The notes beneath the pieces are model-generated. The model was given only the letters and a program-made list of their open reading frames with translations, did no database searches and was not told the origin of the DNA. DNA of 61,439 bases, the filler included, from Sphacelaria rigidula (lineage: Eukaryota): the NCBI GenBank assembly GCA_964200075.2. It is 4 parts of 4 records of this genome, joined end to end, with 100 filler letters (N's around TTAATTAATTAA, not from the genome) between each part and the next. Parts side by side here need not be neighbours in the genome. Positions count along the whole stretch, not along the records: positions 15,389 to 30,672 come from CAXNAA020001821.1; 3 more parts are not named here. One strand, given 5' to 3'. The position numbers were made by a program, and so were the translations under genes. Positions 1 through 61,439 of this stretch are shown here, in pieces; the stretch's first letter is position 1; every line of letters starts with the position of its first letter.

Positions 1-3000
1 CAGGGGCTCAGGCCTATGTCGATGACCCAACACAAACAGGTGATGCTTTTCGACTGTATTATGTTGGAGACCACGTCGTCTCTCTGTCCCGTGAACCTCA
101 ACACATCCATGTGAACCTTGTGAGACGGAACGGATCCCCCGCCCTCACTGGACAGTACTTGGTCGACTTAACCAATCCCAACCAAACCCCAGAGAGTATT
201 CCCCCCTTTGATCGGACCGATGTATTTGTCCATGAGGGTGGGCAATCCATTCCCTTCACGTCCTCTGCATGTCTCAATGTCCTTCCTGGTCAGTTGTTGG
301 GTTTTGCTCAAGCGCCCCTCCTACGGGCAGCCTTGTCGAATGTTTGTTTGAAGGTGCCATCGCAAACATCATCAGGCAGCTCAGAGACAAACGCTTCCAC
401 TTCGTTCGACAAGACTGACCCCATGGTTGTAGCCGAATCGACTGATACGCCTGACACAAACCCCCCGACTGTCTTACTAGATACATTCTCGCCAGAGCAA
501 CGTGTTAATCTTCAACGATTATGGGATGAAATTCCCCCCATTTGAGACACATTGCGTTTGATTTTATCTGGTGAGGGTTGGACACCCACGTTGATTGATC
601 GGTTGCGCTCCATCTTGATACGATACCCTGAACGGTTTTCAAAATCGTCAAAAGATTTAGGCCGCTGCAACACTATACCGTTCAAGATCAACATTCCTGA
701 TAGTACGACACCTATCGCCATGCGTCCGTATCGTACAATCCCTCTTCTAGCGGGTAAAATTCAAGTAATTCTCGACGAATACTTGTCCGCCGGGTTAATA
801 CGGCACTCGACGTCTCCGTGGGCCTCGCCTTTGGTTGTCATCCGGAAGAAGAATGGTAAGATCAGACTGACCGTCAATTATCAACGATTGAACGCAGTCA
901 CCAAAATCGCACGTCTACCTCTTCCCCGGATAGATGCAATCATCGACTCCCTCAGCGGGGGCGAAGTTTTTTCGAACTTCGACAGGCAGTCCGGTTACCA
1001 CCAACTGGTGATGGATCCGCACTCTATCGAGCTGACGGCGTTTTGCACCCCGTCAGGACTATATGAGTGGCTGGTCACTCCACAAGGTGCCGCCGGCGCC
1101 CCAGGAGCGTTTCAACGTGTGATGTTTCGCGTCATTGATGGACTGTCCAAATGGAGCATGTATCTCGACGATGCGGTGGTTCACGGTAGTACACCTGCTG
1201 AACACGTCGAACATTTGGCGTCCTTCTTTGCTCGTTTTGAACAACACAATTTGAAGCTCGTCACATCTAAATCCCGCATTGGAGCCACGCGCATCGAGTT
1301 CCTAGGCCATTGTATCAGCCCTGAAGATCGTAGTCCCAACCTCGACAAAGTTACCGCACTTAGAGAGATGCCCAAGCCACGCGATGTCTCTTAACTGCGC
1401 TCTTTACTCGGTGATTTGAGTTACTACCATCAATATCTGCCAAATTTAGCCCAAGCTCTAAAACCTCTCACCACCCTCCTCAAGAAGGGGGTGAAATTCG
1501 TGTTCACGTCGGCAATGAAAAAAGTTGTACGAGAACAGCTCGACACATTGTCGAAGCCACCAATTCTGGTTTTTCCAGACTGGTCAGCTGCTGAAAATGG
1601 CTCCCATCCGTTCCGTCTGCACACGGATTCTTCGAAAATTGGGTTTGGCTACACACTGGAACAGGAACAAGACGATGCTAGCGTTCGCCCCATTGTATAT
1701 CTGAGCCGAGCCACCTACCCAAACGAACAGAACTAGTCCGTTTTGGAACAAGAAGCAGGTGCAATTGTTTGGGGAGTACGACGACTCCGGCAATATTCGT
1801 ATGACCTCCCGTTTGTGATTTATACAGATCATAAGTCTTTAAAAAACCTCGCTAGAATGGCGGAACACAACGCCCGGGTTCAACGCTGGTTTGAAACCCT
1901 GTCTTCCTACAGCTTCACGTTGAAGTACCGCACAGATCCCCAACACGCAAACGCCGACTTCCTGTCACGCTTGCCCTTACCAGCCCAACCCATCGACAAC
2001 TCCGCCTCGGGTCGCATCACAGACCCCACCGAAGACATTGTTTATTTCATAAGCACAAATGATCATCACGGACTCTATACTCCACTCTCACTGAACCACA
2101 GCTCGGCACTTGTTGAAAATAAGCTGACGCCTTCGGCTCACGCTCCTGTATTGGGCAGTTTGGCTCCACGATCGTTGTGTTCAGTTAGGAGTGAAATTCG
2201 TGTAACTACCGGCGGGTATGATCAATTTCGTGCGTATGGTCATCGGATGGTTTGCACTGTAGAGTCGGTTTCTACTGACTGCGTCCTCCCGGTTCAAGTC
2301 CGAGACCTCATCTCGAGCCGGACCCGAGGACGCCGGGCGGCGGAAACGGCTGCCGCCCTGGCAGCAGCCGGCCCAGACCTCCCAATCCCCAACCCCATTC
2401 CAGTCCCCGATAGCCTCCTTGCGCCCCTGTTACCTCCATGGCGCAAAACCCCCAGAAAATCGACACCTTCCAAACCACCTCTGCCCACCATAGCCGAGAC
2501 CTCGACTGTGCCTCCTCCACCCCGTGATGGTACCACCTCCGGTACCACACCATCCGACACCCTCCACACCGTAGGAATAGAGGTAGACGTTCCGTTTGAG
2601 AATAAACTGACCACCCTCTCTGACCTTGATCCAAATAACGCCTTGTGTCCATCCCACAGCGGTTCGATCCCCTGCGTTCTGGACAACCCCCCCGACAGTG
2701 TGTTCAAGGAACTGACCCTCTTTTCTCACGCCGATTGGGCCCGGGAACAGCAAGCTGAACCTGCTTGTAAAGCAGCTACACATTGTCTATCCAAAGGATG
2801 CCCCTCACCCTTTCCAGAAACTGAGTTCCTTTTGCCAGTAGGGCCCCACCGAGCCCTCACACAGAATGAACTTACTGAATTATCGCGTAAAGGCATGCTT
2901 TATACGGATGATGATGGCGTTGTTCTTTTAGTTCACCGGCCCCCCACGAACCCTCCTGGAGGGAAACCTACAAGTAGTCACACCCGTTTGTTGGGTGATA

Positions 3001-4317
3001 CCCCCGTACGTATTTATGTTCCGATGCTTCTGCGTCCATGGGTTCTCCATGAATGCCACTCACAAGCATCCACACATCTGGGCGTCGCTAGGACTTCCCA
3101 GATGCTTCAGCGTTTTTTTGGTGGATTTGTATGAACCAATGTGTGCGTTGGTGGGTTCGGCGGTGTCTTCTTCGCCAAGCACGCAAAACTTCGCGTCAAA
3201 CAGTTAGATGGCCGGTAATCTCTATGTCCCTCCCCACTGGGCCTGGTGAAATAGTTTCATGGGACTACTTTGGCTCCCTGCCCCTCACTGATAGTGGTAA
3301 CAAGTACATTTTGTTGTTTACAGATCGGTTCAGTCGACATGCTGTGATGAATGCTGTTTCGGAGGCCAACTATAGTGCAGAAGGGACTGCCAACATCTTT
3401 GTGTACACATACATCCCTCAGTGGGGTGTTCCCAAACGTTTGTTATCCGATAACGACCCACATGTGGCCGGCAAACGTTCTGCCGCGATCAGTAATCTCC
3501 TGGGTGCCCATCGTATTTTTACTAGCTCATACCATCCGTCCACTAACAGTGGGACCGAACGAGCTAATCACACGATGGCGCAAATGCTTGCCACAGTGAC
3601 CAATGAGCGACAAACGGACTGGGACCTAGACTTACCCCTTGTCCAAATGAACTACAACAACTCCGTCAATGCCGCCACAGGCTTGGCTTCCGATAAAGTT
3701 CATATTGGTCGTATGCCCAGGTTTCCATTGACAGTGTTCGACAGGAAACCCCCTGGTGGTCATCAGAGTTTGGATCGGGATATTGTGGAGTATCATATGT
3801 CTGTTAGTAGTCGTCTTCGTCTTGCATATGAGGTGGTACGGGAGCAGAACTTGATCAACGCAGTAAAGGTAGCTAAGGCAAACAGCGTGTTGGATGATGC
3901 AGTGCATAACCGTCCGGTGTGGAAAGTAGGTGAATGGGCATGGGTGTATATAACGATGTGAGAACTGTAACCCAAGGTATAAGCTCTCCGTCGTCGTCGG
4001 ATAAGGTGTTAAAGTCGAAGCTTTGAATGAATTGGACTGGTCCTTGAAAGATTTCGGCAGTTGGGCCTTGTGATACCGCCCCTGATGATAGCCCAGTAGG
4101 TGAGAAGCTTTTATATTTGGATTTCCCCACGGATGAACCTGGCGTCAAACCCAAAAATCGGATCTCGATGCTTCGGTGCAAGCCGTGTCTGCCCCCTCAC
4201 GACACTAGTAATATGCCCAAGCAATTGCCAATGGGGCTCAGTCAGTATGTGCTAACCAGGTATGCGGCGAAAACCCCACCGTACCACATGACGGTTGAAG
4301 ACGCTGACAGTCCTCTT

Positions 4318-4446
4318 GAACGTGTAGTGGTAGATCGCATCTCGGGCCATCAATTAGTCCGAGGTCGAGGCGGTAAAATTGCGGTCATGTATCAGACTCA
4401 CTGGAAAGGCGTCATGCGTGTTACGTGGGAACGGAAGGAGGATTTG
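4318..4446 (+). other. Chromodomain at integrase C-terminus (element 1)
   Basis: ERVVVDRISGHQLVRGRGGKIAVMYQTHWKGVMRVTWERKEDL fits the V..I..HR....Y.V.W.G....TWE....L chromodomain pattern. Confidence 0.8.
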
Positions 4447-4643
4447 CGTCATTTTCGAAGAGAGATACTTTTATATTGGGTCGGAGATGTCGTCCAACAA
4501 CACCCGTTGAACAAACGATATAGGTCTATGCGAAAAGGCGCAGCAGCTCGTGAACTAGCCCGAGAACACTCGGCACGATTGTCATTTCGGGCTATAGTCT
4601 CATTTCTCGTTCGCAATACCTGCGCTCTTTTTCGAAGAAACGT

Positions 4644-4850
4644 TTGCCGAAAGGTGCATATTTTTGGTACAGAGCTATGAATTCGCGGTGGTGGCTGGGG
4701 AAGATTCATTTGAAAGGTCCTGAGGCGGACGATTCCTATTACATCCGCTTCCTCGTTGATCCAAGTCCTCTCAAGATCCGTCTCCACGACGATTACTATA
4801 CCGAGATGCCGACCGCTCGCCGAGGATCTTGGTGCCTACAACGACATGAC
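4644..4850 (+). other. Tudor/SH3-like barrel after the chromodomain (element 1)
   Basis: LPKGAYFWYRAMNSRWWLGKIHLKGPEADDSYYIRFLVDPSPLKIRLHDDYY resembles the G..V......WW.G.I........Y.I.F.D.....L Tudor pattern. An aligned segment exists in elements A and B. Confidence 0.55.
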
Positions 4851-5007
4851 AAAGGGGACATCGACACAGCTGTCTTGCGCAACCCCGACATGGCGTGGGA
4901 CACGGAATAATCTTGATAGCGAATTGCGTTCCTTCCGATTTTATTCGTGTTCTTTGAAATCCCCCCCCCCCCCCTTTTTTTTTTTCCTTTTTTTGTCGTT
5001 GTGTGCT

Positions 5008-5017
5008 NNNNNNNNNN
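5008..5017. other. 10-N assembly gap with duplicated flanks
   Basis: GTGTTCTTTGAAA-polyC-polyT occurs on both sides (about 4947-5007 and 5029-5080), consistent with an unmerged overlap. Confidence 0.85.
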
Positions 5018-5870
5018 CCGTTTCTCTGCGTGTTCTTTGAAACCCCCCCCCCCCATTTTTTTTTTCCCTTGTCTTGTCGTTGGTGTCATTTCCTCAAGTA
5101 CCGTTGTGAGTCGGTTGTCTGCGTTTTCCTCACCACCACTCGTAGTCCCCCTGGTCTCGTCGTGTTTTAAAAAAAAACCCTGCTTCCCCTTGTCCTCTCG
5201 TGGTCTCGTTCCCTTGAACACCGTGTAGCCCGGTTGCCCACATTTCCCTCGGCAGTACCCAGTAGCCGCGTATGTCTGTGTTCTGTAGTGCACCGTTGCC
5301 GCGTATGCCTGTTCCTGTATGAAGCTTTTGTGTTCTCTTTTTCTTGTTATTGTTAGCTCTTGTTTTTTGTTTGTTTGTTTTCGTTCTCTTTTTTTTTCTG
5401 TCCTGTTTCCCCTTCTTCCTCCCTTGTATGGTCACCTGTTTTCCTTGTTTTTGTCTTTGGTTTTTCTTTTTGTTTGTATTCGGACGAGGCCAACGCACAC
5501 CATTGGTTTTCTTCAGCACGTCCCGTACCAACCCCTTTCCGGGGCAAATACCCGGTGTGTGCGATTGCCCAATCACGTACGCCAACAACTTCTCCAACGG
5601 ACTGGTTCTTTCGGTGTACCCTGTTATTCGTTTCCCCTCTAGTCTTTTCCTTGTTCTGTGTGTTTTGTTTTTGACAGCTTAATACCGTTGGACTCACGTT
5701 GGCTTTCGATGACTGGGTTATGTGTTGCATGTCCAACAAGCCCTCTTCTTGAGCACCGTCGCAGATTCTTTGTAATTGCTCGCTGTATCAGTTGTCCCAT
5801 GTTGGGGGATATTACTTTTCTCTTGGATTATGTTCAGTTCCGTTGCGCGGCTATATTCCTCCCAACACCA

Positions 5871-5940
5871 TGCTCCGTCTCGAAAGGGATGCGTGGTCAA
5901 TGGTCAAACGACTAAGGCAAGCAACAAATGAGTACGCCCC
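5871..5940. mobile_element. 70-bp dispersed unit, copy 1, inserted in the Gypsy 3' UTR
   Basis: 68/70 identical to the reverse complement of 53182-53251. Flanked by direct repeat AACACCA (5864-5870 and 5941-5947). Confidence 0.8.
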
Positions 5941-6851
5941 AACACCAGTCCGCCAAAAATTGTTTTGTTTTTCGCAGTCTCGAGGTCGTACATCCGGTCC
6001 GCCGCTTCGGAAATCAGTACGGTGGTTCGTTTTTGTTGTAGGGTTATTGCTGGCAAATTATCGCGTTGATGTGCTCGGCGGCTGTTTATCCTTCCGCTTG
6101 TATGCACACCCTCTCGATTTTCTCGTCTGAACGGGCAAGTATCTAAAAGCGGACCGCATTGGCCCCTCTTTGTGCATACTTGTTGTGGTTCACCTCGAAC
6201 GCATCGGATTATCCGCCTTGGATTTATCTCCTACGGTTGTGTGTTCTTCGTTGACGCTTTGTGGGACGATACAGGCACGTATTCAATTCGATGGGCCGCC
6301 TTCATCGTCGCGTTGGTGCATCATGTTGCCTCACAGCTGCATGCTGATTTTGGTTTCCGGTGGCTTCCGCTCAGCGATTTTCTTTTCCCGCTTGAGCATT
6401 CAACACCGTTGGGTTCTACTGATGAAAGAAGTGTACGATTGTTTGTGCTCCCCCGGTACTGTGAAACGCCTTGGCGGGCTGCTTGAAGAAACTCTCACAA
6501 CGGAACTGGACGTGTATTGAGACATAATTTCCCCTTCGCATGATGGCAGTCAAGCATTATATCAAGGTTTTGTAGCGGATGGACTACCGGCTTGTTTTTT
6601 CCGCTGCTTCAGCTTTTTTATGGCGGATTTGTCCTGGATTCCCGGATATTTGGTAGCTTCCGGCGCTGTTTTTTTGAGGACTGTCGATTCTTGGGTTTTC
6701 CCCACCCTTCGGATTTTTTTCTTCACTATGTCGTGTCGCCCTCTAAATCCCCGTCACAGTACTCCCCACTTGATGTGTCTCACATTTTCTTTTTGTTACG
6801 GTATCTTTTTTTTTTATTATTTTTTTATTTTTTTTTTCATTTCTGTGGTGT

Positions 6852-7602
6852 GGGGGAATGGACTGTGTGGGTAAAGCAACCTCGTTTCACTGCGTTCTCC
6901 TGCGATTGCTTTACCCATTGGAGGCTAGTGCCATATGATGTAACTGCAGGACGTAGCCATGATCTTGGGCAAAGGTGACACTGAGTGATGGACATTTTCA
7001 TATTCAAATAGCGGAAAATTGGCTGCCCCTTCGGTTGACGTTCTACGGAGAGCATGTGTTTGAATTCGAAAAAAAAAGGTAGTGACCCAACCATGGCATG
7101 TATTGAAGAGCTCGGCTCTTGGATTTTATGGTATGACCTCAGTTTATGATGATTATGGGGCGGCGAAATAAGTATGAGCTGTAAGCAGTTCGCACGAGCG
7201 CCACTCTCTTCTCATTTCCGGTTCTTGGCTGCGATTCAACAGTTTCCCCATTGGAGTATCTACAAACCGCGAGAAAGTAAGTCCCAGAGATAAGAGCCGT
7301 AGTCGGGCTGCTGTTTTGTCTGGTGTGTTTTATTGATTGAGGTTTCGGCTTGTTTCGGTTTGTGTTGTATTTCCCTACTGTCCTGTAGATGAAGCTTGGA
7401 TGCAATCCATTGCGTGGAAAAACGGTGCTACCCTTGTCTGTATTTGCTTGTTGTGTCTCCTTGTGGATGCAACTCGAGAGTGACTGTGGTCAGCCCGCGC
7501 TGCTGAGCTGAGTAAACAAACAACGTACACAGAGGTCTGAACCTGGCATCAATCGTGGTGAACACCATTACACCCTACCCAAGGTGCTTCACTCTTATCA
7601 CA
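6852..7602 (+). repeat. Polypurine tract (6852-6863) and candidate 3' LTR (6864 to about 7602) of element 1
   Basis: GGGGGAATGGAC is followed by TGTG; a matching CACA end occurs at 7602 or 7607. There is no second LTR in the window to confirm it. Confidence 0.45.
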
Positions 7603-9349
7603 TCACACCTAGGTGATGCGAGTGATCGTTTAATTCCGTATATTCGTAGAGGGAGGGGAAGAATAAGGTTTTTGCACAGCTGATGTGATCATTTCCTCAT
7701 TCTCGACCCCTTGGGGGGAGGGGGGGGTGGGGGGTGGCCTTGGCGCCGTGACATTTCGACGTGGGCTCCCTTGGCTACAGCTACACAGTGTACCAATAAT
7801 ACCTGCGCATCCTCATAATCAACCCTACTCGGCGGGATGCAACAGAGCAGTTACAGCTACACAGTTATGGGTGCGCCTGACCCCCCAAAATGGACACAAA
7901 AAGGTGTCACCGACCAAAGGTACGAACAGGCCGGAGATCTCGTTCATCCCCTGATTATGCACGCCGTGAAATCTCCCAAAGTACGTGTGTGATTTGAGTG
8001 GGGTTTCCACTTGACGATTTCCCATTTTCGTCGTCCCGGACTGCGAACCACGGCGTGCCTAGGCTACTCACCGGCGTTTATTAGTTCAAGCTACAGTCTG
8101 ACACCATTGTGGAACCAAAGGAGGTATTACAGCGGATACTAAAAAATGGGGTCCATCTCCAAAATGAGGTTCAAGTGGCATTTCGTTTTTGCAGGGATCA
8201 CGCAAAATACTCACGAACGAGCGAAGCTATCTTCCCCCCAAAATTCCGCAGCAGTTAAGCAGCTGTGGCTGGGTGCACCTAACGAATGCGGTGTACACGC
8301 GTGTCGATGACAATATCACCAGAGAAAAAAGCAACGACAGAGAGGAAGCTCCTCGCCCGTGTCCTTTGTGTCCTGGGTCGGCGATTACCAATCGCTGGAG
8401 AAACTGGCATCATCGATGTTACCAGCATGTGCCCAATTGCCCATGTGCCAAAACATTGAGCTGCGGAAATAGTTCCTCTCTTCTTGCCTGTCGAGCTCAC
8501 GAATGCGAACATCGATTTCTCTCTGCCTCTTCTTTTGGACAGGATGCGCCTCTGTGCGCTGAAAAGCATGTCGTTGAAAAATAGGGCAACGCTCCCGTCA
8601 CCGCTACTATTGTTGTTCTCTGTCACACACATGCCAGCAAGGGCGGTGGTGCGGCGAAAAGAACAGATATATCCAATTTGAACTTGAGGGGTATAATTCA
8701 TCGTTGATTTTACCCGACATGTATGTGAGCGACCCTCTGGGTGCCCAACGACAACAGCGTGCGAGACGCCAGTTGGGGGAGGGGGGGGGGTATGAGACGT
8801 CAAACACTTGTGGAGACCTTTTTGACATGCGGAGTGAAAAACGATACCTATGGTGGTGATCTAGTCGTTGCGAGCGTGGTGCAGAGGGGCGCGTCCATGT
8901 TGCAATCTGGAGCACGCGCGCTGGCTCCGTGAACATACAGTAGCAAGATATAATTTCGACGTGACGAGGTCACGCATTACCACCTGGGGCGACACATGAA
9001 CCCTGAAGGTGCATGGTGTACGACGTATCACGTGAGAGTGAGCGACGTTTTGACGTACGTCTGATAAACGCCGATAGGAGTTTTTTTTACACCAATTAGA
9101 TTCAAAAATAGATTTTTCAGGCCGAGGGGACGACAATATCGATACTAGTGCTGGCACTAGTGCTAGAAACCTGCTGGAAAGGATTTCGGCGGAGGAGTCT
9201 GGAGGCTGGGAACAACCTGAAGCATCATGGGCGCGTGAAGGGGGTTCTAGCTGATGGTAGCTGCAGAAAGGCGGCTGGCTTGTGATTGATCCGGACTGGA
9301 GACTTGCTGAAGCTGCGTACAGCGGGAGTTTAGAGGCTCCTACAACTGT

Positions 9350-11206
9350 GTGGTGCGGCGACGAAGCAAGGAAGAGTGCAATTCGCAAAGGTCCGCTGAC
9401 CTGCAGAAGGTTCGCAGACAGCCGGTTACAGCTATGGCGACACCCGTGATCATGCGGGGACTTGAGACCTCCCCAATACGGGGTAGGTACTCAGAGAGTG
9501 CATCTCGCACGTTTATTACAAAGTACTTTGAGTACAAGAAGCGTGTGAAGCACGCTAAAGCAGGGGGTACTGTGCGGCATCAGGTGGTGCCAATGGCTCA
9601 ACAAGTGCCAACTTATGTGCAAAGAGTGTTTGCTCGTTTGGAGCATAAACATATCACAATCACCCCGCCGCAATTGATTGCGGCGATAGGAAAGTATGCT
9701 GGGCATGCGGACGGCACTTGCCATTGTTGTGGCCAGGTCGGCCATTACGCGCGCGATTGCCCAACGCCTTCCGGTGGAGAGTTTGGGCAATCTCATGCCG
9801 CGCGCCATCAGCATCGTGAGCACAAGGGCAAAAGACAAGGTAATCGTGGTGGCGGCGGCGCATCCTCCAGCGGTGGAGGGTCGCAGTCGAGTTCTCAGCA
9901 GCAGCAGCAGCAGCAGCAGGGACAGAGACGTCAGCATGGGTCTGGTTCTGGGTCCCGCGCCGCTGTAGGTGCTGCTGCTTCGCTACGGGCGGTACAGGTG
10001 GGACCGACTTCTAGAGTGTCGAACACTGCGCCGGCGCTGGTGGTGGCGCCGGCGGCGACACCGGCAGCAGTGCCAGACGCGACGCCTGCTGACGCGCTGG
10101 TCGGAGGTTCGCCAAATTCTTGGTCTGCTGGCTGGGGGTCATACCCGCCAGCGGTGTCGTTTAAACCTGCCGGGGCGTGTTCGCCTGCGCAGCTTGCGCA
10201 GCCGTGGCGTCAAGTGAGATTAGCAGCGCATCGGTCGGCGAAGATATTGCCAGTGGAGTTTGCGGACAGATACGTTCCTGCGGAGCAGTGTCTTCCAAAT
10301 CAACGGGAGCGTGGCGCCATTGCGGTTCGGGCTAAGTGGGATTCAGGCGCCTATTTAGCGGGTCATGTGAGTCTGTCGGTACAGATTGTAGAGATGTTGA
10401 AGCGTCTTCTCCCGGGTGTGCCGCTGCGCATTCCGTTTTCGCTCGGGGTGCGGCAGGCCATCACCGCGTCGGGTCAGCATGTGTACGTCACAGAGCGTGC
10501 TGTTCTGCTGCAGCTCACTTTCACGAGTTCCTGGGGGGCGGCGCAGTTGCCTCCGATCTCGTTTGCGATCATGCCGGGGTTGGGTGGCGTTATTCTTCTT
10601 GGGTTGCCGACGCTTCAGGATATTGGAGTCGACGCCCGGCGATTGTGGGACTCCATGAAGACGCGGATGCCTCCGCCTGGTCCGCGCTTGGAGACGCCCG
10701 CCGTTTTGGGTAGTCGTCGCGTGAGCCTGTCCATGGATGCTTTTCAGAAGGCTGTGAGGCAGGTGACCGAGGAGCGGGATGCGGCGGTGGAACGCTCGGT
10801 AGAGCGCGGCCCGGAGATGTTACTGATTCCGGCGGATGAGGAGCCCGCTCGGAAGGTCGCGCTGAAGGAGAGCGTAACGAATACTGGGGCGACAGGCCTC
10901 AGCGTCTCAGAAGCGGAGCGCCTGCGCGGCATATTGCATTACCGCGCCAACGCGTTTCGTCGTGCGCTGCGGGGGGATCTTCCTGCGCGTGGAGCCCATG
11001 CGTGTTCAGCCGAAGCCTGGGGCGCCCGCGGTGAAGGCAAAGCCGCGCAGTACGATACAGTGAAGTCGAGTTGGTTGGCGTTGTGCATGGTGGCTCTTTT
11101 GGCGCTCGGGTTGGTGTCAAGGAATTTGCCGGCGGGGTGGTCCAGTCCAGATATGGCGTTTCCTAAGAAAGCTGCATCGTGGATGGAGGGCAGGCTGCAG
11201 GCGTAG
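9350..11206 (+). pseudogene. gag: gag-protease-truncated RT ORF of element 2
   Basis: 618-aa ORF with a CX2CX4HX4C knuckle, (CAG)8 at 9896-9919 and a DSGA aspartic protease motif. It shifts frame near 10990 and lacks the RT YxDD core. Confidence 0.8.
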
Positions 11207-11559
11207 GCGGCAGCGAAGTATCTGGTGGCTCATGCCGTGACGCTGTTCCGTCCTCATCCTGATTGTCAGGTGTTCATGTCTCCGGATGCATCGGAGTGCC
11301 ATTGGCCATTGGGGTAGTTTGGTCATGCAGGTACCTACAGTTGAAATCCAAATGCCTGTGCGCGCTGTGGCTGTGTATGGTCCGTGTGAACCTGGTGTCT
11401 CGATGCCGTCCAAATCTGTCGTCCGCCAAGCGCAACGAAATGACCTTGGGACCGAAGATACGGACGTGAAATCTTTCGAGTCGGACGTTGGTACTAATAT
11501 CTCGGACACTGAATGTCTGTCTCGTGTGCATGTACGTGGCCGAAACGTGTTGTGGGTTC

Positions 11560-12960
11560 CAAGCTCCGACAAGCAGTTGTAGGTACGTCTGATGATTTGC
11601 GCGCACATGCGCGACGCCGGGCATCGTGGTGTGGCTGGGACGCTCGTGCGCGTGCAAGAGTTTTGTGTCTGGCAGGAGATAAAAACTCATGTGCGCGAAT
11701 TTGTCCGCCAGTGTCTTCACTGTGCTTACTCTAGGGTGGGGAATGTTGTTCCCCGCCCGCTCGGCGAAACTGTTTATGAGACCATGCCGAATGAAGTCGT
11801 CCATTTTGACTTCTTGTACGTGGGTGAGAGTGGCCCCTTCCCAAGGTTTGTCGGAGGGTGCTGGGTTTCGATACATTTCGATAATCATGGATTATTTGAG
11901 CAACTTTGTGGCTCTGGAACCAGTAGCAGTGTGTACTGCTGAATCGACTGCTTCATCTTTGCTAAATTGGTGCAAAACTTTAGGGATGCCGCGTGTGTGG
12001 GTGAGTGATACCGCCACGCATTTTAAGAATGCGATCTTAGCCCGATTGCGAGAGGCTTTGCACGTTGATCACCAGTTTGCGGTGGCGTATTCTCCGTGGT
12101 CTAACGGTACGTGCGAACGCATGATCGAGGAAGTAGTTTTTTTTTTTTTTGTTCTATTCTTCTCGAGCAGCGTGGAGCGGTTTCCGTGTGGGTGGGCGTG
12201 TTGCCGGCGGTGTAATGGGCACTCAATACAGCGAATTGTCGTCGGTACGATAGTATGCGGTACCACGTGATGTTTGGTCGTGCTCCTCGGACATCTTTCT
12301 CGGTGCTAGCGTCTTCGTCGGTGGGGGAATGGAAATGGAATGTTTTGGACGATGATCAAACCAAGTGTGCACTGCAAGGAGAGTCGGACTTGCAAGAGCG
12401 TTTCCACGTTCAAGTGCAGGAACGTGTTGCCGCTGAACGTGCGCATAGACGTGAGGAGTCTTCGTCGGCGTTGGAACTGCCGAATTTTGAAGCAGGCGAC
12501 TATGTCTTCTTGTATGCACGCGTGCGTCGTCCGGGTGTTACGCCCAAGTTGATGGCGACGCGGACTGGTCCGTGGAGAGTGGTTGGTGCTCACCACCCGC
12601 ACGTGTTTGAGATTTAGAACATTGTTTTCGGGTCGTGTTCAGACAGCCCATGTAGCTCGTTTGCGATTTTATGCAGACTCGTAGCTTAATGTTACGGTTG
12701 ACGTTAAGGATGTGTTCCAGCACGCTTAAGATCAGGGGCAATTTCAGATGGCTGGTTTCGTCCGAGTTTCAGAAGCAGACGATCGTTCGTTGATCGTGTT
12801 GGTCGACTGGGTTGGTTTCGAAGTTGAGGAGCGTACGTGGGAGCCTTTTGAAAATATTTTTGAGGCCGCTCCGGAAATTTTCAGAAAGGAGTTGCGTAAG
12901 GTGCGAGTGACTCGTGCCGTTGCTGCTCGCATTATGAGTGAGTTTGGTGTTCAGTCGTGA
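11560..12960 (+). pseudogene. pol: Integrase plus chromodomain of element 2
   Basis: AHMRDAGHRG...CLHC zinc finger, VHFDFLY, VSDTATHF, SNGTCER, RTGPWRV (GPY/F). Chromodomain LVDWVGFEVEERTWEP at 12748-12960. Several frameshifts and stops. Confidence 0.9.
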
Positions 12961-13991
12961 CTTACTCATCATTTTGGCGTTTTCTATGTGTCAAGCTTGT
13001 TGATCGATTTTCGTCCAACGCGCTCTGGAGTGCTTGCTGTGACGATTTGACGCCGTTACGTTGAGTCGGCGATGATGATCTGGATGATGACCGTTGGTAG
13101 TGATTATCTGGATAATGACCGGGAATTCTAGGTTGATCCCCTGGCGTGTCTAGGTGGGTGCCTTGGAACGGCACTCCATGATAATGATATGTTGTAAAAG
13201 CTGACAACTGAAACTAAGGCCAGTAAGACTGCAGAGTACCACACCAGCAGTGATCCACCAGTTCTTCTTCTGGCAAAACTTCGACTCACACGATGCTATG
13301 GCCAGTATTTTCGAAGTGCGACACCACCGTATCACTGTTCAACTACAGGTTGCCTTTTCGAAAACACTCACAGCACCCTCGAAAAATTGTGGGCTCCCAA
13401 ATTAAAAACAGGAGGCATTTTCGGGGTCTGTCAGAAAAAAAAACGTTTTCAGTGAGATCGAGTTGTGGGGAAGGGGGCAGTCTATCCCGCACTCCTCGTG
13501 TACTGTACCGGCGATGGTTCCAGCAGGGTTGGTACGCCTCTCTATCAAGCCCCCTTACGCCAGTTGCTACATTCGGCGCACTCACGGATGAGGTGTGAAG
13601 CCGTGTGACCTCTAGAATGAGGGTTTCCTGTTGCACAGGTTTTTACCGGGAACCGTCCTGGAACATCCGAACTTTGACCGTAGTCGGTCGCCGTGACCCT
13701 CTAGGTAACTCGTACCCTCTACCGCCGCTCCCGACTGCTTATTTTTGCTGTCTCGTGCACAGGCCGACGTGCAAGATCTACGCTGTTGAGTCCGACGTGA
13801 AATGGACATGAAAGAGCGCACGGTCGGCAGTTTGTATTTAGCTTCACATTATGTACTGTGCTGTGCTTGAGGAGGGGGAAAATGGGAAAGATGAGCTATA
13901 GATGATGTTCAGCCGGCCACCACATCCGACGGAACTCCCCCAGCCATGCATGGCGCACCGTTGCTGAGGTGCACGGGCCTTGAGACATCGC

Positions 13992-14231
13992 GAAGAGGAG
14001 GGAGATGTAGATATGAAACAGCAGCGGTAGTTACGAGAGTCGGTCGCGACCCTGTGTCCGATGTCCGCTGTAACGTTATCAGCTGTAGGCAGGACCATCC
14101 GCGCAGCAATATATATGTATATATATTGACTGGTTTAAATTCGTGTGCGACCATTTTGCTCATCGGTCATGTTTTGTTACTGTAACGATCTTGTGATTGA
14201 TGTGCTGTAAAACACCTCATCCGTTCGTACA
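13992..14231 (+). repeat. PPT (13992-14005) and candidate 3' LTR (14006-14231) of element 2
   Basis: GAAGAGGAGGGAGA is directly followed by TGTA; the segment ends in TACA and contains a TATATA-rich tract near 14110-14127. No 5' LTR copy was seen. Confidence 0.6.
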
Positions 14232-15288
14232 CCCTTTTCTGCGAGCGGCTGCCGGCAACATGTTCCGGAATAATATTGAAACAGGTGCCAAATATCAGGC
14301 CTCACATTTTCCGCCCGGTTTCTTGTTTCAGTAGACGAGACTCACGCCAGGTGGGATTACAGCAACACATGCAGCGAGTCTTCCTCGGCTAAACGAAGGG
14401 AAGAGGAGGAAGACTGTCTACCTACTGCTCAGAAAGTATGGTGTTGGAAAGCTTCTCTCGGCATACATTTCTCGGTTGAAGATGTATATATGAGTAGAAA
14501 CCGTGACAATGTCGAGCCTCAGCGCGAGGGAACGCAATCTCGGTTATGTATACTTTTTCTTTGATGCTACTTCAACAAGGAAATTATCGCCGGCCAAGGG
14601 TTGACAGTCGTTCGAAGCAGTGATCCGACACGGTCAACATTTTCACACTGGAACAAAAACACACGGTAGTGGACACTGCACGCCATATCCTTTTGACCAA
14701 TATTTGATATTCTTTCTGACTACATAACGCTACATACTTGTTTCGTCCATCAATCGGGAAGGCACGCCAGACCTGTCGTTCGCATCCAAGCCCTACTCTC
14801 AACAGTATCTTGAACTCTCAATCTCACAAACACATTGTTTTATGTACCGCCCCTTCATTCTCGCCCACTACATACATGTTAAATGCATACTGCAAGGTAT
14901 CGGCGGAGGGATAAGCAGAATTCATGACGATGTCAGCTCCTTTTGTCTCCCATAACCTTTTTGGGTTTAGTGCCTTGTGAAAATGACCACATCGTAGCAT
15001 GTACACTCCTTCCCGATTTTTCCCACTCCTCAGGATTGGTCATTTGTGTCCTCTGGGCGTAGTATCTACTTCAAAAATGGATGCCTTTCGCAGCAGTCGA
15101 AGGATTCAGCAGGAAGAGGTGACGCTGGCGAAGGGTTTGGTCTAATCTGATCCTTGGTGATACCCATAGACAAACGAGACGAATGCAACGAGGGGGGGGG
15201 GGGGGGGGGGGCGACCCCTTCCTTTTTTTGCCTTTGTGGTGTGTTCATTGGCCCCGCCCCCCTTTCAGGGCGGGGGAAAAAAAAGGGG

Positions 15289-15388
15289 NNNNNNNNNNNN
15301 NNNNNNNNNNNNNNNNNNNNNNNNNNNNNNNNTTAATTAATTAANNNNNNNNNNNNNNNNNNNNNNNNNNNNNNNNNNNNNNNNNNNN
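15289..15388. other. Artificial contig linker
   Basis: 44 N + TTAATTAATTAA (stops in all six frames) + 44 N = 100 bp. Confidence 0.97.
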
Positions 15389-16257
15389 AATGAAGGGATG
15401 GGACTTCAACCTCATATTTTGTTTCAACCCCAAGAATTAGGATCGGCTGTTATTCAGCTTTCCTCGTCTGTAGTCCAACACTAGTCCACAGCACACCACA
15501 TTCCTTGAATCTAGCCTTCAACATCCCCTTACTGCTCTGACCGTCCGATCCGGATTACAAGTTTTTTCTCACTTTTAACACTTCAACATCGGACATACCA
15601 ACTCCCCTTTAGCCCGAGATCCGATTTATACTTGCTAAGTCTTGAAATATTGCAATTCCATCTTTGAACTCAGGACAAGTGTTCGTTGATCATGTTTTAT
15701 CCCGATTTACCCGTACACAAGTTCATATCTTCAAACTAGAACTAGTTCCATACAAAACCAAAGGCCTTCGAGAGTTCGGCTCACCACATCAGCCCATTCT
15801 GTGAACCTAAATCTCATCTTTAGTTGAGATGATTTCGGTGAACAAACTAATTTAAAAAAACGCCAAAAACTCTGGGGAGCCTCAATTTATCCCATTGATA
15901 CTCAACCCAGCCGCCCCCAACTCATTTGATTCCGACAGAAAAACTCAAAACCATGACTACATTCCTTATCGTATCCTACTTTAACATGCATTACACTTCA
16001 CAAATCGGCTCTCTTCATCGAAATTGCTGCCTGTGTTCGACCTACACGATTGTTACAACAGTCAACCCCAAAGTAAAACAGAGAAAACATTTCACCCAAG
16101 ATGATAAAATAAATCTAGCCATTTCATCGTACTTCTAGCACAGCTCCATTTCCGTCTCGTCGTCATGTACCAATGCCAAACCACACCAGTCATCTATATC
16201 TTCTGATGTCCGTCTTCAGATCCGATAATGATCGCACTTCTCCTGCGAAGGCTCTAG

Positions 16258-18684
16258 CTATAGCGTGTGCGCAAAGAATTTTGAAGTTCTCTTCTTCTGC
16301 ACATGGTAGTGCCAGCACCAATCCCCCACTTGGTTCCGAGAGGTGTTCAAATTTTCCTCCAGAAGATGAACATTATACCTCCGCCCAAGGTCCAACATCC
16401 TCAGAGTGTGCGTTCGTCTTTGAAAAGCCGCATCCTCCTGAAGATCCATCACTTGTACTAATTGCCACCCCCTCGTCTGCGTCAAATAATAAATATAACA
16501 ACCGACAAGTTGAGGGCCATAGATGTGAGGACCAGCGGTGACATTGCTCCTCAGTTCATAGCCTTGAGCCACAAATATTTCACCTCTTTCCCGAGCCTCC
16601 GTCCTTCTTGCCAGATTTATTCGGTATTTTCGATACTTCGCGTTATCCGGTTTTTCCATATTCGGGCTCCCCATCCAATATGTTAAAATTACCCTTCCAT
16701 ATTGTTTCAAGTCCTCTTCGTGTTCCCACCTAGGCCTTTCTAGATTCTCCCAATATAATAAATATTGAACTGAGAGTTTTCCACCCAAACCACGGGATAA
16801 ACGATGACTCACAATCTTTGTGGGCTTCAGCCTATATGTGTCCAACTGTATCGATACATCTTCCTCGGTCAAGTGTAACGGAGGTGATAGTTCCGAATAT
16901 TGACTCAACACGTGCTGACTCAAACCCCAGGGTAAAGATTTCGGCGGTTCCGGTTCATCTCTTGGATTGAAGCACCTCTTACATCTCAACACCGAAACTC
17001 GGGGACTCATGATTGCTCCTGGCTCATTTTTCCGCAGCTCAAGCAACAATAATTTGTCTCCCACGATTTCTCCTTTGTCCGAAATACCTGACCCTACCAC
17101 CAAGATTTTATATGGCCGTCCCCAGGAGTGAGACAGTTTAGACGATAGAACTGTTTTCCCCCCTTCCTTTACCGCATTCCCCCCTGACATAATTGTACCT
17201 TTTGTATCATAGACGAACACCCAATTGCCTACTTCCCACTTCGGCTTCCGATTTAAAGCCTCTTCCACCTGCTCGTTATTCGGCTCATGTTTGGATTTAA
17301 TCAAGTAGTCCTCTTGTTTAACAAGATCGTATGCTTTGATTTGTCGATCCTTCATCAGCTGTAAATATGCCAGTTGATCAGCCTTCAACCCTTGATGTCC
17401 ATATACACCTCTTCTCTCAAGGATAGTCATGGGTAACCTTGGATATCTCCCAATGTGAACCTCATTCGGCGCTAACCCAATCCCTCTACTTACATTGTTA
17501 TTGTGCGCAGAAATTGCACGTAGTAATAGCTTATCCCAATTCTTCTGGTCATCAGCCACCAAATACAACAACATTTGGCATAACGTGTGGTTTAATCGCT
17601 CAGCCATCCCGTTCGTTTGCGGATGATACGCACTTGTGTATCGTTTCACGGCTCCCAACATCTCATAGACAGTTTTTGCTACTTTTGCAGTAAACTCCGT
17701 TCCTCGATCCGACAGTAATGTGTGAGGACATCCCCATCTTGGAATATAATCGTGCACTAGAATGTCGGCACAACCTTCCGCTGTTGTCTCTTCTTTAGAA
17801 AGGGCATATGCTTCAGCATGCCTACTAAAGAGACCCACCATTGAAAGTATGTATGTGTTCCCCTTCATTGATTTTGGGAGCGGACCCAACAGATCAAACG
17901 AAACCATCTGCCCTGGTTGACTCGGCAGTGGTGAGGAAATAAGTGGCCACCTTACTGTGTCTCTTGGATTTTTCCGAGCTTGACATGTGTAGCATCTCCT
18001 GACCCAGAATTTAACCCTGTCCTTCATCCCAATCCACCAATAATACCGTTTCAACAAAGATAACGTGATACCTTCCCCCAAATGAATAGCTTCTTTGTGA
18101 GTTTGGTCCATTACCCAAGGTCTCAAAAGTAATGGTACATATGTTCTGGTTGGCTCTTCCCCTAAATACCTCTCAAATTGTCCCGGGTTTCGGTCCGATT
18201 GACTGGGTATTGGAGTCTGCTTCTTTACGAGTAACAAATCTCCATCCGATATTTTTAACAGTGTTCCCTGCTTCAGTAATCTTTTAAATTCAGATAGATC
18301 AATTCGTGTGGGAACCCCCTTCTCTTGATCCTTCGTCAATACTGTCACTCGTTTCTTCAAATATTCGATGACTGTTCTCGATGTGAGATCCTCTTGCTGT
18401 ATTCGGGCCCACTCATTTGTCGATCTCTGACATAAACGTTCCCCAAAACGGCAAGCTTCTTCTGCTTCCAGAGTCGGTGGTATCGTTGTTGCTGGTTCCG
18501 CACTACTGCTTCCTACATCGGTTGTGGGTTCAACTACTGCCACAGTTCTGTGTTCTTGTGGTTGTAACAATCTCCTCCCTATTTCCGTGATCGGACATGC
18601 CTCCAAAATCAAACCTTGGTCCCATTGTCCCCTGACCATGTTATCAATCTTTGGGAAAAATAACGGTGAGTCATCTGGTAACAC
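16258..18684 (-). CDS. pol: Integrase with chromodomain and Tudor-like tail (element A pol fragment, 808 aa open)
   Basis: THKEAIH...CYTC zinc finger; SFDLLGPL, LSDRG and GMAERLN (DDE); WEVGNWVFVY..WGRPYK. Chromodomain about 16696-16830; Tudor-like segment about 16304-16518. Confidence 0.92.
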   Translation of the reverse strand: MLPDDSPLFFPKIDNMVRGQWDQGLILEACPITEIGRRLLQPQEHRTVAVVEPTTDVGSSSAEPATTIPPTLEAEEACRFGERLCQRSTNEWARIQQEDLTSRTVIEYLKKRVTVLTKDQEKGVPTRIDLSEFKRLLKQGTLLKISDGDLLLVKKQTPIPSQSDRNPGQFERYLGEEPTRTYVPLLLRPWVMDQTHKEAIHLGEGITLSLLKRYYWWIGMKDRVKFWVRRCYTCQARKNPRDTVRWPLISSPLPSQPGQMVSFDLLGPLPKSMKGNTYILSMVGLFSRHAEAYALSKEETTAEGCADILVHDYIPRWGCPHTLLSDRGTEFTAKVAKTVYEMLGAVKRYTSAYHPQTNGMAERLNHTLCQMLLYLVADDQKNWDKLLLRAISAHNNNVSRGIGLAPNEVHIGRYPRLPMTILERRGVYGHQGLKADQLAYLQLMKDRQIKAYDLVKQEDYLIKSKHEPNNEQVEEALNRKPKWEVGNWVFVYDTKGTIMSGGNAVKEGGKTVLSSKLSHSWGRPYKILVVGSGISDKGEIVGDKLLLLELRKNEPGAIMSPRVSVLRCKRCFNPRDEPEPPKSLPWGLSQHVLSQYSELSPPLHLTEEDVSIQLDTYRLKPTKIVSHRLSRGLGGKLSVQYLLYWENLERPRWEHEEDLKQYGRVILTYWMGSPNMEKPDNAKYRKYRINLARRTEARERGEIFVAQGYELRSNVTAGPHIYGPQLVGCYIYYLTQTRGWQLVQVMDLQEDAAFQRRTHTLRMLDLGRRYNVHLLEENLNTSRNQVGDWCWHYHVQKKRTSKFFAHTL

Positions 18685-18847
18685 GTACGAAGAGTTGTCC
18701 GCTTTTTCTCCCCCACAAGTGTATTTCCCTTGCCCTTCGCTCGTTGTAGCTCAATCCATCTTTGGTTAGCTTGTTCAGAGGTCGTGAGCGGTGTTGCACT
18801 TACTTCTTTTTCCCCCATTTCGAAAACCGACTCAGGGTCTAGCCCAT

Positions 18848-20300
18848 TCAAGTTTGAATCGTGGGTACTAACCTACCGATCCCACGTGTCCATCCCTGAT
18901 CGAGTTTTTTTTTAATTCTCGGCCATACTCCATCAGCGCCAATAAAGTAGACATCCATGTCTCCTGGGTCCGTTATTCGGGCATCCCCAGACATATCATC
19001 AGCATTTGGCGGCTGTGGTAAACGAGACAACATATCCGCATTCGCGTTTACTCGTCCTGGTTTGTACTTAATTTCATAAGTGTGCGCACTTGAAAAGTCA
19101 TGCCAACGTTGAACCCTCGGCACTTTTTCTGCAAGACTCGATAAATTTCGCAAAGGCTGATGGTCAGTGTAAATTTCAAACGGCACTCCGTAGAATAGTG
19201 GTCTGTTCTTTTTGATGGCCCACACAATAGCCGCTGCCTCTAATTCGGACACACTCCAATTTCTCTCGTTGGGTAGTGTTCCTCTACTTAGGAAAACAAT
19301 AGGTCGAACAGTGTCATCTTTTTGTTTTCGTTCCACCACCGCGCCTAGGCCATCCAGTGATGCATCTGTAGTGAGCATAAATGGTTGTTTCCCTGAGGCT
19401 GTATTTTCGTTTTGCCCCGTCAATAATGATAACATGTCCTTGGCGATAGATTCATGCCCTTGTGTAAATTCAAAACGAACTCCCTTCTTTAACAAATGCG
19501 TTAGAGGTTTGAGTCTCGCAGCCATTCGCGGAATAAATTTACGGTAGTACCCTAAACCTCCCAGTAATGATCTGAGCTGAGATACATCAGACGGCATTGG
19601 CATTTGTTTCAAAGCCTGTACCTTATCCTGGTCAGGAGAAATTACCGCCGCGGAAATGTGATGCCCCAAAAATTTCGTTTCCTTCGTTCCAACATGTGCC
19701 TTTTTCGGTGCCAACTTCAAATTGTACTTGGTCAGTCGTTGGAAAAGACCTTCCAAGTGATCCACATGCTGCCGGCCTGTTCCGCTAAAAGTACAGACAT
19801 CATCAATGTAGAGTCGACATCGCTCCAACCCATCAAATATTCTCGCCATGATTGCCTGAAACCAACCTGGACTTCCACTGCATCCCATCGACATAACCAA
19901 CCACTCATATAAGCCACTTTGCGTACAAATTGCCGTCAACGGTACCGAGTCTTGATGTATAGCCACGTTAAAATATCCTGAGGTGATGTCCAAACATGAA
20001 AATATTTTGGCCCCTCCCAGTTCATCCAACAGTTCCTCAATAATGGGAATTGGTTACACCGGAATTATTGTACTATCATTCAACTTCTTGTAGTTACACG
20101 TGATTCGAATCGACCCATCCGCTTTGTTCACAACTGCAAGCGGGCTACTCCAGTTGGAGTAAGATCTCAAAATGCCTGCTGCCAGCATGCGATCAATTTC
20201 CACTTGCACTTTCTTTTGAACTGCCGGATTATGACGGTACGGGCGTTGTTTAACGGGCCTCGTTCCAGGTTTAAGTTCAATTTCAAACGGATCCACAGTG
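18848..20300 (-). pseudogene. pol: Reverse transcriptase and RNase H (element A)
   Basis: WSSPL, CNYKKLN, LDITSGY, LYIDD, TTDASLDG, ELEAAAIVWA, YTDHQPL, NADMLSRL. Frameshift near 20050 and a short deletion before RNase H. Confidence 0.95.
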
Positions 20301-22754
20301 CAGTACCCCAAATCCATTTTGTCTTTTGAAAATCGATGTGAATATTTGCGCAACAGTTCCCCCAAAATGTCAATGTCCTCAACCGTCCAATGTGCACTTT
20401 CTAGTCCAAACTTTATTTTTCTCATATGTGTGGGGAGACCCCTCCACATCTTCGCGAATGCTTGTTGTTGTTTGTCGTTTAAGCCTGACAAAACCGGAGC
20501 TTCTTCTAATATTTGGTCCACCATGAATATCTCTTCGGGTTCCGGATCCTTTGTTTCAGAAATCTTTACGTCCTCCAGAGAGCATGGTACCAAAGGTGCC
20601 CCCGCAGAGCCAAGAGTGGTATTTGGATACAACATCTGTCCTTCTAACCCGGTATAACGGAGAGGGATGATGGATTCACCTGCTTCTAAGATAATCTCAT
20701 GAGGAGACCATTCTGGATCCAGCGATACATAATGAGAGCCACTTCCTGCGGGAGTTCCGTCCATGTTACATAGTTTGACAGGAATCCACGACAATGTATC
20801 CGGTCGTATCGTATCACGAGACCCATTGTACACTACTGTAACTTGAGCTGACGAGGATTTTGGTTCGATAAAACCCACAGCATTGCGGACTTGTTCCGCA
20901 AACACACGATCCACAGAGTCAGTGTTGTTTCCTTGCAAGGTCATGACTGTTTCTCGTCCGTTCACATCACAATACGTACTGACTGGAAATAATCCAAGGC
21001 CATCACGTCCTACTAGAATGTCATAATTCATTGTTCCATCAGGTACGACATGGGCGTAAATTGCTAAACATGCTCGTCCATTCTGAACTGACATCCGTGG
21101 GTTGGGTCTTCTAGGCCACAGTCTAATATTCAACCGCACCTGTGAAGATGTGCACAACGGAACACCATTAAAGCCACCCCAAGATACCGGGTCTATCTCT
21201 CGGACACCTTCAATAGTTGCTGCCCCAACGTCAACCATTTTTTTCCATATTGAGTAATGAATAAACGTCGCTGGGCTCCCCGTGTCCACTAGAGCCTTTA
21301 CCTCCAAGGTTCGAGTTGCCTTTGGTCCTGAAAAGATTTGCGCCAGAGTCGAACTTTCCTTGCGGTTTAAACTCACTTCCCCCCCCTTCACTTGGTGGAA
21401 TTCTTCCAAGTAAGGTCCCTTCTTACCTCGCGCAACCTGACTAATTATTGTCGCTGGTACGCGGGCTGGGACCGGGTTGGCAGGCAAACGACTACCCGTT
21501 TTTGGGTCCAGCGCGTAAATACTTTCCGCTGGTGTCCGACTTGGGTCGTTACCTCCTCCCACTACTACATTACGCACTGCGTAACACGACGAATTATCAC
21601 GTTCGATTTGACGTGAAATATTTCGGGACGCCTCAACAGTTCTATTGGGAAAATCAATAGTCATGTAGTCCTGCACATCGTCACCATTGCCAGCTAATCC
21701 ACTTTCGTGTACGGTTGCTAGATCTCGGACAGGATCAGCCATGTTTGATCCTCCCTGACCTATATTACGGTTGCCCCGACTGTTGCGAGCTGTTGAGCTG
21801 TGTACATCGGGATCTCTAGTCGGAGAAACTTCACTTCTCTCCACCACAACGCTACTGATTGTCGCACTGGTGCGTTTCGTTTCTTCATGCACGGTGGAAA
21901 TCTCGGCGGAATAATTTTCATTTTCCTCTACCGGAGCATCACTATTATCTCGACTCTCATGGGCGGTCGTGCCATGTACAGTCAGAGATGTAGTCTTGGC
22001 GTGAGTAGTATCATTTCGATCAACTAGGTGACTACTATTATCATGGCCCTTGCCAATGCAGGATATTTTGCCTTGCACGGTGGAACCTTTAACGGCTTGA
22101 GCCTTGCATGTTTTCCCCAGTCCAAATGGGTGTCGAGGGCTGCCTTCAAAGCTAACTCGATCATGTATGTGGTACTCCTACCTCACCCTGGATGCTTACT
22201 TTATCTACTGGGTGTTCCATATTCTGTGACTGATCAATCCCAGCGGGTCCATCCGAAACCCTAGCTACAACCAACGGTTCCAATGATGCATCTCGGTTGC
22301 CTGCATATGCACTCGATGTTTTACTTTCACATAAAATATCGCTTAGAATAGGTGCGCAGCTAGGGGAGCGACCCCCACTCAATGCACTATTCCGACGGCC
22401 AGACCTAGATGTCGCGCAAGATTTCAACGCTAAGACCCCACTTGCGCCTGCCTGCATTGATGTGTCTGCAGGTTGGCTGACATTTTGATCTGTACAGGAT
22501 TTTGATTTCTTTCCAACTCTCGAATTTCCAGAACGAGGATGCGCAGTCCCCGCGTTGGATGTAAATGTTTCTTCGGAACCGCGATCCTTACCCCTTTGGA
22601 ACGTATTTTCCTTGTTCCCCAAAATGGTATTCTTCCCGTGCCAGGTCGAACCATCTGGACTGTGCGGACTAACCACAGTGTCAACATGAGTATCTGCAGT
22701 TTTTGCTGGAGGGTCAGGTCCTCCGATACTTAATACGGGCGGATGTGCTACCAA
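20301..22754 (-). pseudogene. pol: Pre-protease spacer, aspartic protease and PR-RT linker domain (element A)
   Basis: KALVDTGSPATFI and DILVGRD are retropepsin motifs in ORF 20054-22078. The upstream ORF 22161-22754 is low-complexity and joined by a frameshift near 22170. Confidence 0.85.
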
Positions 22755-22784
22755 TAAATTGGCCCAATTTTTATCGTCGCACCT

Positions 22785-25700
22785 TCACATTGTGCTTCTA
22801 TTTCGATGGTATGCACACAACCTGTGTTGCCATCTTCGCCATTTATCAGAAATTTCTTGTGGGGACCCTTCTCCAATTTCATGATGAATTATACCTGATT
22901 TATTTATGAATTCCTTGGGACAATCTCGAGCCAAGATATGTTCCGAGCTGCCACAATTCAAACAGAACGGGCCAAATGCTTTGCGTGCAGCATCCTTCGC
23001 TTCACGGGAGTTGAACGGTTCGTAAAATGGCGGATCCCTTCCTTTTTTTCCAAACCGATGATTTTGTTTCTGGCCAATAGAATTAACATGTTGCATCTCT
23101 GTGTCTTCCTCTTGGTACACCTCCTCGATACTCATTATTCCCCCAAAATTTTTGCTGTGCAACGCTTTCGCAAAGTGTCTGGACCTGGTTGTTACACCAC
23201 CGACACTACCCGTACCAAAACGTTTAGCAGCTACTGCAACAGAGGTGTTCGTGTCAAAATCTCTGAGAGCGTTCATCATTTGCTCAACATCATTGAAAGG
23301 GAGAGGCTGATGATGCCTGCCCGCAAAAGCCTGTGCACTGATGTTGGGAAATTGATCGTCAATGCCGTTTTTAATCGCAGATTGAATGGAACCATTACCC
23401 GGGGCCAATTCTCGACCAACACTTTGCACGTTCGCCACTAACAGTCTCAACTCAGATAAATATGTTGCAAACGTGGTTCCCGGTTCCACCGCAAAATTTT
23501 ACCAACAAACCCATGACACCAGCTGGGGTCACTTTGCTCAACGCCCTGCTTAGCATTCGGAGGACATGTTCAAAGGCTTCTGGACCCTTCGATCCCCTAT
23601 CTTGCATTCTGATTGCTTCATTTGTAACGTCAGCAATTCGCGTACGTAGTATGGATACTGCTTGAATCCCTTGGGGGGGGATTTATTTCCTCCAATAGAC
23701 TTCAGTAAATGTTTTTGCAAACATTTTACCCAACCCGGGTGCCAATCATCAGGGTCGGTATCCCCCACAATTACACGCATATCATTAAGGGAGTCCCTCA
23801 GAGCGGCACCCAAAAGCTACTAGATCCGCCACGTCGTGATTAGGACTGAGCGGTAATTTTGGCAATTCAATTAAAATGGACGTATCCATTTTTGCATATT
23901 CTCTCGCAATATCCGTCGAGGACTTTTTTGATGCTGGCGCCAACATTTCAGACACATGGTTGTTTGTTGCGACCTGTGTCGGTGCTACCCGTCGTACCAC
24001 CTCTGTCTGCGAATTTTCTACTTTTGTATCCTGCTCTGACAGCGTTTCTTCCTCGTACCTTCTATTGAAGTAATATGAGGGATGACCCCTTCCTCGTCCT
24101 CGGTTGCCTCTGGGGTGGTGTTCCTGCCAACTCCCTGAGCTTCCACCTCCTTCCGACCCAGACTCCTCCACACCTCTGTGATCCTGCGGCTGCTCCCGGG
24201 GTCCAGACTGATGTTCTGTACCATGTTTTGCTTTAATGGCATTATATTCTAGCCAGTCTGAGAGAGGCCAAGTGGCCGGGCACGTTTGTTTCAGCAACTT
24301 GTATTCCGTGAACGATATACTGGGTGGTTGCGCCGACTCCGCCGTGGTTGGACGTTGATTTTGCCGCACCGGATTCATTTGCACCGCCGGCTGGCGGTGC
24401 ACCTCTTGCTCAATAGCGGGCGCCGTTGAAATCCCCTCAGGGGAGTTGGATTCCCCCAAACTCCTCTGATACTCGGCATGTTCCGCCGGCCCCATCCTCT
24501 TTGGTAACACATTCGCCTTCGTAACATGTTCCACGGTTGTGCTCTCTCTCTCCCCACGGGCATCCAACAAGGCCGCTTCCCCGTCCAGTTCTTCTTCCAT
24601 CAGAGATTTCTTTCTCTTCTTCAACCCGGCTAGACGCGCCATTATTTCATCCAACTCCCCGCTGACCTCTTCCTTTTGCGCCCTCACCACGCTCAATTTT
24701 TCTTTTAGGCTTTTGAATCTTGTCCCTCCCGCTTGTAGCATCCTACGAGACGTCTGAGGGGACAGTGTGACGGCAGACATGGAGATATCCCCGTCTGTGC
24801 GATCAGTGGAAATGTTTTTCTCAATATAGGGCTTGCCTACCGCCTGGGCGTAGGTTATCTTTGCATTCTTTCGCTTCACCACTTTCCACTCGGGATCCGC
24901 CAATTCAGACACCTTGCGGGACTCCAGGTCAGTGCCCAGGGTGGCTGACAAACGACGGGCCATTTCTTCATCTTTACGCATTAATCTTTCCATACGCTTT
25001 TTCCTACTCGCTGCTGCACGAAGTTCAGCTTTATGTAGGATTCGCGCATAAATTTCATCACCCTCGGTATCGGAGTCATCCGAAGAGGTTCCCTCAAATT
25101 GGGGATGCGACCTCTCTACCGCCATGCGTTCCACCCAGCGACGTTCCACAGCTGCTGACTTTTGAAAACTGGGCGCCTCCTTTTTGAGACTAGGCTCAGC
25201 CAACACGGGCCTCGTCATCCTCGACGGAATAGGAGTAAAGATTCCACCCGGCGCTGCCACGGTCGTTACTGGGCGATCACTATCACCAGCATCAATTCCC
25301 GTTGCCTTGCATCTATCCTCGTGCGACAGCGAGTCCAATAATTGACGAACATTTTCGACCACATCACTGATCACATCAGTTTCCTTCACCACAGAGTCAT
25401 CAACACAGGCACTATCAACCTCTACCTCATTATTGTGGGTCGTCACCTCTGCGATCGGAGAAACTATAGGTTCCCTCAGGGTGGCCACACTCGCCGAACC
25501 TGCCGTCTCCACCGGGGTGGTGTGGGGCACCATCACCCCTGGTAGCCCCACAACCGGTGCTTTCCCCTTCTGGGAGCTGGACGTCGCTGACTGTTTGTCT
25601 GCCGTGTAAAGAACGGTACCAGCAGCAGCAGTAGCGCGTGTGGTTATCATCGAGTTTGGTGACGAGTCACGGTGTTGCTGAGGCAACGAAGAACAAACAG

Positions 25701-26877
25701 CCGACTGAAAACCTTGATCTGTCCGGTTCGTTTGTTCTACTTTTACTGAAGCAGCATTTACCCCCTGTGTCCCGATAACTAGCCGCGATTCTTGATTCGA
25801 ACGTGCCGTGTCATTTCTGATATCATCACTACACTCAATATCTGACATGATTGATCGTAACTGTGACTGCGTTTTGTGAAATATCACGATCTGTTGTACC
25901 ACCCCCGATGCGGTCGACCTTCGCCTACTCTGCTCTACTTTTGACGTAAAGGTGTGAGACAAAGGGTCACCACCTGGTGCAGACGGGTGTGACTCGGTTT
26001 CTTGGTCTTTCTCGATGTTCCCCTCATGTTCATCATAATTTCTGGGTCGTGATACCTGCGTATCCTCTTTCATTTTTGCCTCATCACATTATTTTCTAGG
26101 ATCACCCACCAGCATGTCATCCGACTTTGTTGGTGACTGCACATTGCTACCAGGAAGCATGTTGTTCACATCACCGGGTGATTCAACTCTACCTCCAGCA
26201 AGCATTTCATCTTTGTCTATGGGTACCCGCACATTACTACCCGCAATACTGTCATGTACAGCACTGGGCAGTTGCGAAATTTCCTTCATATGACCTGATG
26301 TAGTGGACACGTCACCACCAATTTCGACAGAGAGTGAGGAAACCGACTTTTCCACGGTCCTACTTCGTTCACCTCTGTCTACAACATTTGATATGCTAGC
26401 AGCCGCCCTTTTTTCGGCTAGGCTTCCTACACATTTCATGTCGTCTGTCTCGGGGGTGTGAAACGTTGACGTTGTTTCATCAGTCAAGCTTCGCCCCCCT
26501 TCAAAGTTCACCACTGAGCCTACATTCGATACTTCGAGCGATTCATTTTGAGTCAAAACGTCACTCTGTATGTATGTCCTGTCATCTACCCGGTGGGCCG
26601 GAGGTGCCGCGAGATTTTCTCCGGTGTTACCTCTTACCCTCTCAGTGTGTAAATCTGAATTCGCTGAGAGCCCCAGCTGCGATTTTGGCGCGCTCCCAAC
26701 TGACTCCTCTACACATTTGTTTTCTGCATCTGGTATGTCAGACACGTTCGTGCCTGACACTACGTTCAAGCTATTAATAGCCTCACGCGACCGGTCCTCT
26801 GCTCTACATTGAGACCTCGTCCTTACCCCAGTCATCACTTTCACATCACTCTCAGAACGGGGTGTCTTACCGGACAT
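22785..26877 (-). pseudogene. gag: Very long gag-like ORF (about 1360 codons when repaired) of element A
   Basis: ORFs 26089-26877 and 23785-26073 are in frame across a single TAA. Further lesions lead to capsid-like TFATYLSELRLL and the knuckle CLNCGSSEHILARDC. Confidence 0.75.
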
Positions 26878-27039
26878 GTTGCGAAGCCGGTGTCGTCTGA
26901 TGTACGTGCTGACCTTGCTGAGCTCTCCCCCGGACTACCGTCGGACGCCACTGTCGTGAGAGAAGCTGTCGCTCACTTCTCCAAATGTAGATTCAACCGT
27001 TTTATGGGAGCTAGATGTAGTGTTCAGTTAAAGCCAAGA

Positions 27040-27355
27040 TGAGAGGAAGGTCCTCTGTGCACAAAATGCAAAGATGTGGTTTTATGCTTCTTTCTTTCGT
27101 TATTTGTACTGGAATTTGTATTTCCTCACACAATTCCGCACCCGTAACTGCTCTTGAAATAGCACACAAAAACCAAGACCGTCGACCAAGAAAACAAGGT
27201 GTAAAAAGGAGTGAAGCTAGTGGGGGTTGAGTGCCGAAAACCCTTCGGTCCTCAACTCGGTACTTCCCCATCCCTTTTGTCGTACTTGACCACCTAACCT
27301 GTGATGTTATTCTAAAAGAACTCACTTTTCAGTCTCAAAGCACACTCAACAGTCA
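27040..27355 (-). repeat. Candidate LTR between tandem elements B and A
   Basis: Starts TGA right after the purine tract AGAGACGAGGAAAGC; a TCA end occurs at 27040 (end uncertain). It does not match the 68 bp after the PPT of element A. Confidence 0.4.
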
Positions 27356-30300
27356 GCTTTCCTCGTCTCTAGTCCAACACTAGTCCACAGCACATCACAA
27401 TCCTTGAACCTAGCCTTCAACATCCTACTACTGTTCTGACCTTCCGATCCGGATTACAAGTTTTCCTTACTTTTAACACTTCAACATCGGACATAACAAC
27501 TCTTCTTTAGCCCGAGACCCGATTTATACTTGGTAAGTCTTGAAATACTGCAGTTCCATCTTTGAACTCAGGACAAGTGTTCGTTGATCATGTTTTATCC
27601 CGATTTACCCGTACACAAGTTCATATCTTCAAACTAGAACTAGTTCTGTACAAAACCAAAACGCCTCCGAGAGTTCGGCTCACCACATCAGCCCATTCTG
27701 TGAACCTAAATTTCATCTTTGGTCTAGATGATTTCGGTGAACAAACTAATTTCAAAACGCCAAAAACTCTGGGGAGCCTCAATATATCTCACTGATACTC
27801 AACCCAGCCGCCCCCAACTCATTTGATTCCGATAGAAAACTCAAAACCATGACTACATTTCATATAATATCCTACTTCAACATGCATTACACTTCACAAA
27901 TCGGCTCTCTTCATTGAAATTGCTGCCTGTGTTCGACCTACACAATTATTATAACAGTCAACTTCAAAGTAAAACAGAGAAAATATTCCAACCAAGATGA
28001 GAAAATAAATCTAGCCATTTCATCGTACTTCCAGCACAGCTCCATTTCCATCTCGTCGTCATGTACCGATGCCAAGCCACCCCAGTCATCTATATCTTCT
28101 GATGTCCATCTTCAGATCCGATGATGTTCGCGGTCCTCCTCCAAAGGCTCCAGCTATAGCGTGTGCGCAAAGAATTTTGAAGTTCTCTTCTGCACATGGT
28201 AGTGCCAGCACCAATCCCCCACTTGGTTCCAAGAGGTGTTCAAATTTTCCTCCAAAAAAAAAACATTATACCTCCGCCCAAGGTCCAACATCCTCAGAGT
28301 GTGCGGTCGTCTTTGGAAAGCCGCATCCTCCTGAAGAGCCATCACTTGTGCCAATTGCCACCCCCTTGTCTGCGTCAAATAATAAATATAACAACCGACA
28401 AGTTGAGAGTCATAGATGTGAGGACCAGCAGTGATATTGCTCCTCAGTTCATAGCCTTGAGCCACGAACATTTCACCTCTTTCCCGAGCCTCCTCCCGTC
28501 TCGCCAAATTCACTCGGTACTTTCGATACTTCGCATTATCCGGCTTTTCCATATTAGGGCTGCCCATCCAATATGTTAAAATTACCCTTCCATATTGTTT
28601 CAAGTCCTCTTCGTGCTCTCACCTGGGTCTTTCTAGATTCTCCCAATATAATAAATATTGAACTGAGAGTTTTCCACCCAAACCACGGGATAAACGATGA
28701 CTCACGATCTTCGTGGGTTTCAGCCTATACGTATCCAACTGTATCAACACATCTTCCTCGGTCAAGTGTAACGGAGGTGATAGTTCCGAATATTGACTCA
28801 ACACGTACTGACTCAAACCCCAGGGTAAAGATTTCGGCGGTTCCGGTTCATCTCTTGGATTGAAACACCGTTTACATCTCAACACAGAAACTCGGGGACT
28901 CATGATTGCTCCTGGCTCATTTTTCCGCAGCTCAAGCAACAATAATTTTTCTCCCACGATTTCTCCTTTGTCCGAAATACCTGGCCCTACCACCAAGATT
29001 TTATATGGCCCTCTCCAGGAGTGAGACAGTTTAGACGATAAAACTGTTTCCCCCCTTCCTTTACCGCATTTCCCCCTGACATAATTGTACCTTTTGTATC
29101 ATAGACAAACACCCAGTTGCCTACTTCCCACTTTGGTTTTCGATTTAGAGCCTCTTCCACCTGCTCGTTATTCGACTCATGTTTGGATTTAATCAAGTAG
29201 TCCTCTTGTTTAACAAGATCATATGCTTTGATTTGTCGATCCTTCATCAGCTGTAAATATGCCAGTTGATCAGCCTTCAACCCTTGATGTCCATACACAC
29301 CTCTTCTCTCAAGGATAGTCATGGGTAACCTTGGATATCTCCCAATGTGAACCTCATTCGGCGCTAACCCAATCCCTCTACTTACATTGTTGTTATGCGC
29401 AGAAATTGCATGTAATAATAGCTTATCCCAATTTTTCTGGTCATCAGCCACCAAATACGACAACATTTGACATAACGTGTGGTTTAATCGCTCAACCATC
29501 CCGTTAGTTTGCGGATGATACGCACTCGTGTATCGTTTCACGGCTCCCAACATCTCATAGACAATTCTTGCTACTTTTGCGGTAAACTCCGTTCCTCGAT
29601 CCGACAGTAACGTGTGAGGACATCCCCATCTTGGAATATAGTCGTGCACTAAAATGTCGGCACAACCTTCCGCTGTTTTCTCTTCTTTAGAAAGGGCATA
29701 TGCTTCTGCATGCCTACTAAAGAGATCCACCATTAAAAGTATGTATGTGTTCCCTTTCATTGATTTTGGGAGCGGACCCAACACATCAAACGAAACCATC
29801 TGCCCTGGTTGGCTCGGCAGTGGTGAGGAAATAAGTGGCCACCTTACTGTGTCTCTTTGATTTTTCCGAGCTTGACATGTGTAGCATCTTCTGACCCAGA
29901 ATTTAACACTGTCCTTCATCCCAATCCACCAATAATACCGTTTCAACAAAGATAACGTGATACCTTCCCCCAAATGAATAGCTTCTTTGTGAGTTTGGTC
30001 CATTACCCAAGGTCTCAGAAGTAGTGGTACATACGTTCTGGTTGGCTCTTCCCCTAAATACCTCTCAAATTGTCCCGGGTTTCGGTCCGATTGACTGGGT
30101 ATTAGAGTCTGCTTCTTTACTAATAACAAATCTCCATCCGATATTTCTAACAGTGTTCCCTGCTTTAGTAATCTTTTAAATTCAGATAGATCAATTCGTG
30201 TAGGAACCCCCTCTTCTTGATCCTTTGTTAATACTGTCACTCGTTTCTTCAAATATTCGATGACTGTTCTCGATGTGAGATCATCCTGTTGTATTCGGGC

Positions 30301-30672
30301 CCACTCCTTTGTCGATCTCTGACATAAACGTTCCCCAAAACGGCAAGCTTCTTCTGCTTCCAGAGTCGGTGGTATCGTTGTTGCTGATTCCGCACTACTG
30401 CTTCCTACATCGGTTGTGGGTTCAATTACTGCCACAGTTCTGTGTTCCTGTGGTTGTAACAATCTCCTCCCTATTTCCGTGATCGGACATGCCTCCAACA
30501 TCGAACCTTGATCCCATTGTCCCCTGACCATGTTATCAATCTTTGGAAAAATTAACGGTGAGTCATCTGGTAACACGTACGAAGACTTTACCGCTTTTTC
30601 TACCCCCACAAGTGTATTTTCCTTGCCCTTCGCTCGTTGTAGCTCAATCCATCTTTGGTTAGCTTGTTCAGA
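27353..30672 (-). mobile_element. pol: Element B: second copy of the element A family (integrase, tail, 3' UTR), cut by contig end
   Basis: Highly similar direct repeat of 15454 to about 18779. ORFs 28987-30609, 28619-28996 and 28154-28603 are separated by two frameshifts. Confidence 0.95.
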
Positions 30673-30772
30673 NNNNNNNNNNNNNNNNNNNNNNNNNNNN
30701 NNNNNNNNNNNNNNNNTTAATTAATTAANNNNNNNNNNNNNNNNNNNNNNNNNNNNNNNNNNNNNNNNNNNN
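30673..30772. other. Artificial contig linker
   Basis: 44 N + TTAATTAATTAA + 44 N. Confidence 0.97.
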
Positions 30773-31399
30773 AAAAAAAAAAAAAAAAAAAATTCCCACC
30801 CTCCAATTCATGCGGTCAAGGGTCAAAAAACAAAGGAAAAAAAAAAAAAAAACCCCCCCCCCCCCCCCCCCCCTTCAGTTCATGCGGGATGGATCGTGCA
30901 CATGTGTTTCCCACGAGTGATTCATACATGGACCATGATTCGTACGTGTTTTCCAAGCCTGATTCGTGTTACACAACCTGAAGTGTACACATTCCCAGTT
31001 CACGATTCGTGCGGTATGATCTTAAACATTTGAATAGACAACTTCATCATCCGTGATTCGTATCGGATAACTCTTTCATATAATGATTCGCGCTCAACGT
31101 TCATGAGGAGTCAGCCCGTATGAACTCTGATTTTTCCGAGCCGTGAAATCCCGATGATGACCCACCAACACGCGTTATTCGAGTGAAGAGTCACCGCTAT
31201 ATTTGTTTCGTCCAAAAAACAGTGGGGAGCTTATAATATAGAACTCGTACAAATGATTCATACGCTCCTCATACACGCTTCACTATCAGTTCATCAACCT
31301 CGCCTTCATGAGACCGATATGTACTCTAGTTTCTTTCAGTACTCTCGTACCGTACCAACCTCTTATCCGGTACACAGGTTCAATGGGCATGCTACGAAC

Positions 31400-31510
31400 C
31401 TTGCCGATAAATTGGTAGAACATGGAAGGCGTGATCCAGGGTTCTAGCACCATCCATGAACCAAGGTTGACGCCCCTGATGTGAAAGTCTTTCGAGTCCT
31501 TGTTCAACTC
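31400..31510 (-). CDS. Exon of a glycoside hydrolase family 5 (exo-beta-1,3-glucanase-like) gene
   Basis: CAG|ELNKDSKDFHIRGVNLGSWMVLEPWITPSMFYQFIGK|GT, 111 bp, phase 0-0. RGVNLGxWxVLEPWITPS is the N-terminal signature of EXG-type GH5 enzymes. Other exons were not identified; the 3' part lies beyond the contig end. Confidence 0.9.
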
Positions 31511-33590
31511 CTGCGATGTGTTTCATTTCGCGTCCATGACGTAGAGGCATAAACAGATGAGGTCGAGCGGGGAGACGAGGGGAACCGCTAGGATGTTGGG
31601 ATTCATAAACAGAGTGACAGAGTGACGGGTTGAGAAGGTTTGGAACACTGGGATCAGAACATATACATTCAGTGATTTTAAGCGCAAAACGCGGCGCATA
31701 TGGCAGGCACGTAGTGTATCACCCCCAATAGCTCAATAACACCCCCAGGAGATACGTTTTCGGTCATTGTGGTACCATACCAGTATAAAAAGTATTGCAT
31801 CCGGGTACGTAGTGTATCACCCCCCAGACACTGAATCGCATGATGAGTTGGGGGTTTCGAAGGCTCATGACCCGGAGTCGCGTATACCTTTTTTGAGGTA
31901 ATGTATGACGAGCGATAAGTCGTTGCCTAGGGAGAAAAGTACACGAGAGGGCTATGCACGAAGGGCGAGTCGTATGCTGTTGTCTGTGTCGGCGGATGCG
32001 GCCGCTGGCGCGTAACAGCAGCGACGTATTGATTAAAACTGGGGCCACACACCATGATGAAATAGGGTGGGCCGCACATGGCCTGTTATATACACTCTCT
32101 ACAACTAGATATTGATACACAGGAGAATGTTTTCAAAGCCGGTGGCACACACGGAGGCTACTTTGTATACCGTGAATATTTTTCACGTGCTGGGTACGTG
32201 GACGACTCAGCCGCGTAGAAATTCCATCAACTGCCTACTTCGGCCACGGAAAACACGTTCAATTGGTTCTAATGTCCATCCCCATGAAGATAAAAAAAAT
32301 AGGAAGGCCGCTTTGCTATCGCTTTTGCCGTCAAGCACGATTAACGGTCTTCGTTCGGGCCAACATGTGTTATCTTTTTCCGGCGAGAGCAAAGCCACGC
32401 TTTCGTCGCCAGCTCTGCAGATCAGCCACTTGTGACGCCCTGGGGTCTTGAGGGAAGATCGCTCCACACACAGCTTTTCCTGCAGCATGATTCACGACCC
32501 GCCATCACAGCGCTTGCTTCATGTCTTCTACAGAAGAAACGATTTCAGATTTCAGATTTTGCCAATTTTGATTTGTAGAGGCATATACGGCCGCACGACT
32601 GGGGATGGTTGTGTCGGGGTAGGCTAAGCCCAACCACGACATAATCGACGCGTAGGAGAGCGTGGCATAATCTACAGACTAGTCTGTCTTTCGCGTCAGT
32701 GGTGATGTACTACACAGTCTAGGCAGTGGGTCATGCCGACGATACTCATCTCCAGGCTCAGCCTTGTAGCTGCGGATTTTTACCCTGTACTGAGAGTCGA
32801 ATAAAACCCCGCAACTTTATAGTGGTACCCGGCGTCGGGACGTTGCCTCGGCAAGCACGTGCATGGAGATGGACATGAGACACGTGTGAGTAAGCACCCG
32901 ATTCGGCGGACTGGAGCTACCGGCCAACGCGGGCTGGGACGGCAATACCGCCCCGGTGAGATTCAAACGCAAGGCAAGTACCGTGACCGTCGCGTCAAAA
33001 CAACATCGGAAGAGAAACAGAAGCTCGCACATGAAATGACAAGGCGAAACAGACCGAAAAGGAGGGCAGAGTAAAGAGAAACGCGTGCAAATATAGAGAA
33101 GGCTAGAGCTAGGTTGCGTGTAGGGCAGCTCGAAGTGGCGACCTAAAACGTTCACACACTTATCCCTCACGGAAAGAACGGAGCTGGCCACGCTGAGGTG
33201 GTTCTGCGAAAATGTCAAGCGGTGGGATGTGATGTCATCGGACTGCAGGAGACAAGAAGTGCGGGCCGCACCGAGTTCTGCGCGGCGAGATATCGTGTCT
33301 TCTGGGGCGGGGCGGAATGGGGCACGGCAAGGGCGGGACAAGATGGGGTCGGGTGTTCGGTGAAGGAGTTGATCATCAATAAGGCGACGTGAACTCAGGC
33401 ACTCATCAGCGAACGCCTCACGTCGATGACTTCCAGCCTCGGGGGCTAATCGAATGCTGCAACGTTTGAACTTGTTTGTATCCCGAGCGACAGATCAAAG
33501 TCCACAGAAGAGAGATATCTATACGCCGGACGAGCACGAGTGTGACTTGTGGCACTCGCACTCGTTGGGCTGCTCGTTGGCCGTAAAAAT

Positions 33591-33968
33591 GAATAGAGTG
33601 AGCACGTGAGTCATCGCTCGTTGGGGAAAAATCAATAGGGCGAGCACTCGAGCCATCGCTTGTTGTGGAAAAAAATAATAGGGCGAGCACTCGAGTCATT
33701 GCTCCTTGGGTAAAAATCAATAGGGCGAGCACTTGAGTCATTGCTCGTTGGGGGAAAATGAATAGGGCGAGCACTCGAGTCATCGCTCGTTGGGGAAAAA
33801 ATGAATAGGGCGAGCACTCGAGTCATTGCTCGTTCAGGAAAAAATGAATAGGGCGAGCGCTCGAGTCATTGCTCGTTCAGGAAAAAAATAATACGGCGAG
33901 CACTCGAGTCATTGCTCGTCGTGGAAAAATATAATAGGGCGAGCACTTGAGTCATTGCTCGTGATGAA
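33591..33968 (+). repeat. Tandem array of about 9 x 42-43 bp
   Basis: Unit AATAGGGCGAGCACTCGAGTCATTGCTCGTTGGGGAAAAA with internal dyad CGAGCA..TGCTCG. Confidence 0.95.
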
Positions 33969-34709
33969 CGATTTCAGTGGAGGAGTCAGCAATCCGACGA
34001 GCAAATAGTTGTAATGAGTTCTTTGACGATCTTGGACCAAGAATCTTCAAGTTCATATGCATATCTGCACATGTACAAGCGTCAACCGCAAATATAGGTG
34101 TTGAAGTACTTGCCTGCGCGACTGGCGGAACTTGACGACTTGGATGTATCCCTCGTCACGGGAGCCGAAGACGAGAGAGATGTAGTCCCGTCAGGGGCGG
34201 ACATCCCAGGGGCCGGGGCGGGGGTAGAACAAGCTGAGATATAGACACCTTGACGGATGTCCGTTGTTTATTTTACTGAATGGTTTTGTGGTGGACGGAG
34301 CCACGGTTGTCTCGTCTAGCTAGGTTTCCTTTGCCCCCATTTTTCTTGCAGAGCAATGATCGACTTCAAAAGGGGTACGTATTCTGCTTGAGACCCATTC
34401 CCCCACGATCGTGTGTGTGCGGCAGGTGTTCGTAAAAATGATGCTGCAGGGGCCCCATTGACCATTTTACTTGAAAATAATACAAATGGACACCTGCCGC
34501 AAACACGCGGTGGTGGCGAAGAGTGCCACAAACATACCATCCAAAGGGGTTAGTACGATCTGTAGTGGTCACAATATTACCAAACCCTACCGTTGGTTCA
34601 CCAGGCTTCCACCATGTCTCGCGTCTCACTCGTCCATCACTTNNNNNNNNNNCATCACTTCAGTGATTGATGATTGGTCCTTGGGTTGTCCAGAAAGACA
34701 CAAGCAAGC

Positions 34710-35255
34710 GAGTCATTGCTCGTGATGAAGAAATAGATGACTCGAGCAAACGAGCAAACGAGCCATACCACGTGAAAAAGTAGATGATTCGAGCACGGGC
34801 ACTCGAGTCATTGCTCATTGTGGAAAAAACGTTATAGGGCGAGCACTCGAGGCATTGCTAGTTGTGGGAAAACATTTTAGGGCGAGCACTCGAGCCATCG
34901 CTCGTTGTGGTAACCAATGAAAAGGGCGAGCACTCGAGTCATTGCCCGTTGTGGAAAACATTGATAGGGCGAGCACTCGAATCGTGGCTCGTTGGGGGAA
35001 ACAATATACAGGGCGAGCACTGGAGTCATTGCTCGTTGGGGGAACAAAATAATAGGGCGGGCACTCGGGTCATTGCTCGTTGTGGAAAAAAATGGATAGG
35101 GCGAGCGCTCGAGTCATTGCTCGTTGGGGGAAACAATATACAGCGCGAGCAGTCGAGTCATTGCTTGTTGGGGAAAAAATAATAGGGTGAGCACCCGAGT
35201 CATTGCTCGTTAAAAAAAAACAGTACTGATTCGAGCACACGAGTCATGCTCGCTG
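34710..35255 (+). repeat. Second array of the same 42-43 bp unit (about 10 units plus degenerate ones)
   Basis: Same unit and orientation as 33591-33968. Confidence 0.95.
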
Positions 35256-37021
35256 TATTTTTGAAAACCACCCACGAGTGCACTCGTCTAAACGAGTAAT
35301 GACTCGTTTGACCGTTGGAGATATCTGCTTTGGACTGGGCTCGACAGCTTTGTTCAACCCATTCCCCAGTAAGCACCACCTGCTTTTTTTTTATGGACGC
35401 ACCATAACTAAGGTACGAATAGGCGAGGAGGAGTGTGAAATAATGGGAGATAGAGACGGGATTCCCGATCCAAGGACAGCAATGGATCTCTCGACTACAA
35501 CTTGCAGGTGACAACAGGCTTACCCTGGTCAGCACGTTATATTCACTCCCAAGGGAAGCATTCGCGTGCATTCAACAGTACTGCGAATCATATTGCGGAC
35601 AAAACGCGCATTAACTACACCCTCACACAGCAACATCACCGCAGGACAACCTTCGGGAGAACCTGCGCGCAGTAGGGGATCTTCCACGCACAGGAGCACA
35701 ACGAAAATGGTTCGTCTACGGTGTGGAGGTTCAAGACGTACAGGATTGGGTCACTGCGGCAAAAAACCAATGGCACCTTGGAGTCGTGCGCATTTGGTCT
35801 GACAATGCTGCTCTCTCAGCTACGTAGAATGAGCTTTAGTTCACAGAAATCGATTCAGGAGGGAATGAACAACAGCAAGGCGCGCGGATATGAAATGAAA
35901 ACCGACGGACGTGGACGCCGTTTGTGTCACCTTGGCTGCATGGCTATCGAAAACATCAGCTCTTGCTCGGTGCTCATTAGACGCAACCCTAAAAAGTACA
36001 ACGTGTTCAGTCAACCGGAAGCTACACTCGGTGTTCGTGCTCTTCCATTGGGAGCTGTACATCCTCGCATGGCGTACGAGGTCGTGTCAAGAGCATTCTG
36101 GCTGCGTGTTTCGAACCGCACTTGTTGGTCCATCGAAAAGCACCATGGCACCGCGTATGTTCACGTTCACCGGTCGAAACCATGGATGTTGGCCTTGCGA
36201 GAGACTCCCAGCGATGACCGAAAACAAAATAGGGCAAGAGACAAAAATGGGTATACGCACGCCCTTGTCAGCCGAAACGTGGGAACGGGCAAGCGCGAAA
36301 GTTGGAGCTGCCCGTGTAAGGTACAAGCTTCGCACGGGTTGTGTGTAGACCTTGGATCGCTTAGGTGTTGGTGATACAACATGCTGCTGGGTCGGCGTGG
36401 TCGGCGTGGTCAGCACCCAGGCCGTAGAAAGCGGTAGCGACAAGTGCTAAAGACTTTCGTAGGCCATTCGATCATTGGCCATGCGAAAAATAGATTCGTA
36501 GTGCTCAGAATGGTCAAACGTAGATACCCTTCGGACGGAAAGTGGGGTCAAACATGGACGTGAAGGGGTACAAGATAAACATGTGAAGTGATTGATGGGT
36601 ATACCCACCTGAATGTAAGACAAGCGGGTATTCTGCGAGTGCCTTGTCCCCCATTGTGCTGCTGCGCCCTAGACCGCGCTTTTTTTCGCAAAAAATGGTA
36701 TACATGCTCTGCACGGGCGATGGACCCGTTGTCTTTGCGTCGCGGATGATGGATTTAGCGGTTTGGACCTTGCGCGGGCAGTTCCAATTTTCGCGTGTAC
36801 CTGTACAGTACCCACTCTCGTCCACGTGTTGGCTGAGTCTAAAAATTGACACTCCTCTAACACGCGAAACCTTTTTCAGTTTCCCTAGGTATCCTGATGT
36901 TTCTATACCGATGTGAACTGCAGATTAACCGGCTCATGCACGCTCTGCCGCTAGAAAAAATGAAAAAATGTATTGCATGATATATTACCCCAATGATGGA
37001 GCCAGACTCTGCAAAAAAAAC

Positions 37022-37097
37022 TGGAGTTGTCGGGATTCGAACTCGTGCCCTTCAGCCCTCGTGGAAGTCTCCTTGTGCGAGTTAGACAAAGAGGGGC
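37022..37097 (-). mobile_element. Degenerate tRNA-like (SINE head) sequence
   Basis: B-box GAGTTCGAATCCC (37044-37032), a weak A-box upstream and a T-run downstream. No valid cloverleaf. Confidence 0.35.
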
Positions 37098-39469
37098 AAC
37101 GGTGTCACATAAAAAGTGGAATGCACGGTTCAACTTGAGGAGTTTTGAGCAAAAATGTTGCATGTACGCTCTTAACGTCAGCACACATCAGCCGTAGATA
37201 TAAATATACATATATGTTCAGTTGAACGTGCGAAGTCTACAGTATTTCAGGATCATAAACTAGCCCTAACCGGCTGTTTCTCTTTTTCTTTTCTTGGCTA
37301 CTGCAAAATGTTTTGGCGCCTTGAAGATATTCGCCTTGTGTTATTTTTTCAGTCTCTACCTCTTGAAAACGGGCCGTGCGAACCTGGGCAAGCGCCAAAC
37401 AATGTTTTAGCCTGGCCCAGCTCGTATTGTCTTCCAGAAAACTTGAACATTTCGGGTCCCCCAGTCAAGTGGTTACTGTTTTGCCGCTATTCTCTCTCAG
37501 AGAATAATCCCCAACGTTTGATCGACCCTTCGATCGCGACTTCCACCCAAACCGTCCACGATTGTCCGCGGTTGCCTTTGGCTTCGGAACTGGTGTTTAT
37601 CAGGTGGTATACTGTACCACGCCCCTTCGTATGAGCAGGTAAGTATTCAGCGTTGGCATGGTAAACAGTGCAGAAAAGCCCCTGACCTGCGCTGGCCACA
37701 TCATGTGTATACGTTCTGTTCGGCTGCGTGGATTGTGCATGCTGTCTCATCCAAGTGAGTGGTGCACGCCGGCTATCGATCCCGCTGCGATGTACACAAA
37801 CAAAAATCTTTCTGCCTCGCTTTCTTAGAAGTATCGGTGCTGTCAAGTCAATGCTGACACATCTCCTTCGACGTCGCACAGCATACCGCACCTAAACCTT
37901 ACTCCACGATACCATGCTGCCGATATACCGTGAAGACAAGCATTTTTCTTCGGCGGCTGCATACAATAAACAGTACCGTACCTGCTGTTTCTGTCTCTGC
38001 TCAGTGTTCCACGACAGCAATGCGTAGCGACCTCCACAACATGAGAGAGGGTGACCAGGTGGCGAAACCCGCACAAACAGCAAAGATATGATATTTTTCT
38101 TGTGTCGTCCGATGATTGAGATTATTATCAATAACCGATGACTGAGAGGCCGTCGCTTATTGATCGATTGGTCATCGAACATCGCTAAAATGATTAAATC
38201 TACCATGGCCTTTAGGTGGGCCATAAAAGGCACTCTGAAGACGTAGAAAGTATCAAGAGGGTGACCAGCCACTTCAGGCCTATTCGCCGAACCTAGAAAT
38301 TTCCAAAAATCATGCATGGTTGACCCAGGAAACGTTCTTTGACGATAGGGGAACCCGCACGCCGTCCCAGTCAGAAACATGAAAATCTTCGCATATTTCG
38401 CCGATGATACTATTCCGAAACGATTTTATATTATTTTAACGCCGGACGGCCAACTGACGATTTCTAGCCGGGGGCTTGGATTTGTTCTCGGTGGAGAGAA
38501 CATCTACATAGGGAAGACCATTGCCACGCACATGCGGCGCGTCACAGTATAATAGTACAGCTATCCCTGCACAAGCCGGAGCCAGCGGCATTACCCTTTC
38601 AAAAATTGAAACAGTACGATACAGACAGTAGCCGTGATCACACGAACAGTAAAGATAGCATATATGAGGTCAACACGCACGACTGTTTCCTACCGAATAG
38701 ATGAAGTGCCCGGCAGAATTGGTGGGGGGCGTACGCGCTGAAGGGGGCGCGTGCGGGCGTGGTGAGGTGGAGCTGTAATTTTGGGCCGAAGCAGATGTGC
38801 AGAATTTTCTTCCCAACAGCAACGGCCAATTAGCCATGAGAACGAACACACGTTGGCACACTCAAGCAACATACGTGTAACGGGTTTGTGCTTGTTCTTC
38901 TCACAAACCTCTCCTGACATCAGCAGCTGTTTGCTGCTGAGCCGTCGGTAGACATAATCTACAAAACACATCAACCCGTTCTCTCGATCACGCGGGCCTC
39001 AAGTCTTACCGGTCAAAATGTAAAAACTAGCACCGGGATGAAAATACTGTACGCCAAGGGCCCGGACGGCCAACTAGCGGTCATCAACGCCTAGACTCTT
39101 GCTATCCCCCAAGGATCGGGGGGAGTTTTTGATCAGCCAGTTGGCCGGGGCGCTACAGTAGAAGGGTTAAGACACGTCCTGACGCACCCTCGACAGCGTT
39201 TGCTTCCACACTGACACAAAAGTAGGGTCTCAGCTCCCTTGCATTTGAGAACGTATAGTGTCGCGGTTTGAAACCAAGCATACGTACACCAGTATACGAA
39301 GAGTAGCAGCAGTGGTGGTGGCATTGCAATCATAGTGCACATCGCGGCGTGGACAGTACTGTCGGTAACTTCTCTGCTCGCGCTCAGTGTCGCGTGTATT
39401 TTCAATATATTTCGGCGGTCTTGCGCAAGACGCGCAACACAAACGAGAATCATGGGTGCGCGATCTCTG

Positions 39470-39815
39470 CTGGAATAAGAGTAGCTCACAAATACGCTAC
39501 AAGAGCACCGTATAGTACTAAGACCAACAATGTTTTCGTGAAATTGACTTCAGGATACGACGGAGAGTGAGAAGCGGTCAATTAATGAATGACATAGTTT
39601 CAATTCCGAAATGCCGCCCCAGGCCTTATATACGCTTTCTGTGGTAGTTTGCCACTGAAGCACTTGGTATCGCTGAGAAGGATATCGACGTGTAGCTGGA
39701 AGCATGCGGCAGTGTTACAGACAGAGAAGAGCACCCACAAAATGAAAAGTTGGTCAAGTTAGAGCGAAAAATAAAGCTCACTCTCAATCAACGTAAGACT
39801 CTCAATCCCACGAAA
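39470..39815 (+). repeat. Dispersed repeat, copy 1
   Basis: Colinear diverged similarity to about 55340-55675, with shared AGTGAGAAGCGGTCAATTAATGAAT, ATACGCTTTCT, AGTTAGAGCGAA and AGACTCTCAATC. Confidence 0.85.
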
Positions 39816-39934
39816 ACACTGTCGACCTTACTACAAGAACGCACCTTGCCATATCTTGTACCGTGGGCAGGCAAGAATGCCCAGGATCCAATTCATCCGG
39901 TCGCCGACTGTACTTCTACTGCACCGTGCCGTAA

Positions 39935-40700
39935 GCGCGTGTCTTAGAACATTTGTTTTCGATTGAAAAAGGGGGCGGTGGAGTTGATATGGGCGAAGTT
40001 CGCTCATTTTTGTCGAGTTGGGGCCAGGCGAATTTTCAGGCTTTCGATCGAAAAAAGGCAGTGCAATTCGTGAAACGGTACTTCGTCGCTTGTGTACAGT
40101 ACAGTCTGTACCGCTTGCATGTAGTGTGTCTGGGTATGTGTGTGTGTGCAGTACAGACAGCACAGGACTATCTATTCTCTTTGCTTACAATGCGACGTGA
40201 AAAAGACTTGAAAAACGTAAGGCTTTGTACTGCCTACACTGTCCATAAGCGCGTAGGCAACCCGGTTGCCCACCCTACCACGCAGTTCCGTCGCTGATCC
40301 CTACCATCGAAGAAGACGCTCAAGTTTCCGTCAACAAAAAGTAAAGAAACCGTACCCAACTACTGCAGCGTATCTACCCTTGCGCTCACTCGTGCTCTAT
40401 GTTACAGGGTTGAGGTAGTAGCGGAGAATGAGTTGTGTGGAGTTCACACGGTTCTGTGAATCGGTGGTATCTGGCGTGGTGGTCTGTAAGATAGGAGTCC
40501 AGTGCCGCTTCGTGCCATTAGATCGCATGTTTTCGATCGAAAAAGCTTAGCTTTATTGTTTTTTCCTTCTTCTCCACGCGCCACTAATTATATAATTGAG
40601 TTGAAGCCTCCATGGAACAGAAATGCGATGGACCTATCAGATCGAGAAAAAAAAAACGACCGCACTTTTTCGATCGAAAAACATGTGCTAAGGCACGCCC
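39935..40700. mobile_element. PIF/Harbinger (Tourist-like) MITE A1
   Basis: TIRs of about 40 bp: GCGCGTGTCTTAGAACATTTGTTTTCGATTGAAAAAG and CTTTTTCGATCGAAAAACATGTGCTAAGGCACGCCC. Flanks TAA and TGA; body homologous to 42680-43548. Confidence 0.8.
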
Positions 40701-40703
40701 TGA

Positions 40704-40896
40704 GGCCGTGTCTTACTTCACACATCATTTTTTTATTGAAAAAGTGCGATGCGAAACGAAAATCCCGATCTCATAGGACGTGCTTTCAACCATCTTCAAG
40801 ATCAACGACGATGGTTGAAATCACGACCTATCAGATCGGGGTGTTTGTTTTCCACCGCACAATTTCGATCGCAGACTAATTTGCAAAGACACGCCC
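40704..40896. mobile_element. Foldback Tourist-like MITE B
   Basis: Ends GGCCGTGTCTT and AAGACACGCCC; imperfect palindrome over its whole length centred near 40800; TGA on both sides. Confidence 0.8.
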
Positions 40897-40967
40897 TGAG
40901 GGCCTGTCTTGAAACTTTTCTTTTCGATTGAAAACATCGGCGGTGGAATCGATTTGAGCGAAAATTT

Positions 40968-42671
40968 CAGGGGTCTACACATTACACGTTCACGTTACGT
41001 TCATCACGTAATTTGTTTTTCATGTTCACGTTACGTTACGGGTGTCACGTTAAATAAATTCTAACGTTCCGTTCACGTTACGTTCATCACGTGAAAAACA
41101 ATTAACGTTACGTTTCGTTACGTGTAACGTAATATGAAACGTTTCAATGTCACGTGTAACGTCTAATGTTACGTTACGTTGACACGTGTAACGTTCGAAT
41201 GTAACGTTTCATTCTGTGCATGTCGCGGCTCATTTACCAGTGTTTAAGGCGTTATGCAACGTGTGGTGTAACGCGTGATGTTACCGTGTAGGTGACGCTG
41301 ACGGTGACCCGCCGGGTACTTCTTATGTGTGAAAGAACCTCTATATAAAAACGCGTTTTCTGACAAATGGTCAAAAACCCACTTCTTTCATGATCAGAAA
41401 ACGCGCTTTTGTATATAACATTCTCTGATATCATTTTCCGACAGCCCAAATCTATCAGAAAATCCTGATTTTCTGATAGATTTGGGCTATCGAAACTCAT
41501 ATTGAAAACGCGTTTGAAATCCCGCCGCACGCCAACATACCCTCTAGCTCACGACAGCAGCCATGGTGGCTTGGCTGCCATCACCACTGCTGTCACTGGT
41601 GCTCGCGGGCATTCAGTGTGTTGCTTCACTGTCCTTCGCTCGCCAGTATCATGGCGGCCCTTTACCCCATGAGAACAGCACAGGGCAGGGTCGATGACGA
41701 GTGCTGTACAGACACCATGTATGTAGTTTGGACAGTATTATAGCTCGCAGTCCAGGTCTGTGCATGCAGCGTGTTGTGAACAGCACTCGCAATGCAGTAC
41801 AGACTGCGCACACACCCAAGACTTGTATAGACAGGGCCGCACTGCCTGTACACACAAGACCACGGTATGAGCAGTGTTACTGCTGTAGTGTCTACAGGGC
41901 TTGGGTGCTTGGGCAATCTGTACTGTATTCGAGTGCTGTTTGCATCACGCTGCATGCACAAGAGTGCTGCGGCGCTCTCGCGCGCCCCAGAATTTGAAAT
42001 TATGCCTATACATCTCTTAGAAAACGATGAACACTACGTTTCCAATTTTGACAGTGCGTCGATCACGCGAGAAGGGCTACTTTCAAAAATTATGTGGAAA
42101 ATCGCGCTGTTGAAAAACGGCTTTTCTGACAACGCGTTTTTTTATACATTAGAAGTAGCCTTGAATGTGGTCGAGATGATTATGATGTTATGATGCAGCT
42201 CTACAAGGATAACTTGGGATATGACGTGGTGGGGAGAGCGCGAAATTGCTGCAATGGTACCATACAATTACCATCATCATTCAAACTCACTCGTGTTTTT
42301 CCAAGCACAATCTTCTGGGATTTTGAAATTCATTGCAAACTTCAAGTTCCATCACTTCATGTGACGTGTTCATGACGTTTCATGTAACGTGTAACGTTAT
42401 GTGTGACGTGACGTGTAATAGACGTTACACGTTACATGAAACGTTTCATATACCGTGATTTGAACGTTTGGGCAATTTAACGTTCACGTTACGTTACGTA
42501 TGTCACGTTAAAAAAATGAACGTGACGTGAACGTTTCATTTAAAAATTTAACGTTACGTTGACGTTACGTTCATCACGTAAAAAATATTTAACATCCACG
42601 TTACGTTTCGGCCAAAACGTAACGTGAACGTAACGTGTAACGCTGTGGCACGTGTAACTTGTAGACCCCTG
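40968..42671. mobile_element. hAT-like non-autonomous element with ACGTTAC/GTAACGT subterminal repeats
   Basis: Perfect 12-bp TIR CAGGGGTCTACA / TGTAGACCCCTG; 8-bp TSD GAAAATTT / GGAAATTT; dense ACGT-motif arrays at about 40980-41290 and 42355-42660. Confidence 0.88.
41759..41960. repeat. Inverted repeat (arms about 73 bp) nested in the hAT-like element
   Basis: TGTGCATGCAGCGTG..AACAGCACTCG..CAGTACAGA..CACCCAAG is mirrored by CTTGGGTG..TCTGTACTG..CGAGTGCTGTT..CACGCTGCATGCACA. Confidence 0.85.
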
Positions 42672-45600
42672 GGAAATTTCTCGTTTTGAAGCAGTTGGGT
42701 CCAGATGGATATTCAAGCTTTCGATCGAAAAAAGGCAGTGAAATGCGTGAAACGGCACATGGTCACTCGTGTACAATACAGTCTGTACTCTCTGCACTGG
42801 TTGCAAGCAGGGTGTCTTGAGTGCGTGTGTAAGTGTTTCGTGCAGGAGGATGTAAAGGAGAAGCGGGTAACGTACAGTACAGACAGCCCAAGACTATCGC
42901 TTCTCTCTGCTTACAATGTGTTCTGTGTGTGTTGTCGTCCCATCTATTCTGGGCGCCGGTCTACGCCTTTCGGTATATGTGGGCGCACCAGCCGGGGTCA
43001 CGCAGGAGGAAGGTCAACACGGGAGCTTTTTTACGATGCGACGTGAAAAGGACTTCACCAACGTGCAGCTTTGTACTGCCTGCACTGTCCATGAGCGTGC
43101 ACGCAACTCGGTTGCCCACCGTACCACGCAGTTCCGTCGCTCACGCCTACTGTGAGGGAAGATGCGCGACTTTTCGCCAACAAAAAATAAACAAAGCACA
43201 CTCGACTACTGCAGTGTATCTGTCCTTGTGCTCAACTCGTGCACTATGCTGCAGGGTTGCGGTGGTGCCTGATAATGAGTTGGATGGAGTTTGCATAGTC
43301 CTGTGAACCGGTGTTTCTTGGCGTGGTGGTCTGTAAAACAGGAGTGACGTGCCGCTTTGTGCCTTTCGACCGCATGTTTTGGATCGAGAACGATTGTTTT
43401 TTACCTCGTTGCATTCTTCTCCGCGCGCCGCTAATTATAATTTTGAGTTGAAGCCTTCTGGGAACATGAATGCGGTGAACCTATCAGATCGGCAGAAAAA
43501 CAATCGACCGCACTTTTTCGATCGAAAAAAAAGTGCGAAGACACGCCCTAATGCCAACTCTTATGGAAGCGTTTAAAATTATATTTTGCAATAATTTTAA
43601 ACGACTTTTTTCTTCTTCTTTGCCGTAGTTGTGTATTTTGTGCCCGTTCACCATGATGACAAAGAAAAAGAAAAAAACTCCTCTGAAATTGTTGCAGAAT
43701 AGAATTTCAAACGCTCCCATAAGAGTTGGCCGAAGACTCAGTATTCTCGAGGCAAGAGAAAATGAGCTTGAGGCTGTGAGCATGGTGATGGTCACGACGA
43801 AGGGCGCACGTATGGCAACCATGTAACGTTCCCTTTCGCACTCTCATCGGATTGTTGCTCCGCTCTCACAAAAATTAATTCGAAACTGATCAATTATTCT
43901 TGATAGGGATGAATACTGTCTGTATGAGGAAAGGAACTTAAAATTGCTGCCACACGTGGGCTGCTATCATTGTCAACAGCACTCTCACAGTCGCATTCTC
44001 ATGTTTTTTGGTCTGGATAAGGCAGGGGCCAATTCTCCGTAGGATCTTCTTAAATGAAGGTAAGATGTCATGATCGCATAGTAATGAACAACGGATGCAC
44101 GGCGCAAGAACGGTTGCACGGCCCGTTCGAGGGTATATCGCCGCGACTGCAGGATCAACACAAGGTCGACGAAGCAACAAGCAGCATCAATATCAAGATG
44201 GGAATGCAACCTATATACTAGTGTACACATACCGCTGGTGATTGCTTCTCGCATCGCCACTTTCCGTTCACGTCGTGTTTCGCAAGATCAACGCCGTCCC
44301 CCGCAGAGTTACTTTTAAGGTTCATGGCAGAGTTCCTGTGAGCCATCACCGGTGCATGTGGCAGCATGACCATTGAGAGAAAAATAACTCCAAGATTCTT
44401 CGCTCCCAGGCGCGCTGTCGTACTTCGTATGGCGAACATGATCTTGCCTTGACGCCAGCCCCGTCTCACGGCAGCATCCTTGCGGTCTTGTCGGCACGAC
44501 CAAACATTTATGTCATTTTCCAGTGGATGGATGCGTATTAACATATCCGTCACACTAGCTCGATCTCTCCAACCCGTGGTCACAGTATACCTCAGGATAA
44601 TTAGCAGGTGCCCCTCTAATGTTTGAAGGCTCTCGGACGAGAAATGACAGAAGCCGACATGGGCAAAGCGGTGGTAGAGCAAAAAGTAACTTGTGTCGCA
44701 TCACCAATTCAGAGATAGAAACGCAAGAAAAGGTAGGCTGATCGAACCATGGCAGTAAGAAGCTCTGATCCCAACCGTAGCTTCGGCGAGGTGGGACGTG
44801 GTGTGCATATGGGCGTGGTGTGCGTATGGTGTGTAAAAACCTGAAGATCGCCCATATGCCCGCTCTACATTGCATAACATCTTTGGGTGCGATCCATCCG
44901 TGAGGGCTGTTGAAAAATGCCGCGTATCCAGTCTTATTCCGAATCTGCTATAGACCGGGATCTAGGGGAATCCCTTCTTGGGCATCAGCATGTGGCTGCC
45001 GCTTGCAAGTTCAAGAAGGGTATGCGCGTGCGCACGTGGCTTGCTCCAGCAAAAGTACGGCGATGTGATCGACGCTAACATAGTCTCAAGTAGCGACGAG
45101 TTCTTGGCATCTATTCCAGATGGTACCGGATCGTGGAGGAAGGAGCTAAGAAGTGCATGACAGGATGCAGCGCACGCCATGCAAATGAACTCCCAACTTT
45201 TTGCTGCATCACCACTAGAGTTCCCTCAATAATTTCGATGTTGATCGTAAAAGGTCGCTGAAACGTGACGAGCAGCCCATCCCGTAGTGTACTCGCTGAG
45301 GCTCTGCCGCCTTCCTGGGAACTTTGGTGATTTTTTTCCATGAGCACCTGGGGATGTTTTTTCACTCTTGCTTGGTATTCGATTCAATTCCTTTACTGTT
45401 GTGTTGGCAGATCTGATTGGTTTGCTTTAATCATATGCACCCCCCTAATTGTCGGCGGGGTTTTTGGTGAATTCGCGTGCGCAGGGTGCTCAACAAGGTC
45501 GAAGGTTGCACTGCTTGGGTATTTGTTTCCCGGGCGTGGTCTGGGTCTCATTTCCCTTCAATATCTCGCCACAGCCCACGATAGGAGTAGCAGCAGGGGT

Positions 45601-46056
45601 CATACGATAGCCCCTCAGACGTGGCTGGTTTGCGCATTATAGTTTGTTCCTGTAGCCAAGCAGCTAGGATTCGTAGTTTGCAGTGTGTGGCGTCAAAGCA
45701 GGCGCGACTGACGCATCAGCCATGTGTTGAATCAGATTATACCACCTGATTCGGCGTACGTCCGCGACGCATCCGTGAACATATTTGTTCTTAGTTCCAA
45801 GGGTCTACTGTCGAGAAAAAAAATCTGGACACGTAGGCCCCAGGATTAAAAAAATAAAAAAGCGAGTTTTTTATGGGGGGGAGGTGACACCCATTCTGCT
45901 GTCCCCTAGTTTATTGCCGAGGCGTTGGCGAGTGCGGTCAGCTACCGTCTACAAAGATCCTTCGCATGGAGGAGCAATGCTACGGTAGGGGTGCACTTTT
46001 TTCGCGAAATTTTGTCCGGGTCAGAGGCTCCTAACGATTCTAGACTCACAAGAATA

Positions 46057-46156
46057 NNNNNNNNNNNNNNNNNNNNNNNNNNNNNNNNNNNNNNNNNNNN
46101 TTAATTAATTAANNNNNNNNNNNNNNNNNNNNNNNNNNNNNNNNNNNNNNNNNNNN
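46057..46156. other. Artificial contig linker
   Basis: 44 N + TTAATTAATTAA + 44 N. Confidence 0.97.
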
Positions 46157-46764
46157 CTGCAGTGGATAGTGGTCGGTCCATTTTACAGATATATAGTGCC
46201 AAAATCGGGCCCATTCACCCCCATAACTGTGACAGCAGATTTAGGCAATGGACGATCGAAGACTGACTAAAAGTTTCTCCGAAGATACAGCATTGGGTTT
46301 ATTATTGGAATTTCTTTTCCAAGTCGGGAAAAAAAGTAATGAGAAGGAAAAAGTCGAAAATATCTGAAAAAATTGCTCCGTTATCAAGACCCCTAACCTG
46401 CCGTGAATAGCTGAGTGTTCCACCCCATCATGCCCATATTATTCGGTGTGTCTGGTTTTCAAACCTTTTCGTCGGCTTTTACATTGTATAGTGCACTGCA
46501 GTCCTCACGTGTGCAGTATCGAGATTGTGTATAGGCGAAAACGGACGAACCAGCGCTAGCGATGATTCTCGGGGCGCATCTTTTCCGGATTGGTAGCAAT
46601 TGGCATCGGAAATTTGCATCGCCTCGTTGAAAAAATCGTGCAAGTTTCCAGAAAAAAGTGCAAACATCAGAAAATTGTGCATGGATACCGTGCAAAAATA
46701 CGAAGGGAGGAGGGGGAGAAGAGGGTTACACACACATAATTTCATCACCAAGAACGGTACCCAC

Positions 46765-47040
46765 CAGTCGTGATTTGAGTACTCCCAAAGGCAAGGTGAC
46801 CACGACGTAACCGGCCCGCATCATCGTCGTCTTCCCTTTGCTCTGCATCACCACCTCAACGCATGAAGCCGCATCGTCCAGCAATTTGATGGACTTGACT
46901 TCGGTGTTCAGTCGGATGTCCAGCGTTTCCGCCACCTTTGAAGACAACGCGCCGTAGCCCTCCTTGATGATCACATGAGCACCGCCAAGGTCGTATGTAT
47001 CGTCCTGATTCCAATGAAGGTGGTCCAGGTCGTTCAGATC
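46765..47040 (-). CDS. LSD1/KDM1-like flavin amine oxidase, exon 3 (later exons beyond the contig end)
   Basis: CAG|DLNDLDHLHWNQDDTYDLGGAHVIIKEGYG...LDIRLNTEV...VVVTLPLGVLKSRL|GTGGGT. WxQDD and TLPLGVLK are LSD1-family motifs. Confidence 0.9.
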
Positions 47041-47641
47041 CTGTCGCGGGAAATATGACAGATGTGGCGAAGAGAGAGGGAAGTTAGGGCAGTGAAAATG
47101 CGGACGAAAGTACCCCCAGTAAAACTGCGGCCACCGGAAAACGAGAAGATGTCCTGGAACAGCCTCAACTAGTAGAGCAAGTCATTCCAACGTATCGAAC
47201 TCCGCCAAGCTTTCGTTCGGGGCGTGAAACGACATAAAAGCTCCAAAAAGGCACTTTTCCAGATTTTTATCCTTGCCTGTTAGAAGGAGCGGCCTAAGGA
47301 GGGACAACATGCGTGTGGAAATGCGTTTAATCGCGCGGTACATCCAAACATGTCAACATCGGACAGCTTGTGTGTTGACACGCTTGTGTGTAGACATGGA
47401 ACAGCATAAGTGTGGATGATACAATTCGCTGTGCGTTAATACCAAGCGGTCGAGGAGGAGACAGCCGCATCGATTATTTCGCTCCAATATGTCGAGGCGA
47501 TCTACTGTGCAAAGCACTCCTAGTGCTTCCGCGCTTGCGTCGATCAGGGTAAAGCGCATTGTCGAAGGCGACACATTCGTTACTGCCCACGACCTCTGAA
47601 AGGTTTTTGAACGCCTCATGATCGCGGACGGCGGAGTGTAC

Positions 47642-47949
47642 ACCTCGTCTAGTTCCTCTTCGTTGCCCCCATTGTCATTCGGGGGGGGTAGAGCTGGGAT
47701 AAAATTAAGGGGCCGTAACCTCCGGGGGTAGGTTGTTGAAGACTGTGATTCTGCGCGTTCGTGAAGCTACTTCGCTTTTTTAGTCACTACCCGTGCTGCA
47801 TTTGCTCTCCAATGGTATATGCATATCAAGGACCCTCAGGGCACCAGTAACCCTGCTCAACCCGGCTAGCGTTACACATCAGCACCCCCATTTCCGAGTG
47901 TGCATAACGGCAGCGCATCATCACGCAACGAAGAGGAACTAGACGAGGT
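47642..47949. mobile_element. Intronic MITE with perfect 25-bp TIRs
   Basis: ACCTCGTCTAGTTCCTCTTCGTTGC (47642-47666) and its exact reverse complement (47925-47949). No clear TSD. Confidence 0.75.
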
Positions 47950-48012
47950 CAAGCGGCAGGTACGTGGTGGCTGCAACGACCACAGCATCGTCGATCAATC
48001 AACTGAACTCAC

Positions 48013-48780
48013 CGCCCCGCAAGAAATTTCCAAGTTACCACGATGCCACCCCCAGAGCTCCCTTTCAGCCTCGGAAAATTTCGCCAAGTGCGGTTCCGCT
48101 ATCTCTTCGAGCACTTGCCCAAGGCTCATGAGCGGCCGTTTCGACGCAGCAGACTTGACCCCAACCGGAACACGTCTTCCAGGCGTCCTCGCCGTTGTCC
48201 TCGCCGCTACGGAGCCGTTAGCTCCGCGACTCTTCCTCTTCCCTCCCTTCTTAATGGAAAGCGAGTTCGGCTTCACCTCCGATTGATGTACGAACACGTC
48301 CCGGCAGGTGGTGCGTGCGTTACGTTCTGCCGTTGCCGCTGCACCGTGTACGTGCGGCTCGTTCCCCGTGACAACCTCCGGTGCATCGCTCCCAGAGTTA
48401 CTGCTGAGCTCTTCATTCGATTCCTCGCTTGTTTCGCCACGCGAGTCATGTCCAGTAGCAACCCCGAGTTCTTGATGTTGGGGAGCGATAAGTGGCGCAT
48501 TTTCCGAGGGGAGGACATCGTCAGTGCCTTCCTCTTCTCCGAGACTAAGTTGCTGCTGCTGCTGCTGCTCGTGCTCCAGCTCCTGAAGGAGCTGCTCTTG
48601 TTTTGCGCCACACTCGTCCAATACGGCGTTCCAAAGGGACTGGACGCGCTCGTCCATAGCTTTCTCCGCTGTGTGCCCGTCGCTCGCCGAGAGCTTACAA
48701 TGGTCCATGGGCACCAGGGTGAGGTCTAGATCCTGAGCAAGCGTTGCGACAGGATTGTCGTTTATCCCGTGTATAAACGC
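48013..48780 (-). CDS. LSD1/KDM1-like flavin amine oxidase, exon 2
   Basis: CAG|AFIHGINDNPVATLA...MDERVQSLWNAVLD...SLGQVLE...ERELWGWHRGNLEISCGA|GTGAGT; 768 bp, phase 0-0. Confidence 0.9.
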
Positions 48781-49250
48781 CTGCGCGAAAACACGTTCAG
48801 GGATGTCGATGTGAGTGAAGAAAAAAAAAGTTTCGCATGGAGTGCAGTATGACGCGGGGGATATTATCCAGCTTCAGTGAAGTGAACATATCGGGCACCT
48901 CTGAGACACAAATCAAGGCTCCAAAACACGCACGCAGCGCTCGAAAAAACTTGTTTTGCTCGCACAGTGTCCATATGATGACTAAGAGGTATTCCAAGAC
49001 ACTTGAGTGACGAGCAGAGAGTAGTGAGCGCATGAAGCCGACGGCAAGTAGAACGTGTCAACTTGGAAATTGAGCTGCAATAATTTCCAGTGCCAGGCCA
49101 AAATCAGCGGCTTGATTTTCCGTCCCGCCGCCGCTACAGAGAGGCACTTCTTGCCCTGCACAACGTTACCCTTTGGAGTCGGCTTCGTGAGGTTGACGAA
49201 CAGAGGTTTCGCAGCGAGACGCAGAACATTTACGGGGAACATGACAACTA

Positions 49251-49532
<282 letters not shown>

Positions 49533-50915
49533 TTAGGGCCAAGCGGCTCTCACGAAACAGTCGGTGCTCTGCTCTTGTTATCTGCACTCTCTCGGGGTGA
49601 TTTTGCAGTCCCGGAGACAGTAAATGATGACACACTTGAGGCCGATTTTCGGAATAGTAATTTCCTCCCACGGTTACATGTCCTTAATCGAAGACCATAT
49701 CGCCTGTCTACAGTTATCTTACTCTGAACGAGCTGGGCTGGTGGTGAGCTGCGACACTGCAGTGGGGAGATTCATTGCGGGTTGTACATATTGTGGCACT
49801 TGTTTGCTGGCTTTACGCAACCAGCTTGAAGTCGAGAAAATCCACCTCAACAAACTGACAGTCCAAGGTGTCAACTCCATCGTCTAGCACAGTTGCACTT
49901 AGACCTCGTCGCCCGAGACAGCACAGACTTTACGCTGTAGCATTTCAGTCTTCTCCTCCGCGAGTTGATAAGCGGTACTCGACACGTGTCTGTGCGTGCT
50001 TGGGGATGGTTTCTTTCGGGAGGACATTCGTCGCTTTCGTCGCTGCTCGAGGTCAAGGTGAGCTATCTTGCAGCACGCAATTTGCATCGTCCGCAGGCCC
50101 GAGTACGTGGCGGGTCGGCGTTCGCACTGCACGGAAGATAACTACTGAACCATTACTGATCCTCATATATGACTAGTACAAATGGTATTTCCAGTACCAA
50201 GGGAGTTGCATTACAGCGCACGAGCTGAAAACACATTTGCTGTTCTTCTGGAAAGATTGCTGCAAGTCATACTCGGTACTTGTGTTTCAGGGTGTTCGGA
50301 AACGACACATTGTAGAAGTACGTTTTACTATCCACTACCGAGGCTGTTCAAGACAACCATGACACGAGAACTCGCAACACCCCATGTCATCACTGGTTCT
50401 CTGGATGGATATGGAGCTCACGCGCTATTTCTTTCCGGGATCATGCATGTCATTATCGTTTGATCACCCTACTGTCAGCCGTGGTGGTTGCGGCGAACGT
50501 TCTAGAGGTGCCTTCCAAGGCGACATGAACGCGATCGAGGAACGTTTTCAGGTGCAGGAACGGACCAATACTGACCGCCTGTTCTGCAGGGACCACGATC
50601 ATCTGGTCCGCGCAATTTTCGACCAAAAATGGGCTGATCTCACCCGCGATCACTTTTTGTCGTTCGTTCCGCACCGTGGAAAACAGATTACAGTGTCAAA
50701 AAGTGTACCGCGTACAGTGTGAAATATATTGTCTGCTGCAATAGACGCCATAGTCTATACTGTACGCAGTACACTTTTTGGCAATGTTATCTACAATCCA
50801 GGCTGTTGTTCGTTCATGGAAATAGTGTGTAATTTGTGCCATACCAAGGCCATTTAGTTTGTACGCATTTGCCTGAGAGCCGCTCCTAACGATGGTGATG
50901 ATGTTGGAAACTTTC

Positions 50916-52116
50916 CAAGGGTAGGTCGAGTAGAGTATTTACTTTTGAGTACTCGAGTAAAATACTCAAGTATTTACTCTACTCGACGTTTGAGTAGGTC
51001 GAGTACGACCTCAAATACTCTACTTGAGTATGGAGTATCACTTGAGTATGACCTCAATACTCAACTCAAAAATTGAGTAGGTCGAGTACGATCTCAAATA
51101 CTCTACTCAAATATTGAGTAAGCACTCTCAGTAATACTTGAGTATAGAGTATCACTTGAGTACGGCCTCAAATAATCGACTCAAATTTTGAGTAGATCGA
51201 GCACGACCTCAAATACTCTACCCAAATATTGAGTAAGCACTCTCAGTAATACTCGAGTACAGAGTATCACTTGAGTATGGCCTCGATACTCTACTCAAAT
51301 TTCGAGTAGATTGAGTACGACCGCAAATACTCTACTCGAGCTTTGAGTATTAAAAGTATGACTCTTCAAAAATTCTGAGTATTGAGTATACTCTACTCGA
51401 CCTACCCTCGAGTATTTGACGTCGTACTTGATCTACTCAAAATTTGAGTAGAGTATTGAGATCATACTCAAGTGATACTCTATACTCAAGTATTACTGAC
51501 AGTGTTTACTCAATATTTAAGTAGAGTATTGGAGGCCGTACTCAATCTACTAAAAAATTGAGTACAGTATTTGAGGCCGCACTCAACCTACCCAAACGTC
51601 GAGTAGAGTAAATACTTGAGTGTTTTCTTCGAGTACTCAAAAGTGCATACTCTACTCGACCTACCCTTGAAAAAATGGGCGTTTCCATTCTAAACCTGCT
51701 GGTGAGATGGGGCGCTGGGGCAGGTAGGTGCATTCACCTGCACGTTTTTTTTATATTTTTTTCATGGCCATCATTCGTCTATACTCCTTGTTGGCTGTGA
51801 TGTGACGCCGCCCATCTAATTGATGGCCATCGTTCGCCCATGTATTCAACATAGTCTGTGAAGTGACGCCACGAAGTCGCCGACTGTCAGGGATACTCAC
51901 CATACCCAAGTGGCACTCTATACTCGAGTATTACTGAGAGTGCTTACTCGAAATTTGAGTTGAATACTTGAGACCATACTCGACGTACTCAATATTTGAG
52001 TAGAGTATTCGAGGCCGTACTCGACCTACTCAAACGTCGAGTAGAGTAAATACTTGAGTATTTTAATCGAGTACTCAAAAGTACATACTCTACTCGACCT
52101 ACCCTTGCTACCTTTG
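50916..52116. mobile_element. hAT-like MITE with GAGTA/TACTC repeats and a duplicated right end
   Basis: Left end CAAGGGTAGGTCGAGTAGAGTA is mirrored over about 110 bp by ends at 51669 and 52107. 8-bp TSD-like AAACTTTC (50908-50915) / GAACTTTC (52117-52124). Confidence 0.85.
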
Positions 52117-52879
52117 GAACTTTCCATCGATATCATTACTTGCTGCCTGTAAGACAACAAAACGACAGCTCACGCTCGACAGTTTTGGATCCACGCCGTG
52201 CATGCTACATCGCATCACTTGCGCCTATCATCACGATCACCCCCCGAAATAGCAACATCGTATTTACATGCAGTGTAGCCAGCTCATGTGCATGAAACGA
52301 ACGGCGGTGCTAATTTTTAGGGTTGCCCACCTCTCCAACTTTGAAAATGTAAACGAACATCTCGACGGGAAAAAGTCGTGGACGTTGAATAAATACACTT
52401 TGCATCCTTAGACAGCGACCCCCCCGCAGGTAGACTGAGATGGACTATGCCACGATTGGGGTTCAAAACACCTCTTTTCTCACTACTATACTTGAAAAGC
52501 ATTTTTTTCATTATCATGTGGATGTTAGGTATCTATGGAAAAAAGAGTCCCGGAGAGCCCCTGACCGGTTTTGGCGCTGCAGTCAATTGCGTGCAGAGTC
52601 AGTATGTGTGCTGTATATCTTCGCTAGATACAACGGCAAGAAACAGTCAGCGTCCCATCGCTCTCCACTGAACACTGTTTACTGCATGCTACTGATGTCT
52701 CAGCTTAGTGTTCTACAACTCTTCAGGCTGTGAAGCTACGCTGGCAACACATGAGGGGTCAGGCAGGCGGCACAGACTACGAGCAGTGTAGAAGCACGTA
52801 ATTTTGGTTGAATTATTGTGACCAAAATGAGGAATACGGCTACACCGCGAAGAAGTCAACATGTAGGGGAAACCGCCGC

Positions 52880-53180
52880 GCCCCGGTGGTGTAATGGTCC
52901 AACCGTCTCCATTACGATGGAGAGAACGAGGGTTCGACTCCCGATGCTTTGTTTTTTTTTGTCGTAGTATCTGATTTCCATCGTGAAAAGCGTGAGAACG
53001 CGAGTAAAGAAAGTAGTCGACTGAGTTTGTTTGACGTGAGTTGACGCGGTGCGGGAGTGCTGAGCCAACCCGCGAGACCAAAATGCAAGGCATGTCCCGG
53101 GGAAGAGATGGGATGACCCCTTGAGACCACGGACTCGTCCCGAGGAAGGGGAGGGATTCAAAGTGCGACAAAAGAAGGGG
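52880..53180 (+). mobile_element. tRNA-derived SINE-like element (tRNA-Gly-like head 52880-52947)
   Basis: A-box TGGTGTAATGG (52887), anticodon-like hairpin TCTCCAT..ATGGAGA, B-box GGTTCGACTCC (52931), end CCGATGC. The body has a diverged copy at 54015-54320. Confidence 0.7.
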
Positions 53181-53181
53181 C

Positions 53182-53251
53182 GGGGCGTACTCATTTGTTG
53201 CTTGCCTTAGTCGTGTGACCATTAACCACGCATCCCTTTCGAGACGGAGCA
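53182..53251. mobile_element. 70-bp dispersed unit, copy 2
   Basis: Reverse complement of 5871-5940 with 2 differences. Flanked by imperfect direct repeats CGACAAAAGAAGGGG (53166-53180) and CGACGAAAAAAGGGG (53253-53267). Confidence 0.8.
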
Positions 53252-54014
53252 CCGACGAAAAAAGGGGGGGAGAACAAAATGACCATTTTGATGGCCGTGA
53301 TTGGTCAGAGTGATCACTGTGCTCTTCTCGGGCCTCGTTCCTGGCTTGTAGTTTCCGTGGGAACCATGGTTTACTCAATGAGTTTTCTTACTGTTTCTGC
53401 GAACAGACCAACACCCTGTCAAAAACCACCCCCCCGCCCCCTGGAAACTCCCGAGATGCCCCTGGACTGTCAGCCCCTGAAACTGTGCCGAGGCGACGCT
53501 CGCTGTCTAAGGGTTGAAAGGAGGTGGAATATGAGCATGGAAAACGCGCAAAAATGCGGAAAAAAGGCCTGGAAAACGCGGTGTAATGACTTGAACATCC
53601 TCCTTCCCAGACGGTATATATAAATATCTCCAACAACCTATGATGAAGCGTCGACCTAGAATTGCAACAGACGAGCACGGGCATGTTACTTCCGGGGGTG
53701 CCATCATGTTTCGCCGTCGCGCTCTGTGTAGCGAGAAATTCGTAACACCAAGTGAGGTAGGTCTACCTAAAACCTGATGGATCAAGCATGAATTAATCGG
53801 CGGTACATCCAGCTGCGGTCAACAGATGGACGTACGCAAGGCGAGTGAACGGAAGCGCCCGCGTAGAGTATGTTTTCTAAAACAAAGACAAACACGTAGC
53901 AAGAATACAACGACTGATTCGCAGCCTGAATCGTACCCACTGCTATTGTCTATACATGTAGCCCACTCTTGGGTAGCCACGACTTGTCGGGAAACGTTTT
54001 TGTTTCCAGCATTA

Positions 54015-54320
54015 ACCGCCGCTCCCCGGTGCTCTAAATTAAAATGGTCCAACTGACACCAATAGGGTGGCTGGCGGCAACAACGCGGTATTTCCGCCCG
54101 ATGCGGCTAGTGTGCATTTTTTCTCCGCAGCATCTGCTTTCCGCCTTCGAGAGCGCAATGACGTGAGTGGCAATAAAAATTGACTCATGTATGAGAGATG
54201 ACGCGGTGCCGGAGTGCTGGTTACACCCTGCGCGACCAAAATGGCAAGGTGTGTATGAAGGTAACGATAGCTTGATGCCTTGAGACCACGGCTTCGTCCC
54301 GAGGAGGGTGAGGGATGTAG
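54015..54320 (+). mobile_element. Older diverged copy of the tRNA-derived SINE-like element
   Basis: Shares ACCGCCGC.CCCCGGTG, AATGGTCCAAC, CCCGATGC, TGACGCGGTGC.GGAGTGCTG, GACCAAAATG and CCTTGAGACCACGG..TCGTCCCGAGGA with 52872-53160. Confidence 0.75.
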
Positions 54321-55339
54321 AGCGATGATATAGGACACGATGGAAAGGTGAGCTCGTGGCCGTTCTAGCGGTACCATCAGCGTTGCCTGCCGTCCTGTGC
54401 GTTGCAAGCAATTCACGATCAAGCAACCTGTCCTGCAAGTGGTTTGAACTTTGACTGCCTGACTCCGCCAACCTATGATTTCTGGAGGGCGTTTTCCGGT
54501 GTAATCAACCACAGAATCGCATGCACGAAAGGAGTATTTATGTTTCACATCGCGCGCTCAGCGCATGACGTATGCGTCGAGAAATAATCTACCGATACGG
54601 CGATGCTCACGTGATATAAACGTTGTTTCAGGCCACAGCTCGGATGGTCACGGAATCAATTATACGAAATTCTTGGACCACGAAGAGCTTGGGGGTATAT
54701 ACTACTACTGTAGGAGGAGCCGTATACAACATTAATGCTCAAAACAGCGCATTTGGATACATGAACTGCTTCGCGGTCACAGTCTTGACGCTTTGGCTTA
54801 TCAACATCGACGCCGTAGGATCTTCACTCCAGGACTATTCATTTATAAAAGGCAGGGTGTGAAAAGGTTGCGCCGGCACAGATGGAATGTGACAGGCACA
54901 CCTCGCAGTCAAAGCGTTAACCACAGGGCTGTACTCGGGAATTTGCCCCGAAAAAAATAATCGAGCAATTTCCCACGCATCCAGAACCACGGCGAAACAT
55001 GAGCAGATTGATACACCACGACAAGACCTGGACCCGTGGCAATAATTTTCTGAAATAAAGTTCCAACATTCCGAGTTCCACGGGAACTGTGTTCAAGGTA
55101 ATTTCGCGCGGTAGAAATCAACGTCAACTTCGTTCGCCGCGATAATTTGTGTGCGGTAAGTAGACTGAAGCTAAAAAGACTAGCATGGAGCATGCTGCTC
55201 GTGATGGACTTTGTTATAGTTGGCATTGGATAGGTTTCTCGAAGCTACTTCCGCTGCATATGATTTACCGCAATGTCAACACTGCGCGGTGATTGAGTCG
55301 AGGACAGATAAGACGAGGGTCGGTGAAAGTTTTATGGAG

Positions 55340-55675
55340 ACAAACAGAGTAGCGACTATCAAACGTATATGTAGGAATGTTTTCGTGGGGTTGGGAGTCT
55401 AAGGTACGACTGAAAGTGAGAAGCGGTCAATTAATGAATAAAAAATATATTCAGTTCCGAGATGCCCCTCTGAGGCTTATATGTGACCCGATACGCTTTC
55501 TTTAGCAGCTTGCCACTTGCACCTTGATGTCCCCGACTTGGATATCAACGTGTAGCTGTGAGCACACGACAGTGTTACAGGCGAAGACAAGCACACACAA
55601 GATGAAAAAATGGTCGAGTTAGAGCGAATAGTGAAAATCACTCTCAGTCGATGCTAGACTCTCAATCTCACGAAT
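55340..55675 (+). repeat. Dispersed repeat, copy 2
   Basis: Colinear with 39470-39815 on another contig. Confidence 0.85.
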
Positions 55676-55950
55676 TCATTGCTATATACTATATGAAAAA
55701 AGCAAGAGCAACGGGATCAACGCAGCTTGTGGTCCAAGCGACACATTTAATCTCTGAGGACCGGCGCTGTGGGACGCACCAGAAGCCTTCTGGCAGGTGG
55801 CCGTTAGCGGGTGGTGGCGAATATCACGAAGAACCAATGAACTCTAATAACTCAGTCATCACTACTCCACACTCCGTTTCGAATACTAACAATATAGCGA
55901 TACAATGCATGCCATTTCCTATTGACAATCGAATGCAGTTTCGAGGTTAA

Positions 55951-56190
55951 CCCTGTTGGAACCGTTGATGAAAAAGTGACGATTTACAATCGACGTTTTC
56001 TTGGGCAAGATATGGTTGTTTCTCTGCACATGCTGATGATGCCGCCTACAAAACGGTGCACCACTCTCGGTTGAAGTATATCAATGTGATAGATTCGTGT
56101 ACCGAACTCGAAGTGACGTTTTTGTGGTGACGAAAGCTCGCATATGGGACTTTGTAAATCGTCACTTTTCCATCAACGGTTCCAGAAGGG
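55951..56190. mobile_element. piggyBac-like MITE
   Basis: TTAA|CCCTGTTGGAACCGTTGATGAAAAAGTGACGATTTACAA ... TTGTAAATCGTCACTTTTCCATCAACGGTTCCAGAAGGG|TTGA: TIR of about 39 bp, CCC/GGG ends, TTAA-type target. Confidence 0.8.
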
Positions 56191-56436
56191 TTGAATAGAT
56201 TGGATTTTCTGTACGAAATGGTCAGCAGTGTATCCATGCCATTCTCCACCCAGATCCTGTGTCTGGGTAACACTGCAACAAGCGTGAACTTTTCCCCAGA
56301 CAGTTAGTTGCCTGCACACTGCGACTGATGGATGCAGCAATTAGTCGCCACCGATCACCATACTTGACTGACTGCGACGCTGTCCTGTACGGGATATCAT
56401 GCGGTCTACTGATGGTGTCGTTTCTTTCATCCGCAG

Positions 56437-56562
56437 GACAGAACAGGACAGGGCAGTTTGGTGGTATACTTGTGCGATTGTTGCTGGACTGACTGCCGTA
56501 TTCATTCTGCTTGAGGGCTTACTGGGGGGGGGAGGATTTGTGGCCTCTGACACCGCTGCAGG
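56437..56562 (+). CDS. Candidate upstream exon of the Nudix gene encoding a hydrophobic helix
   Basis: Strong acceptor TTTCTTTCATCCGCAG (or ATG at 56399 in the same frame); AVWWYTCAIVAGLTAVFILLEGLL; the donor GG|GTACTG is phase-compatible with the TTTTGTAG acceptor at 57025. Confidence 0.45.
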
Positions 56563-57025
56563 GTACTGAGATGTATCCTGCGTAGTGTACCCTGACCGGG
56601 ACCCGTAGAGGTTACGGTACATCTTCGGCCGACGTGATCGATTCACCATCGACCCCCCCCTCCTCAAACAAGTTCACCAAACACTACGGGGTGTCGTGAA
56701 AGGGTACTCGAGGGGTGAAGCTGCGTGGAGAGGTCGACCGGGATCGCTGTGTAGGGCGGATACCTGTGTGTACACTTCGCTGCGTGTGCATGATACAGAT
56801 TGCAGTTTGAACGAGCGGGGTACCGCGATTAATATTTGGCGAGTTTATGAAAAACACTTGTATCACTCCAATGGTATGCACAAAAAAGGGAAGTCAAATC
56901 CCCATCGGACTATCAAGACATTCGATCGTCTTCACTTTCTTACCCCACGGCCTTGTCCGCGTTGCCACAGGACGGGTGCTTCCTCTGAGGCAAAAACTCA
57001 CGCGACAATGCACGGGGTTTTGTAG

Positions 57026-57179
57026 GATGGACGCAGGGGGCATGACTCAAGGAGGCAAGCCCCCGCACCAGTTCGAGGTTCTTCGCACCGATTTGGCGTA
57101 CTCTGGCTGGCGAAAGATTGTGAAGAAGACTGTGCGCATCGAAGAGGAAAAGGAGTACGTGTTCGATGTCGTGCATCAG
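57026..57179 (+). CDS. Nudix hydrolase (ADP-ribose pyrophosphatase-like), exon
   Basis: MDAGG...FEVLRTDLAYSGWRKIVKKTVRIEEEKEYVFDVVHQ, a typical ADPRase N-terminal beta region; ends CAG|GCAAGC. Confidence 0.8.
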
Positions 57180-57664
57180 GCAAGCAATTGCACAGCCTCT
57201 TTTATCATGAGGCGGCGATTAATGAAAGCATGGTTGCGGTAGACGGCGGAGATGTTGAAATGATGATCACATTTCTAACTCTCTGTATGACTGAAGATGG
57301 ACAACTGTGGCCGACCGCTCTTTGATACGTGATGGTGCCAGTACAACAAATGGTGGTTGAAGCTCAAAGGGCTAAAGCGTGAAAACGCTCAGTGTATTCC
57401 GCAAATGCCGAGCTGTTATCACCGTGGGAGATGAAGTATAATTTAGCCATGAAAACTGCCGTGAACCCATGCGCAGAGTTGATTTAAACTGAAAGCAAGT
57501 CCTCGAGCTTACATAATATCATGGTCAATATGTCGACCGTATAGCGATGTTCACTGACGCGGGCGGGCGTTGTGGGATGCGAACTCTACCCTATTTGTAA
57601 TACTGACGGAGAAACGAAACATAATCTCGCACCTTGATGATGATTTGATGATTTGATTTTACAG

Positions 57665-57826
57665 GATGACTCGTCGGTTGCGGTGTGTGTGTGGCACACT
57701 CAAAGCAACACCTTGACGCTCATAAAGGAGTTTGCCCCTGGACGCGAAGAGGTCGCATGCGGAGTTGTGGCAGGACTTTATGAAAAGAAGAAACACGAAT
57801 CTCCGCTGCAGGCGGCCAAACACGAA
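57665..57826 (+). CDS. Nudix hydrolase exon (first part of Nudix box)
   Basis: TTTTACAG|DDSSVAVCVW...LIKEFAPG...VAGLYEKKKHESPLQAAKHE|GTGAGT; 162 bp, phase 0-0. Confidence 0.9.
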
Positions 57827-58077
57827 GTGAGTGCGACAACATGTTTGGTTGCGGCCGGCGGCAGGTGAACCGTGCCTAAAAGGAGTTGTATCCAGAACGT
57901 TTCTGACTTGGATAAACCAACCGTGCCTTCAGGTCACGTGTAGTACACAACAATCACCGATGCTATCATCGTTGCTATTGAATATAATTCGTATTTGATG
58001 ACTGGTTCATTGTTCGATTGTGCCATCGATTGCTTGATAGATTGGTGAATAGATTGTCACACATCAAACATCCCCAA

Positions 58078-58279
58078 CCTAGGGGCGAAGCTCATAGGAG
58101 TAGGGCAGAGCGTGCACTGCGCCAAGTTGACCGGGGATGTTCGTGAGTTCGACCTCCACACTGCCGCGAGGCGGTCTAGCCGATCCCCCGGGTAATCGGA
58201 ACACGAATTCGCGTGCGGGGGTGCGGGGTTAGTATTGTATGAAGTTTCCTGCTTTCTTCCAGAGAAAAAAAAAAAAAAA
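58078..58279 (+). mobile_element. Poly(A)-tailed tRNA-derived SINE in a Nudix intron
   Basis: Head GGGGCGAAGCTCATAGG, B-box-like GAGTTCGACCTC (58145), A15 tail (58265-58279), TSD CATCCCCAA (58069-58077 and 58282-58290). Confidence 0.75.
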
Positions 58280-58691
58280 CTCATCCCCAAGTGGCCACGA
58301 GATGGGCGTACCTACCCAATATCAACAAAACAGAAACGCTCCCGAAAGGAGAAAGGTAAGTGGGGGGGGAAAAAAAGAGTAAAGTAAGGAACAGAGGAAC
58401 AAAGGCCAGAACGAGCAAAAGAAGCAAGACCGAAATAAACCACAAACAAGAGCAAGGCCCAAGAACAAGATCCAAGAACAAACGGGAAAGGAGAGGACAA
58501 GAACGGAGAAGAGCCAGATGAAATTGAATGAAGTATGCACGCATAGTTGTCACGGGGCGGGCCGACCCTTTCCTGTTCCCGCCTCATGTAACCGTAGACC
58601 GGTCAGTGGTCGCAACGGATTTGTCAGAGCTTGGTGTTGATGTGAATATTCCGCTACTGCTCGATTGCTCCTGGTGTCTTTCACCATACAG

Positions 58692-58997
58692 CTAGACGAA
58701 GAGGCTCATCTGCAGGGGGGGACATGGTACCCGTTGGGTGACACGGCTGACACGACGATCAACGCCGACAAGTACAGCACCAACGAGTTCTACTGCTGGC
58801 TGGTCGTGGACCCGGAGATCACGCCCAACCCTCGAGCCCTAGACGACGAGGAGTTTATCGAGATAGTCAGGGGTGTCTCCATACAAAGCGCGATGAGCAT
58901 GCTGACGCGCGGGCAGATGTCGGTCGTTTCAGGATTTGTAGTCCTTTTGGGTGCTCGAAAACTTCGTCAGTTAGGGATGATTTCCGAGGACTTTTAG
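58692..58997 (+). CDS. Nudix hydrolase last exon
   Basis: CAG|LDEEAHL completes the Nudix box (AGLYEKKKHESPLQAAKHELDEEAHL); LDDEEFIEIV motif; TAG stop. Confidence 0.9.
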   Translation, partial: LDEEAHLQGGTWYPLGDTADTTINADKYSTNEFYCWLVVDPEITPNPRALDDEEFIEIVRGVSIQSAMSMLTRGQMSVVSGFVVLLGARKLRQLGMISEDF

Positions 58998-60247
58998 AGA
59001 TGGTCGCCAGTGTTTTGACAATGGGGCTAATTCGAGGGACGGTGGAGGCCAGTGCCAGTGCTTCCATGTTCACAAGTGTTTCATGAAATCTGAACACTGT
59101 CAGGTGGTCGGAGTGGCGAGCGCACCCCCACACGGTTTTGCCAAGGCGCCTGTAGCGGAGGCGTTGCCGCTACCGCGGTTTTGTAGTTCTGTAAATTTAT
59201 CGAGAGGGGGTGGTCCTTGAAGCTGTCCACACTCCAGCAGATGAAACGCGCAAGCGTTTCTTTTCCTTGCGAAGACCTCTCTGGACTCGAAAATATCGAA
59301 AAATCTAGCCGTATAGTAGCGTGATTCTAATACGTGGCAGTGTGCGTGAATACAAGAGAGTCCTCGCATAAGTAATCGACACCCGGGATTTTGTCGAGGT
59401 TCGAAGTTAAGGCGTGGTCTCGATGTCTTGAAAAGTACAGCAGTGGTACTACGTTGGTGTTGATGTTGCGATTAGTTGGGAGAACGATGTCTGGCTTCGG
59501 TGCCCATTTCTAGCGAGAGTGAGGCCAGGCAGAAACCACCACTGTTATTTCTAAGATCAAAAGGCTCCTCTCCTCTTTGTTACATACAAGATATGACATT
59601 CAAGTTTTGCCTGCCACACCAGCAGTCAGCAAATTGAAAGCCTCGAGGTGTACCCTTCGCTCGGTGAAGCCATCGCCGCGTCCGCAGGGTAAGTATACTG
59701 TTTGTTCGTGGTTTGTGTGGGCTAGGTGCTGTGTAGCATCGCCAAAACCTCTTCGTCGGCCAGATCAAAGGACGAAGGGCATACGGTATACACACGTTGG
59801 AACTCATCCATTTTGTGTTGGGCCGCACGCAACACCTATATGCAATAACGCAATAGGAATAATTGTTTCGCATTACCATGTCTAGGAGGGCATTTGACCC
59901 ATTCGACGCGAGCTAGATCTCACAAATAGAACCTAGTTCGACCAGTGGTGATCTGTGGAAGAACGATGTCTTTAATATTAGTCACAAGTCAATATTACGT
60001 AAGTCAGCGGCTGGGGTCCATTCATGACTGCATTGGGGAGCCGTGAGGGTTGGGGGTCACGGATCATACGGTAGGTTGCTGAAGGTGGCGCTCTCAAAGG
60101 AGGGGAGCTGCATCGGAGGGCGGCAATCGATATATTGTTCACACGGGCAGCCTTGTTGAATGGTCCAATCCAGGTCGTAATGGCTTACTACGTTGTACAG
60201 TTTCCCGAGACCAGCGGTCCATTGTAAACCACGAAGTAGCTGAGCTC

Positions 60248-60514
60248 CACACGCGGCCATTTGGCTAACCCCCAAAATGCCTCCGGAGGGATGCGCGGCC
60301 TTCCAGGGGGAAAACAAGCCTCTGGAGGCCTTCAACCCCCCTGGAGGAAACCAAACTCTACCGACCCGAAGGGCCGCGCACCCCTCCGCAGGAATTTTGG
60401 GGGGTATGTGCGGCCCTCCAGAGGCAAAAACAAGCCTCCGGAGGCGTTTAATCCCTCTGGAGGCTCGAAAAGTTACCCACCTGGATTTTGGAGGAAGCCA
60501 AATGGCCGCGTGTG
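60248..60514. mobile_element. CMC (CACTA/Mirage-like) MITE, copy 1
   Basis: Perfect 19-bp TIR CACACGCGGCCATTTGGCT; 2-bp TSD TC/TC; internal CCTCCGGAGG palindromic motifs. Confidence 0.75.
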
Positions 60515-60607
60515 TCCAATCGCTTCGCCCGTTGTAATCCTTCATTGTAGTACGGTAGCCGACTCGAGATTCCTGTGACGACACTTAACAACAGACAATT
60601 CCATATC

Positions 60608-60955
60608 ATGAGGTTGTACACGAAAAATGAGGTTCAGGCCCAAAACAGTGCTTTCCTCACACTTGCAGCGTTGGTGCCCACTGACTTCTTTGTCGGGCTG
60701 AAACCCCTGAATCGCGTAGATACTTTTTCAGCGCATTTCACCAACTCTGTGAGCTTACAGCGCTGACAGAAACCGTCATTTCCCCTGTTTCGAGGGCTTC
60801 GCTCAGCGCTGTAAGCTCAGAGTTGAAATGCGCTGAGAAAGTATCTACACGATTGAGGGGCATTGGGCCGACGAAAAAGCAATGGTGCACTATCGCTGTA
60901 AGTGTGGGGAAAGCTCTGTTTTGGGCTTGAACCTCATTTTAGTGTGCAACCTCAT
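60608..60955. repeat. Foldback element (imperfect palindrome, arms about 165 bp)
   Basis: ATGAGGTTGTACACGAAAAATGAGGTTCAGGCCCAAAACAG is mirrored by CTGTTTTGGGCTTGAACCTCATTTTAGTGTGCAACCTCAT; inner arms GAGCTTACAGCGCTGA / TCAGCGCTGTAAGCTC. Confidence 0.9.
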
Positions 60956-61035
60956 TTTAACGTTTTCGTGAGATTCAGGGTAGAGAAAACGATTGAAAAT
61001 GTGTGTTGTCCCATTTATTCTGGGCGCCAGTCTAC

Positions 61036-61368
61036 CATACGCGGCCATTTGGCTACCTCCAAAATTCCTCCAGGTGGGTAAACTTTTCGAGCCTTTAGAG
61101 GATTGAAATGCCTCCGGAGGGGTCCGCGGCCCTCCAGAGGAAATTGTTTTGTTTCCTCCAGAGGGATTAAACGCCTCCGGAGGCTAATTTTTGCCTCTGG
61201 AGGGCCGCGCATACCCCCAAATTCCTCCGGAGGGGTGCTCGACCCTCCGGGCCGTTAGAGTTTGGTTTCTTCCAGAGGGATTGAAGGCCTCCGGAGGCTT
61301 GTTTTTCCCCTGGAAGGCCGCGCATCCCTCCGGAGGCATTTGGGGGGTTAGCCAAATGGGCGCGTGTG
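61036..61368. mobile_element. CMC-like MITE, copy 2, inverted relative to copy 1
   Basis: TIRs CATACGCGGCCATTTGGCT / AGCCAAATGGGCGCGTGTG; 2-bp TSD AC/AC; about 65 bp longer than copy 1. Confidence 0.75.
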
Positions 61369-61439
61369 ACCCCTTTCGGAATGAGTGATGCTACGGTAGG
61401 GGTACAGAAATAATTTCTGAGGTTGGAATTGTTAGGAGC

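Follow-up and report, generated by a model that had tools for sequence, protein, structure and literature searches.

Copy A, an element copy in the window (the whole analysed stretch of Sphacelaria rigidula DNA, 61,439 nucleotides with filler), carries a real, confirmed tail module at positions 16258-16830, the last 190 residues of its 830-codon open reading frame (ORF). The module consists of a divergent chromodomain, an arginine-rich helix, a hairpin and a Tudor-like barrel, where "chromodomain" and "Tudor" are calls made at the level of the predicted fold. The balance tips slightly towards a function in which this four-part C-terminal extension of a Ty3/gypsy-type integrase would act as a composite chromatin tether for integration-site choice. 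The 220-residue C-terminus (residues 611-830 of the copy A ORF; model and conservation positions such as W152 are numbered within it) matches 254 database proteins at E ≤ 1e-3 and 90 at E ≤ 1e-10, which excludes chance as the source of the open tail.

Integrase and C-terminal extension of copy A

The sequence-only reading had placed the chromodomain, the helix and the tail in one open frame. This is confirmed for copy A, where all the quoted peptides of the tail lie in a single open frame, but the coding strand is the minus strand of 16258-16830. The plus strand has stops throughout this interval, and a plus-strand reading of the tail is ruled out. The features of copy A are as follows.

16258..18750, minus strand: copy A ORF, integrase with C-terminal extension; 830 codons stop-to-stop; Pfam Integrase_H2C2 E 3.4e-14, rve E 2.1e-10
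17968..18138, minus strand: integrase N-terminal zinc-binding domain (H2C2), residues 205-261; PF17921 in Pfam with 53.2 bits (cut-off 25.5)
17620..17922, minus strand: catalytic core of the integrase (rve), residues 277-377; PF00665 in Pfam with 41.2 bits (cut-off 32.6)
17104..17124, minus strand: GPY/F-like motif, marking the C-terminal domain that belongs to the integrase proper and precedes the extension; read from the translation
16672..16830, minus strand: predicted divergent chromodomain, residues 641-693, three strands and a helix; AF2, VIA and phmmer
16588..16641, minus strand: conserved arginine-rich alpha-helix, residues 704-721; AF2 helix 94-111
16504..16587, minus strand: hairpin with linker (residues 722-749), G120-Y121 conserved; AF2 strand 121-124
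16303..16503, minus strand: predicted Tudor-like five-stranded beta-barrel, residues 750-816, ending in a W-C-W-H-x-H strand; AF2 tail model and VIA
16258..16302, minus strand: short basic stretch closing the C-terminus (…FFAHTL), then the stop codon; translation
15454..16257, minus strand: copy A non-coding block on the 3' side, comprising the 3' UTR and a putative LTR; ~800 bp, homology to copy B ends at 15454

Judged by its domain content, the copy A ORF encodes an LTR-retrotransposon integrase of the Ty3/gypsy type (Metaviridae), because the H2C2 and rve domains both score above the curated Pfam thresholds and the gene order is RT-RNase H-integrase. Pfam places RVT_1 and RT_RNaseH in an ORF at 18848-20053 on the minus strand, directly upstream of the integrase ORF, and finds the same order in element 1. 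The motif at 17104..17124, which we take to be GPY/F-like on the general definition of that motif, reads W-G-R-P-Y-K-I in copy A and W-R-G-P-Y-K-I in copy B. In the upstream ORFs (20054-26934) Pfam gave only a weak CCHC match (E 0.09) and a weak PRP1_N match, and no protease, gag or NADAR domain.

Self-comparison revealed no LTR pair within copy A. The sole repeat of its 3' non-coding block is the 3' block of copy B, which abuts the 5' end of copy A. This layout fits a tandem array with one common putative LTR, N runs flanking both copies; the runs at 15345-15388 and 15289-15332 lie beside the 3' block of copy A. Equivalent points of the two copies are 11,899 bp apart, giving a repeat unit of ~11.9 kb. 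Both copies are dead elements: in copy A, pol is interrupted by a stop and a frame change upstream of the integrase, and copy B has a stop in the chromodomain. Contigs from sequencing runs show many internal-deletion joints. Among 40 listed of 842 variant places in the contigs of four sequencing runs, the changes look private to copy A.

Predicted folds of the chromodomain and the barrel

AF2 modelled the 220-residue C-terminus with a 63-sequence alignment (pLDDT 87.7, pTM 0.78) and the tail alone with 45 sequences (pLDDT 89.0, pTM 0.78). The predicted model contains the chromodomain fold, a three-stranded sheet (strands 33-43, 49-57 and 64-67) against a C-terminal helix (68-83), with pLDDT >90. 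This region reaches VIA Z-scores of 6.5-7.0 to the chromodomains of Chd1, Chp1 and HP1 (Chp1: Z 6.8, rmsd 1.8 Å, 53/55 residues; HP1: Z 6.5, rmsd 1.6 Å, 51/53), and phmmer aligns the copy A tail with the Swi6 chromodomain at E 0.033. Pfam returned no match to the C-terminal 280 residues of copy A even at E ≤ 10. The gathering score of Chromo (PF00385) is reached neither by copy A, which has no match at E ≤ 10, nor by element 1 (E 0.0077, 16.6 bits against a cut-off of 25.1), and among 45 family members four have sub-threshold Chromo matches (best E 0.0029). In the alignment to Swi6, one of the three canonical cage aromatics is kept, the middle one, W57, with a conservation of 0.90. The other two are missing across the family, in which position 31 is aromatic in a fraction of 0.02 (L/V/I) and position 60 in 0.08 (L), and a three-residue aromatic cage is thus absent.

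The barrel spans ~67 residues, 16 of them inserted ahead of its last strand, and is predicted as a five-stranded SH3-like barrel that superposes on solved Tudor domains. A VIA search of 48,161 chains, independent of Foldseek, gave 7DE9 as the top match (Z 7.4, rmsd 1.9 Å, 57/58 residues, 16% identity); like all the VIA Z-scores this is below 8, a range that may merely reflect a common arrangement of elements. SMN Tudor (Z 6.1, rmsd 1.9 Å, 55/56 residues) and TDRD3 (Z 6.1, rmsd 1.9 Å, 53/55) are close, as are PWWP, ERCC6L2 and SETDB1 (Z 6.1-6.3 for the five). Judged by title, the best 11 of the 50 rows listed are all Tudor, PWWP, SAWADEE or Spindlin, and in a second comparison with 997 chains 47 of the 50 listed rows bear Tudor or royal-family titles. 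SH3-like barrels of a generic kind, with no role in reading histones (KOW, EF-P, CarD, the UvrD C-terminal domain and TraI), score ~5 to 5.7. A Tudor-like tail, as the sequence-only reading had proposed, is therefore borne out as a predicted five-stranded barrel of pLDDT 89 with Tudor neighbours in VIA.

The proposed PDS5/MSH6 type holds in part. The best neighbour, 7DE9, is a Tudor bound to H3K4me1, namely that of PDS5C (RDM15) according to the available part of a preprint (10.1101/2024.10.15.618488), but it leads the other Tudors by less than 1 Z unit (TbTudor, 6.6) and is accompanied by no profile match. Searching the PDB with a profile of the tail family gave no matches at E ≤ 10. Foldseek with the 220-residue and tail models returned nothing from the PDB at E ≤ 0.001. 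A Foldseek comparison with the BFVD viral models also gave no match at E ≤ 0.001 and listed only uncharacterised phage and giant-virus proteins, and the ESM Atlas gave no usable match. Across 45 family members no Tudor-type Pfam family (TUDOR, Agenet, PWWP, Tudor-knot and similar) exceeded its threshold; below threshold, two of the 45 matched Agenet (best E 0.02) and two matched an SH3 family (best E 0.0054). Aligning the family chromodomain profile with the barrel profile in hhalign gave a probability of 0.14% over 5 columns, which leaves the idea of the barrel as a duplicated chromodomain unsupported.

Conserved aromatics of the barrel lie at positions 142, 144 and 145 (0.76-0.81 for the latter two), W152 (0.89), Y/F182 (0.65), W201 and W203. 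Those at 144/145, W152 and Y/F182 are candidates for a cage of the kind that Tudors build from their beta1-beta2 and beta3-beta4 regions. In many Tudors a cage aromatic stands at the end of beta-3. The equivalent positions, mapped from AF2 secondary structure and the general Tudor layout, hold M/L in A-type sequences.

Conservation across copies and database relatives

The module recurs in copy B and, in another family, in element 1:

28154..28813, minus strand: copy B module, chromodomain-helix-barrel; 92.7% protein identity to copy A over 220 residues
27353..30672, minus strand: copy B as a whole, 3' non-coding block and integrase; 94.4% DNA identity to 15454-18779, cut at 30673 by an N gap
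4213..4578, plus strand: in-frame part of element 1, from the pre-chromo segment through the chromodomain to the basic helix; E 6.6e-56 to positions 1-124 of the family HMM
4575..4853, plus strand: element 1 barrel, out of frame with the part before it; E 6e-13 to positions 124-217 of the family HMM (search space of 3 sequences)

The tail had been described as intact in the A/B family, including copy B at 28154-28730. It is indeed present there, but the chromodomain of copy B contains an in-frame stop (28619-28621); a 3-base deletion lies near the C-terminus and 1-base indels lie upstream. The claimed alignment with element 1 stands for the chromodomain and the helix, which are in frame to 4578, but not for an uninterrupted barrel: a frameshift at the helix/barrel junction leaves the barrel readable only in the other frame. 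The element 1 and A/B families are ~37-40% identical in protein, and the barrel is found in both. Comparison of copies A and B reveals constraint on the ORF, with a dN/dS of 0.18 (68 synonymous and 46 non-synonymous changes; p=6e-18 against neutrality), and on the chromodomain with tail (0.17, p=4e-6), but for the barrel alone the ratio is 0.53 (5 synonymous, 10 non-synonymous), not significantly below 1 (p=0.20).

The database relatives carry the case for long conservation of the tail, which is upheld by the 254-protein divergent family and its conserved core. We examined 156 of these proteins, mostly ≤50% identical. The whole barrel is spanned by 32 of them, 29 of which end ≤30 residues past the family match, and 10 of the 156 combine chromodomain and barrel in one frame. 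The FFAHTL-type ending also occurs in six of the eight database sequences of alignment A3. Mean pairwise identity is 0.33 for the barrel (37 sequences) and 0.43 for the chromodomain (94 sequences), and is lowest in the hairpin/linker (0.25). Conservation is high in the arginine helix (R97 0.81, R100 0.83, R106 0.86, R110 0.77) and in the barrel (W152, D177 0.85, L186 0.91, W201 0.89, C202 0.92, H206 0.86). No full-length pol with a chromodomain-helix-barrel tail was found among the database homologues searched. Region 611-830 was found within no database protein of 456-1453 residues and within none of the "longer" proteins, and its relatives of "near" length were 8 fragments. Scanning a metagenome for the locus with a small alignment gave 183 pattern matches, of which 0 were confirmed.

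Known systems and possible function

Integrase-borne chromodomains direct where elements integrate (Gao et al. 2008, cited by PMC11541908 and PMC12477816 in their available parts), and a chromatin-tethering role is presumed to be common to the chromoviruses and the module described here. Chromoviruses such as MAGGY and the brown-algal ECR-1 likewise carry a reader domain at the integrase C-terminus, after a GPY/F-type domain, and the chromodomain fold is predicted for the present module. ECR-1 keeps all three cage aromatics, according to the available text of PMC11541908, whereas one of three is kept here. A further difference is that ~135 more conserved residues follow the chromodomain here, making up the basic helix, the hairpin and the Tudor-like barrel, and that Pfam Chromo is sub-threshold or absent. 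The PDS5C/RDM15 Tudor 7DE9 resembles the barrel in fold; no relation was detected at the sequence level, and the barrel adds the 16-residue insertion and the W-C-W-H-x-H strand. Paired readers (the SAWADEE domain of SHH1, the extended Tudors of Papi and Qin, and the tandem chromodomains of CHD1) likewise join two small beta-barrels by a connecting helix. SAWADEE, extended Tudor and Clr2 appear in the Foldseek listing for the whole model, and helix plus barrel align with extended Tudors over 92-93 residues (VIA Z 5.3-5.5). Global superposition on paired readers is poor, however (rmsd 11-15 Å over 127-190 columns, TM 0.2-0.4), and these host readers are regulators, whereas the present module sits on a transposon integrase. 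We found no solved structure with the order chromodomain-helix-Tudor.

The nearest published case is Gypsy-10_Ec32 of Ectocarpus, reported in 2025 to carry a C-terminal Tudor domain and to have homologues in yellow-green algae (PMC12477816, as far as its available text goes). Our element may be this lineage in another genome, with novelty confined to an overlooked chromodomain in front, a possibility that we take seriously while leaning against it. Both have a Tudor-type barrel at the C-terminus of a Gypsy pol, in a host that is brown-algal or stramenopile (here probably so), and a length of ~11.5-12 kb, with deletion derivatives. Gypsy-10_Ec32 measures 11,528 bp with 636-bp LTRs and has many deletion derivatives (PMC12477816, available part), and copy A has a similar repeat unit (~11.9 kb), a 3' non-coding block of ~800 bp and many internal-deletion joints in the sequencing-run contigs. 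The likeness in size is loose, however, and the comparison is one with a published description, not with a sequence. The available text of PMC12477816 also sets the Tudor lineage apart from the three lineages with chromodomains and does not ascribe one to it, in contrast to the tandem domains here, and the "TUDOR" label presumably stems from a sequence profile, whereas the present barrel matches no Pfam Tudor-type model. That report was the only literature we found on Tudor domains of mobile elements, and its figures or FASTA supplements possibly show the architecture. Integrase-chromodomain and integrase-Tudor fusions are known, and the tandem arrangement appears to be undescribed.

The barrel's neighbours also suit a generic SH3-like adaptor that would bind not a methyl mark but either a host protein or nucleic acid, be it target DNA, nucleosomal DNA or the end of the cDNA, strengthening intasome assembly or tethering through a protein partner, as do PWWP, KOW and CarD/UvrD-type Tudor-like domains. 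They include a PWWP with ssDNA (6KCO, Z 6.3) and, at Z 5.0-5.8, Spt5 KOW, EF-P domain I, CarD, the UvrD/PcrA Tudor and TraI. In addition, the helix before the barrel is conserved and rich in arginine, the polypeptide ends in a basic stretch, the best-conserved face of the barrel is the W-C-W-H-x-H last strand and not the usual cage loops, and a Tudor sequence signature was not detected. Nevertheless, the highest-scoring and best-covering matches are histone-reading Tudors, the integrase already has a GPY/F-type C-terminal domain of its own upstream, and a place right after a chromodomain is typical of paired readers; it also counts weakly against an adaptor, which we find rather doubtful, that no retroviral integrase C-terminal domain is among the 50 VIA rows listed. 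A zinc-stabilised structural or dimerisation module, with C202, H204 and H206 (and H171, H185 and H218) as a metal site, seems very unlikely to us. C202 (0.92), H206 (0.86), H204 (0.72) and H/Y171 (0.90, counted as F/W/Y/H) are conserved, and both subfamilies retain W-C-x-x-x-H. SAWADEE binds zinc in its second Tudor-like half, which is among the barrel's neighbours (Z 6.0-6.1). However, just two candidate ligands are near-invariant in the two subfamilies, strand residues four positions apart (i and i+4) would be too distant for a common metal unless the strand is bulged, and AF2 folds the barrel confidently without metal. That the tail is decaying, functionless read-through or a modelling artefact is hardly credible: both copies in the window lie in dead elements and selection on the barrel between them is not significant, but 32 of the 156 divergent proteins keep the barrel open with its conserved core and C-terminal end, it occurs in both families despite their distance, and its pLDDT is high.

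In the composite tether that we favour, the divergent chromodomain with one of three cage aromatics, the arginine helix, the hairpin and the Tudor-like barrel would work as a single module. Through two royal-family barrels and a basic helix, the pre-integration complex would attach to nucleosomes of a particular histone state, and this docking would bias the integration sites of new copies, as chromodomains do for chromoviruses. The analysis establishes the open frame, the order of domains, confidently predicted folds, their structural neighbours and conservation throughout the family; chromatin binding, the mark that is read and the steering of integration are inferred. Brown algae have lost DNA methylation and PRC2/H3K27me, H3K79me2 and H4K20me3 are linked to repression, and H3K9 methylation is detected in some species only (PMC13076208, available part); this agrees with the chromatin background that the sequence-only reading had assumed. 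MSH6-type Tudors occur in plants and some brown algae, and fusions with Tudors of the PDS5C/MSH6 type are reported from brown algae (available part of 10.1101/2024.10.15.618488), which makes a host donor of the barrel conceivable. A more specific version, in which a cage-depleted chromodomain, a basic helix and a host-captured PDS5C/MSH6-type Tudor form a bipartite integrase reader adapted to brown-algal chromatin that sends copies to a defined compartment, is in our view unlikely. Such a reader might recognise a combination of features, for example nucleosomes marked by H3K79me2 or H4K20me3, or H3K4me1 in gene bodies and introns.

To our knowledge, retrotransposon insertion-site choice is understood in few systems only. 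The chromodomain-H3K9me route would be unworkable unchanged in brown algae, where DNA and H3K27 methylation are absent and H3K9me is patchy (PMC13076208, available part). Where PMC12477816 described a transposon with a Tudor, our findings add an architecture of two domains in tandem and a large family, seen in 254 database proteins. The conserved second reader-type barrel offers an expressible 190-residue protein for asking which chromatin state these elements recognise, and may yield a chromatin probe with a new reader specificity. If the bipartite reading is true, the module would be the first on a mobile element to use two readers for targeting.

The integrase frame of copy A and its C-terminal module

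The sequence-only reading placed a chromodomain, a helix and a Tudor-like tail of copy A in one open frame at 16258-16830. On the plus strand this interval has many stops and no open frame. The peptides do share a frame, but on the minus strand: they form the last 190 residues (641-830) of an 830-codon stop-to-stop frame at 16258-18750. The Pfam domains of this ORF, the reverse transcriptase and RNase H domains directly upstream and a GPY/F-like motif identify it as the 3' end of pol in a Ty3/gypsy-type LTR retrotransposon. The module, composed of the chromodomain, an arginine-rich helix, a hairpin/linker and the candidate barrel, is an extension past the integrase's own C-terminal domain.

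Coding features of copy A (minus strand; residues are those of the 16258-18750 ORF)
Residues 205-261: Integrase_H2C2, Pfam E 3.4e-14
Residues 277-377: rve, Pfam E 2.1e-10
Residues 543-549: W-G-R-P-Y-K-I, which we take to be a GPY/F-like motif
18848-20053: ORF directly upstream of the integrase ORF, RVT_1 and RT_RNaseH (Pfam)
20053/20054, 22784/22785 and 26088/26089: in-frame stops at ORF boundaries (region 18750-26934)
18750-18848, ~22161-22177 (two overlapping ORFs) and 23498-23785: frame changes

Copy A is open across the integrase and broken upstream. RT/RNase H and the integrase are read in different frames, and the stop at 20053/20054 divides 20054-22177 from 18848-20053. Neither a protease nor a NADAR domain was detected in the upstream coding region (18750-26934), where a weak CCHC knuckle (E 0.09), in 22785-23498, is all that resembles gag; Pfam matches nothing in the ~1,050 codons at 23785-26934. 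After the GPY/F-like motif and ahead of the chromodomain comes a segment (residues ~581-640, window 16920-17010, minus) with the pattern …L-R-C-K-R-C…L-P-W-G-L-S…P-P-x-H-L-T…. Its family pairwise identity, 0.43, equals that of the chromodomain, and its AlphaFold2 confidence is low (pLDDT 47-63).

Predicted folds of the chromodomain and the barrel

AlphaFold2 modelling of the C-terminal 220 residues (611-830) with a 63-sequence alignment gave a mean pLDDT of 87.7 and a pTM of 0.78. The tail containing the barrel, modelled separately (108 residues, 45 sequences), reached pLDDT 89.0 and pTM 0.78.

Predicted secondary structure (AlphaFold2; numbering of the 220 residues, used for single residues below)
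33-83: three-stranded sheet and helix
94-111: long helix
121-124: short strand
142-147, 151-160, 171-175, 180-184 and 201-206: five further strands

Foldseek returned no match at E<=0.001 for either model. In an independent structure comparison against 48,161 PDB representatives, the chromodomain part matches the Chd1 chromodomain (Z 7.0), Chp1 (Z 6.8, rmsd 1.8 Å, 53/55) and HP1 (Z 6.5, rmsd 1.6 Å, 51/53). For the tail-only model every title among the best 11 rows is Tudor, PWWP, SAWADEE or Spindlin: the RDM15 Tudor with H3K4me1 (7DE9; Z 7.4, rmsd 1.9 Å, 57/58), TbTudor (Z 6.6), a PWWP (Z 6.3), PHF20L1 (Z 6.2), ERCC6L2 (Z 6.1), SMN (Z 6.1, rmsd 1.9 Å, 55/56) and the SHH1 SAWADEE (Z 6.0) are among them, with all Z scores below 8 and rows no more than 1 Z unit apart counting as ties. 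A second comparison, with 997 Foldseek-ranked chains, yielded Tudor or royal-family entries in 47 of the best 50 rows. SH3-like barrels that are not readers (KOW, EF-P, CarD, UvrD, TraI) also match the tail, at Z 5.0-5.8. The confident predicted model and the consistent structural neighbours support the Tudor-like fold proposed earlier for the tail. The PDS5/MSH6-type resemblance likewise agrees with the predicted model, since the top match, within ties of 1 Z unit, is the PDS5C(RDM15) Tudor, as 7DE9 is described in the available sections of a preprint (10.1101/2024.10.15.618488).

Sequence profiles do not recognize the barrel. Among 45 family members no Pfam family reaches threshold for it (Agenet in 2/45, best E 0.02), and a PDB profile search with the barrel gave 0 matches. 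A recent internal duplication of the chromodomain as its source is unsupported, because the two profiles do not match (profile-profile probability 0.14%).

The chromodomain, judged by its sequence, is atypical. Pfam Chromo has no match in copy A and is sub-threshold in element 1, a divergent retroelement family near the start of the window, while phmmer aligns the copy A domain to that of Swi6 (E 0.033). Of the three cage residues, this alignment retains just the central Trp (W57, 0.90 family-wide); the first is L/V/I (aromatic in 0.02 of family sequences) and the third is Leu (aromatic in 0.08). The ECR-1 chromodomain, in contrast, reportedly keeps all three aromatics, according to the accessible text of PMC11541908.

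On the barrel, cage positions were placed by eye from the predicted secondary structure, using what we take to be the Tudor layout. Aromatics occupy the putative positions at the end of β1 (144/145) and the starts of β2 (W152) and β4 (Y/F182); at the end of β3, the putative position holds Met/Leu in A-type sequences, whereas the element-1 type has Phe-Leu there. The most conserved face of the barrel is the last strand, W-C-W-H-x-H. This strand (16303-16320) has W-C-x-x-x-H in both subfamilies, as W-C-W-H-x-H in the A-type and W-C-L-Q-x-H in the element-1 type. Further semi-conserved histidines are H171, H185 and H218, and H39 in the chromodomain (0.85). From the sequence pattern, this motif and the histidines could possibly form a putative metal site or an inter-domain contact.

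Conservation, copies and damage

Searched exhaustively with HMMER, the 220 C-terminal residues have 254 protein matches at E<=1e-3; 90 of these reach E<=1e-10 and 5 reach E<=1e-30. All 254 are fragments from ENA or Logan assemblies. The long conservation claimed for the module is supported. A family HMM was run on 156 of these proteins. It spans the whole barrel in 32, of which 29 stop within 30 residues past the family match, and covers chromodomain and barrel in a single frame in 10. Another 76 cover the chromodomain alone; these are mostly short fragments and hence no evidence for a missing barrel. A …FFAHTL terminus is common to 6 of 8 close relatives. Conservation within the barrel is highest at G140, W152 (0.89), L154, D177 (0.85), V184, L186 (0.91) and G199, and in the last strand W201 (0.89), C202 (0.92), H204 (0.72) and H206 (0.86); positions 142, 144, 145, 171 and 182 are often aromatic across the family.

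Family conservation and A/B selection (mean pairwise identity, computed from sequences with at least 80% coverage of the segment; Nei-Gojobori dN/dS for copy A against copy B at 27353-30672; p against neutrality)
Chromodomain: identity 0.43 (n=94); dN/dS 0 (6 synonymous, 0 non-synonymous)
Basic helix: identity 0.39 (n=92)
Hairpin/linker: identity 0.25 (n=68)
Helix/linker: dN/dS 0.10
Barrel: identity 0.33 (n=37)
ORF residues 736-830 (barrel and end): dN/dS 0.53 (5 synonymous, 10 non-synonymous; p=0.20)
Whole ORF: dN/dS 0.18 (68 synonymous, 46 non-synonymous; p=6e-18)

Constraint across copies holds for the ORF as a whole but is not significant for the barrel and end, so the argument that the barrel is constrained comes from deep family conservation and not from the A/B pair.

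Across 3,328 bp, copies A (15454-18779) and B (27353-30672) share 94.4% identity. The module is present in B, as the sequence-only reading had it, with 92.7% protein identity over the 220 residues, but not intact: an in-frame stop at 28619-28621 interrupts its chromodomain, three bases are deleted close to the C-terminus, and two indels of one base each lie upstream. Its homology stops at the N run starting at 30673. Element 1 (~105-4853, plus) is a separate family with ~32-46% protein identity across pol. The reported alignment to it takes in, within a single frame, the pre-chromo segment, the chromodomain and the helix (family HMM positions 1-124, E 6.6e-56) and includes the barrel (4575-4853, positions 124-217, E 6e-13), although in a shifted frame. 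The module therefore occurs in two divergent families and within the window is intact in copy A only.

In the minus-strand intervals 27353-28153 and 26934-27352, a single ~800-bp 3' non-coding block separates the stop codon of B from A's 5' leader and first ORF, so B and A look like a head-to-tail tandem sharing one LTR-containing block; a 5' LTR of copy A's own is not otherwise present within the window. N runs (5008-5017, 15289-15388, 30673-30772, 34643-34652, 46057-46156) adjoin the ends of element 1, A and B, and element boundaries in the window are thus partly an assembly artefact.

Sequencing runs labelled with a coded organism and 'algae metagenome' contain up to 0.38 of the sampled words of the ORF. 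Hundreds of their contigs match it at 80-100% identity, many with joints over internal deletions, which fits a copy A family abundant, with deletion derivatives, in an alga, though not necessarily a brown one. At 16000-18750, many contigs of four runs have joints over internal deletions of 70-1,034 bp in the integrase and tail, and at 16155 and 16234 contigs consistently change to other sequence. These joints and switches suggest deletion derivatives and subfamilies with differing 3' ends.

Other repeats also occur in the window. At 9311-12270 (plus), a GC-rich ORF of 631 codons encodes a CCHC zinc knuckle (E 2.6e-4), and the ORF after it matches rve weakly (E 0.001); the pair may be a fragment of a third retroelement, Copia-like in its gag-then-integrase order. 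Two arrays of 43-44-bp tandem repeats (33571-33962 and 34799-35211), each with ~9 copies and 77-85% matches, are separated by 0.8 kb and have a common repeat unit. Direct repeats of ~520 bp (40185-40701 and 43031-43549; 80% identity, 2.8 kb apart) could be the two LTRs of a small, old element, and clusters of inverted/direct repeats (165-216 bp, 83-92% identity) lie at 50912-52107 and 60248-61368.

Published elements and the proposed role of the module

Integrase-chromodomain fusions are known, and an integrase-Tudor fusion has been known since 2025. Four Ectocarpus Gypsy lineages, three with putative C-terminal chromodomains, are described in the part of PMC12477816 (Genome Biology 2025) available, whose main text sections and supplementary tables make no mention of a tandem chromodomain-Tudor architecture. 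There is a real but minority chance that copy A is the published Gypsy-10 lineage in another genome. Centromeric ECR elements with intact chromodomains appear in the accessible portions of PMC11541908 and of a preprint (10.64898/2025.12.07.692804), and transposable-element fusions across eukaryotes involve Chromo and PHD, not Tudor, in the sections available of another (10.1101/2021.11.30.470311). The tandem described here pairs a cage-depleted chromodomain with a barrel that Pfam does not see. MSH6-Tudor fusions in brown algae, noted in the available text of preprint 10.1101/2024.10.15.618488, make a host donor of the barrel, of PDS5C/MSH6 Tudor type, conceivable.

The chromatin background assumed in the sequence-only reading agrees with PMC13076208, as far as its accessible text goes: in brown algae, DNA methylation and PRC2/H3K27me have been lost, repression involves H3K79me2 and H4K20me3, and H3K9 methylation is detected in some species only. 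The architecture, predicted folds and conservation of the module are documented here, and we infer that it may bind nucleosomes, read a mark and affect integration. Because of its position, fold and conservation, it is plausible that the module, which combines a conserved arginine-rich helix with two predicted folds of the royal family, would act as a chromatin tether for the choice of integration site.
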